A stretch of 64,000 bases of DNA from an uncultured Atopobiaceae bacterium (lineage in GTDB: Bacteria; Actinomycetota; Coriobacteriia; Coriobacteriales; Atopobiaceae): contig CANQOF010000011.1 of assembly GCA_947625405.1 (NCBI GenBank), positions 6,926-70,925 on the forward strand, read 5' to 3'. This document shows, in pieces, positions 1 through 64,000 of the stretch. Each line of letters begins with the position of its first letter. Within the stretch, counting starts at the first letter, position 1. The notes below the pieces were generated by a model. It ran no database searches. It saw nothing but the letters and a program-made list of their open reading frames with translations, and had not been told where the DNA came from. Position numbers and translations under genes: made by a program.

Positions 1-200
1 CGCAGCATGATCGCGTCCATGCACTCGTAGGACACGAGCCACGCGAGGGTGTTGTCGCGGTCGTAGATCTCCATCACGCCGCATTCGATGAGCTCGGGAC
101 GCCACTTGCGCCCGTGGGTGAATTCCGAAACGCCGATGCGGTGGCTCTGCTTCGACTGCGTCCATGCCGTTTCCACGCGTTCCGCCAGCTCAGGTGCCAT
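1..200 (-). CDS. hypothetical protein, N-terminal fragment (gene runs off the left edge)
   Basis: ATG at 198-200 on the minus strand with GAGGAG 6 nt upstream. It reads MAPELAERVETAWTQSKQSHRIGVSEFTHGRKWRPELIECGVMEIYDRDNTLAWLVSYECMDAIML with G/C-rich third positions. It is absent from the ORF track because it is truncated. Confidence 0.4.
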   Translation of the reverse strand, partial: MAPELAERVETAWTQSKQSHRIGVSEFTHGRKWRPELIECGVMEIYDRDNTLAWLVSYECMDAIML

Positions 201-336
201 GTGATGCTCCTCACTCGCACGTTCTCTGATTTTCTACGCGCAGTATAACGCGCAAGATTTTGCGCATCAATCAGGTCGATTTGCGCGAGCGCGACGCTCT
301 CCACCGTGCGCGTGTGCGAGCGCGAATGCGCTCATC

Positions 337-389
337 AAAAAAGCCGTACCCCGCCTCGACCGCGAAATCGGGCGAGGAGGGGTACGGCT
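337..389 (-). terminator. intrinsic terminator downstream of the cyclophilin gene
   Basis: On the minus strand, an 11-bp stem AGCCGTACCCC/GGGGTACGGCT is followed by TTTTTT. It lies about 25 nt after the stop at 413. Confidence 0.6.
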
Positions 390-412
390 GAAATAGTTCA
401 GTGCCTGCGGCG

Positions 413-1117
413 CTACTTCGGCGCGACGGGGCCCTCGATGGTGATCGAGGTGATCTTCGGCTGGTTCGCGGCGAGGATCGTGCCATTGCCGTCCACCGGC
501 TGCGCGTCTGCCACGATGGCGTCCACCACGTCCATGCCCGAAACCACCTTGCCGAACGCCGCGTACTGGCCGTCGAGGTAGGGCGCGTCCGCGTGCATGA
601 TGAAGAACTGCGAGCTCGCGGAGTTCATATCCTGAGCACGCGCCATGGAGATCACGCCACGGGTGTGCGAGAGGTTGTTCTCGATGCCATTGGCGGAGAA
701 CTCGCCCACGATGTTCGTGCCGGAGCCGCCCGTGCCGTTGCCCTTGGGGTCGCCACCTTGGATCATGAAGCCGTCGATGATGCGATGGAACGTGAGCCCG
801 TCGTAGAAGCCCTCGTTTGCGAGCTTCACGAAATTCGCAACCGTCTTCGGCGCGACCTCGGGCATGAGCTCGACCTCGATCGTGCCATAGCCGTCCACGT
901 TGATCGTGGCGTAGTAGACCTCGCCCTTCTCAGCAGCTTTCATCACCGCATCCTCCGTAGTGTCCGCGGCCTCAGCCGCATCGCCTCCCTGCTCTCCGTC
1001 GGCAGTCGCCGCATCGCCACTGCAGCCGGAAAGCGCGACCCCCGCGCAGCACACGCCGAGCACGCCCATGAGCAGCACGAGCGCGAGCTTGAAGGGTCCC
1101 ATTTTCTTCTTAGCCAT
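413..1117 (-). CDS. peptidyl-prolyl cis-trans isomerase, cyclophilin type, lipoprotein
   Basis: Cyclophilin signature FHRIIDGFMIQGGDP plus SQFFI. The N-terminus MAKKKMGPFKLALVLLMGVLGVCCAGVALSGCSG is a signal peptide with a lipobox. I chose the internal ATG at 1117 rather than the track start at 1213. Confidence 0.9.
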   Translation of the reverse strand: MAKKKMGPFKLALVLLMGVLGVCCAGVALSGCSGDAATADGEQGGDAAEAADTTEDAVMKAAEKGEVYYATINVDGYGTIEVELMPEVAPKTVANFVKLANEGFYDGLTFHRIIDGFMIQGGDPKGNGTGGSGTNIVGEFSANGIENNLSHTRGVISMARAQDMNSASSQFFIMHADAPYLDGQYAAFGKVVSGMDVVDAIVADAQPVDGNGTILAANQPKITSITIEGPVAPK

Positions 1118-1339
1118 ACCGCTCCCAAATCGGGTTTTCCAAAGCCCCATAAGGATAGCGTCACCGACGTCACGCGCGAAAAATCGCAGGTAAAAACTAC
1201 ACGCACGCCACAAGATCCAGTGGGGTCCTCCCGAGCTCGCCTTCCCGGGGAGGGCGGCGGACGCAGCCCACGGCGCGGCACGCGGGCGCGCTCGGGCGCG
1301 CTCGGGCGAAAGGAGATGCCGAAGCCGAAAGGGGCGCGC

Positions 1340-2653
1340 CTAGGAGGGCGAGAGGCGCTTCGTCTTGAGCTTGAGCAGGAGCACGACGCAGATGGCCACG
1401 GCCATGAGGCAGGCGATGCCGCTAAAGACGATCGTGTAGGAGCCCGTGAGGCGGATGACGGTGCCCCAGATGAAGCCCGTCGCGAGGTTGCCGGCGCAGG
1501 CGGCCATGGAGATCCGCGAGTAGATGTGGGCGTAGTGCGCGCGGCCGAAGGAGAACTCGGAGAATTCGGGGAGCATCACGTTCGTCGTGCCATGGAAGAT
1601 GCCGTAGAGCGCGGCGCCCGCGAAGACGAAGACCGCGGCAAGGGGCCCGAGGAAGCAGAGCGTGAGCACGCCGGTGGCGCCGATGGCGATGCAGACGATG
1701 GTGCCGAGGTAGGGGATCTTGCTCGAGAGCGCGCCCATGCCGAGCTTCGAGGCGATCTGCGCCCCCATGGCGGTGGAGGCGGCCATGGCGCCGAGCATCG
1801 GCCACGCGGCGCCGACGGAAAGCGAATCCACGTAGCTCGGGATGATGTAGTACGTGTACATGCAGAAGTTCATGAGGAACGCGAGCGCCATGATGAGCGG
1901 GAAGGCGAGGGTGTGGTAGGCCTCCTTGGCCGTGATGCCCTCGTCCTCGCAATCCTCGGCGCTGCCGCCGACAGCCTGGCCGGAAGATCCGTCCCCCTGC
2001 CTTGCCTCCTGGGCCTCAAGCTCGGCGAGGCCGTAGGGCTCGAGCCCCTTGTCCTTGGGATAGCTCCGAATGCAGAACCAGCAGATGGGCACCGTCGCCG
2101 CGCAGACGCAGGCGAAGATGCGGTAGGTGGCCTGCCAGCCGAACTCGAGGATGAGCCAGCCGCCGAGCGTCGAGAACACGAGGCCGCCCACCCCGGCAAA
2201 CGCCATCACGAGCCCCACGAAGAAGCCCGCGCGCTCCACGAACCAACGGTTGATGATCGTCGAGGGCGCCATGAGGTTGAGCATCACCACGCCGAACCCC
2301 ATCACGAACGCGCCGAGGAAATACATCCAGAGCTCCGTGGCGAAGGAGAGCCAGACGAAATCGATCGCGATCACCGCGCATGATCCCGCCACGCAGACGC
2401 GCGAATCCACGTGATCGAGCATCTTTCCCATGAAGGGCAGCGCGATGAGGCCGGCGCCCCAGAGAAACGAGGTGTAGTAGCTCGTGACGCCGCTCGACAC
2501 GTGGAGCGTCTTCGCGATGGGTGTGTAGAAGATGCCCGCCGCGTCGAGGGCGATTGCCATGGGCATGCCGATGGCGCAGATGAGGGCGAAGACCACGAGG
2601 AAGCCGAAGAAGGGGCGCCGCGCCGCACCCGCGCTCTCGTGCGTGGTTGCCAC
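1340..2653 (-). CDS. MFS transporter
   Basis: About 12 hydrophobic segments with typical MFS loop spacing. GTG at 2653 is preceded by GAAGGAGG at 5-nt spacing. The track start at 2734 adds a basic, non-membrane extension. Confidence 0.8.
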   Translation of the reverse strand: MATTHESAGAARRPFFGFLVVFALICAIGMPMAIALDAAGIFYTPIAKTLHVSSGVTSYYTSFLWGAGLIALPFMGKMLDHVDSRVCVAGSCAVIAIDFVWLSFATELWMYFLGAFVMGFGVVMLNLMAPSTIINRWFVERAGFFVGLVMAFAGVGGLVFSTLGGWLILEFGWQATYRIFACVCAATVPICWFCIRSYPKDKGLEPYGLAELEAQEARQGDGSSGQAVGGSAEDCEDEGITAKEAYHTLAFPLIMALAFLMNFCMYTYYIIPSYVDSLSVGAAWPMLGAMAASTAMGAQIASKLGMGALSSKIPYLGTIVCIAIGATGVLTLCFLGPLAAVFVFAGAALYGIFHGTTNVMLPEFSEFSFGRAHYAHIYSRISMAACAGNLATGFIWGTVIRLTGSYTIVFSGIACLMAVAICVVLLLKLKTKRLSPS

Positions 2654-2912
2654 GTCCCCCTCCTTCCCTTCCACCGCCTTTCGGTTCTTTCTACCCAACC
2701 TCCCCTTCGGTGGCTCCGTCCCTTTGCTCCGCATCTCCCCTTATTTGGTGAGGCCAAATAAGGCCAGTTACGAGCGAAATGAGCGAAGACCCCGCCTCGC
2801 GGGCGGGCGAGGCGGGGTCTGCTTCCAGCCGTCAGGCGTGGTGAGTTGGAGGATTACGCGCTGGACGGCTCATTTCCCTAGGCGCAAGCGCGTGTGCGCG
2901 TCCTCCCTCGCG

Positions 2913-4415
2913 CTAGCGCTTGTCTTCGTGGCGCTTCTCGTAGAAGGCGGCGAGCTCGGGCGCGATCTGGTCGAGCGCGTCGAGGTCGGTGTAGGCCATG
3001 TGGCCGTTCGAGTGGAGGTGGTACTCGATGCGATCTTTCAGGGCGTCCGGCAGGAAGAGCTTGCCCACGGCGTGCTTCACGTTCCACCACGGGGTCGCGG
3101 CGTCGTGGATGCCGCCGAGGAAGCACACGCGGCACTTCGGGTTCCTGCGGAGCGCGGTCGCCATGTCGTAGGCCACGTTCGGGCACTGCGGGCTTCCCAT
3201 GGTGCCCGGCGAGGTGTGCGTGAAGTTCCAGTCCATGTTCACCGTGAAGGACAGGCCCACGTAGTTCGGCGAGCCTTGGTAGCCCGTCTCCTCCACGAGC
3301 TTCATCCACGCGGTGGTGTAGGGCGAGTTGATGGCGTCCATCGAGGGATCCTCGCCCGCGAAGAACTCGTTGTCGCCCTGCACGCGCATGTAGGCGGGCT
3401 CGGTGTAGCGCACGTCGTAGCGGCCGGTGAAGAGGCCTTGGTCGCGCATCACGTGCTTGCGCCAGCTGTCGAGCTCGATGCGCAGGTGCTGGCGAAGGAT
3501 GAACTTCTTCTTGAGGCCGATGAGCTCGGAGAGCTGGCCGGCCACCTCGTCCTCTTCCTCGGGCGTGATCGTGTCGGCTTTGATGAGCGCGGGGCCGTAG
3601 GTGCCCTCCACGAAGTCGCACGCCTTGTCGAACCACTCGTACTGGTCGACGCCGGCTCCGGCCTTGCCGAAGTAGTTCGCGCCGGCCGCGTAGACGGGCA
3701 CCATGCCCATGTAGTAGAGGTCGTTTCCGGCGAGCGTGTAGGCGTAGTCGAGGATCGTCGACTGCTCGATTACGCCGGTGACACCGATGCCCTTCTCGCC
3801 GAGCACGCGCATGAGGACGGCGTTGCGGAAGGTGCCGTAGCTCTCGCCGTAGATGTAGAGCGGGGTGTTCCAGCGGCCGTGCCGCGTCATCCACTCGGCG
3901 ATGGCGCGCGCGAAGGCGTCCGCGTCACCGTCGACGCTCCAGACCTTCTTGGAGTCGTAGTCCTTGGCGATGTAGGAGTAGCCGGTGCCGAAGGCGTCGA
4001 GGAACACGAGGTCGGAGCTCGGGAGCAGCGAGTTCGGGTTGTCGACGGGCTCCTGCGGGCACGCGAGCGCGTTCATGCCGTCGGGGCGGATGCACTTCGG
4101 ACCCATGCCGCCCATGTTCACCATCATCGACGCGCCGCCGGGGCCGCCGTTCCAGAGGAAGGTGACGGGGCGATCGGTCTTGTCCTCTTGGTCCGTCACA
4201 TAGGAGAGCGCGAACATGTGGCCGATGAGCGTGCCGTCGTCCTCGCGCACGGGGAGCGCCTCCGCCGTCATGTCGTAGACGAGCGTACGGGTGCCATCAG
4301 TCCAGGTATCGCGCTTGGTGCCGGGCTTTGGCGGCGTGTAGTCGTCGTTTTTCGCCGCGCCACCCTTGGTGACCGTGAATGTTTCGGGCGTGGAGGTCTT
4401 GGGATCGTCAGCCAT
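2913..4415 (-). CDS. serine carboxypeptidase-like protein (peptidase S10 family)
   Basis: The motifs [10 protein letters not shown] and YGESYG match the S10 family WLNGGPGCSS and GESYAG boxes. GAAGGAG lies 6 nt upstream of the ATG. Confidence 0.7.
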
Positions 4416-4714
4416 GAGGGCTCCTTCTGGTTGTGCCCCTGGCGAGAAACCTCCAGGGACGGCCGTCTTTCACGGCCTCTTGTTCCCCACGGCTCGCCAC
4501 CTCGCGACCACGCCCTCCGCGAGCGGCCGCTCTGCATGGAATGTCCACGAGGGGCAGCGGGCGGCAGCGCGCGAGACGGAATGGGCAAGCTTGTGCGGGT
4601 CTGGAGCGCGCGGGCGAACGAGGAGGTTCCGGGTTGTCGTTGGAATCGAGGGCGGTGGGCCGCTACGCTTTTCCCTTGGAGAAACGAGAGAAATTCGCGC
4701 GCTCCCGCGACGTT

Positions 4715-4780
4715 CGCGGCACCCAAAACGCCCGCGGCACCCAAAACGCCCGCGGCACCCAAAACGCCCGCGGCACCCGA
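4715..4780. repeat. 18-bp tandem repeat, 3.6 copies (CGCGGCACCCAAAACGCC)
   Basis: Three exact head-to-tail copies at 4715-4732, 4733-4750 and 4751-4768, plus a partial fourth. It sits in the divergent intergenic region, 48 bp upstream of the icd ATG. Confidence 0.9.
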
Positions 4781-4827
4781 GGAGCGGGGCGGGGCTTTGC
4801 GAGCGCGCGAACGCGAGAGGAGATCCC

Positions 4828-6039
4828 ATGGCGAAAGTGCCGATGACCACGCCGCTCGTGGAGATGGATGGCGACGAGATGACGCGCATCATCTGGGCGC
4901 TCATCAAGGAAAAGCTGCTCGAACCCTTCATCGACCTCAAGACCGAGTACTTTGACCTCGGCCTCGAGCACCGCGACGAGACGGACGACGCCGTCACCGT
5001 CGAAGCCGCGGAGGCCATCAAGCGCCTCGGAGTGGGCGTGAAGTGCGCGACCATCACGCCGAACGCGCAGCGCGTGGAGGAATACGGCCTGAAGGAGATG
5101 TGGAAGAGCCCGAACGGCACAATCCGCGCGATCCTCGACGGCACCGTCTTCCGCACGCCCATCACCGTCGCCGGCATTGAGCCCACGGTGCGCTGCTGGA
5201 AGCGGCCGATCACCATCGCGCGCCACGCCTACGGCGACGTCTATCGCAACGCCGAGCTGCGCGTGGACGAGCCGGGCACGGTGGAGCTCGTCTATAAGAA
5301 GGCGAGCGGCGCCGAGGAGCGCGTGACGGTCTTCGAGTTCAGCGGCCCCGGCGTGGTGCAGGGCATGCACAACCTCGACGCCTCGATCGAGAGCTTTGCG
5401 CGGAGCTGCTTCACCTACGCGCTCGACCTCAAGCAGGATCTCTGGTTCGCCACGAAGGACACGATCTCCAAGACCTACGACCACCGCTTCAAGGACATCT
5501 TCCAGGCGATCTTCGACGCCGAGTTCGCCGAGCGCTTCGAGGCGGCCGGGATCGAGTACTTCTACACGCTCATCGACGACGCGGTCGCGAGGGTGATGCG
5601 CGCCGAGGGCGGCTTCATCTGGGCCTGCAAGAACTACGACGGCGACGTGATGAGCGACATGGTGAGCTCCGCGGCCGGCTCGCTCGCGATGATGACGAGC
5701 GTGCTCGTGAGCCCCGACGGCTACTTCGAGTACGAGGCGGCGCACGGCACCGTCCAGCGCCACTACTACAAGCACCTCGCGGGCGAGGAGACCTCCACGA
5801 ACTCGGTGGCGACGATCTTCGCGTGGTCCGGGGCACTCCGGAAGCGCGGCGAGCTCGATGGCAACGAGGCGCTGCGGGAATTCGCGAACGCGCTCGAGCG
5901 CGCCACCCTCGAGACGATCGAGGCCGGCGAAATGACGGGCGACCTCGCGCGCATCACCACGCTTCCCGACCCCGTGACGCTTTCGACCTCGGCTTTCATC
6001 GACGCCGTCGCCGCGACGCTCGCAAAGAAACTCGCATAG
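4828..6039 (+). CDS. icd: isocitrate dehydrogenase (NADP), monomer about 400 aa, eukaryote-like subfamily
   Basis: The N-terminus [31 protein letters not shown], and full-length resemblance to IDH1/2-type enzymes. I used the ATG at 4828, not the track start at 4366. Confidence 0.9.
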
Positions 6040-6075
6040 ATTCCCCTTGCCCGAACGGGCCTCGCCAAAACAGAG

Positions 6076-6105
6076 CCCCTACCTCGCGCGATGCGCGAGA
6101 TAGGG
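6076..6105 (+). terminator. GC-rich hairpin after icd
   Basis: CCCCTACCTCGCGC...GCGCGAGATAGGGG forms a 13/14 stem 37 nt after the icd stop. The T tract is weak. Confidence 0.4.
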
Positions 6106-6257
6106 GCAATTCTCGATGAGCACCGAAGGAGGCCGGTTGCCGCGCACGCTATGCGTGCACCGCAACACGGGTTCGTTCGGTGAAAACAACACAGACGCGA
6201 CGGTCGAGCTCGGGGCGGGGCATATACCTCTCCAAATAGCCGCGAAAAGGAGTAGGT

Positions 6258-8015
6258 ATGGCTGATGGTTCCCGCCCTCGCGCGAGCGCTCCCGGCACGT
6301 CTGAGCTCGCCCCCTTTGCCCCCTCGCTTGAGGCTTCGCTCGCGAGGATGTCGCCCTTCGAGGTGAAGGACCTCCTCATCTCCTACGCCAAGGAGGACGC
6401 GAAGAAGTCCGCGTTCACGTTCCTGAACGCCGGACGCGGCAACCCGAATTGGATCGCCACGGTGCCGCGCGACGCGTTCTTCCTCATCGGGCAATTCGCG
6501 ATGAGCGAGGCGAGGCGCAAGATGTCCATGCCGGAGTTCGACCTCGCGGGCGAGCCGCCGGCAACGGGATGCGCCGCGCGCTTCCTCGATTTCCTCGAAA
6601 AGGAGAGCGCCGCGCTCTCCGCGGGAGGCGCGAACGCTCCCGCCGACGCGCACAACGCCTGGGCCGCCAAGCTGCTGAAACTCGGCTACGACTACCTCAC
6701 CTCGCCCGTGAGCGAGGGCGGCCTCGGCCTCGACGGGGATTCGCTCGTGCACGAATGGAGCGAGGGCATCATCGGCTGCGAGTACCCCGTGCCGGATCGC
6801 ATCCTCGAGAACACGCAGGAGATCTGCCGCCGCTACCTCGTGCAGGAGATGGACGGCGGCGAGGAGCCGAAGGCAGCCGACGGCTCCCCCGCTCCCTACG
6901 ACCTCTTCGCCACCGAGGGCGGCACCGCGGCCATGTGCTACCTCTTCTACAGCCTGAAGGCGAACTTCCTCGTGAACCCCGGCGACACGATCGCCCTCAT
7001 GACTCCCATCTTCACGCCCTACATCGACATCGCGGGCTTGAACGACTTCCACTTCAACGTGGTGAACATCAACGCCACCACGCTCGACTCCGAGGGCCTC
7101 CACACGTGGCAGTACCCCGACGAGGAGCTCGAGAAGCTGAGGGACCCGAAGGTGAAGCTCCTCTGCCTCGTGAACCCGTCAAACCCTCCGAGCTACGCGC
7201 TCTCCGAGCACACGCGCCAAAAGCTCGTGGAGATCGTCCAGAAGAGCAACCCGAACCTCATCATCATCACGGACGACGTCTACGGCACCTTCGTGAACGA
7301 CTTCCGTTCCGTGATGCACGACCTGCCGAGGAACACGGCGCTCGTGTACTCGTTCTCGAAGTACTTCGGCGCCACCGGCTGGCGCCTCGCCACGATCGCC
7401 CTCGCGCGGGACAACATCTTCGACGAGCTCATCTCGAAGCTCCCCGACGAGCAAAAGCAGGTGCTCTACCAGCGCTATTCCGAGCTCAAGGAGGACGGCT
7501 CGGCGCTCAAGTTCTGCGACAGGCTCGTGGCGGATTCGCGCCTCGTCGCGCTCAACGGCACGGCCGGGCTCTCCACGCCGCAGCAGGTGCAGATGAGCCT
7601 TTTCGCGCTCTACGCGCTGCTCGACAAGGCGGGCACCTACAAGCGCAAGATGCGGGAGCTCATCAACGACCGCCTCGAGGCGCTCTGGCGCTCGCTCGGC
7701 TGGACGCTCGAGCCCGACCCGCTCCGCGCCGGCTACTACTCGATGCTCGACCTCGAGATCTGGACGACGAAGCTCTATGGCAAGGACTTCTTCAGCTGGC
7801 TCTCCGCGCACTATCGGCCGATCGACGTGGTGCTTCGCCTCGCGAAGGACACGGGCGTCGTGGTGCTCGCGGGCGACGGCTTCGACGCCGGCCGCTGGAG
7901 CGTGCGCGTGGCCCTCGCGAACCTCTACGTGGACGACTTCCTCGCCGTGGGCAAGCGAGTGAGCGAGATCCTCGCCGAGTACCACGCCGCCTGGCAGGCG
8001 GAGGAAAAGAAGTAG
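6258..8015 (+). CDS. asdA: PLP-dependent aminotransferase of the aspartate 4-decarboxylase type
   Basis: LNAGRGNPNW near the N-terminus. YSFSKYFGATGWRL carries the PLP-lysine box. The length of about 585 aa is typical of bifunctional aspartate aminotransferase/4-decarboxylase. AAGGAG lies 6 nt upstream of the ATG. Confidence 0.7.
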   Translation: MADGSRPRASAPGTSELAPFAPSLEASLARMSPFEVKDLLISYAKEDAKKSAFTFLNAGRGNPNWIATVPRDAFFLIGQFAMSEARRKMSMPEFDLAGEPPATGCAARFLDFLEKESAALSAGGANAPADAHNAWAAKLLKLGYDYLTSPVSEGGLGLDGDSLVHEWSEGIIGCEYPVPDRILENTQEICRRYLVQEMDGGEEPKAADGSPAPYDLFATEGGTAAMCYLFYSLKANFLVNPGDTIALMTPIFTPYIDIAGLNDFHFNVVNINATTLDSEGLHTWQYPDEELEKLRDPKVKLLCLVNPSNPPSYALSEHTRQKLVEIVQKSNPNLIIITDDVYGTFVNDFRSVMHDLPRNTALVYSFSKYFGATGWRLATIALARDNIFDELISKLPDEQKQVLYQRYSELKEDGSALKFCDRLVADSRLVALNGTAGLSTPQQVQMSLFALYALLDKAGTYKRKMRELINDRLEALWRSLGWTLEPDPLRAGYYSMLDLEIWTTKLYGKDFFSWLSAHYRPIDVVLRLAKDTGVVVLAGDGFDAGRWSVRVALANLYVDDFLAVGKRVSEILAEYHAAWQAEEKK

Positions 8016-8040
8016 CGGGGCCTTCGCGCCGCAAGGCAAA

Positions 8041-8072
8041 AGGACCGTCCCCTTTGTCTTGCGCTTTGCCGT
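8041..8072. repeat. GCAAGAC...GGGACGGTYCC...GTCTTGC hairpin element, copy 1
   Basis: GCAAGGCAAAAGGACCGTCCCCTTTGTCTTGC. Related copies lie at 29039-29070, 30839-30870 and 41738-41768. Confidence 0.6.
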
Positions 8073-8203
8073 TCGGCCGATGGCTTTGTGTTTGCTCGGT
8101 GGAGCGGGTTCGCCTTGCGAAGACGCGGGGTATAGCCCTCGTGGATCGATGAATCGCGTGGCATGGCGCTCGCGCCGTCCGCGCCCGAGAAAGAAGGTTG
8201 GCC

Positions 8204-9709
8204 ATGGCGTGCACACTGATGATGATCGGCAACAAGGCTTCCAACGACGGCTCGACGATCATCGCCCGCAACGAGGATTGCGAAAACGGCGATTTCAATC
8301 CCAAGAAACTCGTGGTCGTGAAGCCGGAGGACCAGCCACGCGAGTACACGGGCGTGAACAGCCACCTCACGATCAAGCTCCCCGACAACCCGATGCGCTA
8401 CACCTGTTCGCCGAACGTGGATAGCTCGGACGGCGTCTGGGGCGAGGCCGGCATCAACGAGGCGAACGTGGCCATGAGCGCCACCGAGACGATCTCCTCG
8501 AACGCGCGCGTGCTCGGCGCGGACCCGCTCGTCACCTACGACCCCGAGACCGGCACGCCCGGCGGCATCGGCGAGGAAGACCTCGTCACCATCATCCTCC
8601 CCTATGTGAAGACCGCCCGCGAGGGGTGCCTGCGCTTCGGCAAGCTCCTCGAGACCTACGGCACGTACGAGATGAACGGCATCGCCTTCGCCGACGAGAC
8701 CGAGGTGTGGTACATCGAATCGATCGGCGGCCACCACTGGATCGCGCGCCGCGTGCCCGACGACTGCTATTGCGTGCAGCCGAACCGCCAGGGCATCGAC
8801 AAGCTCGACTTCTCCGACGCCTACGGCGCCCAGAAGGACTACATGTGCTCGGCCGACCTCGCGCAGTGGATGGCGGAGAACTTCGTCGACGTCTCCTACG
8901 GCGTGCCGAAGCTCCTGCGCTCGGACAAGTACTTCGGTCTCCCCGTCGTGATCAACCCACGCGACGCGTTCTCGAGCCGCACGTGGTTCGACATGGTCTA
9001 CAACAACCCGCGCGCCTGGTACATCTACGCCACACTCAACAACACCACGCCCGAATTCCGCGGCCCCGAGCCGAAGTACAAGGTCGAATCGATGGACATC
9101 CCGTGGTGCATCAAGCCCGAGCGCCTCATCACCGTCGAGGACGTGAAGCAGATGCTCGGCACCACCTACAACGGCACGAAGTACAACTGCTACGGCAACC
9201 TCGGCGACGAGGGCTCGCGCCGGCTCTATAGGCAGGTGGGCATCAACCGCACGTGCGAGTGCTCGATCCTGAACATTCGCCCCTACGCGCCCGACGCCGC
9301 GAAGGCCGTACAGTGGATCGCCATGGGCTCCGGCCCCTTCAACACCGCGATCGCGATCTTCACGAGCGTGGACGAGGTGCCCGAGTACCTCGACACGACG
9401 ATGCGCATTTCCACGGACGACTTCTACTGGGCGATCCGCCTCATCTCCGGCCTCGCCGACCCCGAGTTCTTCGCGAACGAGAACGCGATCACCGGCTACC
9501 AGCAGGCCACGATGGCGCTCGGCTACCAATCGCTTCATAGCGTGGACGCCGAGCTCGCGAAGGGCGGCTCCGACGCCATGGGCGTGCTCAAGGCCGCGAA
9601 CCAGAGGCTCTGCGACGCCGTGATGAGGCAGACGGACGACCTCCTCTCCAGCGTGCTCTACACGAGGAGCATGGAGATGAAGAACCGCTTCAGCGCAAGC
9701 GACCACTAA
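8204..9709 (+). CDS. C69 family dipeptidase
   Basis: The N-terminus MACTLMMIGNKASNDGSTIIARNED has the N-terminal Cys nucleophile context of family C69. Length is about 500 aa. I preferred the ATG at 8204 over the TTG at 8198. Confidence 0.85.
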   Translation: MACTLMMIGNKASNDGSTIIARNEDCENGDFNPKKLVVVKPEDQPREYTGVNSHLTIKLPDNPMRYTCSPNVDSSDGVWGEAGINEANVAMSATETISSNARVLGADPLVTYDPETGTPGGIGEEDLVTIILPYVKTAREGCLRFGKLLETYGTYEMNGIAFADETEVWYIESIGGHHWIARRVPDDCYCVQPNRQGIDKLDFSDAYGAQKDYMCSADLAQWMAENFVDVSYGVPKLLRSDKYFGLPVVINPRDAFSSRTWFDMVYNNPRAWYIYATLNNTTPEFRGPEPKYKVESMDIPWCIKPERLITVEDVKQMLGTTYNGTKYNCYGNLGDEGSRRLYRQVGINRTCECSILNIRPYAPDAAKAVQWIAMGSGPFNTAIAIFTSVDEVPEYLDTTMRISTDDFYWAIRLISGLADPEFFANENAITGYQQATMALGYQSLHSVDAELAKGGSDAMGVLKAANQRLCDAVMRQTDDLLSSVLYTRSMEMKNRFSASDH

Positions 9710-9730
9710 TCCACTCGACGCTGCGACACT

Positions 9731-10166
9731 CTGGTGCACCTCATCCAGCCACGATCTCGGGCGCTCGAGTAGCGAAGTACGCTACCCTCTCAAGTTTGCT
9801 TGGGAGGGTAGCTCGCGTTTTAGACCTGCGTTGCGTTGCTTTCACAACAACCCACTGGGTTGTTGTGCCCCCGAGATCTTGTCTATCTGAGGCACCCCAG
9901 GGCGCCTCGCTGACGTTTAGCTGGTTCCCTAGCTCTTCGCTTGTTGGAGCAAGGACTTTCGAGGGTCCGGGAGCCTATGGTCTCCGGCTCCCTGTGGGAG
10001 CCGCGTTGAGAAGGCCCTTTTTCTCGGACCTCAGGAGTGGTCCGCCGGAATCAAAGCCCGTATGCCAATGTGAGGTGTGTCACCCGAGAAAAAGGGCCGG
10101 TGAAGGCTGGTGAACCGATCGAGCGGGAGCCGGGAGACGGAGACCATAGGCGCCCGGGCCCCGCAT
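9731..10166 (+). repeat. structured noncoding element, copy 1 (candidate large ncRNA or mosaic hairpin repeat)
   Basis: Homologous in reverse complement to 52250-52730. It contains nested hairpins: GTAGCG/CGCTAC, CACAACAACCC/GGGTTGTTGTG, GGCCCTTTTTCTCGG/CCGAGAAAAAGGGCC, and an outer roughly 30-bp stem spanning 9964-10160. Confidence 0.8.
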
Positions 10167-10237
10167 AACCTCGCATGACTCACCTGTGCGATGCGAGAGC
10201 GTCAGCGTAGACTGGGGACTGCGACTGAGGAGGACCG

Positions 10238-11110
10238 ATGATCAGGAAAGTTGGGTTCGTGGGGCTTGGGATCATGGGGAAGCCCATGGCGAGGAACCTG
10301 CAGAAGGCGGGGTTTGAGCTGCACATCTGGGCGCGGCACTCCGAGGAGGTCCAGGACCTCGTGGCGGGCGGCATGGCATGGCACGAGAGCCTCGCCGACC
10401 TCGCGGCCTCCGTGGACGCGCAGATCACGATCGTGGGCTTTCCGCCGGACGTCGAGCAGGTTTACCTCGAGAAAGGCGGCATCCTCGAAAGCGCCAAGCC
10501 CGGCACGTACGTGATCGACATGACGACCTCGAGCCCCACGCTCGCCCAGAAGATCGAGGCGGCCGCCACCGCGCGAGGCCTGCACGCCCTCGACGCGCCC
10601 GTCACCGGCGGCGACACCGGCGCGCGGAACGGCACGCTCTCCATCATGGCGGGCGGCGCCGAGGAGGACTTCGAGGCGTGCCTGCCGCTCTTCAAGGCCA
10701 TGGGCACGAGCATCAGCTATATGGGCGGCCCCGGCTTCGGCCAACACACGAAGATGGCGAACCAGATCATGATCGCGGGCGCCATTGCGGGGGTCTGCGA
10801 GGGGCTCTCCTACGCGCAGGCCAAGGGCATCGAGCTCCAGAAGATCTTCGACGCCGTGAAGGAGGGCTCGGCCGCGGGCACGCAGCTCTCGGGCTACGCG
10901 CCGCGCATCATCAAGGACGACTGGGCGCCCGGCTTCAAGATCGAGCACTTCGTGAAGGACCTCCGCATCGCGCGCCGCGAGGCGGAGAGCGAGCACCTCG
11001 ACCTCGACATGATGCGCCAGGTGCTCCAGAACTACGAGAACCTGATCCTTCGCGGCATGGGCGCAAACGGCACCCAGGCGCTCATCAAGTTCTACGAGAG
11101 CGGCGACTAG
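10238..11110 (+). CDS. NAD(P)-dependent oxidoreductase, 3-hydroxyisobutyrate/2-hydroxy-3-oxopropionate reductase family
   Basis: VGFVGLGIMGKPMARNL is a Rossmann motif. There is full-length resemblance to the HIBADH/GarR family. GAGGAGG lies 5 nt upstream. Confidence 0.85.
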   Translation: MIRKVGFVGLGIMGKPMARNLQKAGFELHIWARHSEEVQDLVAGGMAWHESLADLAASVDAQITIVGFPPDVEQVYLEKGGILESAKPGTYVIDMTTSSPTLAQKIEAAATARGLHALDAPVTGGDTGARNGTLSIMAGGAEEDFEACLPLFKAMGTSISYMGGPGFGQHTKMANQIMIAGAIAGVCEGLSYAQAKGIELQKIFDAVKEGSAAGTQLSGYAPRIIKDDWAPGFKIEHFVKDLRIARREAESEHLDLDMMRQVLQNYENLILRGMGANGTQALIKFYESGD

Positions 11111-11222
11111 CCCTCCCCGCGCCGCGAGCCCGCGCGTCGCCGCGCGAGCGGGCCGCGGCACGAGCGAGCGGGCCGCAGCCTCAAGCGAAGACTCGAAGCA
11201 AAAGACGAGGTAGAAAGCCAGC

Positions 11223-12593
11223 ATGGGCTTCAAGAAGTGGATGAGGGACATCAACTCCCACGGGTTCTACCACCTCTTCCGGTGGGACTTCTGGCGCTCG
11301 CTCTTCGTGAACTTCTACCTCTTCAACATCCTCGGGCACTGGGCGGAGATCCCGTACTGCACGTTCATGGATACGTTCTTCGGGATCGTCGACGAGAACT
11401 ACGAGCTCTGGACGGATCCGTGGTTCAAGCCGTACTGGGTCTATGGCTCGGGCGTGGTGGTGATGACGCTCGTCATCGAGCCGCTCAAGGAATACATGAT
11501 GAAGCGCCACAAGAGCGTCTGGGCCCCGGCGCTCGAAACGTTCGCGATCGCGACGGCGCTCGCGGCCGTGATGGAGACGGCCTTCGGCTTCATTTGCAAC
11601 CAGCCCGACGAGAACGGCGTCTACCCGTTCTGGGACAACTCGCAGCTCCCCGGGAACATCCTCGGGCAAGGCTGGATCGTGAACGACCTCGTGATGGGCG
11701 TGATGTGCGTGATCTACGTGTGGCTCGCCTATCCGCTCGTCTCGATCGGCCTCGAGAAGCTCGGCGAGAAGCGCGCGAACATCCTCTTCCTGGCGGCGAG
11801 CGCGGCGTTCGCGCTCGCGACGGTGCTCTCCTACGTGCCGAACCCGCTGAACCAGCCGCCCGCGAACGAGGAGGTGGGCCTCGAGGCCGGCGAGGGCGTG
11901 GGCGTGGCCGATGGGCTCGCGACGGGCGACCTCGAGGGGTCGAGCGGCGGCTCGAGCAGCGTGGCGAGCGCCGGCGCGAACGCGGCCTCCGGGCCCTCGA
12001 GCGGCACCGGCCCCGCGCTCGTGGACGGTTCGGACGCCGTGAGGGAGATCCCCGCGGGCGCGACGGTGGCGTTCCTCGGCGACAGCCTCACGGAGGGCGG
12101 CGACTTCGCGGCGGCGTTTCCCGCCTACAACGTGAGGAACTTCGGGGTGATCGGCGATTCCTCCGTCGGAGTGGCCTCGCGGCTCGACGAGGTGGTGGCC
12201 GCGAACCCGGCGATCGTGTTCCTGATGATCGGCACGAACGACCTCGACAACGACGCGGCCCCCGGCGAGGAGATCGTGGATGAGGTCGTGGCGAACGTGC
12301 GCGGCATCGTGAGCGACCTCGAGGAGGCGCTCCCGGACGCGACCATCGTCATCGAGAGCGTGCTTCCCACGAGCGACGCGGAGAAGAACGCGAAGATCCT
12401 CACGCTCAACCGCAAGCTCGCCGAGCTCGCGGCGGATCTCGGCGGCCGCACCGCCTACCTCGGCCTCTACGAGCGCTACGCGGGATCTGACGGCCTCCTC
12501 GAAGAGGAGGACACCGAAGACGGCCTCCACCTCGTCGACTCCGCCTACAACCCCTGGTACACCCTCATCCGCACCCTCTGGCTCACCGCCTAG
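11223..12593 (+). CDS. membrane domain fused to an SGNH/GDSL hydrolase
   Basis: The N-terminal roughly 210 aa are polytopic membrane segments (CmpB/DUF1113-like by eye). The C-terminal part carries GDSLTEGG, IGTNDL and DGLHL, which are SGNH blocks I, III and V. Confidence 0.75.
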   Translation: MGFKKWMRDINSHGFYHLFRWDFWRSLFVNFYLFNILGHWAEIPYCTFMDTFFGIVDENYELWTDPWFKPYWVYGSGVVVMTLVIEPLKEYMMKRHKSVWAPALETFAIATALAAVMETAFGFICNQPDENGVYPFWDNSQLPGNILGQGWIVNDLVMGVMCVIYVWLAYPLVSIGLEKLGEKRANILFLAASAAFALATVLSYVPNPLNQPPANEEVGLEAGEGVGVADGLATGDLEGSSGGSSSVASAGANAASGPSSGTGPALVDGSDAVREIPAGATVAFLGDSLTEGGDFAAAFPAYNVRNFGVIGDSSVGVASRLDEVVAANPAIVFLMIGTNDLDNDAAPGEEIVDEVVANVRGIVSDLEEALPDATIVIESVLPTSDAEKNAKILTLNRKLAELAADLGGRTAYLGLYERYAGSDGLLEEEDTEDGLHLVDSAYNPWYTLIRTLWLTA

Positions 12594-12683
12594 CGCCTTG
12601 CGGCCCGGGCAGGATGCGGCGCGGAGGCGCGCGGACGGCAAAGAAAAGCGAGGTGCACGGCCGAGGGCGGTCCTCGGCCAGGG

Positions 12684-13895
12684 CTAGATGCACCAGACGG
12701 GGAGGGCCGTCACGTCCGCGGCGACGGGAAGCGGACGCGAGGTCTGGCAAATGATGGCGCCCGGGCCCACTTCGAAATCGGGGAAATCGCGAAGGAGGGG
12801 GAAGCACGCGGCGTCGTCCGCGCCCACGGTGGCGGCCTTCTTCATCTCCGCGGGGTAGAGCGTTCGCCCTCGTTGGATCACGAGGTCAATCTCGCGCTTA
12901 CGGCCATCACGATAGAAACGCACCCCGCGTACATCACGCGCGGCGTTGAGGTAGCTCTTGAGCACCTCCCCCACGACGAAGGTCTCGAAGAGCGCGCCGG
13001 AGGCGGCCCCGCGCTCGGCCGTCGTCGGATCCAACCAGCCGCTGAGGTGGCACACGAGCCCCGTGTCGTAGAAGTAGAGCTTTGGGGCCTTCGTGAGGCG
13101 CTTCTGGACGTTCGCCCAGAAGGGACGCAGCAGGAAGGCCACGCCGGAAGCGAGCAGCACGGAGAGCCAGTGGTCGATCGTCTTCGGGCTCACGCCCACG
13201 TCCTTCGCCACTTCAGCCGCGTTGAAGAGCTGCCCGGAGCGCGCGGCGCAGGCAATCAGGAAGCGGTAGAACGCCTCCTCGTCCTGCACGGTGACGAGGT
13301 TGCGGACGTCCTGCTCGAGGTAGGTACGCACATAGTCGCGGTAGTAGCGCTCCCAGCCGATGCCCTCGCTCGCGAGAGCGGGCAAGGAACCGCGATGGAT
13401 GCGATGCCAGAGGTTCAGACTCTCCGGTGTTGGGAAGCCGCGATACGCGTCATAGGGTCGCGGCGTGAAGGGCTCGCGCTCCTCGCTCCCGAGCACTTCG
13501 CGCAACGAGAGACCGCTGAGCTCGAGGATCGCCACGCGTCCCGCGAGCGACTCGGAGACGCCCTTCATGAGGTGGAACGTCTGCGAGCCGGTGAGCACGA
13601 TCTGCCCGAAGTCGTTGGACTGATCGACGAGGAACTTCACGTAAGCGAAGAGCTCAGGGCGGCGCTGGATCTCGTCGATGACGACGGGCGGCTGATGGGC
13701 GCGAAAGAAGAGCTCCGGGTCGCGCGCGAGGCTCAGCGCTTCGGGGTCGTCGAGGCTCACGTAGCCATACTCGGAAGGCATGCAATGGCGAAGCATCGTG
13801 GTCTTCCCCACCTGCCGCGCGCCGGTGACCAGCACGACCTTGGCCTCCCCAAGGAGGCCAAGCACGGTCCGCTCCGCCGCCCGCTTAATGTACAT
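12684..13895 (-). CDS. AAA-type ATP-binding protein (DUF4143-type architecture)
   Basis: Walker A is GARQVGKTT and Walker B-like is VVIDEIQ. Length is about 400 aa with a C-terminal domain as in the ATPase+DUF4143 family. GGGAGG lies 7 nt upstream. Confidence 0.8.
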   Translation of the reverse strand: MYIKRAAERTVLGLLGEAKVVLVTGARQVGKTTMLRHCMPSEYGYVSLDDPEALSLARDPELFFRAHQPPVVIDEIQRRPELFAYVKFLVDQSNDFGQIVLTGSQTFHLMKGVSESLAGRVAILELSGLSLREVLGSEEREPFTPRPYDAYRGFPTPESLNLWHRIHRGSLPALASEGIGWERYYRDYVRTYLEQDVRNLVTVQDEEAFYRFLIACAARSGQLFNAAEVAKDVGVSPKTIDHWLSVLLASGVAFLLRPFWANVQKRLTKAPKLYFYDTGLVCHLSGWLDPTTAERGAASGALFETFVVGEVLKSYLNAARDVRGVRFYRDGRKREIDLVIQRGRTLYPAEMKKAATVGADDAACFPLLRDFPDFEVGPGAIICQTSRPLPVAADVTALPVWCI

Positions 13896-14058
13896 ACCGC
13901 CGCCTCCCTGTCGCTTCGCGGACAGATTTTATGCCGGATAGCAGGGCATTTGCAAATGTGGAATGCGATTCCATTTTTGCACACATGGAAAAGACGGCAA
14001 TCGGCACGTCGCAGCCGGCGAACGCCGGGATGCTTCTGCCACAGGCCAAGGTGGCAGA

Positions 14059-14090
14059 GGGCCCCGTCCTCGGTTTGGAGGACGGGGCCC
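14059..14090. terminator. 12-bp GC hairpin (GGCCCCGTCCTC/GAGGACGGGGCC)
   Basis: Perfect stem with a 6-nt loop, lying between the ATPase promoter region and the 3' element of surface protein A. Confidence 0.35.
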
Positions 14091-14099
14091 TTCCCGCTA

Positions 14100-14420
14100 G
14101 GTTGCCCTCGTGAAATGAGAGCCGGAACCCGAAGGTTGCGTGGCCCGCGTGCGAGCACGCACGGGGCCTTGGGTGCGCGATCTGCCAGCGCGCTGAGGAG
14201 GGGGCCTCAGCACAGATTGCGCGCCAAGGGCCGGGGGGCCGTCGCCCCCCGGCGTAAGCGCTTCCGCCAAGACCCGTCTGCTAGGAACGTGTCTCCGCGG
14301 TCGTACGACGAACAGGGGTCGCGGACGGGATGCCCGCGGGTAGTGCGGGGTGGCGGGGGCTCATTGGGAGGCAATCCCAGGGACGAACCGAGCCCCCGCC
14401 GGGGGTTAGTGCATGAGCAG
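14100..14420 (-). repeat. conserved 3' region of surface-protein genes, copy A
   Basis: Shares CCGGAACCCGAA, a GGGGGNCCGTCGNCCCCC hairpin and a GTGGCGGGGGCTC...GCCCCCGCC hairpin with 20880-21105. Confidence 0.6.
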
Positions 14421-14422
14421 AG

Positions 14423-17400
14423 CTAGGCGAGGCTCACGCCGGGCATGAGGGCGTACCACTTCACGCCCTGGTACTCCCAGCCAGCATCCTCGAGCGTGTC
14501 GATCTCGTTCATGTCCATGGTCCAGAGGTGCGTGCCCTCAGTCACGTAGGGGTTGAAGAACTGGACGATCGGATAGAGCGAGTTCTCGGTGTCGCTGTAG
14601 AAGACGGGCGTCTGGCCGTCGGTGGTCTCGAAGTCCTTGACCCAGCCAAGCTTCACGAGGCCCGCGATTTCCTCGGTGTTGCTCGTGTAGTAGTGGTCGT
14701 GGCTGTACGGGTTGTAGAGACGATAGACCGGGTCACCCGCGGCAGGCGAGTACCAAGCGATGCCATCGGGGCGCCAACCGGCGTTCAGGTTCGCCGTGAT
14801 CTCATTCTGTGCGGTGGTGAGCAGGTGCTCGCCGTTGTACGGGTTGTAGAGACGCATCACGGCAACCGGCGCGTCTTCAGCCACGCCGTCAATGGTAAGC
14901 GCGCCCTGCAGCTTCACGGGCGAAGTATCCGCCTGGCCCGCTTCGTTGATGTACACATTCATGTTGTAGATGCCCTGTGTGGAGTTCTTACCAGTGTTCA
15001 CAGGGATCGAGATCACGAAGGCGCCATTGCTCACGTCGGAGACGGTTATATCACCGAAGGTGACGCCATTCATGGTGCCAGAGTAACCACCATTGGTGAC
15101 GGGTGCGCCAGTTGAGGTGTAAGCAAGCCAGATGTTGCTCACATACTTGTCACTGGTCGAGCCCTTAGCCGTCATATTCACTGCCTTGCCAACCTCGATC
15201 ACCGAAGGATCAAGATTGATGTCAGTGATTTTGAGGCCTCGGTAGGGTGTCATGTTATTGGGCGCAAGTTTCACCGTCACAGGCACGGTGTAGGTTGCGG
15301 TTTCGCCAGCCATGATGGTTTGCGGAGAGCCCTCGAGCACGCCGTTGGTGATGTCGACGTCAAGCACACCGTAAACGGCCGCGTAGGTTACGTTTGCATT
15401 TGCGGTCGGAACCTCAGTGAGAGGATCAGCCAGCACGGGAACGGTCGCATCGGTAGCAGAGTTGATCTGATACCAGCCGAGGAAGAACGAAGCTTGCGGA
15501 TTCACGGTTGGGAGAGCGGCCACAGGCACGTTTTTGGAGGTGTCGGTGATGCTGGGGATGCCATTGAGGATGGTGTCGCCACCAGGCTCGGTGAAGTATA
15601 CGCCGATATTATCGTTCTCGTAACCAAACGCACCAGCTTCCGCCTTGGTCACGGTTGGGCTTTCCGCAGGCTGTGCAGTGGCACTGGTGCCATTTGCATT
15701 GAAGGACACCTGATAGGAGACCGGGATCGGATTCATGGTCACGCCGAGACTGCCCTCAGGATAAAGGCCGGTAATTGCGAGATTAGGGGCCTCATCGGTC
15801 GCGAGCGTAAGGGGCACGGTGGTGCCGGTGAACTTGTTGGTAAGCGCGAAGGCCGCCTTTGCGTTGTTCACGGTAACCACGGTTGGGCTCGATCCGCTGT
15901 TTATCCCGTTGAAGATCGTTGTTACGTCATTAGCAGCTGCGCCGGCAACGTTATCAGCCAGCGGATACGTGCTGTTTTGGAAGCTCGGGGCCATCTTGGC
16001 AGAGTAGGCGAAGACGTTTGTGAGGTCGGATGTAGACGTCGTTACGGAAACATTGTTGGCGACCACATAGCCATTGGGCATGGGGCTAGAGCCACTAACG
16101 AGAGTTGCACCCTTGGAAGAATTTGCCGGGGAGACCGTGGCGACGAAGCTTACGATCGGGTTCGGCATGATGACGACTTGGTTGTAGACAGGTGCGGTAA
16201 GGGCAGTATCCTCCGCGCGGCCAGCATAGTCGTAGATCTCCATGGGGAGGACGGGCTGGGGCTTCTCAGCGGTCGCAGCCGAAGCAGCGTTCGTGCCGCC
16301 GGTCACGTAGACCCACTTGTAATTGGAAGCCGCATTAGGAGTGTCCTGCACGGTGTCCGGAGTGATGGTGCTGCTAATCGCCTTCGAGCCCGCGGAGGTG
16401 TCCGTGGTGCTCACGGTGAGAGTCGGGCCGCCATTGGCGGAACGAGAGGCGTTTGAGACCGCGACGGTGCCCTCGATCCCGTAGCCAGGCGTGCTGTCAA
16501 CGGTAGAGGCGGTGGGAGCTCCACCGGAAGCGACGAGGGTGCCGCCACTTGCAACCACGTTGCCCTTGATGGCAGTTGCGGTCGTGGAGGTCGCCTCAAC
16601 CGTACCCGCGGCGAGGGTGAGGTTCCCGCTAGTCACGGTAGTGGCTATACCGGGAGCATCCACGGAGAGGATCCCCTCCGTGTTATCGCCGTTCACGCTT
16701 GTGCCAACACTAATGGCGTTAGCAGAAGTAAGACCGGTGCCGCTACCAGCGGTCACGTCTACCTCCACGGAGCCGCCGTTTGCCACGACGAGCGAAGTGT
16801 CAGCATCAGATACCGCAGTTAACTTACCGCTCAGGTTTACACCGTTCACGCTGAGGGTTTCCGCCTTCGTGCCTGTAGGTGCCGTCACGTTGGCCGTCAC
16901 CTCAACCGTTCCACCGTAGTTGGCAAGAGCGGTCGCACTCACGAGGTTTGTAATATTAGCATTCGGGTTGGCGGTCACGGAAAGGCTCGCGCCCGTAGCA
17001 GGCGCATCCGCGGTGCCGAGGAGGATCTCGTCGGCAGTGAGGGCGGCCATGTTACCGGTGCCCGTGAGCTCGATGCTCATACTGCCGTTCAGGACGAGAT
17101 TACCGGTTCTGCCGAGATCGACGGCAGGACCTCTAACGCTCGGGGACTTTACGGTGCAGTTAAGGGAGGAACCAGACTGAACGGTTACAACATTCCCGTC
17201 CTTGCTTCCTTCAACGAGAGCAGGACCGCTACCTGTATTGTTGAGGGTAACGGTTGCGTCGGACTTCTTGCCGCCCACAGTGAGCGTACCGGTGCCGAGT
17301 GCAAGGGAGCCCACGCTCCCGCCACTCATGCTGGCGGTGAGATCGAGGGAATCCGCGACGACGATGTCCGCATTCCCGGAATTGTTGATAGCAGCATTCG

Positions 17401-17890
17401 AGCTATTGGTGCTGGTGAAGGTCGCCGTTCCGGTACCACCAAGGGTCACGTCGGCATTGTTCCCAATAGCGAGTGCAGTCCCACTGGTGGTGAGGTTAGT
17501 GGTGCCCTCGAAGTTCACAAATGTGTCCACTGAGCCGTTGATATTGATAAGCGTGTTCGAGCTCGTGATGCTCCCGAGATTCGAGAACGTGATCGGGTTC
17601 GTGGCAGCATTCGCACCATTAAGCGCGATGGTGATCGCGCTTTGCGTCTCGCCCGCAATTGGCGAAATCGTGATGCCGGTAGATGGAACACTCGTAATGT
17701 TCGTGGCGCTAGTGATGCCGCTAGGAGCCTCTTCAGTCCCAGTGGCAACGATGTACCAACCGCCGTCCTCAAGCGGAGACATAGTCTCCGCTGGGTCGGC
17801 TACGGCCGGGGTGGCGACCACGACGGCTGCGAAGAGGGCCAGCAGCGCGGCGAAGACACCCCCAAATACCTTTTTCTTATTGGAACTCAT
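14423..17890 (-). CDS. large secreted Thr/Ser/Ala/Gly-rich surface protein A with three C-terminal YNPY...GW repeats
   Basis: The signal peptide MSSNKKKVFGGVFAALLALFAAVVVATPAVA|DP is near-identical to that of protein C. The long low-complexity T/S/N/G-rich region fits beta-helix or adhesin style. The C-terminal roughly 145 aa hold three tandem repeats RLYNPY..H..T......GW. AAGGAA lies upstream of the ATG at 17890. Confidence 0.8.
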   Translation of the reverse strand: MSSNKKKVFGGVFAALLALFAAVVVATPAVADPAETMSPLEDGGWYIVATGTEEAPSGITSATNITSVPSTGITISPIAGETQSAITIALNGANAATNPITFSNLGSITSSNTLININGSVDTFVNFEGTTNLTTSGTALAIGNNADVTLGGTGTATFTSTNSSNAAINNSGNADIVVADSLDLTASMSGGSVGSLALGTGTLTVGGKKSDATVTLNNTGSGPALVEGSKDGNVVTVQSGSSLNCTVKSPSVRGPAVDLGRTGNLVLNGSMSIELTGTGNMAALTADEILLGTADAPATGASLSVTANPNANITNLVSATALANYGGTVEVTANVTAPTGTKAETLSVNGVNLSGKLTAVSDADTSLVVANGGSVEVDVTAGSGTGLTSANAISVGTSVNGDNTEGILSVDAPGIATTVTSGNLTLAAGTVEATSTTATAIKGNVVASGGTLVASGGAPTASTVDSTPGYGIEGTVAVSNASRSANGGPTLTVSTTDTSAGSKAISSTITPDTVQDTPNAASNYKWVYVTGGTNAASAATAEKPQPVLPMEIYDYAGRAEDTALTAPVYNQVVIMPNPIVSFVATVSPANSSKGATLVSGSSPMPNGYVVANNVSVTTSTSDLTNVFAYSAKMAPSFQNSTYPLADNVAGAAANDVTTIFNGINSGSSPTVVTVNNAKAAFALTNKFTGTTVPLTLATDEAPNLAITGLYPEGSLGVTMNPIPVSYQVSFNANGTSATAQPAESPTVTKAEAGAFGYENDNIGVYFTEPGGDTILNGIPSITDTSKNVPVAALPTVNPQASFFLGWYQINSATDATVPVLADPLTEVPTANANVTYAAVYGVLDVDITNGVLEGSPQTIMAGETATYTVPVTVKLAPNNMTPYRGLKITDINLDPSVIEVGKAVNMTAKGSTSDKYVSNIWLAYTSTGAPVTNGGYSGTMNGVTFGDITVSDVSNGAFVISIPVNTGKNSTQGIYNMNVYINEAGQADTSPVKLQGALTIDGVAEDAPVAVMRLYNPYNGEHLLTTAQNEITANLNAGWRPDGIAWYSPAAGDPVYRLYNPYSHDHYYTSNTEEIAGLVKLGWVKDFETTDGQTPVFYSDTENSLYPIVQFFNPYVTEGTHLWTMDMNEIDTLEDAGWEYQGVKWYALMPGVSLA

Positions 17891-18230
17891 ACACAGGTTC
17901 CTTTCGTTCAACTGTTCTGGTCGTCCACCTAGCAGAGGCGACCATGTGTATGGACGTGCAAAAAGAAGCTCTTAGGGTTCTCGCGGCGATGGATCCCCAC
18001 GCGTCCGCACACCCCCTTCCGCGGTGGCGTGGACACCCGGCCCGCGAGGCTTATGGGGAATACACGACGTGAATGGAGACGCGCTCACGCGAAGCGCCGT
18101 GGCGCGGCATGCGCCACGAGTCGCCGCGAAAGCGCGAGGGAACCGCTGGTTTTTGGAAGATTTAGCGCCGCGAAGATTCGACAGCAGAAACGGAGCCAAG
18201 ACCCCTTCGGTTCTCAGCTCTTCTGAATGA

Positions 18231-18240
18231 CCCCCCCCCC
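18231..18240 (-). promoter_or_regulatory. G10 homopolymer (C10 on the + strand) in the conserved upstream box of gene A
   Basis: Exactly 10 C at 18231-18240, about 340 nt upstream of the ATG at 17890. The homologous position upstream of gene C has 9. Confidence 0.85.
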
Positions 18241-18558
18241 GCGAGCAAATCGCGAGGTAGGCGGGCATGATGCTCCTAGCTCGCACCATGACCGTTACTG
18301 TCCTCCTAGCATGTAAGGACCGTAATCGCTTGCGAACTCTAGCCCACGTAAGGGAGCGACGTCAAGCAACACGCCCGCCGAGCGGCGATTTCAGGGCACG
18401 GGGAGAGGGAGCGAAAGATTGCAAGGTAGCCGCAAAACAACCGCAACGCTTCCAGACGAACCGCACCATTTGCACTTAGTCTGCGCGAGGCCAGATGACT
18501 TTCTTGCCAGGCGAGACAAAGCAGAAAAACCCAGCCGGCGAATGCCGCGTGGCTCCCC

Positions 18559-20787
18559 CTACGAAGCGCGGAGGGTGGCGTAGAAGGCTACGTCCTCTTG
18601 CCGCCAGCCGAGGGTGGGGAGCACGGCGTACTCGTGGGGGTCGGCGGTCCAGTGGTGGGTGCCGGTAGTCTCGTAGGGGTTGAAGAGCTGGTAGACGGGC
18701 GTGGCGCTCGCACTCTCGCCGAAGAAGAGGGCCTCGCCCCCGTTGTCTGCGATCCAGCCGAGAGCCGTGAGGCTCTCCACCTCGGCTTTCTTCGTGGTGT
18801 AGTAGTGGTCGTAGTTGTAGGGGTTGTAGAGGCGGTAGACGTCCACGGGCCCCTCGACGGGCGCGTAGAAGGCGGTCCCCTCCTCCTCCCAGCCGCGGTT
18901 CACGTTCGCGCGGACCTCGGCCTGGTCGGTCGTGAGGAGGTGCTGGCCGTTGTAGGGGTTGTAGATCCTGAAGACGGTGACGCTGTCCTCGGGCGCGGCC
19001 ACGGAGCCGCCCTCGAAGACGGCCGTGTACACGGGCGCCGTCTCGCCCTCGGCGAGGACGACGGAGTACGGGCTCTGCGTGCTCACGATCGTGCCGTACT
19101 GGTTCTGCCAGCCGCGGAAGGTGGAGCCGTAGGGCTCAGTGACGGCAATGAGCGAGTATGTCTTCACGCCGTCCGCCGCCACGGCGATGCGCTGCGAGAC
19201 GCTGCCGAGGCCGTTGACGTTCACGGGGAGCGGATGCACGAGCGTGCTCGGGGCGCCGGGCGCGCCGGCGTCCGCCGCGGCGGAGGTGGGCCAGTAGGTG
19301 TAGGGCGCCTCGCCGCTCGCCGCCTCGGCCACGACCTCGATCTTCGAGTTCAGATAGCTCGTCTCGAGCGTGGAGGAGAAGTGCCCGGTGGAGACGTCGA
19401 TCGTCCCGCTCGCCGCGGGCGCGCTCGGCAGGGCAGCCTGGTACTGGCCGGATTGGTAGGCGATTGCGGGGATGCCCTCGGCGGCCACGAAGGTGCCGCC
19501 CGTGATGGCGCAGCTGCCCGCGCTCGCCGACGGCTGCGCGTAGCCCCGTTGCGCGCTCACGACCACCGCCGCCGGCACGTAGGCGATCTCCGCGCTCGAG
19601 CCCTCGGCCGTGGCGTCGCCCACGTTCACGGGCGCGCTCGAGGTGGCGGTGATGCCGCCGTTCGAGATGGCGAGCGTGGTGCCGAGCGAGACGATGCCCG
19701 CGCCGCCCGTGACGCTTCCGCCGGAGATGGTGCACTGGCTCGCCACGGACGCGCCCTCGGCGCTCGTGAGGCACATGCCGGCGCCCGCCGTGCCGCCCGC
19801 CACGGAGCCGCCCGTCATGGTGATCTCGATCACGCCGTCCGCACCGCCGAAGGTGGCGATGCCCGCGCTCGGGCCAAAGACTGAGCCGCCCTTGAGGAGC
19901 GCGATGTCCGCGCCGCCCGAGAGCGCGAGGCCATAGCCCGCCGCCTGCGCCGCCGGCACGCCGACGGTGCCCGCGTTCATCGTGATCGCGGCCTCGCCGT
20001 AGAGGCTGATCGCCGCGGAGCACTCCCCCGTTGCCGTCGCAACGCCCGTGAGGGCGCCCGCCGTGCCTCCGCCGGTGATGGTGCCGCCATCGAGCGTGAG
20101 CTCGCCGTAGCCGTCCATTCCGTAGGCGCTGCCGGCACGCGCGCCCTGCCCGAGGCAGATCGCGGAGCGCCCGCTCGTGGCGCTCACGTTGCCGGCTTTG
20201 AGCGCGAGCGCGGACACGCTCTCGTCCTCGTACATCACGCCGGGCACGAGGATCGCGTTGCCGTTCGCGGGCGCCGTGACGCTCGGGCCGTCGAGCGTGA
20301 GCGTGGGAGCGTGCTCCTCGCGCCCCGGCTCCTCCATGCCGAGCACGATCGTCGCCGGCACGGGGGTGCCCGGCGCGCCCGCGGAGGCGTTCGCGCTCGA
20401 GACGGTGCCCGCGCCCTTGAGCGTGAGGCTTCCCGAGGAGACCACGATCGCCGAGCGGCCCGATGAGGCCGTGAGGTTCTTGCCCGCGAGGTCGAGCGTG
20501 AGCGCGCCCTCGCCAAGCTTGAAGTCGAGCGCGGAGCTCGTGAGCACAATGTCGTCCGTGAGCGTGACGACGGCGCCGTCCTCGCTCGCGGTGGCCTTGT
20601 CGCCGAGCAAGCTCACGAGGCTCGCGGCGTCCGTGACCTCACCGCCCGCGACGTCGGTCGTCATGGGCGAGGCCTCGCGCGCCACGGCCGGGCGCGCCAC
20701 GAAGATCGCGAGAAGGGTGGCAAACACAGCAAACACGGCGAACACGCTGAGCGCGCTCGCCGCGAGATTCCAGGTAGTGCGTTTCAT
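18559..20787 (-). CDS. secreted Ala/Gly/Ser/Thr-rich surface protein B with three C-terminal YNPY...GW repeats
   Basis: Signal peptide MKRTTWNLAASALSVFAVFAVFATLLAIFVARPAVA. The body is G/A/S/T-rich and repetitive. The C-terminal triple repeat is IYNPYNGQHLLTT...GW. GGAGGAG lies upstream of the ATG at 20787. Confidence 0.8.
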   Translation of the reverse strand: MKRTTWNLAASALSVFAVFAVFATLLAIFVARPAVAREASPMTTDVAGGEVTDAASLVSLLGDKATASEDGAVVTLTDDIVLTSSALDFKLGEGALTLDLAGKNLTASSGRSAIVVSSGSLTLKGAGTVSSANASAGAPGTPVPATIVLGMEEPGREEHAPTLTLDGPSVTAPANGNAILVPGVMYEDESVSALALKAGNVSATSGRSAICLGQGARAGSAYGMDGYGELTLDGGTITGGGTAGALTGVATATGECSAAISLYGEAAITMNAGTVGVPAAQAAGYGLALSGGADIALLKGGSVFGPSAGIATFGGADGVIEITMTGGSVAGGTAGAGMCLTSAEGASVASQCTISGGSVTGGAGIVSLGTTLAISNGGITATSSAPVNVGDATAEGSSAEIAYVPAAVVVSAQRGYAQPSASAGSCAITGGTFVAAEGIPAIAYQSGQYQAALPSAPAASGTIDVSTGHFSSTLETSYLNSKIEVVAEAASGEAPYTYWPTSAAADAGAPGAPSTLVHPLPVNVNGLGSVSQRIAVAADGVKTYSLIAVTEPYGSTFRGWQNQYGTIVSTQSPYSVVLAEGETAPVYTAVFEGGSVAAPEDSVTVFRIYNPYNGQHLLTTDQAEVRANVNRGWEEEGTAFYAPVEGPVDVYRLYNPYNYDHYYTTKKAEVESLTALGWIADNGGEALFFGESASATPVYQLFNPYETTGTHHWTADPHEYAVLPTLGWRQEDVAFYATLRAS

Positions 20788-20879
20788 GAGCGGGGTCCTC
20801 TCCTCCAGCACGCACATAAAGGAAGGGCCTCGCTGAGCGCACGCTCAACGAGACCCTTCTCGCTAGGTTGAGTCCTCGC

Positions 20880-21105
20880 ATTCAGAGGACCGGAACCCGA
20901 ACTCATACCCTAGGGTCGAGCGTGCATAGGCCCTAGGAGGCGGGGGTCCGTCGACCCCCGCCTTGAACGTTCTCCGCCCGGGCGTAGCTGGCTGCTAGGG
21001 AAGCGAAGCGCCGAGCGGTCGATCGACGGGGATAGAGCAAAGGGTGGCGGGGGCTCGGGAGAGAGTTCCCAAGCTTTCCGGGCCCCCGCCTTGGGGACGC
21101 TAGCG
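20880..21105 (-). repeat. conserved 3' region of surface-protein genes, copy C
   Basis: Homologous to 14100-14420 with the same two GC-rich hairpins. Confidence 0.6.
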
Positions 21106-21110
21106 AGCCC

Positions 21111-24100
21111 TTAGAGGTTCGTTCCGGGGTAGGAGGCGAACCACTTCGGACCCTCGTTCTTCCAACCCACGGACGGGTTGATGAGCGAGGCGACCTCGAC
21201 GGTGTTGGTGGTCCAGAGGTGCGTACCAGAGGTCACGTACGGGTTGAAGAGCTGGAACACCGGATAGAGCGAGCTCTCGGTGTCGCCGTAGAAGACGGGC
21301 GTCTGAGTGCCGTCGGCGTTCACGAAGTCCTTCTCCCAGCCGAGGGTGACGAGGCTATTCACCTCGGCCTCATCGGTGGTGTAGTAGTGATCGTGGTTGT
21401 ACGGGTTGTAGAGACGATAGACAGCCTGGCCGTCGGCGGGAGCGAACCACGCGATGTCCTCGGGGAGCCAACCGGCGGTGAGGAGCGCGAGAGATTCATT
21501 TTGCACGGTGGTGAGCACGTGTTCGCCGTCGTACGGGTTGTAGTAACGGATGACCGCGATGTCCGCATCAGCGGCAACGCCATCGATGTTGAGAACACCT
21601 TGGAGAGTCGTGCCGTCTGTCGCGCTTAGACCATTGAGATTGAGCTTCACATTTACCTGATAGGCGCCCTGTGAAGCGTTTCCACCAGTCATAACGGGGA
21701 TGTCAAGCGTGTAGGTTCCCTCGGCTTCGCCGGCGGTAAGGCTCGGCTCGCCGAGCTGCACACCGTTCATTTCGCCATTGTCGGTGCCGGTACCGTAATT
21801 AATGGAATCATCACTGATGATGCTCTTACCATGATTCTGAATTTGAACCACGGAGGGATCGATTACGATCGCGGGCTCCTGAGTCTGAACGCCTGCAGGA
21901 GAAGGATTGATGTTGATTTTTAGCGTAGCGGTGTAGCTCCCACTCTCACCCGCCATGATGGAGATCGGGGAATTCCCAAGCACCAGATTCTTATTAACGA
22001 GCTCGAACTTTCCGTATAGCGCGTAATTGATAGTGTTTTGCGTGACCGGAGCTACCTCAGTTAGCGGTTCGGGGCCGTAGATATCTTGCCCGTCCTTGTT
22101 GAAGCTATGGGTGTACCAACCAAGCACGTAGGAGTTGTTATCCGCAACGATCGGCAGGTCGGTAACTTCAACAGATTCGACAGACTCGCTGCTCGGATCA
22201 GGAACGTTGTAGACCATGTTGCCAGTGCCAGGCTCAGTAAAGTAGATGCCCTGTGAGCCACCCTTGTTCCCGAAGTCGAGTACCACCGCATCCTTGTTAG
22301 TAGGATCGGGAGCAGGCTGGGAAACAGGATTGCTGGTTTGGCTGTTGAAAACCACCTGATAGGAAACGGGGATATTGGTTGCGCCCACAGTTGCCTTGTC
22401 GTAGAGTGCATCGACCACAGCGCTGCTCGAAAGATCAGCAACGGTCGTGGAAGCCTTCGTAGCAAGGCTTACTGAAGGCTCGGCGCCAGTGAGATTACCC
22501 GTCACCCAAACGCCATTTCTCAGAGTGGAAAGCGTTTGCTTGTTTGCGACAGCGCCAGCCGGCTGAGTCGCGATGCTCGAGCTTGGATCAGCAACCGTAC
22601 CCGCGTTCACACCCTTGGCAAGCGGATACGAGATGTTGTTGCTGAAGGCACCGGGGATAATGGTTACATCGTAGACATAGCCATCAGAGGCACTGCTCAC
22701 AGAGCCGATGTTCGCGACCATGTAGCCGTCAGGCATATTGAGGTGGTCTGCAGAGCCGTAAGAATTAGAAGCAGGAGTAATGCCGAGCTCCCAAGAAGTC
22801 ACCTTGGCAGGTTCAATCGTGAGGCTATTCCCTTGAGGCGTTACCGTAGCGCCCGTGCCCTTTTCATCGCCATCCATTCCAGCAAAACCATAGATCCTGG
22901 TTTCAAGTGCCGCCGGAGGAACGGCGTCAGGACCGGGCTCTTCATCAGGATCGGGAGCAGGCTTGTCCATGCCACCACCGGCATAGGCAACCCACTGATA
23001 ATTCTGGATCTCACTGGTACTCGGGACTGATTTTACAGTAATAGAATCACCTGCAACGGCAGGAGTGGCAGCAAGCGTGGAGATGTCACCCGCTTGGACG
23101 TTTACGGTTGGGCCATCGCTATTCGCAAGCGTGTTGGAAACCGTAAGAGTGCCACTGATGCCGCTTTGGGGAGTGTTTTCCACACCATCGAGGTAGGACG
23201 GGGTTACACCACCAGTGGCAGTGAGTTCGCCACCAGTAACTGTGACGTTCCCATCAATGCCAATACCAGCGCTCGAGGTTGCCGTCACGGAGCCATTGGC
23301 AAGAGTCGGATTGCCCTTGATGGCGGTCCCAGCAGAGGTAACCGTGAGGGTTCCCGCACTTGTAGCGCTTCCCACAGTCACGGTCCCCGCAGTCAGACCC
23401 ACTGTTTCAACACCAGAAGCGTTGCCGGTGGTAATGGTGGCGGAACCGTTAAGGGTGAGGGGACCTTCACCCAGATTCACATTGTCGGAGGCCTGACCAG
23501 TCGTCGAAGCGTTGAGGCTGCACCCCTTGGCAACGGTCATAGTCAGACTCGTAGCAGTGATGCATGGACCGTTTGTATTGCTCACGGTGAGGGACGGGGT
23601 GTTGGGATAGGTTGCCCCAGTTTCACTTGTTGGATCCGTAACGGCAGAATTGGCGCCCACATTGAGCGTAGAGGTCCCCATGGCCATAGCAGGGGTAGCC
23701 GCCACGTCTGTAGTTGCGGAGAGGGTGCCCGAACCCGTGAGGGAAACGCTCACACTAGACGCGTTATTTGCAACAGAGAAAACCGTCCCGTTGTTTGAAG
23801 ACGTGAACGAGTTACTACCCACAAGGTTAATGGTGAACGTGTTCTCCCCACCATCCGACCCGAGCGTAAGAGGCGTGGCCGTTGCATTGCTGGGGACACT
23901 CGCCGTAATCCCATTGAGGGTAATCACGGAGCCGGTGGCGCCCGATTGAGGAGCGATCACGAGAGGCAGCGTCGGTGTACCAGTTATCTGAACGGTAATA
24001 TCCGTAATGCTACTTGAAGGCTTCACGGTAACCGCTGTACTACTTTCCTCAATAAGGTCAGAGACATCCGCATCCTTATTGCTTGTTTGGTAGATGCCAT

Positions 24101-24236
24101 AACCCTGCTTGGAGGTGACATCCATCTCACCTGCCGGGTCGGCTACCGCCGGCGTGGCGACTACCACGGCGGCGAAGAGGGCAAGCAGCGCTGCCAGCGC
24201 TCCCGCCCAGATCTTCTTCTTAGGACTGTGGCTCAT
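21111..24236 (-). CDS. large secreted surface protein C, paralog of A, with three C-terminal YNPY...GW repeats
   Basis: The signal peptide MSHSPKKKIWAGALAALLALFAAVVVATPAVA|DP, a T/S/N/G-rich body, and a C-terminal module about 70% identical to that of A. AAGGAG lies upstream of the ATG at 24236. The track start at 24623 adds an Arg-rich non-protein-like extension. Confidence 0.8.
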   Translation of the reverse strand: MSHSPKKKIWAGALAALLALFAAVVVATPAVADPAGEMDVTSKQGYGIYQTSNKDADVSDLIEESSTAVTVKPSSSITDITVQITGTPTLPLVIAPQSGATGSVITLNGITASVPSNATATPLTLGSDGGENTFTINLVGSNSFTSSNNGTVFSVANNASSVSVSLTGSGTLSATTDVAATPAMAMGTSTLNVGANSAVTDPTSETGATYPNTPSLTVSNTNGPCITATSLTMTVAKGCSLNASTTGQASDNVNLGEGPLTLNGSATITTGNASGVETVGLTAGTVTVGSATSAGTLTVTSAGTAIKGNPTLANGSVTATSSAGIGIDGNVTVTGGELTATGGVTPSYLDGVENTPQSGISGTLTVSNTLANSDGPTVNVQAGDISTLAATPAVAGDSITVKSVPSTSEIQNYQWVAYAGGGMDKPAPDPDEEPGPDAVPPAALETRIYGFAGMDGDEKGTGATVTPQGNSLTIEPAKVTSWELGITPASNSYGSADHLNMPDGYMVANIGSVSSASDGYVYDVTIIPGAFSNNISYPLAKGVNAGTVADPSSSIATQPAGAVANKQTLSTLRNGVWVTGNLTGAEPSVSLATKASTTVADLSSSAVVDALYDKATVGATNIPVSYQVVFNSQTSNPVSQPAPDPTNKDAVVLDFGNKGGSQGIYFTEPGTGNMVYNVPDPSSESVESVEVTDLPIVADNNSYVLGWYTHSFNKDGQDIYGPEPLTEVAPVTQNTINYALYGKFELVNKNLVLGNSPISIMAGESGSYTATLKININPSPAGVQTQEPAIVIDPSVVQIQNHGKSIISDDSINYGTGTDNGEMNGVQLGEPSLTAGEAEGTYTLDIPVMTGGNASQGAYQVNVKLNLNGLSATDGTTLQGVLNIDGVAADADIAVIRYYNPYDGEHVLTTVQNESLALLTAGWLPEDIAWFAPADGQAVYRLYNPYNHDHYYTTDEAEVNSLVTLGWEKDFVNADGTQTPVFYGDTESSLYPVFQLFNPYVTSGTHLWTTNTVEVASLINPSVGWKNEGPKWFASYPGTNL

Positions 24237-24661
24237 ACACAGTCTCCTTTCCTTGGTTCCTTTGACACCCCCACCTAGCGAAAGGGGCGCTATTTCCTGA
24301 GAGACGGTTCCTTGGGGATGCGCTCCCCTGAACTGCGCGGCCCTGCCGCGCGCCTCACGCAAAGGGGCGTCCCCTCTGCCGGATGCGCGCGCTGCGGGCT
24401 CCTCCCACTCCTGGCCCGCGGGCTTGATGCGCGACGACCTCGCTCCGCGCGCTTCCTTGGGAATGGCGAGCGCGCGGCTGTGCACACGAAAACGCGCCCT
24501 CGAGCGAGCGGAGTTGGGCGCGCGTGAACGCGCACGCGGAATCGCTCGCGAGAACGCCGGAAACTGCCGAGTGGGATACGAATTGAGGGTGCTGCTCGAG
24601 GCTCTCTCGCCTCGACACGACAAAACAGACTAGGGGCCTCTCGCCTTCTAGCCTATGACGA

Positions 24662-24670
24662 CCCCCCCCC
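24662..24670 (-). promoter_or_regulatory. G9 homopolymer (C9 on the + strand) in the conserved upstream box of gene C
   Basis: Nine C at 24662-24670, about 430 nt upstream of the ATG at 24236. Confidence 0.85.
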
Positions 24671-24953
24671 GCGCTAGCCCGCGGGAAGAGAGCGGTTTAG
24701 ATGCCCTAGCAAGCACCATGCCGCGTAAGAGTCCCTCCTAGCAAAGGTCTCCTTCGAAGCGGGAGCTTAAGCCAACCCCGCCGCGCGGTCAAATCTCCCC
24801 CGCCGAACGCGCGGCTTTTGACACGGATTCGTTACGTCGCGCGGCGGCGGGGGGCGCCACTTAGGATGGATAGCCGGCGAATGCCGAATGGTTCATCTCC
24901 CCAGGGAGCTGTGCTGCGTGGAGGAAACGTGCTTTGGCGAATGAGCGATGACG

Positions 24954-25092
24954 GCGCGCTATACTGGAACGCGGAAAACGGCAAGGCCCGCGTGTGGTTA
25001 AAAAGGGAGCGGGCGGCGCGGTTTCGTGAGGGAGACGGAGTTCCTACCTCCGTCTCCTCTTTTGTGCCCTGCGTCTCCGCACGGAGCGTTTC
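24954..25092 (+). repeat. 137-bp direct repeat, left copy (DR-L), flanking the low-GC island
   Basis: Aligns with 28692-28828 at roughly 88% identity by eye. It contains TATACT (24960-24965), the hairpin GGAGACGGAG/CTCCGTCTCC (25031-25057) followed by TCTTTTG, and a relic of the C-terminal codons KRSVRRRRAQKRRRR* on the minus strand. Confidence 0.85.
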
Positions 25093-25099
25093 ATACCAG

Positions 25100-25132
25100 C
25101 CATCTGGCTCTGCGCGGCGCAGAGCCAGATGG
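25100..25132. promoter_or_regulatory. perfect 16-bp-arm palindrome at the inner edge of DR-L
   Basis: CCATCTGGCTCTGCGC-G-GCGCAGAGCCAGATGG, followed within 20 nt by CTCTTTTTG. It could be a terminator, an operator or a recombination site. Confidence 0.6.
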
Positions 25133-25237
25133 TCTAGGCCTTGCCGCTCTTTTTGTGAGCTTTTGCATGTGAGAGTTTGGATCTCGTGGGCGCACTATCA
25201 TCACTCACATAAGCTCGCACCATTGAAATGCATCGCC

Positions 25238-26779
25238 ATGGACGTCATCAAACGCATTCTCCATAAGCTTGATGAGCTTAAACACGTCTCTGACCTCGCC
25301 GCGTATTGCTATCTCGAGGTCACACGTACCGTGCATGATGAAACTTCTTTTCTCGGCGGGTACTGGATGTCGGGAACTCACGTCTCTAATCCGAACCTAC
25401 CCAATCTCAAGCGCCTCGGCTACGACATATCTCGATGCGTTAAGCCCATGGACTTCTATGAGAGGGGTCGGGTGCGCCGTTTACTCGAAGAGTTCGAGGA
25501 AACGGGTATCAAGCCCTACCGAGTCCCCGGGCTTCAAGATCCGGACTACAACGAAGCGACCATTCCATGGGCTGTTCTTTGGGGGCTCAGCGAGGGAATT
25601 GCAAGTCGTCCGGAATATGGCGAGCTACACCGCATTCAACCCCTCAACGAATACGGCAAAGAGAAGGTGGGGGTTTATCTCGCCCCGCACGATTCCTTCA
25701 TCTGCGACATCCTTCGGGAGCGCAAGGTCCAACGAGTGCCAGATGGCCGTCTCAACGAGATGCTTCGCGGACTTGCGCTCTATCCCCGAAGCGAACTCAA
25801 GACCATCGAATACCCCAAGATCAAGACCATCGCGAACATGGAGAATCCTGGAAGAGAGCCGATCCTCAAGATCGGCCTTTGCCAGCTCACCGCCGCACCG
25901 ATCTTCACGTTCGATGGTGAAGACGAAAGCGCCTTCATGGATTTTCGCCACATCGGTGGCGGACTCTTTGATGTGCACTATGGGAGAGACTTCGAACAGC
26001 ATGCGTACCTGAACGTCGTCTCGCCACTCATCGACGCGATCGAGGCGGGCTGCGAAATCGTCGTCTATCCAGAACTTGCGATGTCCCCTCAGCTGCTCGA
26101 GGCGGTGAAGGCGTTCCTTTCGAACCCCGAACACGACAAGAAGGCCCTCAAGCTTGTGGTGGCGGGGAGCGGACGCCCGGGCAATGAACGCGACAACGTG
26201 TGCACCTTGCTCAAATGCGACGGCGAGGTGCTGGGTACGTGCCACAAGTTCAGCAAGTTCATCGATTTGGGGGATCCTCCCCTTGTGGAGCAGCTTGATC
26301 ATCCTGGCGCCACCAACACATTGGTAGACATCGCGGGCGTCGGGCGTGTGCTCGTGGGCATCTGCAAGGATCTCGCCTCAGACGGCGAACGAGTGACCCT
26401 CGAGATCGCCCACGCACTCAAGCCGCAAGTGGTATGCGTACCCGCCTTGAGCCAGTCCGTCGACAAGGCATTCTCAATCGCGCTTCACGAACTCACGGTT
26501 CGCAAGCACGCAATCGGTTGCGTCTGCAACCTCTGCGCCGCTCGCAAACAATACGGGCAGAGTGAGGTAGGCGTGAGCTGCGTTGCCTCGTTTGAATTTT
26601 GCGGCGCTCGTGGGAAGGCCTTGGACTGCCAGATCCACTCGATCACACGCCCAAAAGGCGCACAGGCCGAATGCGCGCAACGATTGGGAGGCTGCATGAG
26701 GGTGGTTTCACTTGATTTCAACGGACCGCTGGGGCCGCGAATCCTCAGCAATCCCTGTCCCGCGCGTATCCAAAACTAA
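25238..26779 (+). CDS. fusion protein: unknown N-terminal domain (about 205 aa) plus carbon-nitrogen hydrolase (nitrilase superfamily)-like domain
   Basis: The C-terminal roughly 300 aa follow the C-N hydrolase pattern. The blocks are KIGLCQL, EIVVYPE (E279), CHKFSKF (K337), VLVGICKDL (C376) and VVCVPA. G+C is visibly lower than in the flanks. The ATG at 25238 has no obvious SD, so the start is uncertain. Confidence 0.6.
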   Translation: MDVIKRILHKLDELKHVSDLAAYCYLEVTRTVHDETSFLGGYWMSGTHVSNPNLPNLKRLGYDISRCVKPMDFYERGRVRRLLEEFEETGIKPYRVPGLQDPDYNEATIPWAVLWGLSEGIASRPEYGELHRIQPLNEYGKEKVGVYLAPHDSFICDILRERKVQRVPDGRLNEMLRGLALYPRSELKTIEYPKIKTIANMENPGREPILKIGLCQLTAAPIFTFDGEDESAFMDFRHIGGGLFDVHYGRDFEQHAYLNVVSPLIDAIEAGCEIVVYPELAMSPQLLEAVKAFLSNPEHDKKALKLVVAGSGRPGNERDNVCTLLKCDGEVLGTCHKFSKFIDLGDPPLVEQLDHPGATNTLVDIAGVGRVLVGICKDLASDGERVTLEIAHALKPQVVCVPALSQSVDKAFSIALHELTVRKHAIGCVCNLCAARKQYGQSEVGVSCVASFEFCGARGKALDCQIHSITRPKGAQAECAQRLGGCMRVVSLDFNGPLGPRILSNPCPARIQN

Positions 26780-26838
26780 ACGATCACTTAACTTTGGGTA
26801 ATAATACCGCCATTACCCATTGAACCATGAGGTGAACG

Positions 26839-27708
26839 ATGGACTACGATCCCAAGGTCCTCTTCCAGGAAGTGCTCGACGACCTTGAAGCAAACAAGCC
26901 CCTCGAAGAACGCCAATTTCGCCTTATCTACGACTACACCTGCGATCTCATGCGCAACAAGCGCTCGATGGAGCCTTATGTGCAGAACGTGTGCCAACGC
27001 GTGATAAGCGCCTACGACCTCCATGAAGACGAGATCCGCGCCAAGTCCAACAGCTTCGACTGGGCCGCGGTGTGGGCCGCCTTCTCCATGCTTGAGCAGT
27101 ATCGCCGCGATCTCAGGCAAGACGCGAGGGATGTGGAGCGAATCGCCGTCGTGCGGAACTACCTCGATCTCTTCGAGGCGATCGATGCCAATCCCTGGTG
27201 CAACCAGCGGGCACTCGCCGAGATACTCGGCAAGTCCGCGGGCGATATCTCGCAAAAGCTCGAGAAGATTCGTCGGGTTGACGATCTCATACATGAGATT
27301 TCCTCGGGCAGGGAGAAGTTCTACAGCCTCTCTGAGACAGGCGCGAGGATCCTCAGCGAGCAGCGCCACAAGGCGGAGGCAGGCGTCAGCCTCCCTCTCA
27401 GGCTGGGCGGCGTCCGCTCCCCGCTCAGCGTGAGGTATCACATTGACGTCGGCCTCCATGAGGCCAAGATTACGCGATACGACAAGACCGGCAAGGCGAA
27501 ACCCCACATCGTTATGGTCCACCCTGCGCTTTCTAGCCCAGTTCGTAGCGAATCCGCGCAGGGTCCAAAGGTACAGGCAACAACTGATGCGATGAAAGTG
27601 GGCGCGGGACTTGATTCAACAAGCATGGTGCGCATCCAACCCGTCGAAGACACGCCGGCAAGAGATATGCGTGAAGCCGCTCATTTCTTGAAGGGACAAA
27701 AGCGATGA
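26839..27708 (+). CDS. winged helix-turn-helix (MarR/ArsR-like) domain protein
   Basis: The central segment NQRALAEILGKSAGDISQKLEKIRRVDDLIHEISSGREKFYSLSETG has an HTH-plus-wing pattern. GAGGTGA lies 5 nt upstream of the ATG. The stop overlaps the next start (ATGA). Confidence 0.6.
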   Translation: MDYDPKVLFQEVLDDLEANKPLEERQFRLIYDYTCDLMRNKRSMEPYVQNVCQRVISAYDLHEDEIRAKSNSFDWAAVWAAFSMLEQYRRDLRQDARDVERIAVVRNYLDLFEAIDANPWCNQRALAEILGKSAGDISQKLEKIRRVDDLIHEISSGREKFYSLSETGARILSEQRHKAEAGVSLPLRLGGVRSPLSVRYHIDVGLHEAKITRYDKTGKAKPHIVMVHPALSSPVRSESAQGPKVQATTDAMKVGAGLDSTSMVRIQPVEDTPARDMREAAHFLKGQKR

Positions 27709-28283
27709 GCTATGCGGATACGTTGCCAAGCGAAGCTAAGGTGAAGGATTGGCTTTCGCAGATCCAGAGTGCGAGCAAAGAGGAACGCGCCGGCGAGATC
27801 CTTCGCCACGTCGTGGAACACCACCATTGCCAACTTACGAATACCTCTCCTGATGAGGATTTGGAAAGGCTCGAAGCCTTGCAGGATTCGGGGATCGTAC
27901 GCTGCGTTCTTTCCACCATTCAGCGCCTTGAGCTGCTGAACCCCGAGGCTCAGGTGTTCTACGTGAGCCTTGCTGATTGCCTGCTGAGCGATTCTCTTTT
28001 CCCGAGCGAGGAAGACAAGACTGCGGCACTCGTCCTCATGGTGAGCTATCCATCGTTGCCCTACCACCGCTACGAGCCTGTGACGCTCAATAACGTTGAG
28101 CTCGTAGAGCGAAGAGCGGAGCTCGAAGATACGCTCGATGAGCTTTGGAGGCTCTCGCAGCGACAATTCGGACGACAGATCGATTTCTGTGCCGCGTATC
28201 TCAGCGTTGTCGCGCGTTTCGATGATCTAGCCGATCGCGCAATCCTCATGTCGGAGATCGTAGAGCGTAGCTACGAGAGCTAG
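27705..28283 (+). CDS. hypothetical protein (predicted helical, acidic), translationally coupled to the wHTH gene
   Basis: ATGA start/stop overlap at 27705-27708. The 192-aa sequence is protein-like and I recognise no motif. Confidence 0.55.
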   Translation: MSYADTLPSEAKVKDWLSQIQSASKEERAGEILRHVVEHHHCQLTNTSPDEDLERLEALQDSGIVRCVLSTIQRLELLNPEAQVFYVSLADCLLSDSLFPSEEDKTAALVLMVSYPSLPYHRYEPVTLNNVELVERRAELEDTLDELWRLSQRQFGRQIDFCAAYLSVVARFDDLADRAILMSEIVERSYES

Positions 28284-28691
28284 CGAGTAGCGCATTGCGC
28301 TTGATGCGATTCCGCATGAACGCTGCCCGCCAGTACTTTTGGCTTCGGGTTCCTTTGCTCGCTCAATGCCCGGCAGCGTCTTGCCGCTGAGTGGCTTTGC
28401 TCGCCCACCCCTTCTGGCGTCGAGCGGCCTTAATCGCCCGAATTGCGAGATTTAGGGCCCTCTGTGGCATTTCATGCGCGAACGAAGGGCCTCGACGGCC
28501 TCATATCGAAATCACTTGTGCGACTTTGGAGCTTCCACGGTCAAAAAGGCGAAGGAGAGCTTTCGGCGAGACCTGGCTCAATTCCGTCGAGTTCATCGAT
28601 CATCCTCGACGGAGTTGACGGGTCCTCTGTCGAGCGTACGGCGTGTGCCACTCGCGTGAAAGTTGCGCGGCATCGATTGGGCGCCCTCGGA

Positions 28692-28828
28692 GCGCGCTAT
28701 ACTGAGCGCGGAAAACGGCGAGGCCCGCGTGGGGTTAAGTAGGAGCGGGCGGCGCAGTTTGCTTAAGGAGACGGAGATCCTACCTCCGTCTCCTCTTCCG
28801 TGCCCTGCGTCTCCGCACGGAACGTTTC
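28692..28828 (+). repeat. 137-bp direct repeat, right copy (DR-R)
   Basis: See DR-L. It contains TATACT at 28698-28703 and the hairpin at 28767-28793, and overlaps the 3' end of the small ORF 28780-28908. Confidence 0.85.
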
Positions 28829-28908
28829 GTCCTCCTTTCCAACCAGTCGTAGATACTGATCAGACCAGCGACGATCGTGACGATCGCCGTCAAGAGTTCA
28901 ACGATCAT
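28780..28908 (-). CDS. small membrane peptide (42 aa) with an Arg-rich tail
   Basis: MIVELLTAIVTIVAGLISIYDWLERRTKRSVRRRRARKRRRR has one TM helix and a polybasic tail. ATG at 28908 with a G-rich stretch upstream. The stop codon lies in the loop of the DR-R hairpin. It is only the 3' tail of the 270-aa track ORF. Confidence 0.4.
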   Translation of the reverse strand: MIVELLTAIVTIVAGLISIYDWLERRTKRSVRRRRARKRRRR

Positions 28909-29038
28909 GGGCTCGCCCCCTCTCTCATCGAGAGTGCGCCACCCGCGTGCGGACCTCGCCTCGGGAGCATTCTGGGGCTGAGAGCCCGAGGAAAACCTTG
29001 CAAGGATCCAACACCCGAGGTCAGTTACAAAATCACCA

Positions 29039-29070
29039 CAAGGCGAAAGGGACGGTTCCTTGTGTCTTGC
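29039..29070. repeat. GCAAGAC...GGGACGGTYCC...GTCTTGC hairpin element, copy 2
   Basis: CAAGGCGAAAGGGACGGTTCCTTGTGTCTTGC, in the divergent intergenic region. Confidence 0.6.
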
Positions 29071-29136
29071 TTTCGTATGATTGGGGCGTGAGATGGCGGG
29101 AGCGATTGGGGCTCCTTGGGCAGAGAGTGGTGGTCT

Positions 29137-30831
29137 ATGTATTGCGGCAAGTGCGGCACCGAGATCCAGCCTGGCGCGAAGTTCTGTCCGAAATGCGGCG
29201 CGCCCGTCGCCGAGGCGAACGAGGCCGCGCAGCCGCAGGCGGCCGCCTCGCAGCCGGCGAACGGGACCGAGCCATCGCCGGCATCCGCGCCCGCACCAGC
29301 TCCCGCGCCCGCACCAGCTCCCGCGCCCGCGCCCGCGCCCAAGTCCCGCGTGCCGCTCTTTGCCGGCATCGCCATCGCGGCCGCGGTGGTGGTCGCGACG
29401 GGCGTCTGGGTGTGGTTCGCCTTCCTCGCCCCCATCCCCATCGACGAAGCCACCTTCCCCGACGCGGCCGTGCGAAGCGTCGTCGCGAGCCAGCTCGACA
29501 CCGACGGCAACGGCGAGCTCTCCCGCGAGGAGGCCGGAAACGCCACGAGCTTCTCCGTGGACGGCGCGGCGAACCTCGAGGGCCTGCGGCACTTCCCCAA
29601 CCTCGCGAGCATCTCCGTGGCCGGCACGTCGCTTTCCGCCGTGGACCTCGCCCCCTTCGCAAACCTCGAATCCTTCACGACCGAATCCACGCTCCCCACG
29701 CTCGACGTCTCACGCAATCCGCGCCTCACGAAGCTCTTCATCGCGGACGACACGGAGGTCACGGGCCTCGAGGCCACGAACCTCGAGGAAACGTGGCTTC
29801 CCATGGGCTTCACGCGCGGCTTTGGCCAGGAGGGCGAGACGATGGAGACGCAGGAGGGTGATTCCGTCGTGCGCGACGCGGCCGGCACACCGACCGTCTA
29901 CAAGGAGGTGTGGTACTCGCGCGGCACGGGCGAGAAATCCACGGCCACCACGACCTACGACTTCGACGACGCGGGCAGGATCGTGTCCGCCACCACGGAG
30001 AGCTTCTACTCGAGCACCGACGACGGCTCCGCGTACACCAGCGAGTACCGCTACGACGACGCCGGGCGCCTCGCCACGGCCACGAACCACTACGACTACG
30101 GCACCTACACCACGAACTACACCTACGACGCGGACGGGAGACTCTCCGCCTGCTCGCAGGGCTATCCGGATTCCACGACGGATCCCACCGGGACGAAGAT
30201 CAACTACGACGACGCCGGGCGCGCGATCTCCGTCGTGAACGAGACGCCGGGCGCGGCGAACCAGGTGCTCGAGAACTATGGCTACGACGACGCAGGGCGG
30301 CTCTCGAGCGTCTCGAACATCCGCCCGAAGTCCTACAACTACACCGACTACGCGCTCACCTACGACGAGGAGGGGCGCGTGGCGAAGGTGGAGATGACGC
30401 CGGGCGCCCCGCTCGGCTCGAGCAGCGTCACCCCCACGGGGAGCTACCGCGTGTCCATCGAATACGCCTACGACGAGAACGGGCGCTTCTCGAGCGCGAG
30501 CTCCGTCGCCGACTACGGCAGCGGCACGCCGAGCGAGGCCGAGGCAAGCTTCGAGTACGACGGGCACGGCAACCTCGTGAAGGTGGACGTGCGCCACAAG
30601 TCGCAGGACAGCTCCTACCCGGACTCGCACACCGTCTTTGAAGCCAGCTACGCGCGCTTCTTCACCGAGAAAGGCGCCGAGCCGCCCACGCGGGTGCTTT
30701 ACTTCGAGCCCTCGTGCTCCGATTCGATCTTCGGGGAGTTCACGCTGAGCCCCACGACGCCCGCGATCCCGGACCTCGGCGCGCCCTACATGGCGTTCGT
30801 CTACAACGCACTCGGCACCGACTACTACTAG
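29137..30831 (+). CDS. zinc-ribbon / TM / leucine-rich-repeat / YD(RHS)-repeat protein
   Basis: MYCGKCGTEIQPGAKFCPKCG is a zinc ribbon. It is followed by an (AP)n linker, a TM segment, LRR-like segments (NLEGLRHFPNLASISV...), then at least 7 YD repeats (YDDAGRL, YDADGRL, YDEEGRV, YDENGRF, YDGHGNL). Confidence 0.8.
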   Translation: MYCGKCGTEIQPGAKFCPKCGAPVAEANEAAQPQAAASQPANGTEPSPASAPAPAPAPAPAPAPAPAPKSRVPLFAGIAIAAAVVVATGVWVWFAFLAPIPIDEATFPDAAVRSVVASQLDTDGNGELSREEAGNATSFSVDGAANLEGLRHFPNLASISVAGTSLSAVDLAPFANLESFTTESTLPTLDVSRNPRLTKLFIADDTEVTGLEATNLEETWLPMGFTRGFGQEGETMETQEGDSVVRDAAGTPTVYKEVWYSRGTGEKSTATTTYDFDDAGRIVSATTESFYSSTDDGSAYTSEYRYDDAGRLATATNHYDYGTYTTNYTYDADGRLSACSQGYPDSTTDPTGTKINYDDAGRAISVVNETPGAANQVLENYGYDDAGRLSSVSNIRPKSYNYTDYALTYDEEGRVAKVEMTPGAPLGSSSVTPTGSYRVSIEYAYDENGRFSSASSVADYGSGTPSEAEASFEYDGHGNLVKVDVRHKSQDSSYPDSHTVFEASYARFFTEKGAEPPTRVLYFEPSCSDSIFGEFTLSPTTPAIPDLGAPYMAFVYNALGTDYY

Positions 30832-30838
30832 GAGCCCG

Positions 30839-30870
30839 GCAAGACACTAGGGACGATTGTTTCGTCTTGC
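30839..30870. repeat. GCAAGAC...GGGACG...GTCTTGC hairpin element, copy 4
   Basis: GCAAGACACTAGGGACGATTGTTTCGTCTTGC, located 8 nt after the YD-protein stop. Confidence 0.55.
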
Positions 30871-30900
30871 GAGCGTCGTGCGCTTTGAGCGTCGTTTCGT

Positions 30901-31311
30901 GTGGCGATTTACGAAACTTCGATGGATCTCGCGCGGAGAGCCCATAGAGTGTTCCTGAGATCGAACACGAGGTTGAGGGAGCGCACCGTGGCACGACGAC
31001 CGGCGAAGCGCGAGGGCACGAGGGCCCGCGCCAAGAGCGCAGACGCGAGCGGACTCCCCCAGTTCTCGGCTTCCTTCGTGGCGGAAGTGGGAGCGTGCGA
31101 CTCGGTGGAGGCCTTCCGCGAGCTCCTCGACCGGAAGGGCATCTGGCTCAACCGCAACGCCGCGCAAGGCGTCTTCAGCTACCTCCAGTCGCTCGCGAAC
31201 CCCGCGGTCTCCGACGAAGAGCTCGCCGGGGTCGTGGGCGGAGTAGCCTCGCCCCTGCAAGACCAGGGCTTCATCGACACCCTCCGCATCCTCTCCGACC
31301 AGCTGGGGTAG
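30901..31311 (+). CDS. small protein with a double-glycine leader-like motif (start uncertain)
   Basis: The frame has strong G/C third-position bias from about 30980 onward. Candidate starts are GTG 30988 (GAGGGAG 6 nt upstream) or GTG 31105. The C-terminal part reads ...AVSDEELAGVVGG followed by 22 aa. Confidence 0.5.
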   Translation: MAIYETSMDLARRAHRVFLRSNTRLRERTVARRPAKREGTRARAKSADASGLPQFSASFVAEVGACDSVEAFRELLDRKGIWLNRNAAQGVFSYLQSLANPAVSDEELAGVVGGVASPLQDQGFIDTLRILSDQLG

Positions 31312-31334
31312 GGCGCGCGCCGCGGGGCGGGGCG

Positions 31335-32558
31335 CTACACGTGGAGGATCTGCCAGGTGGTGGGGTCGTCGAAGTGCTCGTTCGGCACCCACCACGCCTT
31401 GCGATTTTCGAGGTCGAACACCACGGAGTGCACCGTCACCACGCCGGGCTCGAGGTCGCCATGCGTGGCGTTGTAGAGCCGCTGGCCCACGGACGCGAGC
31501 ACCTCGAGCGCCTTGCCCTCGTCCTCCACGACGCCGTTCGAGGCGGCGAGCTCCCCCTGCATGGTGCGGTAGCGCTCGATGCCGAGCATCTCGCTCTGCT
31601 CCGCGTAGTAGCGCGGCTCGCAGAGGATGAAGTTGGTGATGAGCTGGAAGCGCTCCTCGCGCTCCTCTTGATCGAGCACGTAGACGGGATCGCCGAGGTA
31701 GATGACCCTGAGGGGGCGGTTGGCGTCCGTTTTGTCCGCCTCGAGCGAGGGGCCGGCCCACTCCAAGATCGCGCTTTTGCCGGAGGCGTCCGCGATCATG
31801 TAGTGGAACGAGTTGTGCGCCGAATCGTGCAGGTCGTAGCGTCCGGCGAGCTCGATGGCCTCGTCCACCGTGCTCGCGTAGTCGAGCATGAGGCGCAGCA
31901 TCGTCGTGGACGTGAGGCTCGGCTTGCCGGTGCTCTGCTCGGTGGGCACGGAGTACATCTCGTGGTTCTCGTCCACGCCGCCGCCCTGGAGGCTCATGTA
32001 GATGCCGCACGCGAGGCCCGCGTCGTTGATGCCGTCGAGCGGGGCGTAGGGCGCGGCGAGGATGTTCACGCGATCCATCAACCCCTGCACGCCTTTCTCG
32101 GGGTCCACGCCGAGGAACTGAAGGTCGACGGTGGAGACGGAGGCGTGGCGGCCGCCGCCGGGGTTCGTGCGGACGAGGCAGGTGTTCGTGCGCTTGAAGT
32201 CGTAGTTGCGGCCGAAGAGCGGGCGACCGTCCTCCGCGCGCGCCATGAACGACGAGCACGTGATGTCGGATTCCTTGATCGTCGTGGGGATGATGCCCTT
32301 GCCGATCTTGCTCGTGATGAAGGAGATGAGCTCGGCGTCGGTGGCCGCTCCGCCCTTCTCGAGAAACTCGTCGAAGTAGTAGCCGCCCGCGACCTCCATC
32401 CGCCACACCTCGCCGTCGTCGTGCGCGGGGTTCGCGGGCGAGATGCGCTTGAGGGCGAGGAGGGACTTCAATTCGTTTCCGAAGGACCGCCAGATGGCGG
32501 CGGCGCTCGCGGCGAGGGTGCCGAGGGCGAAGAGCTTGAGGAACGGATGCTTGGCCAT
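31335..32558 (-). CDS. linear amide C-N hydrolase, choloylglycine hydrolase/Ntn family, secreted or membrane-anchored
   Basis: N-terminal hydrophobic anchor. DITCSSFMA is a candidate Cys nucleophile context. GRNYDF and NDAGLA are present. GGAGG lies 6 nt upstream of the ATG at 32558. Confidence 0.75.
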   Translation of the reverse strand: MAKHPFLKLFALGTLAASAAAIWRSFGNELKSLLALKRISPANPAHDDGEVWRMEVAGGYYFDEFLEKGGAATDAELISFITSKIGKGIIPTTIKESDITCSSFMARAEDGRPLFGRNYDFKRTNTCLVRTNPGGGRHASVSTVDLQFLGVDPEKGVQGLMDRVNILAAPYAPLDGINDAGLACGIYMSLQGGGVDENHEMYSVPTEQSTGKPSLTSTTMLRLMLDYASTVDEAIELAGRYDLHDSAHNSFHYMIADASGKSAILEWAGPSLEADKTDANRPLRVIYLGDPVYVLDQEEREERFQLITNFILCEPRYYAEQSEMLGIERYRTMQGELAASNGVVEDEGKALEVLASVGQRLYNATHGDLEPGVVTVHSVVFDLENRKAWWVPNEHFDDPTTWQILHV

Positions 32559-32846
32559 GAGTGCCTCCGAACGTGCGACGGTTGCGCGCAGCCGCCTCGT
32601 GCGCGCGGCCGCGTGGCCTATTGTGCCGCAGAGCGCACTCGCGCAAAGCGGGCACAAGACACGCAGGATTCGGGTAGAATGAGTGCAACCGCAGAACCCG
32701 CTACTCTGCTTTAGTCGCTACGCGGGCGACGCTTGTGAGGCCGGGCTGCACCCCGGCCTCGCGCGTGTTTGGCGCGGTTGCTTCGTCGCCACCACCACCC
32801 ACTCACAAGTAGACTGAAACGCGGGGTCTTTGCGAAGGAGGGCGTC

Positions 32847-33338
32847 GTGGAACGGGCGATGAGAAGGACGCGCCAGCAGCTGAGCGAGCGCGAGGCACGC
32901 GAGGTGCTCGCGCGCAACACCCACGGCGTGCTCGCGCTCGTGGACGAGGACGGCGAGCCCTACGCCGTGCCGCTCTCCTACGCGTGCGTTGAGCGCGACG
33001 ACGGCACCCTCGCGCTGTTCTTCCATTGCGCTCGCGAGGGCCACAAGCTGCGCTGCATCGCCCACGAGCCGCGCGCGTCGTTTTGCGTGGTGGATGCTGA
33101 CGAGATCGTGCCTGAGCGATTCACCACGCACTTCCGCAGCGTCATCTGCTTCGGGCGCGCCCGCGTGCTCGGCATGGAGGAGACGGAGGGCAAGGAGGAG
33201 GCGCTCCTCGCCCTCGCGCGAAAATACTCCCCCGGCCTCGACGCCGCCGAGGAGATCGCGAGCGGCCTTCCCCGCGTGGCCATCATCGAGTTCGCCGTCG
33301 AGCGCCTCACCGGCAAGCAGGCGAAGGAGCTCATCTGA
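32847..33338 (+). CDS. pyridoxamine 5'-phosphate oxidase family (flavin-binding split-barrel, NimA-like) protein
   Basis: GVLALVDEDGEPYAVPLSY...FHCAREGHK fits the pattern. GTG at 32847 has AAGGAGG 5 nt upstream. An alternative ATG lies at 32859. Confidence 0.8.
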   Translation: MERAMRRTRQQLSEREAREVLARNTHGVLALVDEDGEPYAVPLSYACVERDDGTLALFFHCAREGHKLRCIAHEPRASFCVVDADEIVPERFTTHFRSVICFGRARVLGMEETEGKEEALLALARKYSPGLDAAEEIASGLPRVAIIEFAVERLTGKQAKELI

Positions 33339-33402
33339 GGGTGGCAAGGCCTCTACCTCTCCGCCGGCCACCCGCTCCCGTAGCGCTTCATCGCGGGTCT
33401 CA

Positions 33403-33637
33403 GGTGCCCTTACGGTGTACTTCGTGGCACGGGAGCGCTTGCGGTGTGCGCGAATACGCCACCTCTGCGCTTGCGGTGTGCGAAAAGGGCCGAAATCGAG
33501 CGAATCCGCTCCTTTTCACTACACCGCAAGGGCATCCGTGCCACGAAATACACCGCAAGGGCATCCGTGGCACCACCGCGTACACCGCAAGGGCGTCCGT
33601 GGCACGAGATACACCGCAAAGCTACCCGCAGCACGGG
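33403..33637. repeat. iteron-like array: 3 inverted plus 4 direct copies of a roughly 29-32-bp unit with core CACCGCAAG
   Basis: CTTRCGGTG occurs at 33409, 33438 and 33470. CACCGCAAG or CACCGCAAA occurs at 33522, 33551, 33583 and 33612. The extended unit is TACACCGCAAGGGCATCCGTGSCAC. Confidence 0.85.
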
Positions 33638-33697
33638 CGGCGACGCGTGAGACGAAAGCAGGCCGGAGCCGCGTGGCCTCCGACCTGCGAGAACTCA

Positions 33698-33773
33698 TGG
33701 AGCCAGCTATCAGACTTGAACTGATGACCCCCGCTTTACGAGAGCGGTGCTCTACCGACTGAGCTAAGCTGGC
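33698..33773 (-). tRNA. tRNA-Thr (anticodon CGT)
   Basis: The reverse complement GCCAGCTTAGCTCAGTCGGTAGAGCACCGCTCTCGTAAAGCGGGGGTCATCAGTTCAAGTCTGATAGCTGGCTCCA folds as a cloverleaf. It has 7-bp acceptor, D, anticodon and T stems. The anticodon loop is CTCGTAA and the 3' CCA is encoded. Confidence 0.92.
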
Positions 33774-33794
33774 ATGCTTCGAGCGAGGCTTAGC

Positions 33795-34289
33795 CTACCG
33801 TGCCGAGCTCGAGCTTTCAAGGCTCTCCATGAGGAAAGCAACGGCTCCCTTCGTTTCCACGGCCTCCTCGGACGCGCACGCCACGCCAAAATCGCGAAGC
33901 CGCTCGGCCGCGATGCCCCAGCCGTCGCAGAGCGTGCCCGAGAAGGTGCCGTCGTAGACGCGCCCCGTGCCGCAGCTCGGGCTCTTCGCCTTGAGCACGG
34001 CATGGGTACAGCCCGCGGCTATCGCGCGCTCTACCTCGCGCTTTGCGCCCTCGGTGAAGGCGCGGGTCACGTCCTCGCCCGTCTCGAGCACCACGCGATC
34101 CCCTCGGCGCTCGGCGGGCGGCCTCGGCACGGGCAGCCGCGACGCGCGCTCGGGGCACACGCGCACGATCTCCACCTCGTCAAGCGCCGCGAGCTCCCTC
34201 ACCGCGGCGTTCGGCTTCGCCTTGCCGTCGTAGCGGCACGGCGTGCCGAGCAGGCAATCGCTCACGCAGAGCCTCAAGCGTCCAGCCAT
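33795..34289 (-). CDS. DUF523 (YbbK/TudS-like) domain protein
   Basis: CLLGTPCRYDG and KAKSPSCG are Cys motifs typical of DUF523. Size is about 160 aa. Confidence 0.7.
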   Translation of the reverse strand: MAGRLRLCVSDCLLGTPCRYDGKAKPNAAVRELAALDEVEIVRVCPERASRLPVPRPPAERRGDRVVLETGEDVTRAFTEGAKREVERAIAAGCTHAVLKAKSPSCGTGRVYDGTFSGTLCDGWGIAAERLRDFGVACASEEAVETKGAVAFLMESLESSSSAR

Positions 34290-34305
34290 GTGCGCGCTCC
34301 GCGGC

Positions 34306-35238
34306 CTACTGCACGAGCTCGCCGATGGTGATCTCGGCCTGCGCGAGGAGGTCCGCGAGATAGGCGTCCCACGCGTCGAGCCCGGGCGCGTAGTCCCGCA
34401 CCTGCTGGCTGTAGGCCACGTAGTAGGCCTCCATGGCTTGGTCGTAGGTGGCGCCGTCGATGGAGAAGACGTCGTTTGCCATCACGGCGTAGTACGGGTT
34501 GTCGCGATTCGCCCAGGTGTTCGTGCCGTTATCCCAGTTGTCGCCGAGGAGCCCCACCACGTAGGCGCCGTACTCGGCGGTCGGCGTGCCCTCCTCGCCC
34601 GCTTCCGGCACGGGCGGAAGTTCGGGCACGCTCGCGCGCGATCCATCGACGTGCGTGCCCACGACCTTCTCGTAGAGGAGCTCGACGCCCGCGCCCTCGG
34701 CGAGCATCTGCTCGAACTGCTCCTCGCTCATCGAGTACTTCTCGGCGAGCGTGGAGACGTCCTCCGAGCCGAAGACCTGCTGTTTATAGCTCTCGATGTC
34801 TTGATCGCCCACCTCGATGCCCTCGTCTTCCACGGCGCCTTGGAGGAGCTGGTTGCGTGCGACGTTCAGGATGGTCTCGGCGGAGGGCATGGGGTAGGTG
34901 CCGTCCTCGTTTTGCTGGCTCTCGAGGCTCGCGGTGGATTCGAGCGCCTCGCGCGCGGTGATCTCGTGGATGGCGTTTCCGAGCGTGTAGCTCGCCACCG
35001 TGGAATCGAGCTCTTCGGAGGTGATGCTCGTCTTCTCGTGGAGGTAGGCGATCTCCTCCTTCGGGAAGAAGAAGCCCACGAGCGCGCCCGCCGCGAGCCC
35101 GAGCACGAGGGTGAGGATGAACACCCATACGGGGATGCCGTGACGCTGCCTCTCCGGCGGCTCCTGGGCGGGGTACTGCGGGCCGGCGCCCCAGCCCTGG
35201 CCCTTCGGGTCTTCCTCCACCAGCATGTGGGACGGCAC
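34306..35238 (-). CDS. membrane-anchored protein with a SurA-N/chaperone-like extracellular region (hypothetical)
   Basis: A single TM segment (IPVWVFILTLVLGLAAGALVGFFF) is followed by an acidic helical region. GTG at 35238 has GAGGAGG 6 nt upstream. Confidence 0.55.
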   Translation of the reverse strand: MPSHMLVEEDPKGQGWGAGPQYPAQEPPERQRHGIPVWVFILTLVLGLAAGALVGFFFPKEEIAYLHEKTSITSEELDSTVASYTLGNAIHEITAREALESTASLESQQNEDGTYPMPSAETILNVARNQLLQGAVEDEGIEVGDQDIESYKQQVFGSEDVSTLAEKYSMSEEQFEQMLAEGAGVELLYEKVVGTHVDGSRASVPELPPVPEAGEEGTPTAEYGAYVVGLLGDNWDNGTNTWANRDNPYYAVMANDVFSIDGATYDQAMEAYYVAYSQQVRDYAPGLDAWDAYLADLLAQAEITIGELVQ

Positions 35239-35268
35239 GCGCGCCTCCTCGTGTTTCGTCGGCTTTTC

Positions 35269-36051
35269 CTACGCCTCGCCCTCGGCGACGCTCAGCACCC
35301 GCTGTGAATAGCTCTTGAGGAACCCGCCGGTCCTTCCCTGCGCGTCGAAGCGCACGCGATCGGCCACCGCCTTGCGCGATGATTCGGAGATGGAGCCGCC
35401 GGCGAAGTCCGCGAGCGCCACGAGCATCTCGCGATACTCGGGAAGGCCGTGGTAGACCTGCGCGGCCTCGTCGAGGAGCGGCCACACCTCGTCGGAGCGC
35501 TCGGGCGAGGACTTGCCGAGCATCACGAAATAGCGGAAGGCCGCGAGGCGCGAGAACGCGGCCCGCGCACCCTCCTCGAAGAGCGCGTTTTCCGCCGCCT
35601 CGAAGGCGCCGGACACGAGCTCGGGGTCATCGGCCCCCACGACCATGAGGGTGTTGAGGATCTGCCAGCGGGTTTGCTCCTCGGGGCGATCCATCGCGTC
35701 CACGAGCACGTCCACTGACTTCTTGAGATCGTCCTTGCGGTGCTCCGCGAAGAGCGAGAGCCGGCGCGCGGCTTCCTGGCGACGAAGGCGGCTCTCCATG
35801 GAGAGGGCCTCGAGCAGCGGCTCGAGGTCTCCGTCGGGATCCTCCTCGCCGAAGTCCTCCACGACCGCCGCCACGGCCGCCGCGGCACTCGCGGCGGAGT
35901 TCGTCGCGGGCGCCGGCGTGAGCGTGCTCGCGTCTTCCTCGAGCTTTGCGCCCGCGCCCGGCGCGACGACGTCGCCCGGGGCCTCGTCCGCGGCCGCTTT
36001 CTCGGCGGCGATGATGGCCGCTTCCTCGGGGGAAAGGTTGGTGTCGCTCAT
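35269..36051 (-). CDS. hypothetical protein (Ala-rich acidic N-terminus, helical-repeat C-terminus)
   Basis: The frame is protein-like with G/C third positions. I recognise no motif. Confidence 0.55.
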   Translation of the reverse strand: MSDTNLSPEEAAIIAAEKAAADEAPGDVVAPGAGAKLEEDASTLTPAPATNSAASAAAAVAAVVEDFGEEDPDGDLEPLLEALSMESRLRRQEAARRLSLFAEHRKDDLKKSVDVLVDAMDRPEEQTRWQILNTLMVVGADDPELVSGAFEAAENALFEEGARAAFSRLAAFRYFVMLGKSSPERSDEVWPLLDEAAQVYHGLPEYREMLVALADFAGGSISESSRKAVADRVRFDAQGRTGGFLKSYSQRVLSVAEGEA

Positions 36052-36081
36052 GAAACGCCCTTCTAAGGTCGTGGTGCTCCC

Positions 36082-36882
36082 CTACTCCGCGAAGCCGTCC
36101 ACCATCACCGTGCCCGACTTCGGGTCGGTGTGCACGTCGATGAGGTGGAGCTCGGCCGCGTCGCGGAGGAGCGCCGTGAAATTCTTGTAGCCGTAGCCGC
36201 GCTCCGTGAAGGAGGGCTGCTTCCTGCGCATGGTCTCCTTGAGTCGCGAGGCGAGGATCGGCCCCTCATTTTCGCGCAGGATCGCGTCGATTGTCTGGAG
36301 CATGAGCTCGAAGCACGCGTGGCGCTCCTGCGGCACGCGGTCCTCGTAGTTGGGCAGGCCCGCTTGGGCCACGATGTCCTCGTAGTAGATGAACTGATCG
36401 CAGTTCTCCACGAGGAGCGGGCTCGTGGAGCCCTTCATGCCCACGCCGATGACGTCTTTGCCGTACTCCTTGAGCTTCGCCACGAGCGGCGTGAAATCCG
36501 AATCGCCCGAGAGGATGGCGAAGGTGTCGATGTGGTCGCGCGTGAGGCACATCTCCACCGCGTCCGCCACGAGGCGGATGTCGGCGGAGTTCTTGCCGGA
36601 GTACTGGCGGTCGGGGATCTCGATGAGCTCGATGCCGAGCTCGTGGAGGGTCTGGATGGAGTCGGTGAAGAGCTGCCAGTCGCAGTAGGCGCGCTTTGAG
36701 ACGATGCGCCCGATCTCCACGAGGCGCTCGAGGATGGCGCGCACGTTGGGCGCCGGCGCCTTCTGCCGGCTCCTGCCGCGGCCGCGCCTCGCGCCGCCCT
36801 GCGACTTCGGCGCGTGGTCTTCCGCCATCCCCCGGGCGAGGTTCTCGTAGTCGATGAGGACGGCGATGGAGGATTCTGCCAT
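36082..36882 (-). CDS. NYN (LabA-like) domain protein with a C-terminal OST-HTH/LOTUS-like region
   Basis: IAVLIDYENL, GKNSADIRL and LSGDSDFTPL are NYN nuclease-fold motifs. The C-terminal roughly 70 aa are LOTUS-like. Confidence 0.8.
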   Translation of the reverse strand: MAESSIAVLIDYENLARGMAEDHAPKSQGGARRGRGRSRQKAPAPNVRAILERLVEIGRIVSKRAYCDWQLFTDSIQTLHELGIELIEIPDRQYSGKNSADIRLVADAVEMCLTRDHIDTFAILSGDSDFTPLVAKLKEYGKDVIGVGMKGSTSPLLVENCDQFIYYEDIVAQAGLPNYEDRVPQERHACFELMLQTIDAILRENEGPILASRLKETMRRKQPSFTERGYGYKNFTALLRDAAELHLIDVHTDPKSGTVMVDGFAE

Positions 36883-36885
36883 GGG

Positions 36886-37293
36886 CTACTTGCCCCTTCG
36901 TGTCTTGCGGTCCCGCACGGGGCCGGGGTCGGCCACGCTCATGAGCTCGGGTTCTTCCTCGCCCTTAGGGCGCGGCTCCTTCTCGAGGTGCCTATTCTTC
37001 ACGCCCATCCACTTGTCGACCTTCTTCCACGGGCCCTCGGAGCCGAAGCCGAACTTCAGGCCCGCGATGGCGCCGCCGAGGAGGCCGATCGTGGCGAAGA
37101 CGAGCACCACGAGACCGAAGGCCCAGATGAAGGCCGAGGCCACGATGCCCACCACGTAGCAGATGGCGTTCGCGATCCAATACTCGCGCTTGGTCGAGCA
37201 GTGCGCGGCGAGCTCTTGCCCGATGCGGAAGCCGATGACGATGCCGATGATCGCCAAGAGGAGGCTCACGATGAAGATGGACACGTAGCCCAC
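36886..37293 (-). CDS. small integral membrane protein
   Basis: Three or four hydrophobic helices and a basic tail. GTG start at 37293 with a weak SD. Confidence 0.5.
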   Translation of the reverse strand: MGYVSIFIVSLLLAIIGIVIGFRIGQELAAHCSTKREYWIANAICYVVGIVASAFIWAFGLVVLVFATIGLLGGAIAGLKFGFGSEGPWKKVDKWMGVKNRHLEKEPRPKGEEEPELMSVADPGPVRDRKTRRGK

Positions 37294-37332
37294 GCAAACC
37301 CGCTTTCTCGCTCGTGTGTCGAAGGCGTCGCG

Positions 37333-38466
37333 TTAGGCGGACGCGTCGTTGCCCTGGCCTTGGCTCGACGTGGGCTTGGCCTTGCCGCCGCCCACCTTGC
37401 GCGCGATGCGATCGGCGAGGCTCGTCTTCTCGCGACGATCCTTGCCCCAGAAGATGAGCGCCACCATGCCCGGGCCCACGTGTGAGCCGATGACGGGCGA
37501 GATGGAGCTCCGCACCACCGCGATGTCCTCGCAGCCGGGCTCGTGGCGCACGAGGCTCTCGAGGAAGTCGGCGTCCTTCTCGGCGTCGGCCGAGACGATG
37601 GCCACGGGCAGGTTGTACTCGCCGGTGAACTGGTCGCGGAAGTCGTCCATCATCGCGCGGATGGCCTTCTTGCGGCCGCGGCACATGCGCTTCAGCGAGA
37701 GCGCGCCCATCGTGTCGTAGGAGAGCTCGGGCTTGATGTCGAGCTTGCCGCCGATGGCCGCCGCCTGTGGCGGGATGCGGCCACCCTTGGCGAGCGCGTC
37801 GAAGTTATCGAGCGTGAAGTAGCCCTGGATGTAGTAGCGCGCCTCCTTCGCCCACGCCACGAGGTCCTTGGCGCTCGCGCCGAGGTCTGCCTGGTGCACC
37901 GCCTCGATGGCGAGGAGCTCGGCCGCGGCCGAGGGGCATTTGTTGTCCACGATGTAGAGCTCGAAGTCGGGGTAGTCCTGCTTAAGAAGCTGCGCCGCCT
38001 CCTCGGCGGAGTGGATCGAGGAGGAGAGGCCCGCCGTGAAGCCGAGGTAGACGGTGGGCACGCCCTTCTTGGCCGCCTCTTCGAAGATCTCGAGGTAGCG
38101 GCCCGGGGTCACCGCCGAGGTGGACACGTCGGCACCCTTGCGCATGGCCTCGTAGAAGTCGTGCGCGGAGAGCGATTCCCAGAGGTCGTCGATGTACTCC
38201 TTGCCGTCGACCACGTAGGGGAAGCCGATGATCGTCACGTCGAGGGCATGCGCCACGAGCGGATCGAAGTCCCCGCAGCTGTCCACGATGATGTTCACCT
38301 TGCGGTCGTTGTGGTAGATGGGCTGGGCGTAGTTCGATTCGTGGACGCCGGAGCGCTTCTCCTCGTCCTCGACCTCGGCCTTCGGCGCGTCGGGAGAGAG
38401 CGCCTCGGGGTTCACGACCTCGCTGGCGTCGGGCGCGGTTTTGGGTGTGGTGTCTTCGGCGGCCAT
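37333..38466 (-). CDS. DegV family fatty-acid-binding protein with an N-terminal acidic extension
   Basis: IIVDSCGDF and the overall DegV pattern. ATG at 38466 has GAAGGGGG upstream. Confidence 0.85.
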   Translation of the reverse strand: MAAEDTTPKTAPDASEVVNPEALSPDAPKAEVEDEEKRSGVHESNYAQPIYHNDRKVNIIVDSCGDFDPLVAHALDVTIIGFPYVVDGKEYIDDLWESLSAHDFYEAMRKGADVSTSAVTPGRYLEIFEEAAKKGVPTVYLGFTAGLSSSIHSAEEAAQLLKQDYPDFELYIVDNKCPSAAAELLAIEAVHQADLGASAKDLVAWAKEARYYIQGYFTLDNFDALAKGGRIPPQAAAIGGKLDIKPELSYDTMGALSLKRMCRGRKKAIRAMMDDFRDQFTGEYNLPVAIVSADAEKDADFLESLVRHEPGCEDIAVVRSSISPVIGSHVGPGMVALIFWGKDRREKTSLADRIARKVGGGKAKPTSSQGQGNDASA

Positions 38467-38507
38467 GGGACCCCCTTCGATCGTGTGCAAGCGGGTAGCG
38501 CGAGAGT

Positions 38508-39104
38508 CTACGCCTCGGCGTTCTCCTCTTCAGGCTTGAGGATGCCGTAGCCGCCATCCTTGCGGTGGTAGATCACGTGGACGTTTCCGGTTTGCATGTC
38601 GCGGAAGACGTAGAAGTCGTGGCCGAGGAGATCGGCTTGCACGAGCGCGTCCTCTTCCGTGAGGCGCGTGTACTCGATGTACTTCGTGCGCACGAGGCGA
38701 TCGTCGTCCTCTTCGGCCTCTTCCTCGCCCTTCGCCACGATCTCGCCAAGCTCCGTGCCCGGCACCACCGGCGGGAGATCCTCGCCGTGCGGGCGATGGC
38801 GCTTGTCGATGACCTTCGTCTTGTATTTGCGGAGCTGGCGCGTGACCATGCGCGCGGCCTCGTCGATGGCGGCCTCGGCGTCGTCCTTCGTGGCGGTGAC
38901 GCGCACGACCGTCCCGCGCACGCGCACCGTGACCTCGCAGATCGTGCGTTCCTTGGTTCCCTTGTAGCTCGCGACGCGGAGCACGACGTCCGCCGTCATC
39001 GGCTGGATGTCAAAGACCTTGAGCGCATCTCCGATCTTCGAGATAACGCGGTCGTACAGGGCGTCGGTGACGCGAATCTTTCGTCCCGTGACCTTGATTT
39101 CCAT
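38508..39104 (-). CDS. hpf: ribosome hibernation promoting factor, long form
   Basis: MEIKVTGRKIRVTDALYDRV... is the sigma-54 modulation/S30EA fold. A linker and a C-terminal dimerisation domain (YVFRDMQTGNVHVIYHRKDGGYG) follow. GGGAGG lies 6 nt upstream. Confidence 0.9.
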   Translation of the reverse strand: MEIKVTGRKIRVTDALYDRVISKIGDALKVFDIQPMTADVVLRVASYKGTKERTICEVTVRVRGTVVRVTATKDDAEAAIDEAARMVTRQLRKYKTKVIDKRHRPHGEDLPPVVPGTELGEIVAKGEEEAEEDDDRLVRTKYIEYTRLTEEDALVQADLLGHDFYVFRDMQTGNVHVIYHRKDGGYGILKPEEENAEA

Positions 39105-39278
39105 GGGAACCTCCCTTTTTGGGGTGGATAGCCTCGCTGAACATGGTTCTGAGAAGCGTTCGTACCCGAGCGCGGCGCGTTTTGGGGCCAGAAAGTCGCG
39201 AACGAGCGCAGCTCATCGGGCCTGCGGCGCGTTGGGCGGCCGCCGCTCGCCGCGCCGAGGGATCGATGGTCGTCGTTC

Positions 39279-40418
39279 TTAGAGCGGCACGATGGCGTTC
39301 GAGTCGCTCTCGCCCTCACCCTCGACGCCCGTGCCCTCGACGTCCGTGCCCTCGGGCGTGGTGGCGTTGGGGTCGGTTTCCTCGGGGGTCGTCTCCTCGG
39401 GCAGGGCGGAGCTGTCCACCGCGTTGCTGCCGGGCGTGCCGGACTGTGTCGTGGTCTGGGTCGTGTCCGCGAGCTCGACGCCCGAGATCTGCGAGGCGGC
39501 GGTGAGGCGTGGAAGGTCGCCCACCCACTTCGAGAGGATGATCGTGAGCACGCCGTTGTCGCGCACGTCGGACATCGCGCTTTGCACCGCGTCCGTGAGC
39601 ACGGTGCTACGCGCGGAGACCCCCACCCCCACCATCGTGGGCGTGTTGAGGGTGCCGCAGAAGCTGATGCCGCCGAGCTCGTTGGCGAGGAACGCGCCCG
39701 GATACACGGGGCAGAGCACGTAGGCCACCTCGCCCGCGGCGAGCGCATCCATGGCTGCGTCGATGTTCTCGTAGCCTTGCGTGCTCATCGTGAGGTTCGA
39801 GGTGGCGAGCAGGCGCTCGCTCGCGGAGGCCGTCTGCACGCCCACCGTCTGGCCCTCGAGCTCGGAGGCGGAGACGACCGTGGGCTCCTCGCCGAGCGTG
39901 AAGAAGCCGATCGCCTGCTCCATGTAGTCGGAGGCCACGACGAGGCCGGAGCTCGCCACGGGCGCGGAATCGCCCTCGGCTGAGCCCGCCTGCTCGTTCG
40001 CCACGCCCATCACCACGTCAACCGGCGTGAGCGCCATCGTCGCGCTATCTTGGAGGGGCACGTACTTCACGCTCAGCCCGAGCTCGGAGGCGAGCGCGGC
40101 GGCCACGTCGACGTCGATGCCCGCGTAGCCGTCCTGCGTCTCGAAGACCGACGGCGCGCCCTCACTCGTGATGAGGCCGACCGTGAGCACGCCGTCCTCC
40201 ACGATGTCGGGAGCCTGGAGCTGCGGCTCGCGAGCCGCGATGTAGGCGGTCTCGGCCTCTTCCACCGAGGTGGTGGTGTAGGGGTTCAGGTTGTCGATGA
40301 AATCGCATCCCGCGAGACACACCACGCCAAGCACGAGCAGGGCCGCGAGCGCGGCGAGGCGCGCGAAGGGGCGCGCGCTGCGGGGGCGGGGTACGGGAGT
40401 TTTCAAGGTCGCGATCAT
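39279..40418 (-). CDS. solute-binding protein family 3-like lipoprotein with a Thr/Glu/Pro-rich C-terminal tail
   Basis: Lipobox LAGC. The pattern LTVGL...GYAGIDVDVAAALA is typical of amino-acid ABC SBPs. ATG at 40418 has AAGGAAG upstream. Confidence 0.7.
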   Translation of the reverse strand: MIATLKTPVPRPRSARPFARLAALAALLVLGVVCLAGCDFIDNLNPYTTTSVEEAETAYIAAREPQLQAPDIVEDGVLTVGLITSEGAPSVFETQDGYAGIDVDVAAALASELGLSVKYVPLQDSATMALTPVDVVMGVANEQAGSAEGDSAPVASSGLVVASDYMEQAIGFFTLGEEPTVVSASELEGQTVGVQTASASERLLATSNLTMSTQGYENIDAAMDALAAGEVAYVLCPVYPGAFLANELGGISFCGTLNTPTMVGVGVSARSTVLTDAVQSAMSDVRDNGVLTIILSKWVGDLPRLTAASQISGVELADTTQTTTQSGTPGSNAVDSSALPEETTPEETDPNATTPEGTDVEGTGVEGEGESDSNAIVPL

Positions 40419-40776
40419 AGCGTCGGCTTCCTTTCGGGTGCCTTTCCCGTCGTCTGCCCGCGCGAGCGCCGTGAGGCGCCGGCGAGCAAGGCCCCTTCCC
40501 AGCTGACCTGGTCTTCGACCCCACACCCGCGCACCGGGACCGTCGCTTCGGGCACCGCGGTGCCCCCACGGTTGGTCCTCTCTCCCCGAGGAACGGCGTC
40601 CCTCTCGCGAAGGGAGGTGCGACTTACGTCTAGAACGAGCCGTGATCGCCCGGGTGCGCGCACCCGGGTTTACGTGGGTCCGTTGGGCCTCGTCTGCCAT
40701 GGACTTGGACGGGAAAGCTCGCGCCCATCCCGCCCGCAACCACAGACCTGGCAAGGGACCCTTGAAGTATACCAAC

Positions 40777-40809
40777 GCCCCGTGTGCGAGACGGCAAGGC
40801 GCACGGGGC
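40777..40809 (-). terminator. GC hairpin downstream of comFC
   Basis: GCCCCGTGCG...CGCACACGGGGC on the minus strand, 45 nt after the stop. It is immediately followed by a TATACT -10-like hexamer (40766-40771). Confidence 0.45.
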
Positions 40810-40853
40810 TCAACCTCGTGTGGCGGTGCCATGCGCTCGGGCGTTTCAGCCGC

Positions 40854-41600
40854 TCACCACACGCGCGCCACGGAGGCGGCAACGGGCACGCTCGCCCCGC
40901 GCGCCACGAGCGCACGCGCGGCCTCGCGAAGGGAGGCGCCGGTGGTGACGACGTCGTCTACGAGCAGGAGGCGACTCCCCCACACGTCGCCCACGACCTC
41001 GAAGGACCCTCGCACGTTCTCCGTGCGCTCCTCGCCGCCGAGCTCGCGCTGGTCGCCCGAGTGGTGGTGGACGAGCACGTCGGCCACGGGGAGGCCGAGC
41101 CGCCTCGAGAGCTCGCGCGCCACGTCCTCCATGTGGTCGAAGCCGCGGCGAAGGAAAGCCTCCTCGGTGGCGGGGACGAAGGCGATCGCGTCGAAGCCCG
41201 CGGCGGGCTCGGGGGCGTCGCGCGCGGCGGGCACGCACTCCGCGAGGTTCTCGAGGGCGAGGTGGAGCGCCTCGGCGAGGATGGGCGCGAGGCGCCGCTC
41301 GTGCTCGTCCTTGTAGACCTTCACGAGCCGCTCGGCCACCCCCTCGTAGGCGAAGGCGGAGATCATGCGGCCGATCTCGGGAATGGGCTCGGCGCAGTTC
41401 GTGCAGACGAGCCAGCCGAAGGGCGCGCCGCAGCGCGGGCAGGAAAAGCGCTGGTCGATGACGGGGAGCGCCTCGGCGCACTCGGCGCAGAGCAGCGTGC
41501 CCGGCTCGTCGCACCCCACGCAGCGCGCGGGCCAGAGGAACTCGAACGCTCCATCGATGAGCCGGGCGAGCGTGGGCGATCTCTCGAGGAGCACGGACAT
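40854..41600 (-). CDS. comFC: ComF family protein (phosphoribosyltransferase domain)
   Basis: N-terminal CxxC...CxxC zinc-finger pairs and a C-terminal LLLVDDVVTTGASL PRTase motif. Confidence 0.85.
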   Translation of the reverse strand: MSVLLERSPTLARLIDGAFEFLWPARCVGCDEPGTLLCAECAEALPVIDQRFSCPRCGAPFGWLVCTNCAEPIPEIGRMISAFAYEGVAERLVKVYKDEHERRLAPILAEALHLALENLAECVPAARDAPEPAAGFDAIAFVPATEEAFLRRGFDHMEDVARELSRRLGLPVADVLVHHHSGDQRELGGEERTENVRGSFEVVGDVWGSRLLLVDDVVTTGASLREAARALVARGASVPVAASVARVW

Positions 41601-41737
41601 GGGGCGACCTTCAGGCGAGACGGACGGGCTCCCACCTTAGGCGTCCGCCGCGCGCCGCGCCGGGCAGGCTCGGCTCGCGCGAAAGCCGCCCAACAGTTGG
41701 TTGGACGGCCTTTGGGCGGATCTTGGAGGATGGCGCA

Positions 41738-41768
41738 CAAGACAAAGGAACCGTCCCCTTAGCCTTGC
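41738..41768. repeat. GCAAGAC...GGGACGGTYCC...GTCTTGC hairpin element, copy 3
   Basis: CAAGACAAAGGAACCGTCCCCTTAGCCTTGC, between the tatD stop and the comFC start. Confidence 0.6.
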
Positions 41769-42752
41769 CTAGAAAAGGGTTTGCGCGTTGCGCCAGGCGG
41801 ATTCGAAGGTCGCGCGCCTCGGCTCGCCGAGGAGCTCGCCGCGCACTTGCGCGAGAAGATCCGCCGTCGCGAGGGTGAAGGCCGGCTCGGCGGCGCGGCC
41901 CCGCAGGGGCTCGGGAGCCATGTAGGGGCTGTCGGTTTCCGTGAGGAGCGCCTCCGCGGGGCACGCGGCCGCGGCATCGCGGATCTCGTCCGAGCGCTTG
42001 AAGGTCATGGCGCCGCCAAACGCCACCTTCGAGCCGAGGGCAAGCCATCCCTCCATGGGCTCGGGGCCGAGCGTGTAGCAGTGGAGGTCGATGCCGAGCG
42101 GCGCCACGTCCGCCGCCGCGACGATCTCCAGCGCCTCGCGATGCGCCTCGTAGGCGGGATCGCCCGCCTCGTCGCGCACGTGGAGCTCGAGCGGAAGGCC
42201 GAACTCCTTCGCGAGCTCGAGCTGGCGGCAAAACGCCGCGCGCTGCACCTCGCGCGGAAGCTCGCAGTGGTAGTCGAGCCCGCACTCGCCGAGCGCCACG
42301 ACCCGGGGATTCGCGAGGAGCGCTCGAAGCGAATCAAGGCATCCCTCGAGCTCAGCGGCTCCATAGGGATGCACGCCCGCGGAGAGGCCCACTCTAAGGG
42401 GCTCATTCGGAAACGCTGGGACGAGGCCGGCGGAAAGCGCCACGTCGATCTCCCGCCGCGCCGCCTCCTCCGCCTCGGAGAGCCACGAGAGGAAGGCTGG
42501 CGCGTCGCGGCCGTCCTCGCTCGCGTCGACGATGCACACGACCCACGTAACCCCGGCAAACCACGCGCGCGCAAGCCACCCGGCCGCGGCATCGCGCCTT
42601 TCCTCGGGGCTCGCGTCCTTTGGCGCCGCCATCGAGAGGTGCGCGTGCGTGTCGGCTACGGGCGCCGCGGGCGGCTCGAGCATGACGGGCTTCCCCTTCG
42701 CGTTGAAGAAGAGCGTCCCCGCCTCCAAGGCGTCCCCAATCCACGAGCTCAT
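41769..42752 (-). CDS. tatD: TatD family metal-dependent hydrolase
   Basis: DTHAHL, GECGLDYH, LELHVRD and TETDSPYM motifs. The ATG at 42752 overlaps the rsmA stop (ATGA). Confidence 0.85.
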   Translation of the reverse strand: MSSWIGDALEAGTLFFNAKGKPVMLEPPAAPVADTHAHLSMAAPKDASPEERRDAAAGWLARAWFAGVTWVVCIVDASEDGRDAPAFLSWLSEAEEAARREIDVALSAGLVPAFPNEPLRVGLSAGVHPYGAAELEGCLDSLRALLANPRVVALGECGLDYHCELPREVQRAAFCRQLELAKEFGLPLELHVRDEAGDPAYEAHREALEIVAAADVAPLGIDLHCYTLGPEPMEGWLALGSKVAFGGAMTFKRSDEIRDAAAACPAEALLTETDSPYMAPEPLRGRAAEPAFTLATADLLAQVRGELLGEPRRATFESAWRNAQTLF

Positions 42753-43702
42753 GCGTGCAATCCCTCCCCTTCGAAATACAACAGGCGCGCCGCACCATGA
42801 TTCTCCTCGTTGAAGACGAATCGAAGCAGCTTGCCCATTTCCAGGAGCTGCTCCGGCGTGAGGGCCTCGGCGCGCACGCGGGGGTCGAGGCCCAGCTGCT
42901 TGATCGCCTGCTCGGCCGCCTCGCGGGGGATGCCCGCGGCGGCGAGATTGTTCGCGAGGGTCTTCCTGCGCTGCGCGAAGGCCGCGTCGACGAGCGCGGA
43001 GGCGCGCTCGAGCTCCCCCTCGCTCGCCCTCGAATCGCGCTCGAGCGTGACGACCGCCGAATCCACGTGCGGCTGGGGCCAGAAGTTCTCGCGCACCACC
43101 TCGAAGCGGTTCACCACGCGCGCGCGAAGCGCGAGCTTCACCGTGTAGGCGCCGTAGTCCTTCGTGGAGGGGCGCGCGGAGATGCGATCGGCCACCTCGC
43201 GCTGCACCATCACGGTCGCGCGCTCGAGGCGAAGGAATCGCTCGAAGGCCCTGAGCAGCACCGTCGCCGCCACGGAATACGGAAGGTTCGCCACGAGCTT
43301 CGTCGGGCCGCCCTCGCAGCCGAGCTCCACGAGGGCGCTCGCGAGCATCGTCGGCTCGAGGTGCGCGGCGTCGCCGAGGACCACGGCGAGCCGCCCCCCG
43401 GCCTGCCCGCACGTCTGCGGCAGGATCTCGGCAAACGCGGGCTCGATCTCCAACGCCACCACGGCGCGCACGCGTGGCAGGAGCTCGCGCGTGAGCACGC
43501 CGAGCCCCGGCCCCACCTCGAGCACCACATCGCCATCGGAGAGCTCGGAGCGCGCGACGATGCGCTCGAGCACCGCGCGGCTCACGAGGAAGTTCTGCCC
43601 GCGGTTCTTCTTCGGCGAAAGCCCGAGGGACTCCACGAGCGAGCGCACGACCGCGGGCGAAGTGAGGTTCAGCTCCTCCTCGGGCTGCGCGCCTTCGGGC
43701 AT
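42749..43702 (-). CDS. rsmA: 16S rRNA (adenine1518/1519-N6)-dimethyltransferase
   Basis: GQNFL and VLEVGPGLGVLT (SAM motif I), with full-length KsgA resemblance. ATG at 43702. Confidence 0.9.
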   Translation of the reverse strand: MPEGAQPEEELNLTSPAVVRSLVESLGLSPKKNRGQNFLVSRAVLERIVARSELSDGDVVLEVGPGLGVLTRELLPRVRAVVALEIEPAFAEILPQTCGQAGGRLAVVLGDAAHLEPTMLASALVELGCEGGPTKLVANLPYSVAATVLLRAFERFLRLERATVMVQREVADRISARPSTKDYGAYTVKLALRARVVNRFEVVRENFWPQPHVDSAVVTLERDSRASEGELERASALVDAAFAQRRKTLANNLAAAGIPREAAEQAIKQLGLDPRVRAEALTPEQLLEMGKLLRFVFNEENHGAARLLYFEGEGLHA

Positions 43703-43716
43703 CGTCCCTCGCGCTC

Positions 43717-45417
43717 CTAGCCCTTTGCCTGCGCGAGGCGCGGGAAGAGCGCGGCGCCCTTCACCACGGGGGCGTTCGGCTGGAGGCCGCCCCACGCGCA
43801 CACGCCGGCGAGATCCGTCGTGTCGAGCTCGTCCTCGGCGGAGAGGCGGCGAAGGACCTCGGCCGAGGTCTCGGGCATGAAGGGCTCGAGCAGGTGCGCG
43901 GAAATGCGAATGGCCTCGAGCACGGAGCCGATCACCTGCGCGAGCTCGCCCGCGCGGGCGGGATCCTTCGCGAGCGCCCACGGTTCGCTCACCTCGATGA
44001 AGTGGTTCGCCGCGTGGATGAGCTCCATCACCGCGCCCGCCGCCTCGTCGTAGGCGAAGGAGCCCATGAGGAGGCCGTAGCGCTCCACGAGGCCCATGGG
44101 CGAGCCGTCCTCGCGCGTGTGCGCGGCGCCCTCGCCCTCGAGCCCGGAGACGATGGCCTTTAGCTCGTTGTCGTCCTCGGCCCAGCCGATCGCGAGCGGC
44201 GGCGTGGCGCCGTCGAAGTACTTCGCGCTCATGGAGATGGCGCGCGAGACGAGGTTTCCCCAGGAATTCGCGAGGTCGGCGTCATAGACCTGCTCCATGC
44301 GACCCCAGCTGATCGAGCCATCCGTGCCGGGGCGCACGTCCGTCATGAAGTAGTAGCGATAGCCATCCACGCCGAGGAGCTCGCACACGCTCTCGGGCGA
44401 GATGGCGTTGCCGAGGCTCTTCGACATCTTCACGTCGGCGCCCTCGTCCGAGCGCACCATCAAGAAGCCGTGCGCGAAGACCTCCTCGGGCACCTCGAGC
44501 CCCGCGGCCATGAGCATGGCCGGCCAGATCACGCAGTGGAAGCGGATGATGTCCTTGCCCACGATGTGCACCTGCGCGGGCCAGCGACGCTCGAAGAGCG
44601 CGTCGTCCACGCCATAGCCCACGGCCGTGATGTAGTTGATGAGGGCGTCGAACCACACGTACGTGACGTGCTTCTCGTCGAAGGGGAGCGGGATCCCCCA
44701 GTCGAAGCTCGTGCGCGAGATCGAGAGGTCCTTGAGGCCGCCCTCCACGAAGCTCACGACCTCGTTTCGGCGAATCTCTGGCTCCACGAAGTGCGGATGC
44801 TCGCGATAGAGCTTGAGGAGCGGCTCCTGGAACTCGGAGAGCTTGAAGAACCAGCTCTCCTCCTGCACGCGCTTCAGGGGACGGCCGCAGTCGGGGCAAA
44901 GCGGCGCATCGCCGTGGTGGTGCTTGACCTCCTCGACCACCTCTTCGTGGGCGACGTCCACCATCTTCTTGTTCATCTCGAGGTTCGCGTGGCGCACCTG
45001 CGTGTCGGTGAAGTACGTCTCCTCTGGCTGGCAATACCAGCCGTCGTAGACGCCTTTGTAGATGGAGCCGTTTTCCTTGAGGACGTTCCAGAGGTGCTGC
45101 ACGCTCGCGGTTTGGCGATCCTCGGTGGTGCGGATGAAGTCGTCGTTCGTGATGTTGAGATAGCGCCAGAGATCCGTGAAGGCGCCCGTGAGGGAATCGC
45201 ACCACGCCTGCGGGGTCATGCCGTGCTCCTCGGCCGCTTGCGCCACCTTCTCGCCGTGCTCGTCGAGGCCGGTGAGGAACATGACGTCGTAGCCCGTGCG
45301 CCGGCGAAAGCGCGCCTGCACGTCGGCCAACACGGTGGAGTACGCCGTGCCGAGGTGCGGCGCCGCGTTCACGTAGTAGATCGGGGTGGTGATGTAGTAG
45401 CTGGGGCGATCCTGCAT
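43717..45417 (-). CDS. metG: methionine--tRNA ligase
   Basis: TPIYYVNAAPHLGTAYS is the HIGH-type motif. A CPDCG zinc knuckle and KMSKSLGN are present. GAGGAG lies 5-6 nt upstream of the ATG at 45417. Confidence 0.95.
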   Translation of the reverse strand: MQDRPSYYITTPIYYVNAAPHLGTAYSTVLADVQARFRRRTGYDVMFLTGLDEHGEKVAQAAEEHGMTPQAWCDSLTGAFTDLWRYLNITNDDFIRTTEDRQTASVQHLWNVLKENGSIYKGVYDGWYCQPEETYFTDTQVRHANLEMNKKMVDVAHEEVVEEVKHHHGDAPLCPDCGRPLKRVQEESWFFKLSEFQEPLLKLYREHPHFVEPEIRRNEVVSFVEGGLKDLSISRTSFDWGIPLPFDEKHVTYVWFDALINYITAVGYGVDDALFERRWPAQVHIVGKDIIRFHCVIWPAMLMAAGLEVPEEVFAHGFLMVRSDEGADVKMSKSLGNAISPESVCELLGVDGYRYYFMTDVRPGTDGSISWGRMEQVYDADLANSWGNLVSRAISMSAKYFDGATPPLAIGWAEDDNELKAIVSGLEGEGAAHTREDGSPMGLVERYGLLMGSFAYDEAAGAVMELIHAANHFIEVSEPWALAKDPARAGELAQVIGSVLEAIRISAHLLEPFMPETSAEVLRRLSAEDELDTTDLAGVCAWGGLQPNAPVVKGAALFPRLAQAKG

Positions 45418-45563
45418 CGGCGCTCCTCGAATCCTCGTGCCTCTTCGCTTCACGCCCATTCTAGTCGCCGAACCCCACAACAATTCCAGGGCCGCGGGTA
45501 CGATAGTGAAGGCCCACAACCCGCGCACGGCTGGCGAGCGCGGGAGCAGCGCGAGGAGGTGCC

Positions 45564-46301
45564 ATGGAACGCGAGGCGAGGCACCCGGACGGGGAAGACG
45601 CGGGCTTCGAGGAGCTCGGCTACGCGACGGTGGACACCGATCGCGCGCGCCGCACGGGCGCGGGCGAGGTGATCTTCGGCGCGGGGAAGACGGCGGAGGA
45701 GATCGCGGGGATCTCCCGAGCGCTTCTCGAAAGCGGCCAGCCGCGCGTGCTCGTGACGCGCCTCGACCCGAAAAAAGCCGAGCTCACGCATACCGCGCTT
45801 GAGGAGGCGGCCGGCGAGGTGCCCTTCGCCTACCACGAGCGGGCCCGGCTCGCGTTCGTGGGCGAGGATCTCGGCGCGCCCACGGGAAACGGCACGATTT
45901 GCGTGGTGTCGGCCGGCACCTCCGACGAGTGCGTGGCCGAGGAGGCGGCGCTCACCGCGGAGTTCCTCGGAAACGAGGTCACGCGGCTCTACGACGTGGG
46001 CGTGGCGGGGATCCATCGCCTCCTCGCGAAGGAGGACGCGCTTCGCGGCTGCCAGGTGGCCATCGTGGTCGCCGGCATGGAGGGCGCCCTCGCGAGCGTC
46101 GTCGCCGGCCTCATCGCGCAACCGGTGATCGCCGTCCCCACGAGCGTGGGCTACGGCTCGGCCTTCGAGGGCATAACCGCGCTTCTCGCGATGATGAGCT
46201 CGTGCGCGAGCGGGGTCTCGGTCGTGGGGATCGACAACGGCTTCGGCGCGGGCTACCAGGCCTCGGCGATCAACCATCTCCCTGCGAAGACGAGGAGCTA
46301 G
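45564..46301 (+). CDS. larB: nickel-pincer cofactor biosynthesis protein LarB (AIR carboxylase-like)
   Basis: The PurE-like core is [10 protein letters not shown]...[14 protein letters not shown]. The N-terminal extension is typical of LarB. It is adjacent to larC. Confidence 0.8.
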
Positions 46302-46304
46302 CTC

Positions 46305-47675
46305 ATGGAAAAGGTACTCTGGCTGGACTGCTCGGCCGGCATCGCGGGCGACATGCTCGTGGCCGCGCTCATCGACGCGGGAGGCGACCGCCTCGCAATG
46401 GAGCGCGCCCTCGCGAGCCTCCCCGAGAAGGACTTCTCGATCTGCGTGAGCCACGTGGAGGTCTCGGGGGTGCGGTGCGTGGACTTCGACGTGATGCTCG
46501 CGCCGGGGCTCGAGACCCACGACCACGACATGGCCTACCTCTACGGCGACGGCTTGGACATCACGCACGAGCATGACCACGACGCACACGAGCACGCGCA
46601 CGACCACGGACATGACCACGACACGCACGACGCACACGAGCACTCGCACGACCACGGACAAGACCACGAGCACGAGCACGCGCACGCGCATGGGCATCAC
46701 CACCGCACGCTTGGCGAGGTGCTCGAGATCCTCGCGCAGGCGACCCTCTCGAGTGGGGCGCGTGCGCTCGCGGAACGCGCGTTCACCATCCTCGCCGACG
46801 CCGAGGCCGCGGCCCACGGCAAGACCCGCGAGACGGTGCTCTTCCACGAGGTGGGAGCCATCGATTCCATCGTCGACGTGGTGGCGGCGTCGGTCCTTCT
46901 CGACGGCCTCTCGCCCGACGCCGTCTATGCGACGAACCTCACGGAGGGCACGGGCTCCGTCCGCACGGCCCACGGCGTCCTGCCCGTGCCGGTGCCGGCG
47001 GTGGCCGAGATCTGCCGCGCGCACGAGCTTTCCGTGTGCGTTTCGGAGCGCGCGGGCGAGCTCATCACCCCCACGGGCGCGGCCCTCCTCGCGGCGCTCT
47101 CCCCCACCTTCTCCACCCCCGGCGGCATGGTCATCGAAAAGACGGGCTATGGCGCGGGAAAGCGCAGCTATCCCTGGGCAAACTTCGTGCGCGCCTCCGT
47201 GGGACGCGCGGAGGCGGCGCGCGAGGGCAGGATCTGCAAGCTCGAATGCGAGGTCGACGACGCCACCGGCGAGGCCATGGGCGAGACGATTGATCGCCTC
47301 CTCGAGGCGGGAGCTCGCGAGGCGCATTGGATCCCCCTCGGCACGAAGAAGGGGCGCCCCGCGTGGCAGCTCCAGGTGATCTGCCTTCCCGAGGACTCCG
47401 AGGCGCTTGAGCTCGAGATCTTCCGCTCCACCACCACGATCGGCCTTCGGCGCGAGCTCATGGATCGCACGGTGCTCCCACGCGAGAAGGTGCGCCTCGC
47501 GCTCAGCCTTCCCGACGGCACGAGCGCGGAGATCGAGGGAAAGCGCGTGACGCTTCCCGACTCCACGCAGCGCACGATGCCCGAGGCAGACGACGTGGCG
47601 GCCCTCGCGAGGAAGCACGACCTCTCCTACCAGCTCGTGTGGCAGGCGGCCCTCGCCGCGTGCGCCGCGCTCTAG
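46305..47675 (+). CDS. larC: nickel insertion protein LarC (DUF111) with a His/Asp-rich insert
   Basis: The N-terminus is LDCSAGIAGDM. The metal-binding tract is HDHDAHEHAHDHGHDHDTHDAHEHSHDHGQDHEHEHAHAHGHHH. Confidence 0.85.
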   Translation: MEKVLWLDCSAGIAGDMLVAALIDAGGDRLAMERALASLPEKDFSICVSHVEVSGVRCVDFDVMLAPGLETHDHDMAYLYGDGLDITHEHDHDAHEHAHDHGHDHDTHDAHEHSHDHGQDHEHEHAHAHGHHHRTLGEVLEILAQATLSSGARALAERAFTILADAEAAAHGKTRETVLFHEVGAIDSIVDVVAASVLLDGLSPDAVYATNLTEGTGSVRTAHGVLPVPVPAVAEICRAHELSVCVSERAGELITPTGAALLAALSPTFSTPGGMVIEKTGYGAGKRSYPWANFVRASVGRAEAAREGRICKLECEVDDATGEAMGETIDRLLEAGAREAHWIPLGTKKGRPAWQLQVICLPEDSEALELEIFRSTTTIGLRRELMDRTVLPREKVRLALSLPDGTSAEIEGKRVTLPDSTQRTMPEADDVAALARKHDLSYQLVWQAALAACAAL

Positions 47676-47721
47676 GCCGCTCCCCTTTGCGCACGGGCGC
47701 GAGGGGATTCGCGCGACTTTC

Positions 47722-50349
47722 CTAGAGCTCGAGCTCCTCGTAGGGGCGGTCGAGGCGGAAGTAGCGGCTATCGGGGTCGAGCCCGGCGTTCAGGAACGGG
47801 TCGCGCTCGAAGATCACGGGATAGCGCTCGTGCATGAGGGTCATCTCGCGCGCGCCGCGCAGGGTCTCGCGCGCGCGATCGCTCTCGCGGTGCCGCGTGC
47901 CGAACTCCTTGTGCCAGAGCCGCGCGTAGGGCACGAAGAGCGTCTCCTTGCCGCTCGCGGCCGCGCGCAGGCAGAAGTCGCCGTCGTTAAACCCCACCGC
48001 AAGCGCCTCGTCGTAGCCGCCGAGCTCGTCGAAGAGCGCGCGACTCATCGCCTGGCAGGCGCCCGTCACCATGGGATAGGCCACGGGACGCTTGAGGCTC
48101 ATGAGGTAGCCGTCCGCGCCCTCGCTCGGCGCGTCTGCCACCTTCCCCGGCCAGAGGTTCTGCTGGAGGTGGCCGAAGCCGCCCGACGGCACCGCCACCA
48201 TGCCCGCGTGCTGCACGAGCCCGTCCGCGAAGGTAAGGAGCGCGCCCGTCACGCCCACCTCCTCGCGGCAAAGAGGGCCGACGAGCTCGTCGAGCCACTC
48301 GCCGTCGAGCACGGTCGTGTCGTTGTTGAGCAGGCAGATGAGGCTGCCCTTCGCCTTCGCCACTCCGCGATTCACCACCGACGAATAGTTGAACTCCTTG
48401 CCCACCCAGCTCACCACGCGCACGCGCCGATCGCGCTCCTGGAGCTCGGAGTAGAGGGCGAGGATGTTGGCGTCGGTGCTGCCGTTTTCGACGACGACGA
48501 CCTCGAAGCGCGGCCAAAGCGTCCTCTCGAGGATCGACTCCACGCAGGGCCGCAGGTAGTCGGCGTGGTTTTTGTTCGGGATGACGATCGAGACGAGCGG
48601 GCAGGGCTCTGGGCGCGGGTAGCGAACGCGCAGGAACCCTCCAGGCACGCGCGTGGGATCGTCGTCGACGTTCGTCTCCATGTAGGCCACGTCGGCCGCG
48701 ATGCCGCGCGCGCGGAGGTGGCGCTGGAGTGATTCCGCGGAGGCGCCGATCGCGAAGGGCCGCGTGCGCGTGGCGTGAAGGAGCACGCCCTCGAGCTGCG
48801 CGACGCCCTCCACGCCGCCCTGCTCCACCGCCGCGAGCGCGAGGTCGTAGGCGCTCTTCGCGAAGGGCGCCTCGAGCGCGGGCGACACGGCGAGCGGAAG
48901 CCCCACGCCGTTTCCCCAGTAGAGCTCGTCGATCGAGAAGCGCGGCTTCAGGCGCGCGGCGCAGAGCCGGAGCTCGCCGTCGACGAGCTCGCACACGTCC
49001 TCGTCGCCGTAGACGAGCCACGTGCCCTCGGTGGCGGCGGCGCACGCGATGCGCTCGAGCGCCGAGGGTTCGAGCACGTCGCCCGAGCCCACGACCACGC
49101 GCCATGAGCCACCTTGCACCCCCGCCTCGCCGAGGGGACGGCCCGTGGGCACCCACACCACGTCGAAATCTTGGAAGCTCTGCTCGCGAAGGGAGGCGAT
49201 GGTGCGGATGAGCTCGGCGTTCGAATGACGCGGGCGAAGCGCGTCTAAGGGCGAGGGGGCGGGGATGTCGGTGATCCTCGTGGGAGCGTGCCCACGCTCG
49301 TCCTCGGGATCCTCCGCGATGAGCACCGTGAGGTGCGGGAGGTCGAGCTCCGCGTCGTCCGCGGCGAAGGCGGCTTGCGCGTCGGCGCGCTCGGGCGTCG
49401 TGGCTCCGTCGTCGAGCACGGCAGCGGGGAGGTCCTCCCCCTCCTCGAGCTCGTCCGCCGCCTCCGTTTGCGCCTTGGTGGCCATGCCCTCGAGCGCCTC
49501 CACCTCTCGCTCGTCCGAGATCGCCTCGGCGAAGCCCTGCTCGCGGGCCCACGCGTCGTAGCCAAGGTCCTCCTGCGGCGAGGCGCTCACCATCGCGAAC
49601 CACGCGAGCCTCGGCTCGAGCATCCAGCTCGCGAGCCCGCGGAACGCCCCGTCCTCGAGCGTGCGACTCCAGGCCCAGAGGCACCCCGTGGCCTCGTCGC
49701 GCGGCACGGTCACGCTCACCGTGAGCTCGCGCGATACGACGCCGTTCGCGCCCTCCACCATCGCGTCCTCGAGCACCTCGACGCCCGAGGCCTGGCGCTT
49801 TCCGAGGTGATCGAGCCGGCAGATGAGGAGCCTCTCCGCCTTGAGACGCGCGGCCTCCTCGCGATCCCTCGCGGGGAACACCACGCGATAGCGGATCACC
49901 GCGTTCTCGCCCGCGGGGTAGACGCCCGAATCCCACGCGCGGCACGCGCGCTCGCCCACTTCCCTCGCCACCGCGTCGTGGAGGCCTTGGAAGAGGTCTT
50001 CCTGCGCAAACACCGAGGATGGCTCGTCGCCTATGCCCGTTCGCTTGGCGCCCATCCACACCCCTTGCTCGCGCTCGGCGGCGTCGATGAGCGTCACCTC
50101 GGCCACGTCGTCGAAGACGGGTGTCGCGATGAGCCAGAGGCGCTCCTCGCCCGCTCCCTCGTCCGCGGGCGGGAGTTCGACGGCGTTTTCCTCGAGGATT
50201 TTCCGCACGCCCTCCCTCACCACGACCACGGGGATCGGGTTGTTCCGAATGAAGGCGACTGCGCGCGGCTCTCCCTGCGCTTCGCCCACGCGCACGACCG
50301 CGAAGTCGTATTCATCGCGAAAGCCGTCGAGCACCACGTCGCAATTCAT
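47722..50349 (-). CDS. multidomain glycosyltransferase family 2 protein (875 aa), paralog 1
   Basis: VSIVIPNKNHADYL...VVVENGSTD is a GT2 module, with a second upstream GT-like module. GAGGAGG lies 5 nt upstream. Confidence 0.8.
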   Translation of the reverse strand: MNCDVVLDGFRDEYDFAVVRVGEAQGEPRAVAFIRNNPIPVVVVREGVRKILEENAVELPPADEGAGEERLWLIATPVFDDVAEVTLIDAAEREQGVWMGAKRTGIGDEPSSVFAQEDLFQGLHDAVAREVGERACRAWDSGVYPAGENAVIRYRVVFPARDREEAARLKAERLLICRLDHLGKRQASGVEVLEDAMVEGANGVVSRELTVSVTVPRDEATGCLWAWSRTLEDGAFRGLASWMLEPRLAWFAMVSASPQEDLGYDAWAREQGFAEAISDEREVEALEGMATKAQTEAADELEEGEDLPAAVLDDGATTPERADAQAAFAADDAELDLPHLTVLIAEDPEDERGHAPTRITDIPAPSPLDALRPRHSNAELIRTIASLREQSFQDFDVVWVPTGRPLGEAGVQGGSWRVVVGSGDVLEPSALERIACAAATEGTWLVYGDEDVCELVDGELRLCAARLKPRFSIDELYWGNGVGLPLAVSPALEAPFAKSAYDLALAAVEQGGVEGVAQLEGVLLHATRTRPFAIGASAESLQRHLRARGIAADVAYMETNVDDDPTRVPGGFLRVRYPRPEPCPLVSIVIPNKNHADYLRPCVESILERTLWPRFEVVVVENGSTDANILALYSELQERDRRVRVVSWVGKEFNYSSVVNRGVAKAKGSLICLLNNDTTVLDGEWLDELVGPLCREEVGVTGALLTFADGLVQHAGMVAVPSGGFGHLQQNLWPGKVADAPSEGADGYLMSLKRPVAYPMVTGACQAMSRALFDELGGYDEALAVGFNDGDFCLRAAASGKETLFVPYARLWHKEFGTRHRESDRARETLRGAREMTLMHERYPVIFERDPFLNAGLDPDSRYFRLDRPYEELEL

Positions 50350-50394
50350 GCGTGCCTCCTCGTCAAGGCGTTTCCTCGAGCGCGATCGCGCGCG

Positions 50395-51042
50395 CTACTC
50401 CAGGCCGCGCGCGGATTTCCACGCGCGGAAGCTCAGGTGGTGGCGGTCCTTCTCGGAGAGGATCGGCGCCTCGGGGCCGAGCTCGCGCATGCTCGGCCAG
50501 GCGATGGCGAGGTCGGCGTCGTCCCAGGAGATGCCGCCCTCGTCGCCCGGGTGGTAGATGTCATCGCACTGGTAGACAAACGTCGCGTGCTCGGAGAGGG
50601 TGAGGAAGCCGTGGGCAAAGCCGCGCGGCACGAAGAACTGCCGGCCGTTTTCCTCCGAGAGCACGACGCCCTCCCACCTGCCGAAGGTGGGGCTTGCGGG
50701 GCGGAGGTCCACCGCCACGTCGAAGACCTCGCCCTCCACCACGCGCACGAGCTTTGCCTGCGGATGATCGATCTGGAAATGCATGCCGCGGAGCACCCCG
50801 CGCACCGAGCTCGACTGGTTCAGCTGCACGAACTCGCAGTCGATGCCCGCGCGCGCGAAGTCCGGGCGCTTGTAGGTCTCTCGAAAGCTGCCGCGCTCGT
50901 CGGCGAAGACCTTCGAATCGATGACGAGGAGTCCGGGGATGGACGTCTCTTGGAAGGTGAAGTTTCCCGAGGTGAACGCCCTGTGCACGGAAGCGAGATC
51001 CACGGCGTCCCCCCGCGCGCGATCGTGCTCGCCTGGCCGCAT
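50395..51042 (-). CDS. rfbC: dTDP-4-dehydrorhamnose 3,5-epimerase
   Basis: F.DERG.F.E, RGMHFQ and VFDVAVDLR cupin motifs of RmlC. Confidence 0.9.
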   Translation of the reverse strand: MRPGEHDRARGDAVDLASVHRAFTSGNFTFQETSIPGLLVIDSKVFADERGSFRETYKRPDFARAGIDCEFVQLNQSSSVRGVLRGMHFQIDHPQAKLVRVVEGEVFDVAVDLRPASPTFGRWEGVVLSEENGRQFFVPRGFAHGFLTLSEHATFVYQCDDIYHPGDEGGISWDDADLAIAWPSMRELGPEAPILSEKDRHHLSFRAWKSARGLE

Positions 51043-51173
51043 GCCCCGCCCCCTTCTTGCGCCCTGCCTTCGTTTCCATGGTAGCCGAGGCCGAGGCCAA
51101 GGCGCCTTCTGGCCGCTCGTGGCACAATCGTCGTCGGTCGGGCGCGTCTTCGAGGGAGAGGTGGTGGTGCGCG

Positions 51174-51863
51174 ATGCGGGTGCTCGCCGTCGTGCCCGCC
51201 TTCAACGAGGAGGCGGTGATCCTCACCACCCTCGCCGAGCTCGCCGCCACCTGCCCCGAAGTGGAGATCCTCGTGGTGAACGATGGCTCCGCCGATGCCA
51301 CCGCCGCGCTCGCCACGAGCGCGGGCTACCACTGCGTGAGCCTGCCCGTGAACTGCGGGCTTTCCTGCGCCTTCGCCACGGGCGTGCGCTACGCTCGCGC
51401 GCACGGCTTCGACGCAGTCTGCCAGTTCGACGCCGATGGCCAGCACGAGGCCCGCTACCTGCCGACTATGATCCGTGCCATGGAGGCGGACGACGCCGAC
51501 GTGGTGATCGCGAGCCGCAAGCTCGGCGCGAACGCGCAGGGCGTCTCCGGCGCACGCGGCCTTGGCTCCTCGCTCATCTCGTCGCTCATCCGCCTCACCA
51601 CGGGCGTGCGCATCAACGACCCCACGAGCGGCTACCGGCTCTTCGGGGCGCGCCTCTTCGATGCGTTCGCGGACGGCTTCGACATCGGCCCCGAGCCCGA
51701 CGCGCTCGCGTGGCTCATCCGCCAAGGCGCGCGAGTGGAGGAAATACCCTGCACGATGGCCGAGCGCCAAGGCGGGCGTTCCTATCTCTCGGGCCTCACC
51801 TCCATCGCCTATATGGTGCGGACGTGTTTGAATATCCTCGTGTTCCAGTGGATTCGTCGCTAG
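51174..51863 (+). CDS. glycosyltransferase family 2 (polyprenyl-phosphate glycosyltransferase-like)
   Basis: VVPAFNEE, VVNDGSAD and FDADGQH motifs. Size is about 230 aa. Confidence 0.85.
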   Translation: MRVLAVVPAFNEEAVILTTLAELAATCPEVEILVVNDGSADATAALATSAGYHCVSLPVNCGLSCAFATGVRYARAHGFDAVCQFDADGQHEARYLPTMIRAMEADDADVVIASRKLGANAQGVSGARGLGSSLISSLIRLTTGVRINDPTSGYRLFGARLFDAFADGFDIGPEPDALAWLIRQGARVEEIPCTMAERQGGRSYLSGLTSIAYMVRTCLNILVFQWIRR

Positions 51864-51902
51864 GCGCGCCCCTCGCGCCGTGCTGAAAGGATCGGGTGGA
51901 CC

Positions 51903-52244
51903 ATGTCCGGCACCTTGCGAATCTGGCTCGTCATCGGCGCGCTCGTGCTCTTCGCCATCGTGTGCCTCGCCATCAGGCGCGAGCGCATCCGCGTGTCGGA
52001 CTCGGCCTTTTGGGTCGTCTTCTCGTTGGTGATCCTCTTCTTCGCGCTCTTCCCGCAGGTGGCCTATTGGCTCTCCGACCTCGTGGGCGTGCAGTCGCCC
52101 TCGAACCTCGTCTTCGCCGTGATGGTGGCGATCCTCATCCTCATCGACATGGCCTCGAGTGCGAAGATCTCGCGTCTCACCGCCAAGCTCGAAGAGCTCT
52201 CAAGCCGCATCGCCCTCGACGACGACCCCAAGGACAACGCCTAA
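51903..52244 (+). CDS. small membrane protein, DUF2304-like, partner of the GT2
   Basis: Three TM segments plus a C-terminal coiled segment. The position directly after a small GT2 is typical of DUF2304. Confidence 0.65.
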   Translation: MSGTLRIWLVIGALVLFAIVCLAIRRERIRVSDSAFWVVFSLVILFFALFPQVAYWLSDLVGVQSPSNLVFAVMVAILILIDMASSAKISRLTAKLEELSSRIALDDDPKDNA

Positions 52245-52249
52245 CCCCC

Positions 52250-52730
52250 CGCGCTGGGATGTCTTCTGGGATCGGCGTCCCTATAGCCCTCGCGCTGGGA
52301 TGTCTTCTGGGGTCGGGGGTGCCTATAGTCCCCGGAGCCCGGTTCCCGCTCGGGAGGGTTATCGGCTTTCACCGGCCCTTTTTCTCGGGTGACACACCTC
52401 CAATTGGCATACGGGCTTTGGCTCCGGCGGACCACTCCTCAAGGGCCGAGAAAAAGGGCCTACTCTTTTGCGGCTCCCACAGGGCTCCGGGGACTATAGG
52501 CACCCCCGCCCTCGCAAGCCATTACGACAACAAGCTACGAGCGATGGACGAGCTAAACGTCAGCGAGTCCTCTCATGGATCCTCGCTTCAACAAGCAGAG
52601 AGCCAGGGAATCAGCTAAACGCCAGCGAGAGGCGCTGGGGTGCCCAAGATGCGTGGGATTTTGGGGGCGTAGCGTACTTACGCTACGTGAGCCCACAAAA
52701 TCGCGCGCAGATTGGGTGCATCCAGCGTCT
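52250..52730 (-). repeat. structured noncoding element, copy 2 (inverted relative to copy 1)
   Basis: Its reverse complement aligns with 9731-10166. Relative to copy 1 it carries an extra internal module and a 41-bp tandem duplication at one end. The two duplicated units begin at about 52250 and 52290 (CGCGCTGGGATGTCTTCTGGG... occurs twice). Confidence 0.8.
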
Positions 52731-52754
52731 CGCAGCGTCGACTACGAAGCAGCG

Positions 52755-53216
52755 TCAACGTGAGTAGCGCGTGTAGAGAGTTCTCGCGGCGCGGGTGGTT
52801 TCCTCGTAGAAGGCGCGATTGTTCGGGGTTTCGTCCACCTCTACGCGGGAGACGGGCAGGCCGGCGCGCCTGAGCTCGTAGAAGAGGTGGTGGGCGAGGT
52901 TCTCGGCGGTCGTGCGGAAGGGCAGCGTGAGCACGGTGAAGCCCTCTTGCTCGAGCGCGTCGAGGGTTTCGGGCGCGAGCGTGCCCTCCTCCACGAGGAG
53001 ACGGTGGTCAAGCGCGGCGCAGGCCTTGGCCACCTCCGCCTTGGCCTGGGAGAAGTCCATCACCATGCCGCGCTCATCGCCCTCGACCACGAGCGCCTCG
53101 GAGGCGAGCGTGGCCTCCACGCGCCAGCGATGCCCGTGGAGGTTCTCGCATTTGCCGTGGTAGCCGGCCAAGAAGTGCGAGGAATCGAAGTGGCCCTCGA
53201 CGATAAGTCCAAACAT
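52755..53216 (-). CDS. queD: 6-carboxytetrahydropterin synthase / 6-pyruvoyl-tetrahydropterin synthase family
   Basis: FDSSHFL, CENLHGHRW and DHR motifs. AGGAG lies 6 nt upstream. It starts 8 nt after the stop of the upstream GT2. Confidence 0.85.
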   Translation of the reverse strand: MFGLIVEGHFDSSHFLAGYHGKCENLHGHRWRVEATLASEALVVEGDERGMVMDFSQAKAEVAKACAALDHRLLVEEGTLAPETLDALEQEGFTVLTLPFRTTAENLAHHLFYELRRAGLPVSRVEVDETPNNRAFYEETTRAARTLYTRYSR

Positions 53217-53224
53217 CGCGGCTC

Positions 53225-55588
53225 CTAGACGATTTGATAGTGGCAGTGGGCGGGCAGGAAGTTCGGGTTATAGAAGCGGTCGCCCTTGGAGAGGTAGTCG
53301 GTCCAGCGGCCCATGAAGATGCCCTCCTCGAAACGCAGGCGCTCGCAGACCTTCGGATCCTCCGGCGCGTCGGGGCGGCCGTAGCGCGCGTGCGGCATCA
53401 CGCGCCCGTGGCGCGCGGCCATCTCGATTTCGAGCACCGCTTGCGGCGCCATCACGATGTCGCGCTTCTCCTCGCGAAGGCGCAGGCAGAAGTCCACGTC
53501 GGCGAGGCCGAGCGCGAGATCCTCGTCAAAGCCGCCCACCCGCTCGAAGTCCTCGCGCTTCACCGCAAGGCACGAGCCCGAGACGGCGCTCACGCCATGC
53601 GGAAGGTGAATGAGGCCATAGACGCCGGGAAGGGTGTTCGGGAAGAGGTGGCTCGTGTAGCGCGGCGCGCTCTTCGGGATGCAGATGCCCGAGTGGTGGA
53701 TGAGGCCGTCGGCGTAGAGCATCTTCGCGCCCGTCACGGCCACGCCCGGCCGCTCGAGCGGGCCCACGAGGCAAGAGAGCCAGTCCTCGGAGAGCGGCGT
53801 GCAGATCGCGTCGAAGAAGACGAGGATCTCGCCCGACGTCTCGCGCGCGGCGGCGTTGCGCGCCTCGCCCCAGCCCTTGCCCGCCACGTCCACCACGGAG
53901 AGGGCGACGTTTGGCCCGAGCGTGGGCTCGAGCGCCTCGAGGCAGGCGGAAAGGCGCGTGGGATCCCCCGCGTGCGCCACGATGAGCGAGATCGCGCGCT
54001 CGGGGTCCGCGTGGTAGCGCACGAGGTTCGCGTTCACCTCGGGCAGGCGCTCCACCGTCACGGGCAAGCCCTCGCGCTCCACGTGCGCGCGCACGCACGC
54101 GAGCTCGGCCACCTCCCACTCCGCGCGCGGCGGACGCGTGGACACCTCGTCGCGCTCGTGGAGGCGCGTGTGGTAGAGGATCGAGCGCACGTGGAAGACG
54201 TTGCGCGCACGCTCCGTCACCTTCAGGCACAGCGCGTGGCCATAGGCGGCGTTCATCGCCGCGCCGGGAAGCTCGCCCTCGGTATCCATCTCGGCGAGAA
54301 GATCGCGACGCACGCACACGAAGTGGCGGATGTAGTCCCTCGCCATGAGGTACTCGTGGTCGTAATCGGGCTTGAAGAAGCCCTGAGAGTAGCGCCCGTG
54401 GAGGAACGTGTCCTCATCGCAGTAGAAGAGGTCGGTCTCGGGGCGCTGCGCGAGGCCTTGCGCGTAGCGGAAGAGGCAGTCCGGCGTGAGGAGGTCGTCG
54501 TGGTCGAGAAGGCCCACGAACTCTCCCGTCGCGGCGCGGATGCCCGTGTTCGTGTTCTCGGCGATACCGCCGTTTTCCTCGAGATTGATCACCTTCACCC
54601 GCGAATCGGCCGCGCGCTCGGCCACCTGCCTGGCGAGGCGCTCCTCCTCTGGAGTCGCGTTCACGAAGATGAGCTCCCAGTGCGGGTAGGTCTGCGCGAA
54701 GACCGAATCCGCCATCTCGTCGAAGACGCTCGCCTTCGTGTGGAAGAGCGGCACGACGATGGAGAAGGTGGGCTTCACGGAGAGCTCGGTGCCGCGTTGG
54801 ATGGCGAGCGTGCGATCGCTCGCGCGGCCATGCTCGAGGAACCACTCGTGGTAGGCCGGGCTTATGCCCGAGGAATACACGGTGCGCGCCCATTCGTCGC
54901 GCAGGGCGAGCGCGCGGCCCGGCTCGACGCAGCAGAACCCGTCGCGCACGAAACGCTCGGAGAACTGCGCCCAGACGATGAAGTGCCCGAGGGCGCGCGG
55001 CACCTTCGCCGAGTATTGGATGCGCCAGATCGTGGCGCCGTTCGAAAGCGGTTCGCGCTCGGTGTCGAGGACGATGAAGGGCTCCTGGAGGGCGGGCTGG
55101 CCCATGCCGTCGAGGACGGTGATGTCCACCGTGCCCTCGGGCACGCCCTTCGGCACGTACGCCTCCACCACGCCGTGGATCACGTCGATGCCGTTCGCGG
55201 TGCCGAAGAGGCGCTCCACGCTCACCCACGCGGTGTCCACGCAGGGGATGCGGTCGCAGTTGCGCGCGTCCTCGAGGCCGATCTGCCTCCGCGCGCCCTG
55301 CCAGGTGGAAAGCGAGCTCACCCGCGCGTCGATGCGGTAGGTCTGCGCCTCCACGACCGCGCCGAACGCGTCCTCGGCGAAGACGCTCACCACCTGCTCG
55401 AGGCGAAGCTGCGGCACCACGAGCACGTAGGCGCCCTTCTTGGGAGTCGACACCACCTGCGCCGGCAATTCCCGGCCGTTTCCCGCGGTCGAGCGCGCGT
55501 GCATCGAGCCTCCCAGAGGCACCTCGCAGGTGAGGGAGACGTAGATCTTTCCGCCGCCGCGTTGGGACTGTCCGAAGCGTATGGCCAT
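53225..55588 (-). CDS. multidomain glycosyltransferase family 2 protein (787 aa), paralog 2
   Basis: FSIVVPLFHT...LLDHDDLL is the first GT2 module and a second GT2 module lies C-terminal. ATG at 55588 has GAGGAAG upstream. Confidence 0.8.
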   Translation of the reverse strand: MAIRFGQSQRGGGKIYVSLTCEVPLGGSMHARSTAGNGRELPAQVVSTPKKGAYVLVVPQLRLEQVVSVFAEDAFGAVVEAQTYRIDARVSSLSTWQGARRQIGLEDARNCDRIPCVDTAWVSVERLFGTANGIDVIHGVVEAYVPKGVPEGTVDITVLDGMGQPALQEPFIVLDTEREPLSNGATIWRIQYSAKVPRALGHFIVWAQFSERFVRDGFCCVEPGRALALRDEWARTVYSSGISPAYHEWFLEHGRASDRTLAIQRGTELSVKPTFSIVVPLFHTKASVFDEMADSVFAQTYPHWELIFVNATPEEERLARQVAERAADSRVKVINLEENGGIAENTNTGIRAATGEFVGLLDHDDLLTPDCLFRYAQGLAQRPETDLFYCDEDTFLHGRYSQGFFKPDYDHEYLMARDYIRHFVCVRRDLLAEMDTEGELPGAAMNAAYGHALCLKVTERARNVFHVRSILYHTRLHERDEVSTRPPRAEWEVAELACVRAHVEREGLPVTVERLPEVNANLVRYHADPERAISLIVAHAGDPTRLSACLEALEPTLGPNVALSVVDVAGKGWGEARNAAARETSGEILVFFDAICTPLSEDWLSCLVGPLERPGVAVTGAKMLYADGLIHHSGICIPKSAPRYTSHLFPNTLPGVYGLIHLPHGVSAVSGSCLAVKREDFERVGGFDEDLALGLADVDFCLRLREEKRDIVMAPQAVLEIEMAARHGRVMPHARYGRPDAPEDPKVCERLRFEEGIFMGRWTDYLSKGDRFYNPNFLPAHCHYQIV

Positions 55589-55647
55589 GGTGCTTCCTCT
55601 CGCGCTTGCCTCGCCTTTCCGAAGGTGCGGATCCTGCCGGGCCCTCG

Positions 55648-58137
55648 TTAATCCTCGACGGCGTAGAGCGAGGGGCTCCAGCCGAGCGTGAAGTAGTTGT
55701 TGTGGTAGGCGTAGCGGTGGTCGTAGAAGGGGTCGCCCTGCGTGTAGAGCTCGGTCCAACGAAGCATCGTCTCGCCGATCTCCGCCACGAGGCGCGTTTC
55801 CTTCAGCTTGTCATCGTAGTCGAGGCCACGGCTATAGGACTCGTAGTGCCAGAGCCGAGCGCGGGGCTCGTAGACGACGCCGTAGCCGGCATCGCGGATG
55901 TCCACGCAGAGCTGCACGTCGTTGTAGGCGATGGGCAGGCGCTCGTCGAAGCCGCCGATCTCGCTGAAGACGCTTCGCGCCACCATCACGCACGCGCCGG
56001 TGAGTGCCGTGGATTGGCGCGTGTGGAAACGCGTGAGGCCTTGATAAGCGTCGTAGCTGGGAGGCTCGAAGAGCTCGAGGTGGAGCGGGCCCTCGGCTTG
56101 GATGATCACGCCACCGTGCTGGAGGAGCTCGTCGGGATAGAGCAGGTGCGCACCCACCGCGCCCGCGTCGCCGCGCGTGAGGGGGCCAAGGAGGAGTTCG
56201 ACCCAGCGCGGTTCGATGACCTCGGTGTCGTTGTTGAGGAAGAGCAGCATCTCGCCCTTCGCCTCGCGCGCGCCGAGGTTGCAGATCGCGGAGAAGTTGA
56301 AGGGACCCTCGTAGCGGATGACGCGCACGCGAGGATCGCCCTCGAGCGAGCGGTAATACGCGAAGGTCTCGGGCTCGGTGGAGTTGTTCTCCACGACGAT
56401 GATCTCGTAGCGAGGATAGGTGCTCTTCGAGGTGATCGAATCAAGGCAGCGCCTGAGCACCGGCACCGAGTCCTTGTTCGGGATGATGACGGAAACGAGC
56501 GGGCTCCCTAGGGGCTCGTAGTCCACGTGGCGGCCTGCGCCCGCGTCTTTATCGGGGAGCACCGTCGCCGAGATGCCCGAGCGCGCGAAGTGCGCCTCGA
56601 GGACCTCTTGGCATTGCGCGTCCTCGGGGGTGCCAAGGGCGGGGGTCGTCTCCGTGCGCATCGAGAGGCCGCTCGCGTTCAGGCGGTGGTAGAGCACCTG
56701 CGGCACATGGCGGATGGGCTCGCCGCTCTCGAGCGCGGCGAGCGCGAATTCGAGATCGAGCGCCCTGCCCCTCGCGTCTCGCGACGCGAGGTCGCGCGCA
56801 TCGAGGCAGCGGCGATCGACGAGCGCGGGGCGCCCCGTGGCGCCCATCGAGTAGAGGTAGTCGCGGTCGAACTCCGTCTTGAGAAATCCCTGCTGGTACC
56901 ACGCGTGCCCATCCTCGCCATGGGTGCGGATGTCCTGGTCGGCGAAGGCCATCGCGGGCATAGGGCCGGGATCGCCCCTCACGCCGCCGAGCGCCTCGCA
57001 AAGCTTGAAGAGGGCATCCGGCTCGAGCACGTCGCCCGCGTCGACGAGCCCGGCGAAGCGCCCCTGCGCCTCGAAGAGCGCGTCCGCGGGCGTGAGCACG
57101 TGGATGCCAAGCTCCGCCTGCTCGGCGAGGAGGGCGCGCTTGCTCTTTTCGTGCCACGCGGGGCCATGCCAATAGGTCGTTGCCTCGGGGCTCGTGTTGC
57201 CGTAGCCGATGAGCTCCCAGTTGCCGTGCGTCTGCGCCTCGAGCGAGGCGACGGTCTCCTCGAGCGCACGGGGCTCCGCCTGCTCGAGGTCCACCAGCAG
57301 CGAGACGGAGAAGGGCAGCTCCTCATGGCGCTCGCGCTCGAGCTCGAGGGCGCTCACCTGCTGCTTTTCGACGTACCAGTTGTGGTAGCCGGAGCCATCG
57401 GGCCGCGTGGCCCTGCGCCCCGCGTCCATCTCGCGATGGAAGGCGAGCGTGGGCGCGTCGAGGCTGAGGAATCCGTCGGGGATGCGATGGCTTGGGTGGC
57501 GCACCCAAAGCGTGAACGAGCGCACCCCGCGGGAAATCGTCTGGGAGTAGCGCACGGTGCGGAGGTAGGAGCCGTCCGGCTGCCTCTCCACCGCGTCGCG
57601 GTTCACCACGAGCCGCGCGCCCTTGATGGCGCGCCCGAAGGCGTCGATGAGGCGCGTCTCGAAGGGCCGCGCGAGCTCGACGGGGTCGTTTCCCGAGAAC
57701 TCGATCGTGCCGTGGAGCACGTCGACGCGCTCGAAGTCCGTGTAGAGGCGCTCGAGCTCTACGTAGGTGGCATCCCCGCACGGCTTCTCGTCGATGCCCT
57801 CGAACCACGCCTCGCCCTCGCGGCCCGCGTGCCCCATCGACGTGGAAAGGAACGCAAGCGAAGGGCGGATCATTTGGACTTTTCGGGCCACGCGCTTCCC
57901 ACGCGCATCGAAGACGAGCACGCTCGCGCGGATGGTGGCGAGCAGCGCGGGCACCACGAGCACCTTCTCCTCGTGGCCCCACGGGGAGAGGATCTTCGCG
58001 GGCACGCGATGGCCGCCCGTGGTCCGCGCGTTCACGCCGATGGAGCCGCCGACGGGCAGGTCGAGGCGAAGGGGGACGTACGTCTTGCCCTTCGAAGTCG
58101 CCATTCGGCCGCACACGATGGTCTTTGCGCGCTCCAT
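55648..58137 (-). CDS. multidomain glycosyltransferase family 2 protein (829 aa), paralog 3
   Basis: VSVIIPNKDS...IVVENNST is a GT2 module, and the N-terminal region is homologous to paralogs 2 and 4. ATG at 58137. Confidence 0.8.
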   Translation of the reverse strand: MERAKTIVCGRMATSKGKTYVPLRLDLPVGGSIGVNARTTGGHRVPAKILSPWGHEEKVLVVPALLATIRASVLVFDARGKRVARKVQMIRPSLAFLSTSMGHAGREGEAWFEGIDEKPCGDATYVELERLYTDFERVDVLHGTIEFSGNDPVELARPFETRLIDAFGRAIKGARLVVNRDAVERQPDGSYLRTVRYSQTISRGVRSFTLWVRHPSHRIPDGFLSLDAPTLAFHREMDAGRRATRPDGSGYHNWYVEKQQVSALELERERHEELPFSVSLLVDLEQAEPRALEETVASLEAQTHGNWELIGYGNTSPEATTYWHGPAWHEKSKRALLAEQAELGIHVLTPADALFEAQGRFAGLVDAGDVLEPDALFKLCEALGGVRGDPGPMPAMAFADQDIRTHGEDGHAWYQQGFLKTEFDRDYLYSMGATGRPALVDRRCLDARDLASRDARGRALDLEFALAALESGEPIRHVPQVLYHRLNASGLSMRTETTPALGTPEDAQCQEVLEAHFARSGISATVLPDKDAGAGRHVDYEPLGSPLVSVIIPNKDSVPVLRRCLDSITSKSTYPRYEIIVVENNSTEPETFAYYRSLEGDPRVRVIRYEGPFNFSAICNLGAREAKGEMLLFLNNDTEVIEPRWVELLLGPLTRGDAGAVGAHLLYPDELLQHGGVIIQAEGPLHLELFEPPSYDAYQGLTRFHTRQSTALTGACVMVARSVFSEIGGFDERLPIAYNDVQLCVDIRDAGYGVVYEPRARLWHYESYSRGLDYDDKLKETRLVAEIGETMLRWTELYTQGDPFYDHRYAYHNNYFTLGWSPSLYAVED

Positions 58138-58184
58138 CTTCTCCTTCCCCTCCCCAGTGCCGCTGCGAGTGCCTCGAAGGGCGA

Positions 58185-60629
58185 TCAATCCCATTCGAGC
58201 TGGTAGTGGCATGCGTCCCTCGCGAGCTGGGGGTTATAGAGCGGATCGCCGAAACCCCAATAGCGGCTCCAGCGCGTGCGGAAGAGCCCCTCGTCGTGGC
58301 GCACCCTCTCGCACGCATCGAACGTCGCGGGCGACGCGGGCTGCCCGAGGTAGGAAAACGGCAGCACGCGGCCGTTTTCGGCGCGGCCATGGTAGGTGAG
58401 CTCGGCGCGCGGCACCGCCACCACCGAGCGCCCCGCCTCGCGAAGCCTGAGACAGAGGTCCACGTCGTCGAGGCCGAAGAGGAAGCCCTCGTCGAAGCCG
58501 CCCTGCGCTCGAAACGCACGGGCCTCCACAAGCAGCGCGGTCGCGCTCACGGCGGACACCCCGCGGGTGAACTTCGGCATGCGACGGTAGTAGTCCGCGT
58601 CCTCGGAGTGGAAGGGGACGAGCGCGTTCACGTAGCGCGGCGCCCCGAGGGGAAGGCAGATGCCCACGTGGCGGATGAGGCCATCCTCGTAGACGAGGCC
58701 GGCGCCCGTCACGGCCACGTCCGCGCGCTGGTGCGGCCCGAGGAGCTCCCCCAGCCAGCCGGGCTTTCTCGTGGTCGCGCGATCGTCGAGGAAGAGGAGG
58801 TGCGTGCCCCGCGCTCCCTCGGCGCCGAGATTACGCTCAGCGCCCACGCCCACGCGCTCGCCCACGCGCACCTCGCGAACCGGCACGCCCGCGTAGCGCG
58901 CGAGGTCGAGCGGCGCGTGCTCCTTCGCGAAGGGGTTCACCACCGCCACGTCCTCCAGGAGCTCCCCCGCCTCCTCGAGAAGCGAATCGAGACAGTCGTA
59001 GACGCGCTCGTCGGGCGTCGTGCGACGCACGATCGCGGACACCCGCGCGCCCTCCGGCACGTCGTAGCGCACCCTGTAGATGTTTTGCTCGACGCCCGGC
59101 TCGACGTGCGCGCGAAGGCCCTCGCCCGAGAGGAACGCCTCCAAGGCCCGCCTTCCCGCGTCGTCGGTCCAGGTCTTCGCGCTGTGGCTGATGGATGTGG
59201 AGCCCGCGTGCGCGCGCCAGTGGTAGAGGAACCTGCGCACGTGGTGGATCTTCGCCCCGGTAGCCGCCACGAAGAGCGTGAGCGCGAAGTCCTGCGCGCC
59301 GTCGAACTCCTTGCCGGGAATGCCCCGGCCCCCTCGCAGCTCCTCGAGCATCTTCCGGCTCACGCAGAGGAGGTGCGTGACGTAATTTTGGTTGAGGAGG
59401 AGGTCGAGATTGAAGTCCGGCTTGAAGTAGCCGGAGTGGTACGTGCCGTCGATCAAGAGATCCTCGTCGCAGTAGAGGAGCGCGATCTCGGGGTCCTCGC
59501 GGATGGCCCTCGCGTACTCGAAGAGCGCGTTCGGCTCGAGCACGTCATCGTGGTCGAAGAAGCACACGTACTCGCCCGAGGCGGCGCCGATGCCCACCCG
59601 CGTGTTGAGCGCGATCCCGCGGTTGCCCTCGAGGGGCAGCACGCGGATGCGCGCGTCCGCCGCCTCTGCCTCGGCGAGCGCGCGGGCGAGCGGCGCGTTT
59701 TGCGGCGAGGCGTTCACGAGCAGGAGCTCCCAGCGGGCATACGTCTGCGCCACCACGGAGCGGAGCATGTCCGCGAGGAAATCGAGTGGCGTCTCGAAGA
59801 TCGGCACCACGATGGAGAACACGGGGCCATCCTCCTGCGGCGTGCGCGATTGCAGGACGAGCGCGCGGTCGCTCTCGCGCCCGTTCTCGAGGAACCAGTG
59901 GTGGTAGTCGCCCTTGTTGCTGTCCTTGTGCGTGATGTCCCACCACTCGCCGCGGAGCTTTCCGAGGAGCCAGGGCTCGGCGACGCTGAAGCCCGCCCGA
60001 GAGCCCCATCGCACGCCCATCACGAAGGCGTTGAGCTCGCGGGGCACTCGGAAGGAGAGCTGGAGGCGATGGAGCGCGAAACCCTCGCCCTCGGGCCGGC
60101 GCTCGTGGTCGAGCACGATCGCCGGCGCGATCTCGAAGTGATTTCCCTCGAGGTCGATGAGGGTGAGCTCGGGCTCTCCCGGCTCCTCGCCCTCGGGGAG
60201 GCGCGCGACCACGTCCGCGTGCACCACGTCCGTGCCGTCGTCGAAGTCGATGGCCTTGGTGGGCGAGATCCACACCGCGCTCGGCGTGGGGTTGCGATCG
60301 ACGTTGCGGATGTCGTCGAGGCCGCTCGCCAGGAGCTGCGAGGAAGGCGCCTTGGGGCCGACGGGCCCCGCCACGCGAAGGGGATAGGCCTCGGAAGCCA
60401 CCACGCTCCCGTCCTCGCCTCGAAGCTCGAGCGCGATGTCGTAATCAAAGGCCATGAGCGGGGCGATGAGGATCCACACGCCCGCCTTGGGCGCGCGCAC
60501 GATCGAGACGGGAAGCGCGCTGCCCTGAGGATCCTTCGCCGATGCCGTGATGAGCGCCGATGGATCCGACTCGATGATGACGTAGGCGCGGCCGAAACCG
60601 CGATCCTCGTATCCGAGCCTCAGATCCAT
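58185..60629 (-). CDS. multidomain glycosyltransferase family 2 protein (814 aa), paralog 4
   Basis: FSIVVPIFETP...FFDHDDVL is the first GT2 module, with a C-terminal second module. GAAGGGGG lies upstream of the ATG at 60629. Confidence 0.8.
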   Translation of the reverse strand: MDLRLGYEDRGFGRAYVIIESDPSALITASAKDPQGSALPVSIVRAPKAGVWILIAPLMAFDYDIALELRGEDGSVVASEAYPLRVAGPVGPKAPSSQLLASGLDDIRNVDRNPTPSAVWISPTKAIDFDDGTDVVHADVVARLPEGEEPGEPELTLIDLEGNHFEIAPAIVLDHERRPEGEGFALHRLQLSFRVPRELNAFVMGVRWGSRAGFSVAEPWLLGKLRGEWWDITHKDSNKGDYHHWFLENGRESDRALVLQSRTPQEDGPVFSIVVPIFETPLDFLADMLRSVVAQTYARWELLLVNASPQNAPLARALAEAEAADARIRVLPLEGNRGIALNTRVGIGAASGEYVCFFDHDDVLEPNALFEYARAIREDPEIALLYCDEDLLIDGTYHSGYFKPDFNLDLLLNQNYVTHLLCVSRKMLEELRGGRGIPGKEFDGAQDFALTLFVAATGAKIHHVRRFLYHWRAHAGSTSISHSAKTWTDDAGRRALEAFLSGEGLRAHVEPGVEQNIYRVRYDVPEGARVSAIVRRTTPDERVYDCLDSLLEEAGELLEDVAVVNPFAKEHAPLDLARYAGVPVREVRVGERVGVGAERNLGAEGARGTHLLFLDDRATTRKPGWLGELLGPHQRADVAVTGAGLVYEDGLIRHVGICLPLGAPRYVNALVPFHSEDADYYRRMPKFTRGVSAVSATALLVEARAFRAQGGFDEGFLFGLDDVDLCLRLREAGRSVVAVPRAELTYHGRAENGRVLPFSYLGQPASPATFDACERVRHDEGLFRTRWSRYWGFGDPLYNPQLARDACHYQLEWD

Positions 60630-60688
60630 CGCCGAACCCCCTTCGCCATCCCTCTCCCCGTAGGGTAGCAGGCGAGCTCGACAACAAT

Positions 60689-61828
60689 TCAGCCCTCGCC
60701 GCGAGCGAAGGCCTCATCGAGCGCAGCGAGCGTCGCGTCCCAGCTGCACGCCGTCTCCACGTGCTTCCTCAGCGCCTCGCTCCTCGCCGCGCGCTCCCCG
60801 GGGCTCCACGAGAGCACGCGATCGACCCCCTCGGCGAGCGCGAGCGGGGTCCTGCGATCGAGGATCGCGCCCCAGCTGCGGGCCGCAAGCACTTCGTCTG
60901 CTCCCCCCACCTCGCTCGCCACGATGGGCACGCCCCAGGCGCCCGCCTCGAGGAGCACCGTGGCGAACCCCTCGGAGACGCTCGGGAGCGCGAGCACGCT
61001 CGCCTCGGAGAGGAGCGAGGAGAGGTCGCCGTGGGAGAGCGGGCCGAGGAGGGAGAGATTCTTGGGCGCGTGCGCGCGGATCTCCTCCTCGAGGTCGCCC
61101 TCGCCCGCAAGCACGAACGCCACGCTCGGCAGCATGCGCGCCGCCTCGAGCACGATGCCCGCGCCCTTCGCGGAGGTGAGGCGCCCCGCGTAGACCACGA
61201 GGGGTGCGTCCTCGGAAAGCCCGAGCTCGGCGCGGAAACGGCGGCCGGTGGCCTCCGCGCGAAACGCCGCCGCGTCGATCGCGTTCGGCACCACGAGATC
61301 GGTCTCGATGTCGAATTCTCGAAGCCACGCCGCGCTCTTCGCGGAGATCCCCGCAAAGCGCACCGAGCCCCTCTCCATGTGGCGCGTCACGATTTGCTCG
61401 TAGCGACGTATCGCCACGTCGAACGTGGGATTGTCGAGCGTGAGGTAGCCGGAGCCGTGGTCGAGGACGATCGTGTTCGCGTGCTCCTTGTAGCCCATCG
61501 CCGCCCCCACGAGGGAGAGCGGGTAGAAGCGCGTGTTCACGAGAATGCGCTCCGCCTTCCACCCGGCGAGGTTCTCGAGTTCCTCGCGCACGGAGCCCAC
61601 GAGACGCACCACGGGAAGCCGTCCGTCGAGGAGCGAATGGGACGCGAGCCGCACGACGGTGAAGCCCGCGGCGTCCCGCTCCTCGCCCACGTCCTCGGGC
61701 GAGAGCGCGCTCGTGATCACGCGCACCTCATCTCCTCGCTCGGCGAGGCCCCTCGCGAGGTTTTGCGTAAATCGCTCGACGCCGCCGAGGTGCGGCGGGT
61801 AGAGCGCGGAGAAGATCGCGTAGCGCAT
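60689..61828 (-). CDS. glycosyltransferase family 4 (GT-B fold)
   Basis: The N-terminus is MRYAIFSALYPPHLGGVERF and the C-terminus has the PSVSEGFATVLLEAGAWGVP EX7E-type motif. Confidence 0.85.
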   Translation of the reverse strand: MRYAIFSALYPPHLGGVERFTQNLARGLAERGDEVRVITSALSPEDVGEERDAAGFTVVRLASHSLLDGRLPVVRLVGSVREELENLAGWKAERILVNTRFYPLSLVGAAMGYKEHANTIVLDHGSGYLTLDNPTFDVAIRRYEQIVTRHMERGSVRFAGISAKSAAWLREFDIETDLVVPNAIDAAAFRAEATGRRFRAELGLSEDAPLVVYAGRLTSAKGAGIVLEAARMLPSVAFVLAGEGDLEEEIRAHAPKNLSLLGPLSHGDLSSLLSEASVLALPSVSEGFATVLLEAGAWGVPIVASEVGGADEVLAARSWGAILDRRTPLALAEGVDRVLSWSPGERAARSEALRKHVETACSWDATLAALDEAFARGEG

Positions 61829-61844
61829 GCCGGCTCGCCCGCCC

Positions 61845-62927
61845 TCAGGCCCCGGCCGCGCCGCGGTGGCCGTACATCTGCTCGTAGTAGGCCTGGTAGG
61901 CGCCACTCGTCACGCGCTCCACCCATTCGGCGTGCTTGAGGTACCAGTCGATCGTCTTCTCGATGCCCGCCTCGAAGGGGGTCTCCGGGCGCCATCCGAG
62001 CTCGGCCGCGATCTTTCCCGCGTCGATGCCGTAGCGCCGATCATGGCCCTTGCGATCCTCGACGAAGGTGATGAGCCCGTCGTTTATGGCGGGGTCTTTC
62101 AGGCGCTCCGACACAAGGCGGATGATCGTCTTCACGATGTCGATGTTCGCGCGCTCGTTGTGGCCGCCCACGTTGTAGACCTCGCCCACGCGCCCTTTGC
62201 GAAGCACGAGGTCGATGGCCTTGCAGTGGTCCTCCACGTAGAGCCAATCGCGCACGTTCAGCCCGTCGCCATAGACGGGGAGGGGCTCGTGGCGCACGGC
62301 GTTATGGATCATGAGCGGGATGAGCTTCTCGGGGAACTGGTAGGGCCCGTAGTTGTTCGAGCAGCGCGTGATGAGCACGGGCATGCCGAAGGTGTCGCCG
62401 TAGGCCCCCACGAAGACGTCCGCCGCGGCCTTGGAGGCGGAATAGGGGGAGTGGGGCGAGAGCGGGGTCTTCTCGCCGAAGAACGCGTCCGGCTCGTCGA
62501 GCGAGAGCGTGCCGTAGACCTCGTCGGTGGAAACCTGCAGGTAGCGATGCTCGCCATACCCGCCATCCGTGCCTTCCCACGCCAGGCGGCACACGTTCAG
62601 GAGGTTCACCGTGCCGCCGACGTTGGTGGATTCGAAGATCGAGGGGTCCTCGATCGAGCGGTCGACATGGCTCTCCGCGGCGAAGTTCACCACGTAATCG
62701 GGCCGCTCCCGCTCGATGACGCGAGCCATGGCCTCGGCGCTGCGGATGTCCTCCTGGTAGAACGCGTAGCGCGGATCGCCTTCCACCGAGCGGAGGTTAT
62801 CGAGGTTTCCCGCGTAGGTGAGCGCATCGACGTTGGCCACGCGCGCGCAGCCCTCGCCGCGCAGGAGGTGGAGCACGAAGTTCGATCCGATGAAACCGGC
62901 GCCGCCGGTCACGAGATAGCGTTTCAT
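61845..62927 (-). CDS. rfbB: dTDP-glucose 4,6-dehydratase
   Basis: VTGGAGFIGSNF, the YSASKAA catalytic motif, and full-length RmlB resemblance. Confidence 0.92.
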   Translation of the reverse strand: MKRYLVTGGAGFIGSNFVLHLLRGEGCARVANVDALTYAGNLDNLRSVEGDPRYAFYQEDIRSAEAMARVIERERPDYVVNFAAESHVDRSIEDPSIFESTNVGGTVNLLNVCRLAWEGTDGGYGEHRYLQVSTDEVYGTLSLDEPDAFFGEKTPLSPHSPYSASKAAADVFVGAYGDTFGMPVLITRCSNNYGPYQFPEKLIPLMIHNAVRHEPLPVYGDGLNVRDWLYVEDHCKAIDLVLRKGRVGEVYNVGGHNERANIDIVKTIIRLVSERLKDPAINDGLITFVEDRKGHDRRYGIDAGKIAAELGWRPETPFEAGIEKTIDWYLKHAEWVERVTSGAYQAYYEQMYGHRGAAGA

Positions 62928-62971
62928 GGGGCTTTCGACCTCCCCTCGCGGGCTTTCACGCGCCTCGCCGC

Positions 62972-63901
62972 TCACGCGCGCAGGCCCTCTTCCACGACGA
63001 ACGATTCGAGCGCGACGTCCCACGGGCGCATGCCGTCGCCAATCGTTTCCCTCAGGCGCCGATTATCGAGCACCGACCACGCGGGCCTTGGCGCGGGCGC
63101 GCCCCACTCCTCGGTGCTCACGCCCTCCACCTCGCAGGAAAGGCCCTCAAGCTCGAAGATCTTCCGCGCGAAGGCGTCCCAGGTGGTGGTGCCGGAGCCC
63201 GTCGCGTGCCAGATGCCGGCCGCGGCGTCGCCCACCTCATCCGCCCATGCCATGATCTCGAGGATCTCCCAGGCGAGATCGTTTGCGTTCGTGGGGCTTC
63301 CGTGCTGGTCGTCCACCACCCGCACGCGCCCACGCTCGCGCCCGAGGCGGCTCATCGTGTAGACGAAGTTCTTCCCTCGGCTTCCGTAGAGCCAGGCGGT
63401 GCGCACGACCACGGAGCTCGGGGCAAGCGTGGTCACGAGGCGCTCACCCTCGAGCTTCGTCTTTCCGTATACCGTCTTGGGATGGGGCACGGCGTCTTCC
63501 GCCTGCGGGAGCGGATCATCACCGGCGAGCACGTAGTCGGTCGATACGTGGAGGAGGCGCGTGCCCATGGCCTCGCACGCGCGCGCGAGATTCGCGGGAC
63601 CATCGGCGTTCAGGCGATGGGCGAGCTCCGCATCGGCCTCGCACCCATCGACGTTCGTGGCCGCCGCGCAGTTGATCACCCAATCGAGCGCGTGCTCGGC
63701 GATGAAGGCGTCCACGTCCGCCGCCTCCGTGATGTCGAGGGCAAGCGTTTCGGACGCATCGTCCGAAACCACGTCCGTGCGCAGGAACTCGACGTCCGCC
63801 CAGCGCGCGTTCACGGGCCCGATGTCGGCGCGCCCCGACTTGAGCACACGCGTGAGCTCTTCGCCAAGCTGGCCCTTCGCACCGGTGACGAGCAACCTCA
63901 T
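62972..63901 (-). CDS. rfbD: dTDP-4-dehydrorhamnose reductase
   Basis: LLVTGAKGQLG, YGKTKLEGE and the RmlD pattern. GGAGGG lies 5 nt upstream of the ATG at 63901. Confidence 0.88.
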   Translation of the reverse strand: MRLLVTGAKGQLGEELTRVLKSGRADIGPVNARWADVEFLRTDVVSDDASETLALDITEAADVDAFIAEHALDWVINCAAATNVDGCEADAELAHRLNADGPANLARACEAMGTRLLHVSTDYVLAGDDPLPQAEDAVPHPKTVYGKTKLEGERLVTTLAPSSVVVRTAWLYGSRGKNFVYTMSRLGRERGRVRVVDDQHGSPTNANDLAWEILEIMAWADEVGDAAAGIWHATGSGTTTWDAFARKIFELEGLSCEVEGVSTEEWGAPAPRPAWSVLDNRRLRETIGDGMRPWDVALESFVVEEGLRA

Positions 63902-64000
63902 AGCACCCTCCACGGCGACTTCCGATGAGATGCTCCCATGGTATCAGTGCTCACGTCCTCCCCGCCCGTTGGCCGAGGTACGCGCCCACGCCCGCATGCC

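Follow-up and report, generated by a model that had tools for sequence, protein, structure and literature searches.

A composite hairpin element at gene 3′ ends in rabbit-gut Atopobiaceae, probably built from two insertion-polymorphic palindromic repeat families

Introduction

Small palindromic repeats shape the intergenic regions of bacteria, but only in a few families is their mode of spread understood. The ERIC or IRU elements of enterobacteria are imperfect intergenic palindromes, which often lie in transcribed regions, are found in either orientation and are mobilised by an unknown agent. Their sequence is strongly conserved between species while their locations differ, and variants with internal insertions or deletions occur. 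The BIMEs of E. coli and the BOX elements of pneumococci are mosaic clusters of hairpin modules that vary in number, order and orientation and are located in 3′ untranslated regions. Classical MITEs and the Correia elements of Neisseria are short, non-coding and insertion-polymorphic, have inverted ends and, once transcribed, can supply terminators or RNase III substrates. MITEs carry conserved terminal inverted repeats matching an insertion sequence, together with target-site duplications (TA for Correia). REPINs can adopt either a long hairpin or a clover fold, show frequent compensatory changes, leave singlet remnants and occur in clusters; they produce no target-site duplication, and their transposase is encoded elsewhere, not beside each copy (PMC3116915).

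Here, we describe a composite element that is present twice in a 64,000-nucleotide stretch of DNA from an uncultured Atopobiaceae bacterium (assembly GCA_947625405.1, contig CANQOF010000011.1; the whole stretch is called the window). The composite contains two kinds of hairpin-forming repeat, FB1 and FB2, whose presence 3′ of genes varies among a few rabbit-gut Atopobiaceae. FB1 is a rod hairpin of approximately 120 nt. FB2 has inverted arms of 26–44 nt that flank a core of approximately 140 nt, which results in a foldback of about 200–225 bp in total.

FB2 resembles the REPINs in being extragenic and in consisting of two inverted small palindromes that can fold as a long hairpin or as a clover. 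Compensatory changes and clustering are common to both, and one locus (L028) retains only the 5′ arm of an FB2, as REPIN singlets do. REPINs have a cognate RAYT gene (a Y1 HUH transposase) flanked by the repeats and a conserved 5′ GTAG head; no RAYT was found among the annotated genes of the window or the neighbours of the copies, and a GTAG head could not be shown for FB2. FB2 is also two to three times longer. In REPINs the REP ends are most conserved and the short spacer varies, and MITEs likewise have conserved ends and a varying middle. In FB2 this pattern is reversed: the arms vary (68% identity) and the 140-nt centre is 92–100% conserved. REPINs are the closest known system, but FB2 fails one of their defining features, the conserved ends.

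The behaviour of ERIC/IRU, BIME, BOX and Correia elements (mosaic clusters, either orientation and a 3′-UTR location) is shared by the FB elements, but their sequence and architecture are not. ERIC is about 127 bp long and has no long fixed core enclosed by an outer stem that co-varies freely. Its sequence is not similar to that of the FB elements, for which blastn against 5,426 E. coli genomes gave no match. A duplicated spacer module in one of the window copies, module C, resembles the boxB duplication in BOX; the FB sequences are unrelated to those of BIME and BOX, and their hairpin modules are much longer. Like MITEs and Correia elements, FB2 is short, non-coding and insertion-polymorphic and has inverted ends, but its arms form three diverged classes, and about 480 kb of related sequence contained no further occurrence of them. 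Conserved terminal repeats matching an insertion sequence were not found. The best reading is that the composite belongs to no named family and consists of new, lineage-restricted repeats that are closest to REPIN, ERIC and BIME.

Materials and Methods

The window copies are named W1 (9710–10235, forward strand) and W2 (52245–52755, reverse strand); other loci are given L numbers. W1 and W2 were compared by blastn and pairwise alignment. Further copies were sought with an exact 18-mer scan that covered one genome per species. L027 was added by walking outward from the neighbouring proteins, and a look-up of the QueD protein led to contigs of the same species. Covariation was analysed in an alignment of the eight full FB2 copies. 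Structured RNAs were searched for with Rfam 15, and promoters and terminators with consensus scans.

Results

The initial annotation had aligned positions 9731–10166 with the reverse complement of 52250–52730. This alignment is real, and W1 and W2 are homologous over approximately 500 nt; sequence searches found no third copy within the 64-kb window. W1 lies downstream of the gene for peptidase C69 (8198–9709, forward strand) and upstream of the gene for an NAD-binding dehydrogenase (10238–11110, forward strand). W2 is located between the QueD/PTPS gene (52755–53216, reverse strand) and the convergent DUF2304 gene (51903–52244, forward strand). The order in the composite is FB1, spacer module C, FB2 (arms and core) and tail.

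FB1 begins with the A motif (GACGCTGCG); its imperfect arms lead up to a conserved apex (GTAGCG-AAGT-ACGCTAC) and return to CGCTGACG, after which UUUAG or UUUUG follows. On the forward strand, the long rod of FB1 copy 1 extends over 9716–9921, from CGACGCTGCGACAC to CGCTGACG and then TTTAG. Its A motif, CGACGCTGCGACAC (9716–9729), is found 7 nt past the peptidase C69 stop codon, its imperfect arms are at 9731–9764 and 9867–9900, and the conserved apical hairpin is at 9769–9785. Beside the apex, W1 alone carries an 82-nt insertion (9786–9867), which is missing from the orthologous FB1 of L028 and is composed of two hairpins (9781–9794/9799–9812 and 9843–9854/9856–9867). The latter had been described as an 11-bp hairpin restricted to copy 1; it is private to W1 and has 12 bp. 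FB1 copy 2 occupies 52618–52739 of the reverse strand, with the A motif at 52727–52740, arms at 52643–52668 and 52691–52716 and the apical hairpin at 52669–52686. A partial duplicate of its A motif, GACGCTGC, overlaps the QueD stop codon on the same strand.

Module C separates the base of FB1 from the outer arm of FB2 (9917–9948 in W1, forward strand). In W2 it is present twice (52523–52650, reverse strand; about 52580–52650 and 52523–52567), and this duplication, already noted for copy 2, was also seen by blastn.

FB2 copy 1 has arms of class I and covers 9949–10178 on the forward strand, including an imperfect outer palindrome extension. The 5′ arm (9963–9992) and the 3′ arm (10132–10161) are 30 nt long and 90% complementary, in agreement with the outer stem of about 30 bp proposed before. 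Between them lies the conserved core (9993–10131) with a perfect 15-bp inner stem (10013–10027/10084–10098) and a loop of which 92% is conserved across copies. FB2 copy 2 has arms of class II and covers 52300–52522 on the reverse strand. Its arms (52479–52522 and 52300–52343) are 44 nt long and 86% complementary, and its core (52344–52478) contains the inner stem at 52446–52460/52374–52388. The initial annotation had reported the perfect 15-bp stem and a core more than 90% identical between the copies; the stem is present in both, and the inner hairpin (GGCCC...GGGCC) is identical at 80 of 86 positions (93%). The 41-bp tandem duplication placed at the distal end of copy 2 was likewise recovered (52246–52334, reverse strand; period 41, 2.1 copies, 85% match). 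It takes in the tail as well as the last part of the 3′ arm of FB2, and abuts the DUF2304 stop codon.

FB1 is adjacent to stop codons and in every case sense to the gene whose stop codon it adjoins. In 7 of 10 FB1 copies an upstream ORF in the same orientation ends close by: counted from where its stop codon ends, the script placed the start of the A motif between −2 and +10 nt. Two further stop-adjacent copies (L052 and L004r) were recognised by eye. The TGA stop overlaps the A motif in three cases. At the convergent QueD/DUF2304 site, forward and reversed FB1 elements each abut the stop codon of their own sense gene. Upstream of the A motif only a preference for pyrimidines was observed at the adjacent base, which is not fixed, and the rest of the window shows no enrichment of the motif. 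The six copies with an intact rod fold as a single rod with −52 to −81 kcal/mol, and the inner stem co-varies between copies (GGCG/CGCC, CGGC/GCCG, GACA/TGTC, GGCA/TGCC).

Judged from its sequence, FB1 most likely behaves as a portable terminator or 3′-end hairpin, because it is in sense orientation, lies next to stop codons and has a U-rich tail. It shares with intrinsic terminators and REP 3′-end hairpins a G+C-rich stem, a U-rich tract (UUUAG or UUUUG), the sense orientation and a distance of at most 10 nt from the stop codon. Unlike the 5–15-bp stem of intrinsic terminators, that of FB1 comprises about 50–60 bp; its short U tract reads UUUAG in the window copies, and the same FB1 sequence follows unrelated genes. 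Consensus scans called neither a sigma-70-like promoter nor a canonical terminator in either window region, the FB1 copies included. The adjacency to stop codons could in part reflect sites where insertions are tolerated, and not function.

The initial annotation had proposed to look for further copies. Altogether, nine FB2 copies were identified in at least four genomes (W1, W2, L004, L007, L008, L015, L027, L037 and the partial copy L006), all of them intergenic. This is a small set of only nine, and all FB2 and FB1 copies come from MAGs or metagenome contigs. The 18-mer scan yielded true copies only in two Atopobiaceae MAGs, one with L004 and L007 and the other with L006, L008 and L015; 18-mer matches in Adlercreutzia, Vibrio and others were rejected as chance. 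The closest relatives of the window organism are rabbit Atopobiaceae MAGs, which places it in the Coriobacteriia. There are at least three copies in the window organism and two to three in each of the two MAGs, and the several copies of a genome are not syntenic. L037, on a contig of the same species, starts like W2 but continues into another copy of the core with another 3′ flank, as is expected of a multi-copy repeat; it may be an assembly chimera. Three other contigs of this species (L036, L038 and L039) terminate within module C, since assemblies stop at multi-copy repeats.

Outside these genomes no copy was recovered. blastn against plasmid and phage sequences gave no match, two core patterns scanned against JGI metagenomes gave 0 matches each, and three core patterns scanned against viral contigs gave chance 16–17-mers or nothing; the element was absent from the first ten viral loci searched with nhmmer. 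For the window dehydrogenase protein, an exact match was not on record.

Orthologous sites show that the modules come and go independently. At the first site, between the genes for peptidase C69 and the NAD-binding dehydrogenase, the window has a 528-bp spacer with FB1, C and FB2. In L027 (neighbour protein 92% identical) the spacer is 370 bp long and contains FB2 alone, in the opposite orientation and with class III arms. Nesting of FB elements into other hairpins was observed as well; the FB2 of L027 sits inside another small hairpin, ACCTGCG/CGCAGGT. L028–31 (neighbour protein 87% identical) have a 270-bp spacer with FB1, C and a class II FB2 reduced to its 5′ arm, which looks like a deletion remnant, and L032–35 (neighbour protein 81% identical) have a 157-bp spacer with none of the modules. 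At the second site, between QueD and DUF2304, the convergent genes of L040 overlap by 10 bp. L042 has a 76-bp spacer without FB1 or FB2, in which a reversed A-motif-like stretch, read by eye, abuts the DUF2304 stop. L052 contains FB1 alone in forward orientation, L049 contains FB1 alone in reversed orientation, and the window contains FB1, two modules C, FB2 and the tail. L053, a more distant QueD locus where synteny differs, was uninformative for this comparison.

These data bear on the proposal that the whole stretch of 440–520 nt is one large structured RNA, as the initial annotation had considered for 440–480 nt. The order FB1-C-FB2 is indeed found at four unrelated loci (W1, W2, L007 and L008), and the full 536-nt folds are more stable than shuffled sequences (z = −5.7 and −7.5 for the two window copies). 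However, FB1 or FB2 occurs alone in L052, L049, L015 and L027. In L004, located in the rplL-rpoB spacer, the FB2 core is inverted relative to FB1-C. Modules are also duplicated (C in W2), internally deleted (L007 and L008, where FB1 is affected, and L004) or privately inserted (W1). A single large RNA is already contradicted by this modular occurrence; with FB2 in either orientation and neither promoter, terminator nor Rfam match, we consider it highly improbable. The modularity, the empty sites, the freedom of orientation and the assembly breaks are all direct observations.

Inverted arms around a conserved segment are also the layout of an inverton, in which a recombinase would flip the core between the arms and thereby switch a promoter on or off. 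The 26–44-bp inverted repeats around a conserved segment of about 140 bp fit this, as does the nearly invariant TATRGT in the middle of the arms, and recombination within the arms would make them identical. The core also has opposite orientations at one intergenic site (W1 and L027), and in L004 it points the other way with respect to FB1-C. Orientation within inverted repeats can in principle be mis-assembled, but the perfect arm segments (26–30 bp) are shorter than the usual final k-mers. Yet L027 and W1 do not represent two states of a single switch, since they differ in arm class and flanks, and the 4 composite copies with an intact upstream module C all share the same core orientation. 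W2, L008 and L037 lie between convergent genes with no downstream gene to regulate, no sigma-70-like promoter was called, and no recombinase gene is found near any copy, which makes an inverton quite improbable.

More generally, no transposase, RAYT, recombinase or reverse transcriptase was found among the annotated window genes or beside any copy. The neighbours of the copies are all housekeeping genes (peptidase C69, dehydrogenase, QueD, DUF2304, rplL, rpoB and PTS as well as LacI, Pth, ClC, UPRTase and MsrAB). Retron msr-msd, IscB/TnpB guide RNA and IS110 bridge RNA, which lie beside the gene for their reverse transcriptase, nuclease or recombinase, were dropped as candidates in view of these housekeeping neighbours, with no match to HEARO or another Rfam family. 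SRP/Alu-like RNA, group II intron domain V, hammerhead and attC were dropped as well, as neither a defining feature nor an Rfam match was found. No direct repeat that would represent a target-site duplication and no fixed target motif were seen at the ends of the elements, of which the exact positions, like the ancestral empty sites, are not fixed. In L015 and L027, FB2 starts approximately 5–25 nt from a stop codon.

The outer stem of FB2 shows strict Watson-Crick covariation. Among its 26 pairs, 16 are altered on both sides and 0 on one side in the eight full copies, and 97% of the cells are paired; these values were reached by 0 of 500 shuffles. Sliding the partner by one column as a control lowered pairing to 56%. 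All compensated changes go from one Watson-Crick pair to another without a G-U intermediate, and the unpaired cells are A.G, G.A and A.C, never G.T. Between W1 and W2, six pairs of the 26-bp helix are fully compensated, more than the minimum of four pairing-preserving changes counted earlier. The 6-nt GAGACG bulge that had been assumed in copy 1 is not needed, as the eight-copy alignment keeps the helix in register with two mismatches (A.G and G.A).

Mean pairwise identity is 68% in the arms, 59% in the 12-nt linker, 98–100% in the inner stem and 92% in the 57-nt loop. The arms fall into three classes, each common to more than one genome or MAG: class I (W1, L004), class II (W2, L007, L008, L037) and class III (L015, L006, L027). 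Within every arm lies an internal dyad (GGAG..CTCC, GGGGA..TCCCC and AGAACC-TAT-GGTTCT), which makes the arm a small palindrome in its own right, and TATRGT at its centre is nearly invariant. The arm sequences were not found beside other genes in the approximately 480 kb sampled. In the inner stem, 14 of 15 pairs are invariant, so that it says nothing on whether an RNA structure exists.

Selection on an RNA helix normally leaves G-U intermediates, as is known from RNA families. The outer stem of FB2, which changes only from Watson-Crick to Watson-Crick pairs, suggests that complementarity is kept at the DNA level.

We also considered that the FB2 core is the gene for a multi-copy structured non-coding RNA of 140–200 nt that is closed by a long helix, mobile or duplicated, and perhaps released by RNase III cutting the perfect duplex; its mobility or duplication would then underlie the repeat-like behaviour. 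Such an RNA would account for a core that is 92–100% conserved, compared with 59–68% in arms and linker, and for predicted folds of the FB2 part that are far more stable than those of shuffled controls (z = −5.6 and −7.8 for the two window copies). The + strand folds better than the − strand, by approximately 5 kcal/mol, in 7 of 8 copies, a weak hint at a role as RNA, and on the + strand some G-C pairs of small junction hairpins are changed to G-U. The orientation relative to genes is mixed: the 4 composite copies (W1, W2, L007, L008) are all sense to the upstream gene, but 3 of 7 oriented copies (L004, L015, L027) are antisense to both neighbours. Rfam 15 contained no match at the gathering threshold for either region, in line with the earlier statement that no named RNA family is recognised, and at E ≤ 10 returned only chance matches to miRNA and snoRNA hairpins, far below threshold. 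Promoter-like or terminator-like sites are lacking too. The only helix that co-varies does so with zero G-U pairs, and where transitions break a pair the + strand has A.C, not G.U; the inner stem never varies in a way that would give covariation for any core helix. An ACCUC/GAGGU helix is disrupted in the copies with GG, and when pairing was sought for loop sites that change together (TC with xAT, GG with AGC/AGA), no consistent Watson-Crick scheme was found. We regard an RNA gene in the core as possible, though rather unlikely.

Protein coding by the core was also assessed. The initial annotation doubted coding, and we found no support for it either; its view that 9796–10113 is the sole ORF did not hold, as W1 and W2 share an open frame from GTG 10037 to TAA 10168 (43 aa) in which no copy has an indel. 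That this frame encodes a small protein is hardly credible. The GTG overlaps the only Shine-Dalgarno-like sequence, which leaves a spacing of zero, and in the other frames the copies differ by 1-nt indels that interrupt them. Variable sites do not fall on third codon positions but cluster in two loops and the 12-nt linker, and chance alone is expected to leave long frames open in DNA of 65% G+C. None of 5.8 billion predicted proteins matched when they were searched with a chimeric peptide query covering all six frames.

Discussion

We favour the reading, with a probability of roughly 60%, that the composite consists of two insertion-polymorphic families of palindromic intergenic DNA repeats, which cluster at the 3′ ends of genes within a narrow clade of rabbit-gut Atopobiaceae. 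Presence and absence at two orthologous sites show the insertion polymorphism. The two readings of the initial annotation are partly supported: the single structured RNA failed, and the REP/MITE-like mosaic of hairpins agrees with modules that are independent, vary in order and orientation and are missing at orthologous sites, and with compensations that are exclusively Watson-Crick.

If FB2 belongs to such a repeat family, its arms would need only to be complementary to each other while the centre of approximately 140 nt is held nearly constant. FB2 might be copied or spread as DNA, either by way of a single-stranded, hairpin-forming intermediate, which is the route proposed for REPINs, or by ectopic gene conversion among its copies. 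In effect, one arm would template the other, and a change would then show up in both arms without wobble intermediates; conversion from arm to arm or from copy to copy would be a further route to complementarity at the DNA level. We infer a mobilising enzyme and a hairpin intermediate from these patterns. The reason for the conservation of the core is likewise a matter of inference: the core may be needed in cis for propagation, or it may have been co-opted by the host.

A purely selfish DNA leaves the very strong conservation of the core unexplained. A further reading is that FB2 is an undescribed kind of mobile hairpin, in which the fixed core of about 140 nt acts, as RNA or as folded single-stranded DNA, as a recognition or catalytic module. 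In such an element the arms would be regenerated from each other at each copying event, and the apices of existing hairpins at gene ends may be its targets. We think this unlikely. If true, FB2 would count either as a foldback element that templates itself or as a structured RNA gene that is mobile and processed from its own perfect duplex.

Within the favoured reading of two palindromic repeat families, FB2 represents a clean natural experiment, with three arm lineages across species, 16 of 26 pairs compensated, no wobble and a core that hardly changes. Should the core turn out to be an RNA, or to serve as the cis-acting part of a new mode of copying, the range of non-autonomous elements in Actinomycetota would be widened. 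Otherwise, the elements are a useful annotated repeat family that breaks metagenome assemblies of these bacteria and could be mistaken for a large non-coding RNA. Apart from these elements, the Rfam search showed that the window also holds a raiA RNA and a Collinsella-1 RNA.

Genomic context of the repeats

In a relative, the 3′ ends of the convergent genes for QueD and DUF2304 overlap each other by 10 bp (L040 10450-10459; also L041). In the window, 510 bp of repeats occupy this junction. The composite is also present in the rplL-rpoB spacer of one MAG (L004 7200-7720), where it consists of a deleted FB1, the ~120-nt rod hairpin, followed by spacer module C and the foldback repeat FB2, the core of which is antisense to transcription. 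This spacer belongs to the ribosomal protein/RNA polymerase operon; a hairpin with a stem of approximately 60 bp is therefore tolerated within an essential operon. The E. coli attenuator is located at the same place, in the rplL-rpoB spacer.

Short-read assemblies are broken or mis-joined by the repeats. Three metagenome contigs of the same species (L036, L038 and L039) stop at identical points within module C, and in a fourth (L037, 723-934) the sequence of W2, the minus-strand copy of the window, switches to a different FB2 copy and then continues into an MsrAB gene. The repeats imply at least three loci in the window organism.

Conserved elements of FB2

Every FB2 arm retains TATGGT, TATAGT or CATAGT in its middle, while the remainder of the arm is variable. 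These hexamers are located at 9975-9980 and 10144-10149 in W1, the plus-strand copy, and at 52494-52499 and 52323-52328 in W2. The arm centre may be either a −10-like hexamer that points into the element on each side or a protein-binding dyad.

Two loop sites of the core co-vary between copies (window 10027-10083; columns 94-100 and 116-118 of the FB2 alignment). TC occurs with xAT in W1, L004, L007 and L027, and GG or TG goes with AGC, AGA or AAC in the remaining copies, independently of arm class; no Watson-Crick scheme accounts for this pattern. The core also contains two Shine-Dalgarno-like runs, AGGAGTG (10032-10038) and GAGGTGT (10072-10078), neither of which has a start codon at a usable distance.

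Other RNAs and genes in the window

Three large paralogues (1162, 752 and 1170 aa) that all terminate in a DUF5648 domain are encoded on the minus strand at 14423-24623. The G+C content of this stretch is lower (0.56-0.61 vs ~0.67), and it adjoins unannotated ORFs (24818-28283) and a zinc-ribbon/RHS-repeat protein (29116-30831). The region is possibly a variable island of cell-surface or toxin genes. A predicted RNA-binding nuclease with NYN and OST-HTH/LOTUS domains (36082-36882, minus strand) is encoded within a series of small genes; the two at 34306-35238 and 35269-36051 gave no Pfam match.

A full-length raiA RNA was found at 40494-40756 on the minus strand (133.5 bits, E = 1e-32), overlapped by a long chance ORF (39279-40832). 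A weak match to the Collinsella-1 RNA on the plus strand (32622-32758; 37.3 bits vs a gathering score of 35), in which large portions of the model are deleted, is flanked by genes for a CBAH/AAT-family protein and a PNPOx-like protein.

Follow-up and report, generated by a model that had tools for sequence, protein, structure and literature searches.

Poly-G tracts inside a conserved leader reading frame: a probable frame switch upstream of paralogous adhesin genes in a gut actinobacterium

In Neisseria pilC and in Campylobacter jejuni, genes are frame-switched by tracts of 8-12 G situated early in the coding sequence; such loci are many per genome and cluster in genes for surface proteins. 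In the actinobacterium Bifidobacterium breve UCC2003, replication slippage at intragenic G-tracts switches the genes of sortase-dependent pili (Penno et al., 2022; PMC9187656). The G tract of Moraxella catarrhalis uspA1 lies 29 bp upstream of the open reading frame (ORF), and the mRNA level was low with G9 and high with G10 in two strains (PMC7302503, its reference 20). Phase variation through a repeat within a translated leader has been demonstrated experimentally, as far as the literature was found to go, for the pili of Streptococcus gallolyticus only. In the pil1 locus, a (GCAGA)n repeat within a 38-aa leader peptide, located upstream of a stem-loop terminator, sets the position of the leader stop codon and thereby pilus transcription (Danne et al., 2014; PMC3894217). 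A leader stop within the terminator counts as ON, and the short form stops 39 bp upstream of the hairpin (PMC3894217). This leader-peptide attenuator of pil1 (and pil3) is the closest known system to the element described here.

The window, that is the whole stretch of 64,000 nucleotides analysed, belongs to contig C11 of a genome of 1.73 Mb (33 contigs, 98.5% complete), whose relatives are MAGs of uncultured Atopobiaceae recovered from the rabbit gut. The G+C content of the window is 65.9%. Genes A and C (Table 1) are paralogous, share a signal peptide, and are each preceded by a structured leader of 450-530 nt. An earlier, sequence-only reading of the window had drawn attention to a run of C10 upstream of gene A and one of C9 upstream of gene C, which it took to be the longest homopolymers it had met. 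Direct reading of the minus strand confirms them as G10 (18240-18231) and G9 (24670-24662), 340 nt from the ATG of gene A (17890) and 425 nt from that of gene C (24236), and they are the sole homopolymers of at least 7 nt in the window. The conserved box that both tracts were said to border is also present, spanning 86 bp with 62/86 identities (72%, E=7e-8, local alignment) and ending in Gn-TC at both loci. The observation of the two tracts is real and non-random. The further statement that the leaders cannot be aligned outside the box was too strong, as local alignment also pairs a 23-nt GGCATTCGCCGGCT motif upstream and the region of the ribosome-binding site (RBS). A hairpin after the tract and a reading frame through it are likewise common to both leaders.

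Table 1. Features of the adhesin loci and their leaders; positions are those of the window.
Feature	Position	Strand	Description
Gene A	14423..17890	(-)	1155-aa secreted protein, C-terminal DUF5648 domain
Gene B	18559..20817	(-)	C-terminal DUF5648 domain
Gene C	21111..24236	(-)	1041-aa secreted protein, C-terminal DUF5648 domain
Promoter, leader A (predicted)	18336..18365	(-)	TTGACG, 18-nt spacer, TAGAGT; sole sigma-70-like site found in 17800-25200
Promoter, leader C (predicted)	24764..24792	(-)	TTGACC, 17-nt spacer, TAAGCT; read from the sequence, aligns with the promoters of the other leaders
Shine-Dalgarno (SD)-like AGGAGG	18302..18307	(-)	Lies in hairpin P1, inside the first GCTAGG; the uORF ATG follows 12 nt later
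uORF-A	17972..18289	(-)	105 aa, in frame with G10 (ON); starts MVRARSIM, ends ...IPHKPRGPGVHATAEGGVRTRGDPSPREP*
uORF-C, present G9 (OFF) state	24648..24719	(-)	23 aa; stop UAG in the 5' arm of P4
uORF-C, continuation under G10	24355..24661	(-)	121 aa in total, stop-free, shared ARGPGV motif in frame
G10 tract, leader A	18231..18240	(-)	Nucleotides 50-59 of uORF-A, codons 17-20; also 3' arm of hairpin P3
G9 tract, leader C	24662..24670	(-)	Nucleotides 50-58 of uORF-C; also 3' arm of hairpin P3
Hairpin P3, leader A (predicted)	18233..18261	(-)	Pyrimidine tract and CGCG pair with CGCG and poly-G; -24.3 kcal/mol, z=-3.1 (local fold)
Hairpin P4, leader A (predicted)	18185..18225	(-)	U-rich tail, terminator-like; G9-state stop UGA in the 5' arm
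Hairpin P4, leader C (predicted)	24625..24656	(-)	UGUUUUGU tail
Hairpin P5, leader A (predicted)	17919..17943	(-)	Presents the third UGCUAGG; compensatory pairs GC/AU and CG/UA
Helix P6, leader A (predicted)	17888..17952	(-)	CAUACACA (17952-17945) pairs with UGUGUAUG (17895-17888), the latter including the start codon of gene A

The core of the box can be written GCTAGG-N12-18-CATGGTGC-NN-GCTAGG. The source genome has three copies, upstream of A, of C and of a third paralogue (D, on contig C3), and the core recurs in three sister species and a single Logan assembly (P0002). The tract itself is confined to three of the leaders in the data (those of A and C here, and that of the A orthologue in sister species G004), and the D-type leaders, which have no tract, provide a natural control set for the tract-bearing A- and C-type leaders within the same family. 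All eight leaders contain TTGAC(G) or TTGAAA, an unrelated spacer of 17-18 nt, and TAnnnT at a constant distance upstream of the box. From its sequence, this is a predicted promoter of the sigma-70 type, phylogenetically footprinted and located about 100 nt upstream of the tract. Transcription is predicted to start some 15-20 nt before the first GCTAGG, which would place the G-run at around +100. The placement of the tract in a promoter or untranslated leader, as first proposed, therefore has to be given up, because the conserved promoter lies that far upstream and the tract forms codons 17-20 of a small ORF. Control through promoter or activator spacing, which was implicit in that proposal and is known from Bordetella fim and Neisseria porA/opc, would fit the conserved, homopolymer-terminated box that these paralogous surface-protein genes have in common. 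However, the position of the conserved promoter is the same in all leaders and the tract is inside a conserved ORF; no -35/-10 pair flanks the tract and no promoter-like hexamers were found beside it in either leader, so that the locus falls outside the promoter-spacer class and this explanation is scarcely credible. Homopolymers far upstream of a gene can evidently be misfiled as promoter elements where the small ORF around them lacks annotation.

The order of elements in the leader is promoter, AGGAGG, ATG, tract and adhesin gene. The upstream ORF (uORF) starts at the ATG of CATGGTGC, which is invariant and lies inside the box, 12-14 nt after AGGAGG, a long spacing. Counted from this ATG, frame 0 contains no stop codon in seven leaders, as against 17 and 22 stops in the other two sense frames; the Poisson probability of zero is ~3e-9 if the relatedness of the leaders is ignored. 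An antisense gene was considered as the cause of the open frame and is ruled out, since the antisense frames carry stops. With the tract set to G10, the uORF is open in all eight leaders and is 105-165 aa long across the genus. The D-type leaders, without a G-run, have ORFs of 114, 106, 118 and 165 aa, to which the eighth copy, from the independent Logan assembly, adds an open frame of 108 aa, followed 86 nt later by the start of a gene of at least 970 aa; the D-type and Logan uORFs end 78-86 nt before the adhesin ATG. The distances from the ATG to the shared RGPG motif vary widely (243, 243, 261, 270, 282, 300, 405 and 408 nt), and all are multiples of three when the tract is G10.

Taken with their native tract lengths, just two leaders lose the frame, each by -1, and these are the ones with G9, namely C here and the A orthologue of G004. 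Their ORFs stop after 23-24 codons, and one additional G extends them to 121 (C) and 159 (G004) codons. Lengths of G10 or G7 are thus predicted to give products of 105, 121 or 159 aa, and the other lengths (G8, G9, G11) products of 21-42 aa: because the tract lies inside the uORF, one G gained or lost switches that frame on or off. Downstream, the OFF copies retain 101 and 139 stop-free codons (chance 0.10 and 0.044), shared motif included. Such intact frames would be unexpected unless they are read some of the time, and by this reading of the frames they are the classical signature of a reversible switch, not of a dead gene. The orthologous A leaders of the two species are 85% identical and differ in tract length (G10 here, G9 in G004), although they form the single orthologous pair for this leader and the lengths come from MAG assemblies, in which a one-base consensus error at G9/G10 is possible. 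On/off control of A and C by slipped-strand mispairing, as the sequence-only reading suggested, is still the most likely interpretation, with the tract now setting the frame of a conserved uORF and with both the G10 and the G9 state present among the three leaders. Overall, a poly-G switch in a translated leader ORF, driven by replication slippage, probably gates expression of the adhesin genes.

The uORF is unlike a typical protein-coding gene. Its products begin with MV(L/R)AR, carry (A/P)xF(L/V)LS centrally and have IPHKPRGPGV..AEGGVRTRGDP as a C-terminal motif, and the regions between these motifs are hypervariable, with large indels. The G+C content is ~0.65 at all three codon positions, leaving no codon-position bias, and dN/dS is ~1 in the N-terminal third, the part that coincides with the RNA hairpins. 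A Pfam search with the uORF product gave no match, and AlphaFold, working from a shallow alignment, returned a pLDDT of 51.5 and no secondary structure, the product being predicted as disordered. Given this flat composition, the dN/dS of the N-terminal third and the lack of a domain match or predicted fold, we infer translation of the uORF from the conservation of its frame only. Gene callers recorded the uORF just twice among 5.8 billion proteins. The C-terminal motif differs from the rest in that its dN/dS is 0.26-0.55, with changes mostly at third positions, and it may be functional. Most simply, it is the passage of ribosomes through the leader that counts, and the bulk of the peptide is of lesser importance.

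An alternative is that the switch targets the small protein itself. Arg-rich RNA-binding peptides are unfolded, and the uORF product is basic and predicted to be unfolded as well; it could be an Arg-rich, disordered, cis-encoded factor, for instance an N-like antiterminator or an RNA-binding activator recognizing the three similar hairpins that present UGCUAGG in the leader, in which case adhesin expression would require the protein itself, whereas translation as such would be immaterial. The constraint on the C-terminal motif is what such a factor would lead one to expect. However, the flat codon-position G+C, the dN/dS of the N-terminal third, the hypervariable middle with its large indels and the missing Pfam match all speak against it, as does the Logan copy, which does not contain the third GCUAGG, and a protein factor is a rather improbable target. 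In its fullest form, which rests on analogy with lambda N and Tat, each adhesin gene would possess a private phase-variable activator acting in cis, an Arg-rich disordered protein that binds its own three UGCUAGG hairpins and brings about antitermination or opening of the start site, while the poly-G tract toggles each paralogue independently; this elaboration is equally doubtful.

The RNA structures of the leaders were obtained from single-sequence and consensus folds, which gave the same layout in all leaders. Predicted hairpin P1 holds the first GCUAGG and the SD-like site, and P2 holds the uORF AUG, its loop displaying the second GCUAGG. P3 varies among leaders (the G004 orthologue has the same stem with a different loop). 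In P4, several base pairs have changed in a compensatory manner between the A, C and D types, and a conserved U-rich tail comes after it; hairpin and tail together give it the look of a terminator, although in A-type leaders the tail is weak, with 3 U's only. The OFF-state stops at G9 fall in the 5' arm of P4 in every tract-bearing leader, as UGA in A, UAA in G004 and UAG in C. At G8 and G11 the stop of C remains in this arm, and that of A lies ~20 nt past P4. The third UGCUAGG, presented by P5, occurs in 7/8 leaders. P6 consists of 8 bp, and the six leaders of the A and D types that were examined keep every pair (6/6); one of the pairs is compensatory, CG in half of these leaders and GC in the rest, with the double change CAUAGACA/UGUCUAUG seen in 3/6. 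In the predicted fold, P6 buries the adhesin start codon. The uORF stop is found 15-23 nt upstream of the 5' arm of P6 in 6/6 leaders, irrespective of uORF lengths that range from 105 to 159 aa. An Rfam scan gave no match in 17800-25200; the matches in the window (raiA, a tRNA and Collinsella-1) are all elsewhere.

Since the tract is also one arm of P3, the G-run could be a fixed structural part of a regulatory leader RNA in which no switching occurs, and the G9/G10 differences would then be neutral, assembly errors or the result of permanent inactivation. The run does pair with the upstream pyrimidine tract into a stable hairpin in all three copies, the D-type leaders form a hairpin at the same place without a G-run, and 5/7 tract groups in the genus are equal in length. 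However, a hairpin does not require a homopolymer, and the two G9 copies are exactly the leaders that are out of frame by -1, both with long intact frames and the shared motif downstream. Runs of G9-G10 are moreover over-represented in the genome and clustered at the 5' ends of adhesin genes, one of them in frame inside a coding region. A purely structural role is therefore unlikely. The same pairing bears on a further possibility, namely that a C/U-rich small RNA binds the G-run, whose length would tune the pairing, as is mentioned for Helicobacter pylori RepG and tlpB in PMC12721329. The position of the run in a long transcribed leader would suit such a target, but the run is already paired within P3 and the frame logic explains the data without a small RNA, so that this mode of action is highly improbable.

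The proposed frame switch can be set against the other tracts of the genome. Runs of G or C number 229 at length 6, 22 at length 7 and 2 at length 8, a roughly tenfold fall per added base, after which the counts rise to five G9 and four G10. The nine runs of at least 9 compare with 0.22 expected by extrapolation, a ~40-fold excess (Poisson P ~3e-12). Of the runs of at least 8, 6/11 are found no more than 300 nt from the 5' end of giant ORFs (open frames of 1172-3550 aa), always with G on the coding strand; the genome has 58 giant ORFs, and the chance of this placement is ~5e-10. All six of these giant ORFs are adhesin-like. Three contain DUF5648, namely A, C and a protein of 3549 aa with an additional GBS104-type Ig domain, and the others comprise DUF7601/DUF5979/SpaA-type Ig folds with BspA-type LRR, DUF7601 with DUF11, and Listeria-Bacteroides repeats. 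The tract at C10:68132, one of the six, is a G9 in frame inside the coding region, after the signal peptide, and thus of the classical intragenic type. A search for a conserved uORF at the further tract loci C1, C2 and C19 found none. The only sequence feature shared by the flanks of all long tracts is a mild A/T-rich bias at -6 to -9 with T at +1. In five other species of the genus, runs of at least 8 number 16, 11, 11, 4 and 1 per genome, with a mode of 9-10, and of the seven orthologous or paralogous tract groups in the genus, the two that are not equal in length differ by one G. MutS domain I is absent from the source genome, which is usual in Actinomycetota and is linked to poor repair of homopolymer indels. 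The loci thus show the features of simple-sequence contingency loci: a homopolymer long enough to slip (at least 8), a predicted uORF frame that is altered by a change of one unit, and association with surface genes at several loci per genome.

Long homopolymers are also known sites of slippage by RNA polymerase, and the run might act at the RNA level, through transcriptional slippage or ribosomal frameshifting, to yield a fixed in-frame fraction and a set level of expression in place of a heritable switch. This would account equally for the downstream frames kept in the OFF copies. However, it leaves unexplained both the difference in DNA length between the orthologues and the concentration of runs at contingency-type genes, and for the G-tracts in the pilus genes of the actinobacterial relative B. 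breve, slippage was demonstrated in the DNA itself (PMC9187656). An effect confined to RNA is accordingly very improbable.

The distribution of the element is narrow. A scan with the exact box pattern of ~185,000 species genomes and a metagenome collection retrieved only four MAGs, all from the same genus, and a looser pattern of box plus poly-G, run on 201 genomes of the family, found only G000 (two copies) and G004 (one copy). A covariance model of P1-P2, run on 272 family genomes, gave strong matches in the genus only. One match to the box pattern in Actinomycetes is an unrelated, promoter-like look-alike, and the weak covariance-model matches outside the genus are located within ordinary coding sequences. 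Exact-protein look-ups for A, C and uORF-A found none of them in other assemblies, and a homologue search with protein A retrieved no further leaders, the adhesin bodies being too variable.

The mechanism that would follow from a frame switch can be outlined as follows. The leader would be transcribed from the conserved sigma-70-type promoter and itself translated from the ATG of the box, and replication slippage, altering the run by one G, would turn full-length translation of the leader on or off. With G10 (or G7), ribosomes would translate the whole leader to the normal end of the uORF, and this full translation would be needed for expression of the adhesin. In the G10 state, translating ribosomes would prevent formation of P4 and loading of Rho, which is encoded in the genome, so that no early termination occurs, and ribosomes terminating in the vicinity of P6 would open the adhesin start site. 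With G9, G8 or G11, ribosomes would read 21-42 codons and dissociate in P4 or shortly beyond it, so that a stretch of 190-400 nt in the leader would be left untranslated and folded, leading to termination (at P4 or through Rho) or to a masked start site. On this model, gene A would be ON (G10) and gene C OFF (G9) in the present assembly. We infer that tract length varies within populations and that translation of the uORF licenses adhesin expression. It should be noted that OFF-frame stops inside P4 would prevent termination by the S. gallolyticus rule, and hence sequence alone does not set which tract length is the ON state.

The comparison with described systems places the element close to pil1. 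Both have a repeat within a leader ORF that is equipped with an RBS and an ATG and lies downstream of a promoter, together with a stem-loop in the leader, a terminator in pil1 and terminator-like here. Slippage moves the leader stop in pil1 and would do so here; in both, long translation is proposed to permit expression of a downstream surface-adhesin locus, and the host is a Gram-positive gut bacterium. However, the repeat is a G homopolymer here and (GCAGA)n in pil1, and an ORF of 105-165 aa, conserved across the genus with a C-terminal motif, takes the place of the 38-aa repeat peptide. The long form here is the in-frame, conserved form. The OFF stops fall inside or just past the hairpin and none lies well upstream of it, which departs from the pil1 type in this respect. 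The three UGCUAGG hairpins and the helix masking the adhesin start are additional conserved elements. The host belongs to the Actinomycetota and the cargo consists of non-pilus DUF5648 proteins, and the present element is known from its sequence, pil1 from experiment. M. catarrhalis uspA1 resembles it in having a poly-G tract upstream of an adhesin ORF, but there no leader ORF has been described, the pathogen that carries it is Gram-negative, and tract length acts in a graded and not a frame-periodic way. B. breve is likewise an actinobacterial gut commensal in which G-tract slippage toggles a surface-structure gene; there the tract is inside the structural pilus gene and here in a separate uORF, the locus C10:68132 being the direct, B. 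breve-like type. In contrast to Neisseria pilC and C. jejuni, the toggled frame is that of the leader ORF, and any effect on the adhesin must therefore be indirect. By these analogies, the element probably follows a pil1-type principle built from different parts, of a kind that is known but rare. Here a poly-G run is combined with a leader ORF that is long and conserved, a hairpin resembling a terminator and a helix that masks the start codon, in a high-GC actinobacterial commensal, and the use of the same logic with different parts suggests that translated-leader switches recur for stochastic adhesin expression in gut bacteria.

Leader A, the promoter-to-adhesin stretch of the first of the paralogous DUF5648 surface-protein genes, recurs in a sister species. 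Over window positions 17880-18560, it matches contig C42 of that species (G004; L010/L021) with 85% identity over the matching parts, ~390 of 681 nt. The adhesins behind this leader in the two genomes share only ~12% of their length, at 46% identity. A cassette of promoter, leader and signal peptide is thus retained, and the adhesin body is swapped or hypervariable.

Other elements lie upstream of the conserved box. In leaders A and C, the motif GGCATTCGCCGGCT is conserved ~170-230 nt upstream of it, its region being identical at 20/23 positions between the two, and a variant, GCATTCTCCGGCT, lies upstream of the leader of the third boxed paralogue, D (L013). The leader A copy directly follows the gene B stop codon. 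In most leaders a short palindrome, CGCTCGGCG(A/G)GCG, sits just 5' of the -35 element and could serve as an upstream terminator or operator.

Gene B lacks its own box and leader. A hairpin directly precedes its first ATG, and gene B may be co-transcribed with gene C or set apart from it by this hairpin. Upstream of the gene C ATG, the gene's own frame stays open for 137 codons; it coincides with the frame of the small upstream reading frame (uORF) in its G9 state, beyond the UAG of the latter. Such openness is probably due to chance (about 0.04).

Features in the window, and G-runs and candidate contingency sites elsewhere in the same genome (contig-prefixed)
Feature	Position	Strand	Context or score
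GGCATTCGCCGGCT, leader A	18533-18546	minus	
GGCATTCGCCGGCT, leader C	24872-24885	minus	
Palindrome	18372-18384	minus	
Hairpin, 17-pair stem	20822-20859	minus	
Open frame, gene C	24237-24647	minus	
raiA RNA motif, full-length	40494-40756	minus	133.5 bits (gathering score 101.3)
Collinsella-1 RNA, borderline match	32622-32758	plus	37.3 bits (gathering score 35)
G-run	C10:68132-68140		in frame, after signal peptide of protein of at least 1793 aa
G-run	C1:155102-155111		49 nt upstream of start, 1604-aa protein
G-run	C2:49098-49106		~170 nt upstream of start, 3549-aa protein
G-run	C19:18549-18558		~100 nt upstream of start, protein of at least 2629 aa
G9	C16:5328-5336		few bases upstream of longest open frame, 432-aa gene
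C8	C5:63142-63149		immediately upstream of RBS, 473-aa gene

Long G-runs are also found outside the window, where four additional G9/G10 runs lie at the 5' end of giant genes coding for adhesin-like proteins (contigs C10, C1, C2 and C19). No conserved uORF was recognised at the runs of C1, C2 and C19, which may therefore work differently from those of leaders A and C. Two other tracts, on C16 and C5, are candidates for additional contingency sites; the C16 gene precedes an epimerase-like gene, and the region is possibly a polysaccharide locus.

On contigs of unrelated Actinomycetes (L019, L023, L024 and L026), another kind of element, TTGACA-N17-GCTAGGGT...CATGGTGCGCGCTAGGGT, likewise fits the box pattern. 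Its first GCTAGG overlaps a -10-like TAGGGT; the resemblance to the box is probably coincidental. A comparison of the flanks of 39 runs of at least nine G, drawn from six genomes of the genus, gave a mild common context: positions -6 to -9 are A/T-rich and often GAAAAT-like, with G at -2 and T at +1, the latter often followed by TCGCTC. This arrangement resembles a -10 element positioned such that transcription would start inside the run.

Follow-up and report, generated by a model that had tools for sequence, protein, structure and literature searches.

A three-gene block in the genome of an uncultured gut Atopobiaceae bacterium is best explained, with a probability of roughly 0.45, as a horizontally acquired conflict or defence cassette which would act through a nitrilase effector with no reverse transcriptase, and whose home would be a mosaic, recombination-prone surface-protein region. 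This explanation is drawn from genomic context: as the cassette recurs in unrelated Gram-positive bacteria beside mobile and defence genes, it probably represents a conflict or defence module that has yet to be described. The three genes lie on the same strand with one copy of a 139-bp repeat on either side, and the surface-protein region around them is hypervariable. Positions refer to the window, that is, the whole stretch of 64,000 nucleotides that was analysed (Table 1). The genes and the imperfect direct repeat had both been described in an earlier, sequence-only reading, and their coordinates were confirmed.

Table 1. Features of the locus (positions counted from the first letter of the window).
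Feature	Position	Strand	Basis or remark
Larger variable region, missing from the two closest Atopobiaceae genomes or replaced there	12594..31313		genome comparison, composition
Left direct-repeat copy	24954..25094		on the - strand, only the last 16 codons and stop (25044-25094) of a small-ORF paralogue
Perfect palindrome, 16-bp stem, abutting the inner end of the left repeat	25099..25133		fold -39.7 kcal/mol, z -4.35
Gene 1, 513 aa, two-domain nitrilase-superfamily fusion	25238..26779	+	profile, alignment, AlphaFold model, Foldseek
Gene 2, 289 aa, central MarR/ArsR-type winged helix-turn-helix (wHTH; ~residues 100-175)	26839..27708	+	profile match
Gene 3, 192 aa, no recognisable domain	27705..28283	+	ATGA overlap with gene 2
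Apparently non-coding spacer from gene 3 to the right repeat copy	28284..28691		ORF-homologue and Rfam searches
Right direct-repeat copy, with hairpin 28766-28794	28692..28830		holds the small ORF's 3' end and the sequence downstream of it
Small ORF, 42 aa, one hydrophobic helix and Arg/Lys-rich tail (MIVELLTAIVTIVAGLISIYDWLERRTKRSVRRRRARKRRRR)	28780..28908	-	translation

The first ~205 residues of the gene 1 protein form a novel helical/beta domain in which NPN and GPLN motifs are conserved, and residues ~210-505 a divergent nitrilase-superfamily (CN-hydrolase) domain. Its likeness to this superfamily lies in the Glu-Lys-Glu-Cys residues and in profile-level sequence similarity. Among 102 family members, K337, E351 and C376 of the tetrad E279/K337/E351/C376 never vary, and at least 90% also have E279; C376 is the predicted catalytic cysteine. 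The family profile matches N-carbamoyl-D-amino-acid hydrolase, yeast Nit3 and mouse Nit2 (E 3e-5 to 5e-4), and the AlphaFold model (pLDDT 91.6, pTM 0.92) retrieves beta-ureidopropionase, Nit2 and a Nesterenkonia amidase with Foldseek (E 1e-9, probability 1.0), so that the alpha-beta-beta-alpha fold of the Nit2/Nit3 omega-amidases and the other enzymes named is predicted here too. The relationship is very remote, with 11-17% identity to characterised amidases; the protein stays below the threshold of Pfam PF00795, and a few distant family members reach or approach the CN_hydrolase model. Unlike characterised nitrilases, gene 1 carries the previously undescribed N-terminal domain, which is likely a ligand- or partner-sensing module, and a C-terminal extension with a cluster of four conserved cysteines (C430, C433, C479, C486), and a wHTH gene is always encoded alongside.

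The gene 2 protein matches MarR/ArsR/HlyU wHTH structures (E 1e-4 to 4e-4). A helical extension precedes this domain at the N-terminus, and a variable tail follows it at the C-terminus. The whole protein is roughly double a MarR regulator in size, and its gene lies downstream of the enzyme gene. Gene 3 overlaps gene 2 by 4 nt and is translationally coupled to it. By eye, no signal peptide or transmembrane segment is visible in the translations of the three cassette proteins. The trio corresponds to no described family or defence system, and Pfam, NCBIfam, PADLOC and PHROG searches of the window's proteins gave no significant match for it. The sequence-only reading had proposed just such products, namely a nitrilase-superfamily fusion, a wHTH protein and a coupled protein of no recognised family in no described operon, and all four points held.

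The gene 1 family comprises 1136 representatives at 50% identity (E<=1e-3), mostly of 500-550 aa and with both domains covered. From the 65% G+C Atopobiaceae to A+T-rich Firmicutes, gene 1 is followed by a wHTH homologue in all seven independent lineages examined, and a gene 3 homologue comes next in six of them. The surroundings in other genomes are mobile or variable. The cassette lies near an element with a large serine recombinase, a relaxase and a helicase in L019-L023, where core sporulation and metabolic genes are also found and envelope genes are not, and immediately downstream of a PD-T4-6-like kinase (PADLOC E 4e-42) in L013-L016, the one lineage in which a known defence gene adjoins it; L013 also has rml genes as neighbours. 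A Y1 transposase (IS200-type) fragment, two choline-binding/LRR surface proteins and a Zn-ribbon protein are encoded nearby in L024. The cassette of L017 is host-like in composition and sits amid cell-envelope polysaccharide genes, with NlpC/P60-DUF5648, GH25-DUF5648 and a polysaccharide ABC exporter as neighbours. Three or four of the contexts are surface-protein or cell-wall loci, so an envelope-related or regulatory role is possible too, a point against the preferred explanation. Wherever flanking genes are on record, none of them was called as a reverse transcriptase; a distant family member gives a weak match to the PADLOC RTasNitrilase model (E 2e-4).

The reverse-transcriptase-nitrilase systems (DRT1/UG1, UG5/DRT11, UG6, UG29) resemble the cassette in their nitrilase-superfamily domain and their mobile or variable loci. 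Cys-to-Ala substitution in the UG5/DRT11 nitrilase and structure-guided mutants of DRT1 revealed that the nitrilase domain is needed there for anti-phage defence, and the nitrilase substrate in these systems is not known (PMC13275509, PMC13436386). The effector proposed here would be a counterpart of the DRT1 and UG5 nitrilases that works with no reverse transcriptase. Unlike the UG systems, the cassette has a different N-terminal domain and wHTH and small-protein partners. Multi-gene defence or toxin-antitoxin cassettes with a wHTH regulator constitute a further general class. The block is similar to them in its compact, translationally coupled operon of enzyme, wHTH and small protein, its patchy distribution and foreign composition, and its mobile-element and PD-T4-6-like kinase neighbours; it differs in that no PADLOC 2.0 model was matched and in the position of the wHTH gene after the enzyme gene. 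Under the preferred explanation, in which the cassette would be a conflict, defence or toxin-like module, gene 1 would encode a cytoplasmic protein in which the N-terminal domain is fused to a very divergent amidase, predicted to be catalytically intact. This Cys-Glu-Lys enzyme would be the effector and might hydrolyse C-N bonds in an essential amide- or amine-bearing metabolite, or deamidate proteins; the wHTH protein may autoregulate the operon or sense the trigger, and gene 3 may act as an adaptor or inhibitor.

Horizontal acquisition, already advanced in the sequence-only reading, is supported by the foreign composition of the cassette and its absence from the closest relatives. The block 24954-28828 has 57.4% G+C versus 65.9% in the window, and GC3 is 0.66-0.72 in the three genes versus 0.92-0.96 in host-like neighbours. 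A low-G+C block had been claimed, and the depressed composition stood but its left limit did not: tetranucleotide-atypical DNA extends over 14-18 kb and 21-29 kb, beyond the repeat-bracketed block, and the surface-protein gene that immediately precedes the left repeat (21111-24623) has a similarly low G+C content (56%, GC3 0.62). Only the right edge of the atypical DNA matches a repeat copy. The two closest Atopobiaceae genomes, with flanks 85-91% identical at the nucleotide level, are missing the entire block of 12.6-31.3 kb, and with it the cassette, the small ORF and the repeat; in the window this block also encodes an AAA_14/DUF4143 ATPase, a Zn-ribbon/RHS-repeat protein and three DUF5648 surface proteins. 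Because these relatives miss the region whole and low G+C extends leftwards beyond the left repeat, what varies between genomes is a mosaic variable region of ~19 kb, not a discrete 3.9-kb island.

The repeat copies, 139 and 137 bp long, align over 24954-25092/25094 and 28692-28828/28830 with 88.5% identity (139 columns, one indel; blastn E 2e-44); the window has these two copies only, against a chance expectation of 0. The repeats mark the borders of the cassette. Each would be a diverged copy of the 3' end, hairpin included, of a small gene for a membrane peptide, and most simply the pair would be a scar of recombination or duplication from cassette acquisition. On the + strand the repeats may also serve as terminator-like insulators, and the right copy, ~480 nt downstream of gene 3, could be the end of the three-gene transcript. 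A discrete integrative element of 3.7 kb is a possible but rather doubtful alternative; it would have entered site-specifically at the 3' end of the 42-aa gene carrying a replacement 3' end, the right copy completing the gene and the left copy being the displaced original end. The repeats do enclose exactly the three genes, the left copy retains C-terminal codons only, the right limit of atypical composition is the right copy, and the cassette is foreign and missing from relatives. Integrase-mediated islands in gene or tRNA 3' ends have the same imperfect direct repeats duplicating a gene end, atypical composition and absence from relatives. Unlike them, the block has no integrase, no demonstrated empty site and a compositional boundary that coincides with a repeat on one side only. 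Neither integrase, recombinase nor transposase was found within or beside it, in agreement with the earlier observation for its interior; cassettes in other genomes have no flanking repeats, no further repeat copies were found anywhere searched beyond the two in the window, and the DNA left of the left copy is foreign too. The empty-site search suggested by the sequence-only reading recovered relatives that lack the cassette but none with a single repeat copy, and its claim that the repeats are the scar of insertion into the small gene's 3' end is unproven.

A metabolic or detoxification amidase operon is unlikely. Gene 1 would here cut an amide, nitrile or carbamoyl compound from the diet or the host under a small-molecule-responsive MarR-like regulator (gene 2), with gene 3 as an accessory subunit, and the mobile contexts would reflect niche adaptation instead of conflict. 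A MarR-type regulator with a hydrolase is a common pairing of this kind and most characterised nitrilase-superfamily members are small-molecule amidases; one source calls a distant member a 'predicted amidohydrolase', and the P0170 member occupies the same position beside core genes in every contig read (127 on record). On the contrary, no transporter or further catabolic gene is linked to the cassette in the contexts examined, the large wHTH protein is encoded after the enzyme and coupled to gene 3, the similarity to known amidases is remote, and the distribution is patchy, with mobile or defence genes adjoining. The relatives show no conserved core context for the trio, the genes co-occur elsewhere and gene 1 has no close homology to a characterised amidase, the three points on which the sequence-only reading had offered itself for refutation.

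Equally improbable is a type I toxin-antitoxin-like repeat unrelated to cassette movement, with the 42-aa hydrophobic, basic peptide as toxin and a repeat-encoded + strand RNA, antisense to its 3' end, as antitoxin; the left copy would be either an antitoxin gene left without its toxin or the decayed remains of a second locus. The ORF has a Shine-Dalgarno-like purine-rich sequence upstream and ends in KRSVRRRRARKRRRR plus stop, supplied by the right copy; the left copy retains MKRSVRRRRAQKRRRR plus stop, where another stop precedes these codons and the hydrophobic N-terminal part is missing, a duplication of codons that had been noted correctly. Each copy has a hairpin with a 10-11-bp stem (GGAGACGGAG-N7-CTCCGTCTCC), and both keep GCGCGCTATACT with a strong hairpin ~65 nt later. 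Compared with shuffled sequence, the fold of the right copy is better on either strand (z -3.0, -3.35) and that of the left copy only on the - strand (z -3.1), and the left hairpin (25030-25058), followed by CTTTTGTG, scores as terminator-like on the + strand. Against this stand the left copy's + strand fold (z -1.0), the absence of a detectable sigma-70-like promoter in the repeats, and searches that found no Rfam match, no homologue of the peptide and no further repeat copies. In the spacer 28284-28691, neither Rfam nor a search for homologues of its ORFs gave a match.

The least probable reading, in which neighbouring wall-anchored surface proteins or wall polysaccharides would be regulated or modified by the cassette, draws on the surface proteins of the window, L017 and L024 and on the rml genes of L013, but it accords poorly with three proteins with no visible export signal and with the mobile, envelope-free setting of L019-L023, and the linkage may be incidental because horizontally acquired DNA tends to collect at surface-antigen loci in general. 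The palindrome beside the left repeat occurs at a single site within the window. The CBAH gene (31335-32657), next to the variable region, has the opposite orientation in the two closest genomes, where it directly adjoins the GDSL gene.

The three genes of the cassette, which had been read from the sequence alone as genes of one strand, are recovered by ORF calling on the + strand, and an ATGA overlap joins genes 2 and 3 (table). The composition of the cassette is foreign: the repeat-bracketed block has a G+C content of 57.4% against 65.9% for the whole window, and the GC3 of its genes is 0.66-0.72 against 0.92-0.96 in host-like neighbours. A low-G+C block delimited by the repeats had been proposed in the sequence-only reading; the cassette is indeed atypical, but only the right compositional edge falls on a repeat copy. 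Atypical DNA spans 14-18 kb and 21-29 kb of the window, and the surface-protein gene to the left of the left repeat (GC3 of 0.62) is as deviant as the cassette.

Coordinates of the cassette, the repeats and the surrounding features (window positions)
Feature	Position	Strand	Description
GDSL-lipase gene	11223-12593		
ATPase gene	12684-13895	-	AAA_14 + DUF4143; host-like G+C
Surface-protein paralogue	14423-17911	-	DUF5648 domain at end; GC3 0.51
Surface-protein paralogue	18559-20817	-	DUF5648 domain at end; GC3 0.94
Surface-protein paralogue	21111-24623	-	DUF5648 domain at end; GC3 0.62
Left repeat copy	24954-25092/25094		
Palindrome	25099-25133		CCATCTGGCTCTGCGC GG GCGCAGAGCCAGATGG; perfect 16-bp stem; -39.7 kcal/mol, z -4.35
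Gene 1	25238-26779	+	ORF, 513 aa
Cys cluster of gene 1	about 26525-26695		residues 430-486
Gene 2	26839-27708	+	ORF, 289 aa
Gene 3	27705-28283	+	ORF, 192 aa
Right repeat copy	28692-28828/28830		
Small ORF	28780-28908	-	42 aa
Zn-ribbon/RHS gene	29116-30831	+	Zn-ribbon, apparent hydrophobic stretch (by eye), then RHS/YD repeats; GC3 0.92
Tandem repeat	29267-29338		18-bp period; encodes an Ala-Pro-rich run
Choloylglycine-hydrolase-family gene	31335-32657		
Collinsella-1 sRNA	32622-32758	+	Rfam, 37.3 bits
tRNA-Thr	33698-33773		
raiA RNA, full length	40494-40756	-	Rfam, 133.5 bits

The gene order is kept elsewhere. In all seven independent lineages with downstream DNA (the window and the retrieved contigs L003, L004, L013-16, L017-18, L019-23, and L024-26) a homologue of gene 2 comes after that of gene 1, and in six of them a gene 3 homologue comes next, which gives the co-occurrence that the sequence-only reading had made a test of its three-gene module. 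The exception is L019-23, from Firmicutes, which carries the distant gene 1 family member P0170 and in which the third gene (10632-11135) encodes an unrelated protein of 167 aa that matches no family. Since the third gene is swapped there, the conserved core would seem to be the pair of gene 1 and the winged helix-turn-helix (wHTH) protein, with a third component that can apparently be exchanged. The homologues are only about 20-33% identical to the window proteins, and the host G+C ranges from about 66% down to clearly A+T-rich Firmicutes; with its gene order kept, the operon is thus old, horizontally mobile and conserved across phyla.

In L019-23 the cassette lies between the core sporulation gene SpoIIR and an element with a helicase/DUF6908 gene, a large serine recombinase and a relaxase, while in L024-26 it adjoins a Y1-transposase fragment, two choline-binding/LRR surface proteins and a Zn-ribbon protein. 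In L017-18 it is found, with host-like composition, among genes for cell-wall polysaccharide and DUF5648 hydrolases, and in L013-16 it stands beside rml genes. No flanking direct repeats were found around the cassettes of other genomes, and where flanking genes are on record, none of the neighbours called is a reverse transcriptase (RT). Neither tblastn searches of plasmid and phage collections with gene 1 and P0170 nor pattern scans of IMG/VR found the family, so the cassette is not known as plasmid- or phage-borne.

Gene 1 matches no model in Pfam, NCBIfam, PADLOC, or PHROG. A word-indexed homologue search found four relatives, and the tiny family that this implied was overturned by a full HMMER scan of 1.84 billion cluster representatives with the alignment of those four, which recovered 1136 proteins at E<=1e-3 and 116 at E<=1e-30. 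The profile is matched along both halves by most members, which have 500-550 aa. A 102-member alignment shows no variation at G310, N320, K337, E351, C376, and C433 and very little at P278-E279, D378, C479, and C486 (E279 is kept in at least 90%). By sequence, these residues correspond to the Glu-Lys-Glu-Cys signature of the nitrilase superfamily (the Glu-Lys-Cys triad and the second Glu) plus an extra Cys cluster, and they predict a catalytically intact enzyme. Against solved structures the 102-member profile matches D-carbamoylase (E 3.4e-5), yeast Nit3 (1e-4), and mouse Nit2 (5e-4); residues 251-387 of gene 1 align to residues 24-172 of Nit3, and the E279 region aligns to the catalytic-Glu strand of D-carbamoylase.

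The fold agrees with the profile. An AlphaFold2 model built on the 102-sequence alignment (pLDDT 91.6, pTM 0.92), which replaced a useless one from four sequences (pLDDT 50), shows the four-layer alpha-beta-beta-alpha sandwich of the superfamily. With this model Foldseek matches more than 140 PDB chains at E<=1e-3, and every one of the best 50 is a nitrilase-superfamily protein (E about 1e-9, probability 1.0); the TM-score on the target is 0.4-0.6. Among the matches are beta-ureidopropionase, Nit2, and a Nesterenkonia amidase, aligned over the C-terminal ~300 residues of gene 1. The sole match in a viral library was a cyanophage CN hydrolase. It is important to note that superfamily membership rests on profile and fold evidence because the window protein gives no PF00795 match; among ten distant family members, one scores 26.0 bits (cut-off 23.2) and two fall below the threshold. 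Gene 1 is thus assigned, by its modelled fold and its catalytic residues, to the nitrilase superfamily and to no curated family, and it belongs to a distinct, unmodelled and very divergent branch. Since residues, profile, and fold agree, the description of gene 1 as a nitrilase-superfamily fusion, with C376 as the catalytic Cys, was correct.

The first ~205 residues of gene 1 are predicted to form helices and, after them, a small beta unit, and the motifs NPN and GPLN are conserved there; no relatives of this region were detectable, and family-model searches gave no RT match in the N-terminal half. Four cysteines near the other end (C430, C433, C479, and C486) form a CNxC...C...C cluster, which may be a structural metal site. 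To our knowledge, a C-terminal extension with such a cluster is absent from canonical nitrilases.

Gene 2 carries a wHTH domain of the kind found in MarR/ArsR-type regulators. Its profile (A6) matches the winged-helix structures of HosA, HlyU, MarR, and YgaV (E 1e-4 to 4e-4), and its orthologues have precomputed Pfam matches to HTH_24 or MarR_2. The proteins are long (270-347 aa): the N-terminal ~100 aa are conserved, the C-terminal tail varies, and the compact MarR/ArsR architecture of ~100-150 aa is not seen. For gene 3, a profile search gave five matches, with no relatives detectable outside the cassette and none in the PDB. No cassette protein matched PHROGs.

The window's own cassette was found elsewhere only in short metagenome contigs identical to the window, and exact look-ups with genes 1 and 3 revealed no empty site among them; those with the flanking RHS-repeat protein gave no match. 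A search for related loci in species-representative genomes also came back empty, so the genome that carries the window is not a GTDB representative. Two uncultured Atopobiaceae MAGs (L027 and L028), retrieved through the conserved choloylglycine-hydrolase-family gene, have flanks 85-91% identical in nucleotides to the window. The Collinsella-1 sRNA match (table) had raised the possibility of a Collinsella source, but the closest genomes carry this Atopobiaceae label. In both, the GDSL-lipase gene directly abuts the inverted choloylglycine-hydrolase-family gene, followed by a gene for a single DUF5648 protein, others, and further on the tRNA-Thr region, all in DNA of uniform 65-70% G+C. The AAA_14 ATPase, two of the three surface-protein paralogues, the cassette, the small ORF, the repeat, and the RHS protein are lacking. 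The cassette is therefore absent from the closest available genomes, and since the whole block is missing or replaced there, the unit that differs is a ~19-kb mosaic (12.6-31.3 kb) and not the discrete 3.9-kb island of the sequence-only reading. For the source genome, this establishes 12594-31313 as a mosaic hypervariable surface-protein region, ~2 kb from tRNA-Thr. The DUF5648 matches of the paralogues have E values of 1e-29 to 1e-34, and the spread of their GC3 suggests that they were acquired separately or recombined with foreign alleles. The ATPase gene, of host-like G+C, is missing from the two MAGs, and so, despite its host-like GC3, is the Zn-ribbon/RHS gene.

The imperfect direct repeat reported around the block is real: blastn aligns exactly two copies in the window, where zero are expected by chance, with 88.5% identity over 139 columns, one indel, and an E value of 2e-44. 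Each copy contains a hairpin with a 10-11-bp stem (GGAGACGGAG-N7-CTCCGTCTCC). The duplication of the C-terminal codons of the small ORF was also read rightly, since the right copy supplies its last 16 codons and stop on the - strand, while the left copy retains only MKRSVRRRRAQKRRRR and the stop, with a stop upstream. Repeats that duplicate the 3′ end of a target are what the scar of an integrative island would leave, but this origin is unlikely: neither 24.6-29.1 kb nor the genes beside it include an integrase or recombinase, no single-copy empty site was found (the sole relatives retrieved, L027 and L028, lack both repeat and small ORF), and the repeat occurs nowhere else searched.

A type I toxin-antitoxin-like element is a less probable account of the repeat, in which a + strand RNA from the repeat could be antisense to the 3′ end of the peptide gene. 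The small ORF would encode a peptide fitting a small hydrophobic toxin, with a single hydrophobic helix and a tail rich in Arg/Lys, behind a purine-rich Shine-Dalgarno-like sequence, and TATACT followed by the hairpin is conserved in both copies. Against it, no sigma-70-like site was scored by a promoter scan of 24.5-29.3 kb, a permissive Rfam search of 24.4-29.2 kb returned nothing but a spurious miRNA match, and a word-indexed search found no homologue of the peptide. The right-copy hairpin, which follows gene 3 at a distance of ~480 nt, may do no more than terminate transcription of the operon. A scan for the hairpin core gave 0 matches in IMG/VR viral contigs and 11 in JGI metagenome contigs, all of them unrelated chance hairpins. 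The palindrome, present at one site in the window, directly adjoins the left repeat on its inner side and precedes gene 1 by ~100 nt; it could serve as an operator, as a terminator, or as a site of recombination.

Regarding function, we infer that the cassette is a conflict, defence or toxin-like module, with a probability of about 0.45, on the precedent of the RT-nitrilase systems DRT1 and UG5/DRT11. In these the nitrilase domain is needed for anti-phage defence and its substrate is unknown (PMC13275509, PMC13436386). The nitrilase of gene 1 would act as the effector, with regulation or sensing by the wHTH protein and modulation by the gene 3 product. Nitrilases have been called uncommon in defence (PMC13275509, PMC13436386, PMC9122126), and nitrilase-superfamily effectors have so far been characterized there only as RT partners (DRT1 and UG5) (PMC13275509); a survey of NACHT-module proteins in bacteria includes CN-hydrolase in its list of domain abbreviations (10.1101/2022.07.19.500537). 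The RT-nitrilase systems (DRT1/UG1, UG5, UG6, and UG29) have a fused or adjacent UG/Abi RT, and the cassette does not belong to them because it has no RT. The PADLOC-DB 2.0 HMMs gave no significant match to the three window proteins, and in the cassette relatives only weak generic wHTH matches and one weak RTasNitrilase match. As the sequence-only reading had supposed, the libraries (Pfam, NCBIfam, PADLOC, PHROG) and literature searched seem to contain no description of this combination, in which a novel N-terminal domain is fused to a nitrilase and the fusion is accompanied by a long wHTH protein and a small coupled one. In a small sample, one of about seven lineages has the cassette by a PD-T4-6-like kinase and two by mobile-element genes.

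A more specific form of the conflict reading is tentative and on balance rather doubtful: the cassette would be the founding example of an anti-phage or abortive-infection system that relies on a nitrilase, needs no RT and is widespread among Gram-positive bacteria of the gut (Atopobiaceae and Firmicutes). In it, a novel N-terminal sensor domain, together with the wHTH protein and its small partner, would govern a C-N hydrolase whose action depletes or alters an essential metabolite. A regulated metabolic amidase operon is quite improbable as an alternative, and an envelope-linked function, for which the recurrent surface-protein neighbours speak, is more improbable still. If the conflict module is real, an RT-free cassette on a distinct nitrilase branch would offer a second, independent handle on the targets of such effectors, and one new domain (the ~205-aa N-terminus) and two new partner families would be catalogued. 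The branch comprises more than 1000 sequence clusters with no significant Pfam, NCBIfam or PADLOC match. Even if it is not defence, a large, conserved, mobile and unannotated three-gene operon of gut Gram-positives merits characterization.

Directly upstream of the cassette homologue of L013 (6681-9508; also in L014-L016) is a set of three genes, encoding a MarR/Csa3-like wHTH protein of 264 aa, the PD-T4-6-like Ser/Thr kinase of 280 aa (PADLOC E 4e-42), and an unknown protein of 400 aa, which may be a separate defence system. Further upstream, L013 encodes a 909-aa protein with a weak DUF4062 match. In the window itself, Rfam reports two RNAs to the right of the mosaic region (table), of which the Collinsella-1 sRNA is slightly over the gathering score.

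Follow-up and report, generated by a model that had tools for sequence, protein, structure and literature searches.

A predicted nitrilase-superfamily enzyme in a mobile three-gene cassette lacking a reverse transcriptase

Nitrilase domains are proven, essential effectors of the defence systems DRT1 and DRT11, in which the oligomeric state gates their activity (PMC13275509, PMC13436386, PMC9226505). These DRT1/UG5 effectors are opaque in mechanism, and they had seemed to be tied to reverse transcriptases (RTs) in defence. The locus described here raises the question of whether a nitrilase can serve as an effector apart from an RT. It lies in a window of 64,000 nucleotides, i.e., the whole stretch of DNA that was analyzed, from an uncultured Atopobiaceae bacterium. 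A first-pass annotation of this DNA had described one gene (gene 1) as a nitrilase-superfamily domain fused to an N-terminal part that it did not recognise, and had suggested a new effector architecture in a foreign island. It should be noted that two conserved partner genes and the large size of the family had been overlooked in that annotation. The coordinates of all features are given in Table 1.

Table 1. Features of the cassette and of its flanks, in window coordinates.
Feature	Coordinates	Strand	Description
Left direct-repeat copy	24955..25100	.	~145 bp; repeat families D7 and D20; brackets the cassette
Gene 1	25238..26779	+	513 aa; family-specific N-terminal domain and predicted nitrilase-superfamily domain
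Gene 1, residues 1-205	25238..25852	+	uncharacterised N-terminal domain, from model secondary structure and conservation
Gene 1, residues 206-513	25853..26776	+	predicted nitrilase (C-N hydrolase) fold, from Foldseek against the PDB, profile against the PDB and residue counts
Gene 2	26839..27708	+	289 aa; predicted winged-helix protein; homologue next to gene 1, on its downstream side, in every locus where the DNA extends that far
Gene 3	27705..28283	+	192 aa; acidic, pI 4.6; homologues at the same position elsewhere
Right direct-repeat copy	28692..28837	.	~145 bp; overlaps the 3' end of a small minus-strand ORF

Domains and catalytic residues of gene 1

The frame of gene 1 extends from stop to stop over positions 24818-26779, and the ATG at 25238 opens the 513-aa product. 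Judged from sequence, this ATG is the correct start, because the public gene call gives exactly the same product and the relatives align from residue 1. The DNA upstream of it is non-coding and consists of repeat and hairpin elements. A longer ORF from a TTG at 24818 was rejected; it would read across two terminator-like hairpins as well as the flanking repeat, and the extension occurs in no relative.

Direct scans of Pfam, NCBIfam and PADLOC produced zero matches for genes 1 and 3 of the window, in the case of gene 1 even at E≤1. The Pfam CN_hydrolase model (PF00795), which had been proposed as a check, is among the models that miss gene 1 at this threshold, but it recovers 34 of the 90 gene 1 relatives at E≤0.01 (best 9e-7), and a distant relative in locus L013 scores 27.0 bits against it (cut-off 23.2). 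The nitrilase membership of gene 1 is therefore argued from fold and profile evidence, and not from its own HMM score. An AlphaFold (AF2) model built on 116 sequences reached pLDDT 92.1 and pTM 0.92, and it has the alpha-beta-beta-alpha sandwich of nitrilases: Foldseek matched it to 146 nitrilase-superfamily chains in the PDB at E≤1e-3, the best match having E 2.4e-10 and probability 1.00, with Nit2 and beta-ureidopropionase among the top matches and a target-normalised TM of at most 0.59. A model built on four sequences was poor (pLDDT 50), yet the fold search with it still returned the nitrilase fold. In a viral structure library, the sole match to gene 1 was a cyanophage CN hydrolase. When the family profile was compared with yeast Nit3 (1f89), the FPE, K, E..PG and IC.D elements landed on the matching blocks (E = 2e-5). 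By modelled fold and profile, gene 1 is a real member of the nitrilase superfamily, and the structure prediction that had been suggested as a check came out, at the level of the fold, in favour of the original assignment.

The motifs and codon positions quoted in the first-pass annotation were all correct on re-reading. The motifs are KIGLCQL (residues 209-215), EIVVYPE with Glu279 (codon 26072-26074), CHKFSKF with Lys337 (codon 26246-26248), VLVGICKDL with Cys376 (codon 26363-26365) and VVCVPA (residues 398-403); the second nitrilase glutamate is Glu351 in VEQLDHPG (codon 26288-26290). Lys337 and Cys376 are conserved in 116/116 relatives and the two glutamates in 115/116 each, and, therefore, selection acts on catalysis. 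Gene 1 is probably an active nitrilase-type enzyme, predicted to be of the thiol amidase or acyl-transfer type, acting via Cys376 with Glu279, Lys337 and Glu351. The model, the profile and the residue counts support an intact catalytic set, for which the earlier annotation had named three candidate residues. The C-terminal extension after the fold carries a conserved cluster of 3-4 cysteines (C430, C433, C479 and C486 in gene 1; positions 26525-26695).

The N-terminal domain remained as unrecognised as it had been reported to be, with no consistent Pfam match among 30 members of the family and no match to PDB sequences. In the AlphaFold model, it begins with seven helices over residues 1-130 and continues with a small region of mixed structure. 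Its conserved motifs are D19-x-AA-x-CY, N51-P-N53, G-P135-L-N137 and V-Y147, and a further conserved residue, D118, is Ser in the window protein. The domain is present in every full-length relative, including the longer ones. In the four-sequence model, the N-terminal domain is better predicted; the fold search with this model returned nitrilases only, and none of the matches was to the N-terminal domain. Its interpretation as a degenerate RT, a CARF domain or a transmembrane domain was rejected on the basis of profile coverage, Pfam and PDB searches and hydropathy; no transmembrane segment was detected in gene 1 (the top 19-residue Kyte-Doolittle mean is 1.43), in agreement with the earlier description. 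The high pTM of the model suggests that the N-terminal domain is packed onto the enzyme, an arrangement that would fit a substrate or oligomer cap as well as it would fit a sensor.

The gene trio and its genomic setting

Gene 1 is followed by two smaller genes. The product of gene 2 starts with a conserved, helical region of ~100 aa with an F..GACWG-type motif, continues with a predicted ArsR/MarR-type winged helix-turn-helix (about residues 110-175), and ends with a variable C-terminal tail; a Shine-Dalgarno sequence, GAGGTGA, lies upstream of its ATG. Compared with solved structures, the gene 2 profile matched HlyU, NolR, SmtB and MarR at E values from 3e-6 to 1e-4, and relatives of gene 2 matched HTH_24 and MarR_2, while the window protein itself gave only sub-threshold hints of a winged helix-turn-helix. 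Gene 2 is thus predicted to encode a winged-helix DNA binder; it is two to three times as large as an ordinary ArsR/MarR regulator and has a conserved extra region of its own. The gene 3 product is acidic in all seven cases compared (pI 4.1-4.8), and searches of Pfam, PADLOC, NCBIfam and the PDB revealed no recognisable domain in it. The ATG of gene 3 overlaps the stop codon of gene 2 (ATGA), which suggests that the two genes are translationally coupled. An inverted repeat lies at 26796-26818, between genes 1 and 2, and the putative promoter region ahead of gene 1 covers 25100-25237.

In the window and in 12/12 genome loci searched with a local hmmsearch, the order gene 1 - gene 2 - gene 3 is kept. 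The same trio was found in L001, L014-17, L019, L020, L034 and L035-37, and in L003 and L018 the order is kept as far as the contig end. Gene 1 is, therefore, the first gene of a strictly conserved cassette, the order of which is kept wherever there is enough DNA to see it. Two loci carry damaged copies: in L030, gene 3 is truncated and gene 1 retains all catalytic residues; in L031, gene 1 is split and genes 2 and 3 are intact. No RT is fused to gene 1 or adjacent to it in any locus examined, which extends to the neighbouring genes the earlier observation that the N-terminal part has no RT-like YxDD motif.

The cassette is foreign to its host: GC3 is 0.66-0.72, compared with 0.88-0.94 in neighbouring host genes. 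It is bracketed by two direct-repeat copies that are ~90% identical in pairwise alignment, and the core motif of the repeat occurs exactly twice in the 64 kb, the chance expectation being 0. The left copy holds a hairpin, GGAGACGGAG-N7-CTCCGTCTCC, followed by a T-run. No Rfam family matched the repeat, and we rejected the idea that it is a known RNA, since the one match was a spurious one to mir-337 (25 bits compared to the cut-off of 80 bits; fold z-score -1.2).

The genes that flank the cassette in the 12 genome loci have essentially nothing in common. Over the neighbourhoods examined, they are mostly housekeeping genes, encoding FGGY kinase, Asn synthase, MatE, the Na:Ala symporter, glutamate synthase, glycosyltransferases and ABC transporters. 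On the basis of the foreign GC3, the flanking repeats and the unrelated insertion sites, we conclude that the cassette is a self-contained, horizontally mobile three-gene module. The proposal of a foreign island holds with regard to the origin of the DNA; the word "island", however, is generous for a 3.7-kb unit that, in other genomes, stands by itself between housekeeping genes. The neighbourhoods did not reveal any consistent defence-island context. Recognised defence genes were found in one of ~18 distinct contexts, L014, where the cassette adjoins DUF6119, OLD-like TOPRIM/AAA_21 and AAA_15 genes within a disrupted polysaccharide cluster, and the aggregate PADLOC matches in the cassette flanks were mostly to generic ATPase or desulfurase models.

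A word-indexed protein search had yielded only three relatives of gene 1, but the idea of an orphan family was overturned by an exhaustive HMM search, in which at least 376 clusters (50% identity) were found at E≤1e-10, nearly all of them with the same two-domain layout. The family includes proteins from Lachnospiraceae and Oscillospiraceae genomes, with close homologues in Lachnospiraceae and in Bengtsoniella intestinalis (CP133584), and its distribution is sporadic and indicative of horizontal acquisition. When an alignment of the closest relatives was used as the query, species-representative genomes and viral contigs gave no match, and the metagenome collection gave two distant nitrilases only; a tblastn search of plasmids and phages likewise gave no homologue. 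The cassette appears in no profile library or paper searched and is uncharacterised.

Comparison with defence nitrilases and with metabolic enzymes

The proposed link to RT-nitrilase systems is reflected in PADLOC matches among the 90 relatives, 23 of which match RTasNitrilase, 17 RT_UG5-nitrilase and eight CARF_nitrilase; these matches, however, cover only the nitrilase part, and the window protein matches none of the models. The scores of the relatives are no stronger than those against the generic Pfam CN_hydrolase model, and they do not establish that the gene 1 family belongs to the defence nitrilase clade.

DRT1 (UG1) and DRT11/UG5-large (class 3 UG/Abi RTs) resemble gene 1 in the Glu-Lys-Glu-Cys set of the nitrilase domain and, presumably, in its use as an effector, as well as in the matches to RT_UG5-nitrilase. 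Both also have a C-terminal extension after the nitrilase fold, which in DRT1 is a regulatory lid (PMC13275509). Gene 1 differs from these proteins in that it lacks RT and alpha-repeat domains and an associated transmembrane protein, in its size (513 aa compared to over 1000 aa), in an N-terminal domain that shows no relationship to theirs at the level of sequence profiles, in the conserved cysteine cluster of its C-terminal extension, and in its partners. Nor does it have the RT, fused or adjacent, that marks the class 3 RT-nitrilase systems as a whole (DRT1, UG5/DRT11, UG6 and UG29): residues 1-205 contain no RT signature, and in every locus the neighbouring genes encode winged helix-turn-helix and acidic proteins.

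The stand-alone nitrilases of UG5-small (cluster 249) and UG6 (cluster 285) are closer in layout, being separate proteins with an N-terminal extension, and RTasNitrilase is the best PADLOC model for the gene 1 family (best E 9e-9), with a match confined to the nitrilase core (protein residues 251-376, profile positions 169-286). However, it is the presence of a UG RT gene next door that defines these nitrilases (PMC13436386), and gene 1 loci have none. The predicted type III CRISPR ancillary effector CARF-nitrilase (PADLOC CARF_m7--CARF_nitrilase) also combines a nitrilase with a non-RT N-terminal domain. The matches of relatives to this model (best E 3e-7) begin at profile position ~217-220, past the CARF part. 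Pfam and PDB sequence searches revealed no CARF or other known sensor signature in residues 1-205, and, in contrast to CARF-nitrilase, gene 1 has no CRISPR genes nearby.

The structures and sequence profiles that match gene 1 best are those of metabolic amidases (Nit2/Nit3 omega-amidase, beta-ureidopropionase and N-carbamoyl-D-amino-acid hydrolase), which have the same fold and catalytic residues, at an identity of only 12-17%. They lack the 205-aa N-terminal domain, the C-terminal cysteine cluster and the two partners, and they are vertically inherited housekeeping genes, whereas gene 1 is sporadic and mobile. This comparison bears on the possibility that the cassette is a niche catabolic or detoxifying amidase operon for a specific amide, nitrile or carbamoyl substrate in gut or anaerobic habitats, in which gene 2 would be a substrate-responsive regulator, gene 3 an accessory subunit, and the N-terminal domain would shape specificity. 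The nearest solved structures (Nit2 omega-amidase, beta-ureidopropionase, D-carbamoylase and aliphatic amidase) are metabolic, ArsR/MarR-type regulators often control such operons, several neighbourhoods are metabolic, and the high pTM of the model suggests that the N-terminal domain is an integral cap. Yet no transporter or pathway gene is co-conserved among the unrelated flanks, the identities among gene 1 relatives have fallen to 20-33% at a single gene order, which is very fast divergence, and the distribution is that of a horizontally acquired gene; the size and the extra region of gene 2 exceed those of an ordinary ArsR/MarR regulator, and gene 3 has no enzyme-like features. We regard an amidase operon as unlikely. 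Were it real, the family would constitute a sizeable branch of the nitrilase superfamily, new and so far unannotated, in anaerobes from the gut and from animal-associated habitats. In either case, the cassette comprises three protein families without any Pfam, NCBIfam or PADLOC model.

The nitrilase superfamily also includes members directed at proteins and peptides, such as Nta1 and Lnt. Gene 1 might, accordingly, modify its partners or a cellular protein, as a deamidase or an N-acyltransferase, with the Asn-containing tail of gene 2 as an example of a target. Weak NCBIfam matches to Lnt occur in 7 of the 90 relatives, many gene 2 tails end in a hydrophobic-x-N-G/N motif, and the sizeable additional domain could provide a binding site for a macromolecular substrate. 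We consider this a very improbable explanation: the tail motif is weak and missing from the window's own gene 2, and gene 1 has no Lnt-like polytopic N-terminal membrane domain, its N-terminal domain being predicted to be soluble and helical.

Possible roles of the cassette

With a probability of roughly one half, we favour the interpretation of the cassette as a mobile conflict module, of the toxin or abortive-infection kind, with an RT-independent nitrilase effector. In its favour are the conserved catalytic residues, the conserved trio with its DNA-binding and acidic partners, the signs of mobility, the PADLOC matches among relatives, the defence genes beside the cassette in L014 and the effector role of nitrilase domains in DRT1 and DRT11. 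The released nitrilase would attack an essential metabolite or macromolecule with an amide or amine group, destroying or modifying it. The winged-helix protein of gene 2 would repress the operon, sense a trigger, or both, whereas gene 3 might keep the enzyme inactive or serve as an adaptor. Nitrilases need oligomerisation for activity, and gene 3 might block this step. The cassette would then be the nitrilase arm of a DRT1/UG5-type defence, with a DNA-binding partner in place of the RT. A more specific version, which we put forward only tentatively, would make the cassette a new antiphage system: a winged-helix protein, as sensor or regulator, and an acidic inhibitor would together control a defence-type nitrilase, with no RT involved.

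Several observations speak against a conflict module: the window protein matches no defence model, the neighbourhoods are mostly housekeeping, and the truncation of gene 3 beside an intact gene 1 in L030 fits poorly with a role of gene 3 as an essential antitoxin. Moreover, the collections of phages, plasmids and viral contigs yielded no homologue, so that nothing links the cassette directly to mobile-element warfare.

In the gene 1 family, a protein far smaller than the RT-nitrilases carries the same catalytic machinery, together with a new N-terminal domain and a conserved cysteine cluster, and it has two dedicated partners. If the cassette is a conflict system, it would separate the nitrilase effector from RT biology and provide a tractable model for finding a substrate; if it is antiphage, a protein of 513 aa acting without DNA synthesis would offer the simplest system for identifying the substrate of a defence nitrilase.

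The same evidence can be considered under a selfish toxin-antitoxin-regulator (addiction) module with no antiviral role, in which the nitrilase would be the toxin, gene 3 or gene 2 the antitoxin, and the winged-helix protein an autoregulator. Such a module would stabilise itself or its host DNA, and a small autonomous cassette at unrelated housekeeping sites, with foreign composition and flanking repeats, is consistent with this, as is the combination of DNA-binding and acidic partners with start/stop coupling. The split gene 1 beside intact genes 2 and 3 in L031 is what would be expected if loss of the toxin is tolerated, whereas L030 presents the opposite case of an intact gene 1 beside a truncated gene 3. 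Addiction modules are common on plasmids, but none of the plasmids searched carries this one, and, at about 510-570 aa for gene 1 and about 260-350 aa for gene 2, the proteins greatly exceed the components of classical type II toxin-antitoxin systems in size. An addiction module is, in our view, quite unlikely; it should be noted that it overlaps the favoured conflict-module interpretation, because many toxin-antitoxin modules are antiphage themselves.

Nitrilase fold and N-terminal domain of the gene 1 product

The product of gene 1, the nitrilase-type open reading frame (ORF) of the window, belongs to the nitrilase superfamily by its predicted fold and its catalytic residues. The ORF reported in the first-pass annotation is real: its frame is stop-free from 24818 to 26779, the ATG at 25238 is also the start annotated publicly, where P0001 is an identical protein of 513 aa, the alignments of all relatives begin at residue 1, and the DNA upstream of the ATG contains a repeat element and two terminator-like hairpins, with no coding sequence. 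The motifs and codon positions described in that annotation were all correct, i.e., KIGLCQL (residues 209-215), Glu279 (codon 26072-26074), Lys337, Cys376 and VVCVPA; Glu351 (in VEQLDHPG) is a fourth catalytic-type residue.

The protein alone had no match at E <= 1 in Pfam, NCBIfam or PADLOC, and thus the proposed check with Pfam CN_hydrolase failed on the single sequence; a match to N-carbamoyl-D-amino-acid hydrolase, across the EIVVYPELA block, reached only E ~ 0.9. When the four closest sequences were used as the seed of an exhaustive HMM search, the number of representative clusters recovered was 1136 with an E-value cut-off of 1e-3, 376 with 1e-10 and 116 with 1e-30; most are 500-550 aa long and aligned end to end. 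CN_hydrolase was detected at E <= 0.01 in 34 of 90 relatives (best 9e-7), and a more distant soil relative (L013) scored above the cut-off of this model (27.0 versus 23.2 bits). Compared to solved structures, a profile of 116 family members matched nitrilase-superfamily proteins, including yeast Nit3 (1f89, E = 2e-5), with the FPE, K, E..PG and IC.D blocks of the family aligned to the corresponding blocks of Nit3. The AlphaFold model obtained with the 116-sequence input is confident (pLDDT 92.1, pTM 0.92) and matches 146 nitrilase-superfamily chains in PDB at E <= 1e-3 (best 2.4e-10, probability 1.00), among them Nit2, beta-ureidopropionase, Nesterenkonia amidase and D-carbamoylase. The fold is established by these independent lines (relatives, profile and structure), and its initial assignment to the C-terminal part was right. 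Lys337 and Cys376 are found in 116/116 sequences, and Glu279 and Glu351 in 115/116; therefore, catalysis is under selection. The C-terminal extension has a family-specific group of Cys residues (C430 in 92, C433 in 115, C479 in 112 and C486 in 115 of the 116 sequences) that is plausibly a structural metal site.

In the model, the N-terminal 205 residues form seven helices (within positions 1-130) and a small mixed region, and the first nitrilase strand starts at 209. This region had been described as unrecognisable and free of TM segments, and both statements hold. It has no hydrophobic segment; 30 N-domains scanned separately against Pfam produced only scattered sub-threshold matches, each in a single member; the N-domain profile had no match among PDB sequences; PADLOC matches of relatives never reach into it; and a fold search with a poor first model as a proxy returned nitrilases only. 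The domain is not peculiar to the window protein: as judged from its sequences, it is family-wide, with conserved positions of its own (D19 in D-x-AA-x-CY, N51-P-N53, D118, which is Ser in the window protein, G-P135-L-N137 and V-Y147), and is still recognisable in longer members with insertions. The high pTM suggests that the N-domain is packed against the enzyme; a detachable "sensor" would explain this no better than a cap for substrate or oligomerisation.

The three-gene cassette and its mobility

Features of the cassette and its surroundings in the window
Feature	Position	Strand	Description
Surface protein	14423-17911	-	1162 aa, large, secreted or surface
Surface protein	18559-20817	-	752 aa, large, secreted or surface
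Surface protein	21111-24623	-	1170 aa, large, secreted or surface
Direct repeat, left copy	about 24955-25100		~145 bp, ~90% identical to right copy
Small-ORF remnant	about 25040-25095	-	truncated, MKRSVRRRRAQKRRRR
Gene 1	25238-26779	+	513 aa, nitrilase-type
Inverted repeat	26796-26818		perfect 7 bp, GGGTAAT-N9-ATTACCC, in gene 1/gene 2 spacer
Gene 2	26839-27708	+	289 aa, winged-helix; GAGGTGA ahead of its start; separated from gene 1 by 59 nt
Gene 3	27705-28283	+	192 aa, acidic; ATG overlaps gene 2 stop codon
Direct repeat, right copy	about 28692-28837		~145 bp, brackets cassette with left copy
Small ORF	28780-28908	-	MIVELLTAIVTIVAGLISIYDWLERRTKRSVRRRRARKRRRR
571-aa protein	29116-30831	+	host composition
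440-aa protein	31335-32657	-	host composition
Repeat cluster	33405-33634		direct and inverted repeats, ~27-61 nt
tRNA-Thr(CGT)	33698-33773	-	only tRNA gene of the window

The order of genes 1-2-3 (the cassette), overlooked in the first-pass annotation, is found again in all related loci that have sufficient DNA, i.e., in metagenome contigs L001, L003, L014-L017, L018, L019, L020, L034 and L035-L037, and, using local HMMs of genes 2 and 3, in 12/12 genome loci (Lachnospiraceae MAGs, one Bacillota MAG and the complete chromosome of Bengtsoniella intestinalis, Oscillospiraceae). This order is kept despite identities to the window protein of only 20-33% for gene 1. In the gene 2 product, an ArsR/MarR-type winged helix follows a conserved helical region (~100 aa, with a motif resembling F..G(A)CWG) and precedes a variable tail; the gene 2 profile matched structures of HlyU, NolR, SmtB and MarR (E of 3e-6 to 1e-4), and relatives pass HTH_24 and MarR_2. 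A short hydrophobic-x-N-G/N motif (FKNGS, FENGA, LKNGS, LENGL, LQNGL) was observed in many of the otherwise unalignable tails of gene 2 homologues (loci L001, L003, L020, L026, L029, L031 and others); the gene 2 of the window does not evidently have it. The gene 3 product has no match in Pfam, PADLOC, NCBIfam or PDB, and is acidic throughout the homologues compared (pI 4.1-4.8). The inverted repeat in the spacer is a possible operator for the winged-helix protein; alternatively, it may act as an attenuator.

Several loci deviate from this arrangement. In a Lachnospiraceae MAG (L031, 9965-11399), a frameshift or an assembly error divides gene 1 into two overlapping ORFs, with genes 2 and 3 left intact. 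In another MAG (L030, 2430-2657), gene 3 is cut to ~75 aa, gene 2 is shortened, and gene 1 retains all catalytic residues. In soil metagenome Ga0134128 (L013, 26-2134), the distant nitrilase (421 aa), with a different and shorter N-terminal region, is followed by a 272-aa winged-helix protein; judging from this arrangement, the nitrilase/winged-helix pairing may predate the N-domain.

The GC3 of the cassette genes is 0.66-0.72 versus 0.88-0.94 for neighbouring host genes, and direct repeats bracket the cassette, consistent with the foreign origin proposed at first. The hairpin core of the repeat is absent elsewhere in the 64 kb (0 expected by chance), and no Rfam family matched the repeat. The 3' end of a small ORF extends into the right copy; by eye, the product of this ORF has one hydrophobic helix and a tail rich in Arg, and resembles a small membrane toxin. 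In the left copy, only the remnant was recognised by eye. Together, the repeat pair and the remnant look like the result of an insertion that duplicated its target region. Among the 12 genome loci, flanking genes are mutually unrelated, except for generic ABC ATPase similarity and one neighbour common to two loci; therefore, the trio moves as a unit.

Known nitrilase systems and possible function

In the literature searched, the nitrilase domains described in defence are all associated with class 3 UG/Abi reverse transcriptases (DRT1, UG5/DRT11, UG6, UG29). The nitrilase domain, which has no known substrate, is essential in these systems, and the activity of the DRT1 domain is dependent on oligomeric state and on a lid at the C terminus (PMC13275509, PMC13436386, PMC9226505, PMC9122126). 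Gene 1 does not belong to the RT-nitrilase, CARF-nitrilase or Lnt groups, as it lacks the defining RT, CARF and membrane domains, respectively, and no reverse transcriptase was found in any cassette locus examined; its nitrilase domain may belong to the UG-associated clade. We found no description of the trio in the literature searched, and no curated models exist for the three proteins. The earlier suggestion of a new architecture was right in essence but understated, since this is a large unannotated three-gene family, not a single odd fusion. For a nitrilase effector or enzyme, both the partners and the additional domain are new.

We estimate a probability of roughly 0.5 that the cassette is a toxin-like conflict module, and the case is circumstantial. 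The nitrilase would be the effector, the winged-helix protein a repressor and/or sensor, and the acidic protein an inhibitor or adaptor. The cassette is autonomous, mobile and fast-evolving, and in it a DNA binder and a small protein of acidic character accompany an enzyme. A purely selfish addiction module is a reading that we regard as improbable. The truncation of gene 3 next to an intact gene 1 in L030 speaks against a conflict or defence role. PADLOC matches among the 90 relatives, to RT-associated nitrilase (23), RT_UG5-nitrilase (17) and CARF_nitrilase (8), are evidence for such a role; however, the family scores no better to defence nitrilase models than to generic CN_hydrolase. An enzyme modifying a protein or peptide is the least probable of the readings considered. 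In one locus, downstream of the cassette of P0008 (the relative in contig L014), DUF6119, OLD-like TOPRIM/AAA_21 and AAA_15/AAA_21 genes were found; all of them interrupt a polysaccharide cluster, where they separate two pieces of a gene of the UDP-glucose dehydrogenase type. This region (14292-21617) is likely a defence hotspot. By contrast, most cassette neighbourhoods consist of ordinary housekeeping or surface-polysaccharide genes, PADLOC matches pooled over the flanks are mainly generic, and no family member was detected in the phage, plasmid and viral-contig collections searched. A niche amidase operon with its regulator is an unlikely reading, albeit the leading one among the alternatives to a conflict module.

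Other features of the window

The three surface proteins directly upstream of the cassette have repeated modules in common at their C-terminal ends (RLYNPYN..H.YTT...E...L..LGW; families D1-D6 among the DNA repeats). GC3 is atypical for two of them (0.71 and 0.63) and similar to that of the host for the middle one (0.94). Downstream of the cassette, the 571-aa protein has, by eye, an N-terminal zinc-ribbon-like CxxC..CxxC, an Ala/Pro linker, a TM segment and YD-like repeats, and the 440-aa protein, from its start (...DITCSSF...GRNYDF, by eye), looks like a choloylglycine-hydrolase-type Ntn amidase. Further on, the repeat cluster, with TACACCGCAAGGGCATCCGTGCCACGAAA units (direct and inverted families D14 and I1), adjoins the tRNA-Thr gene.
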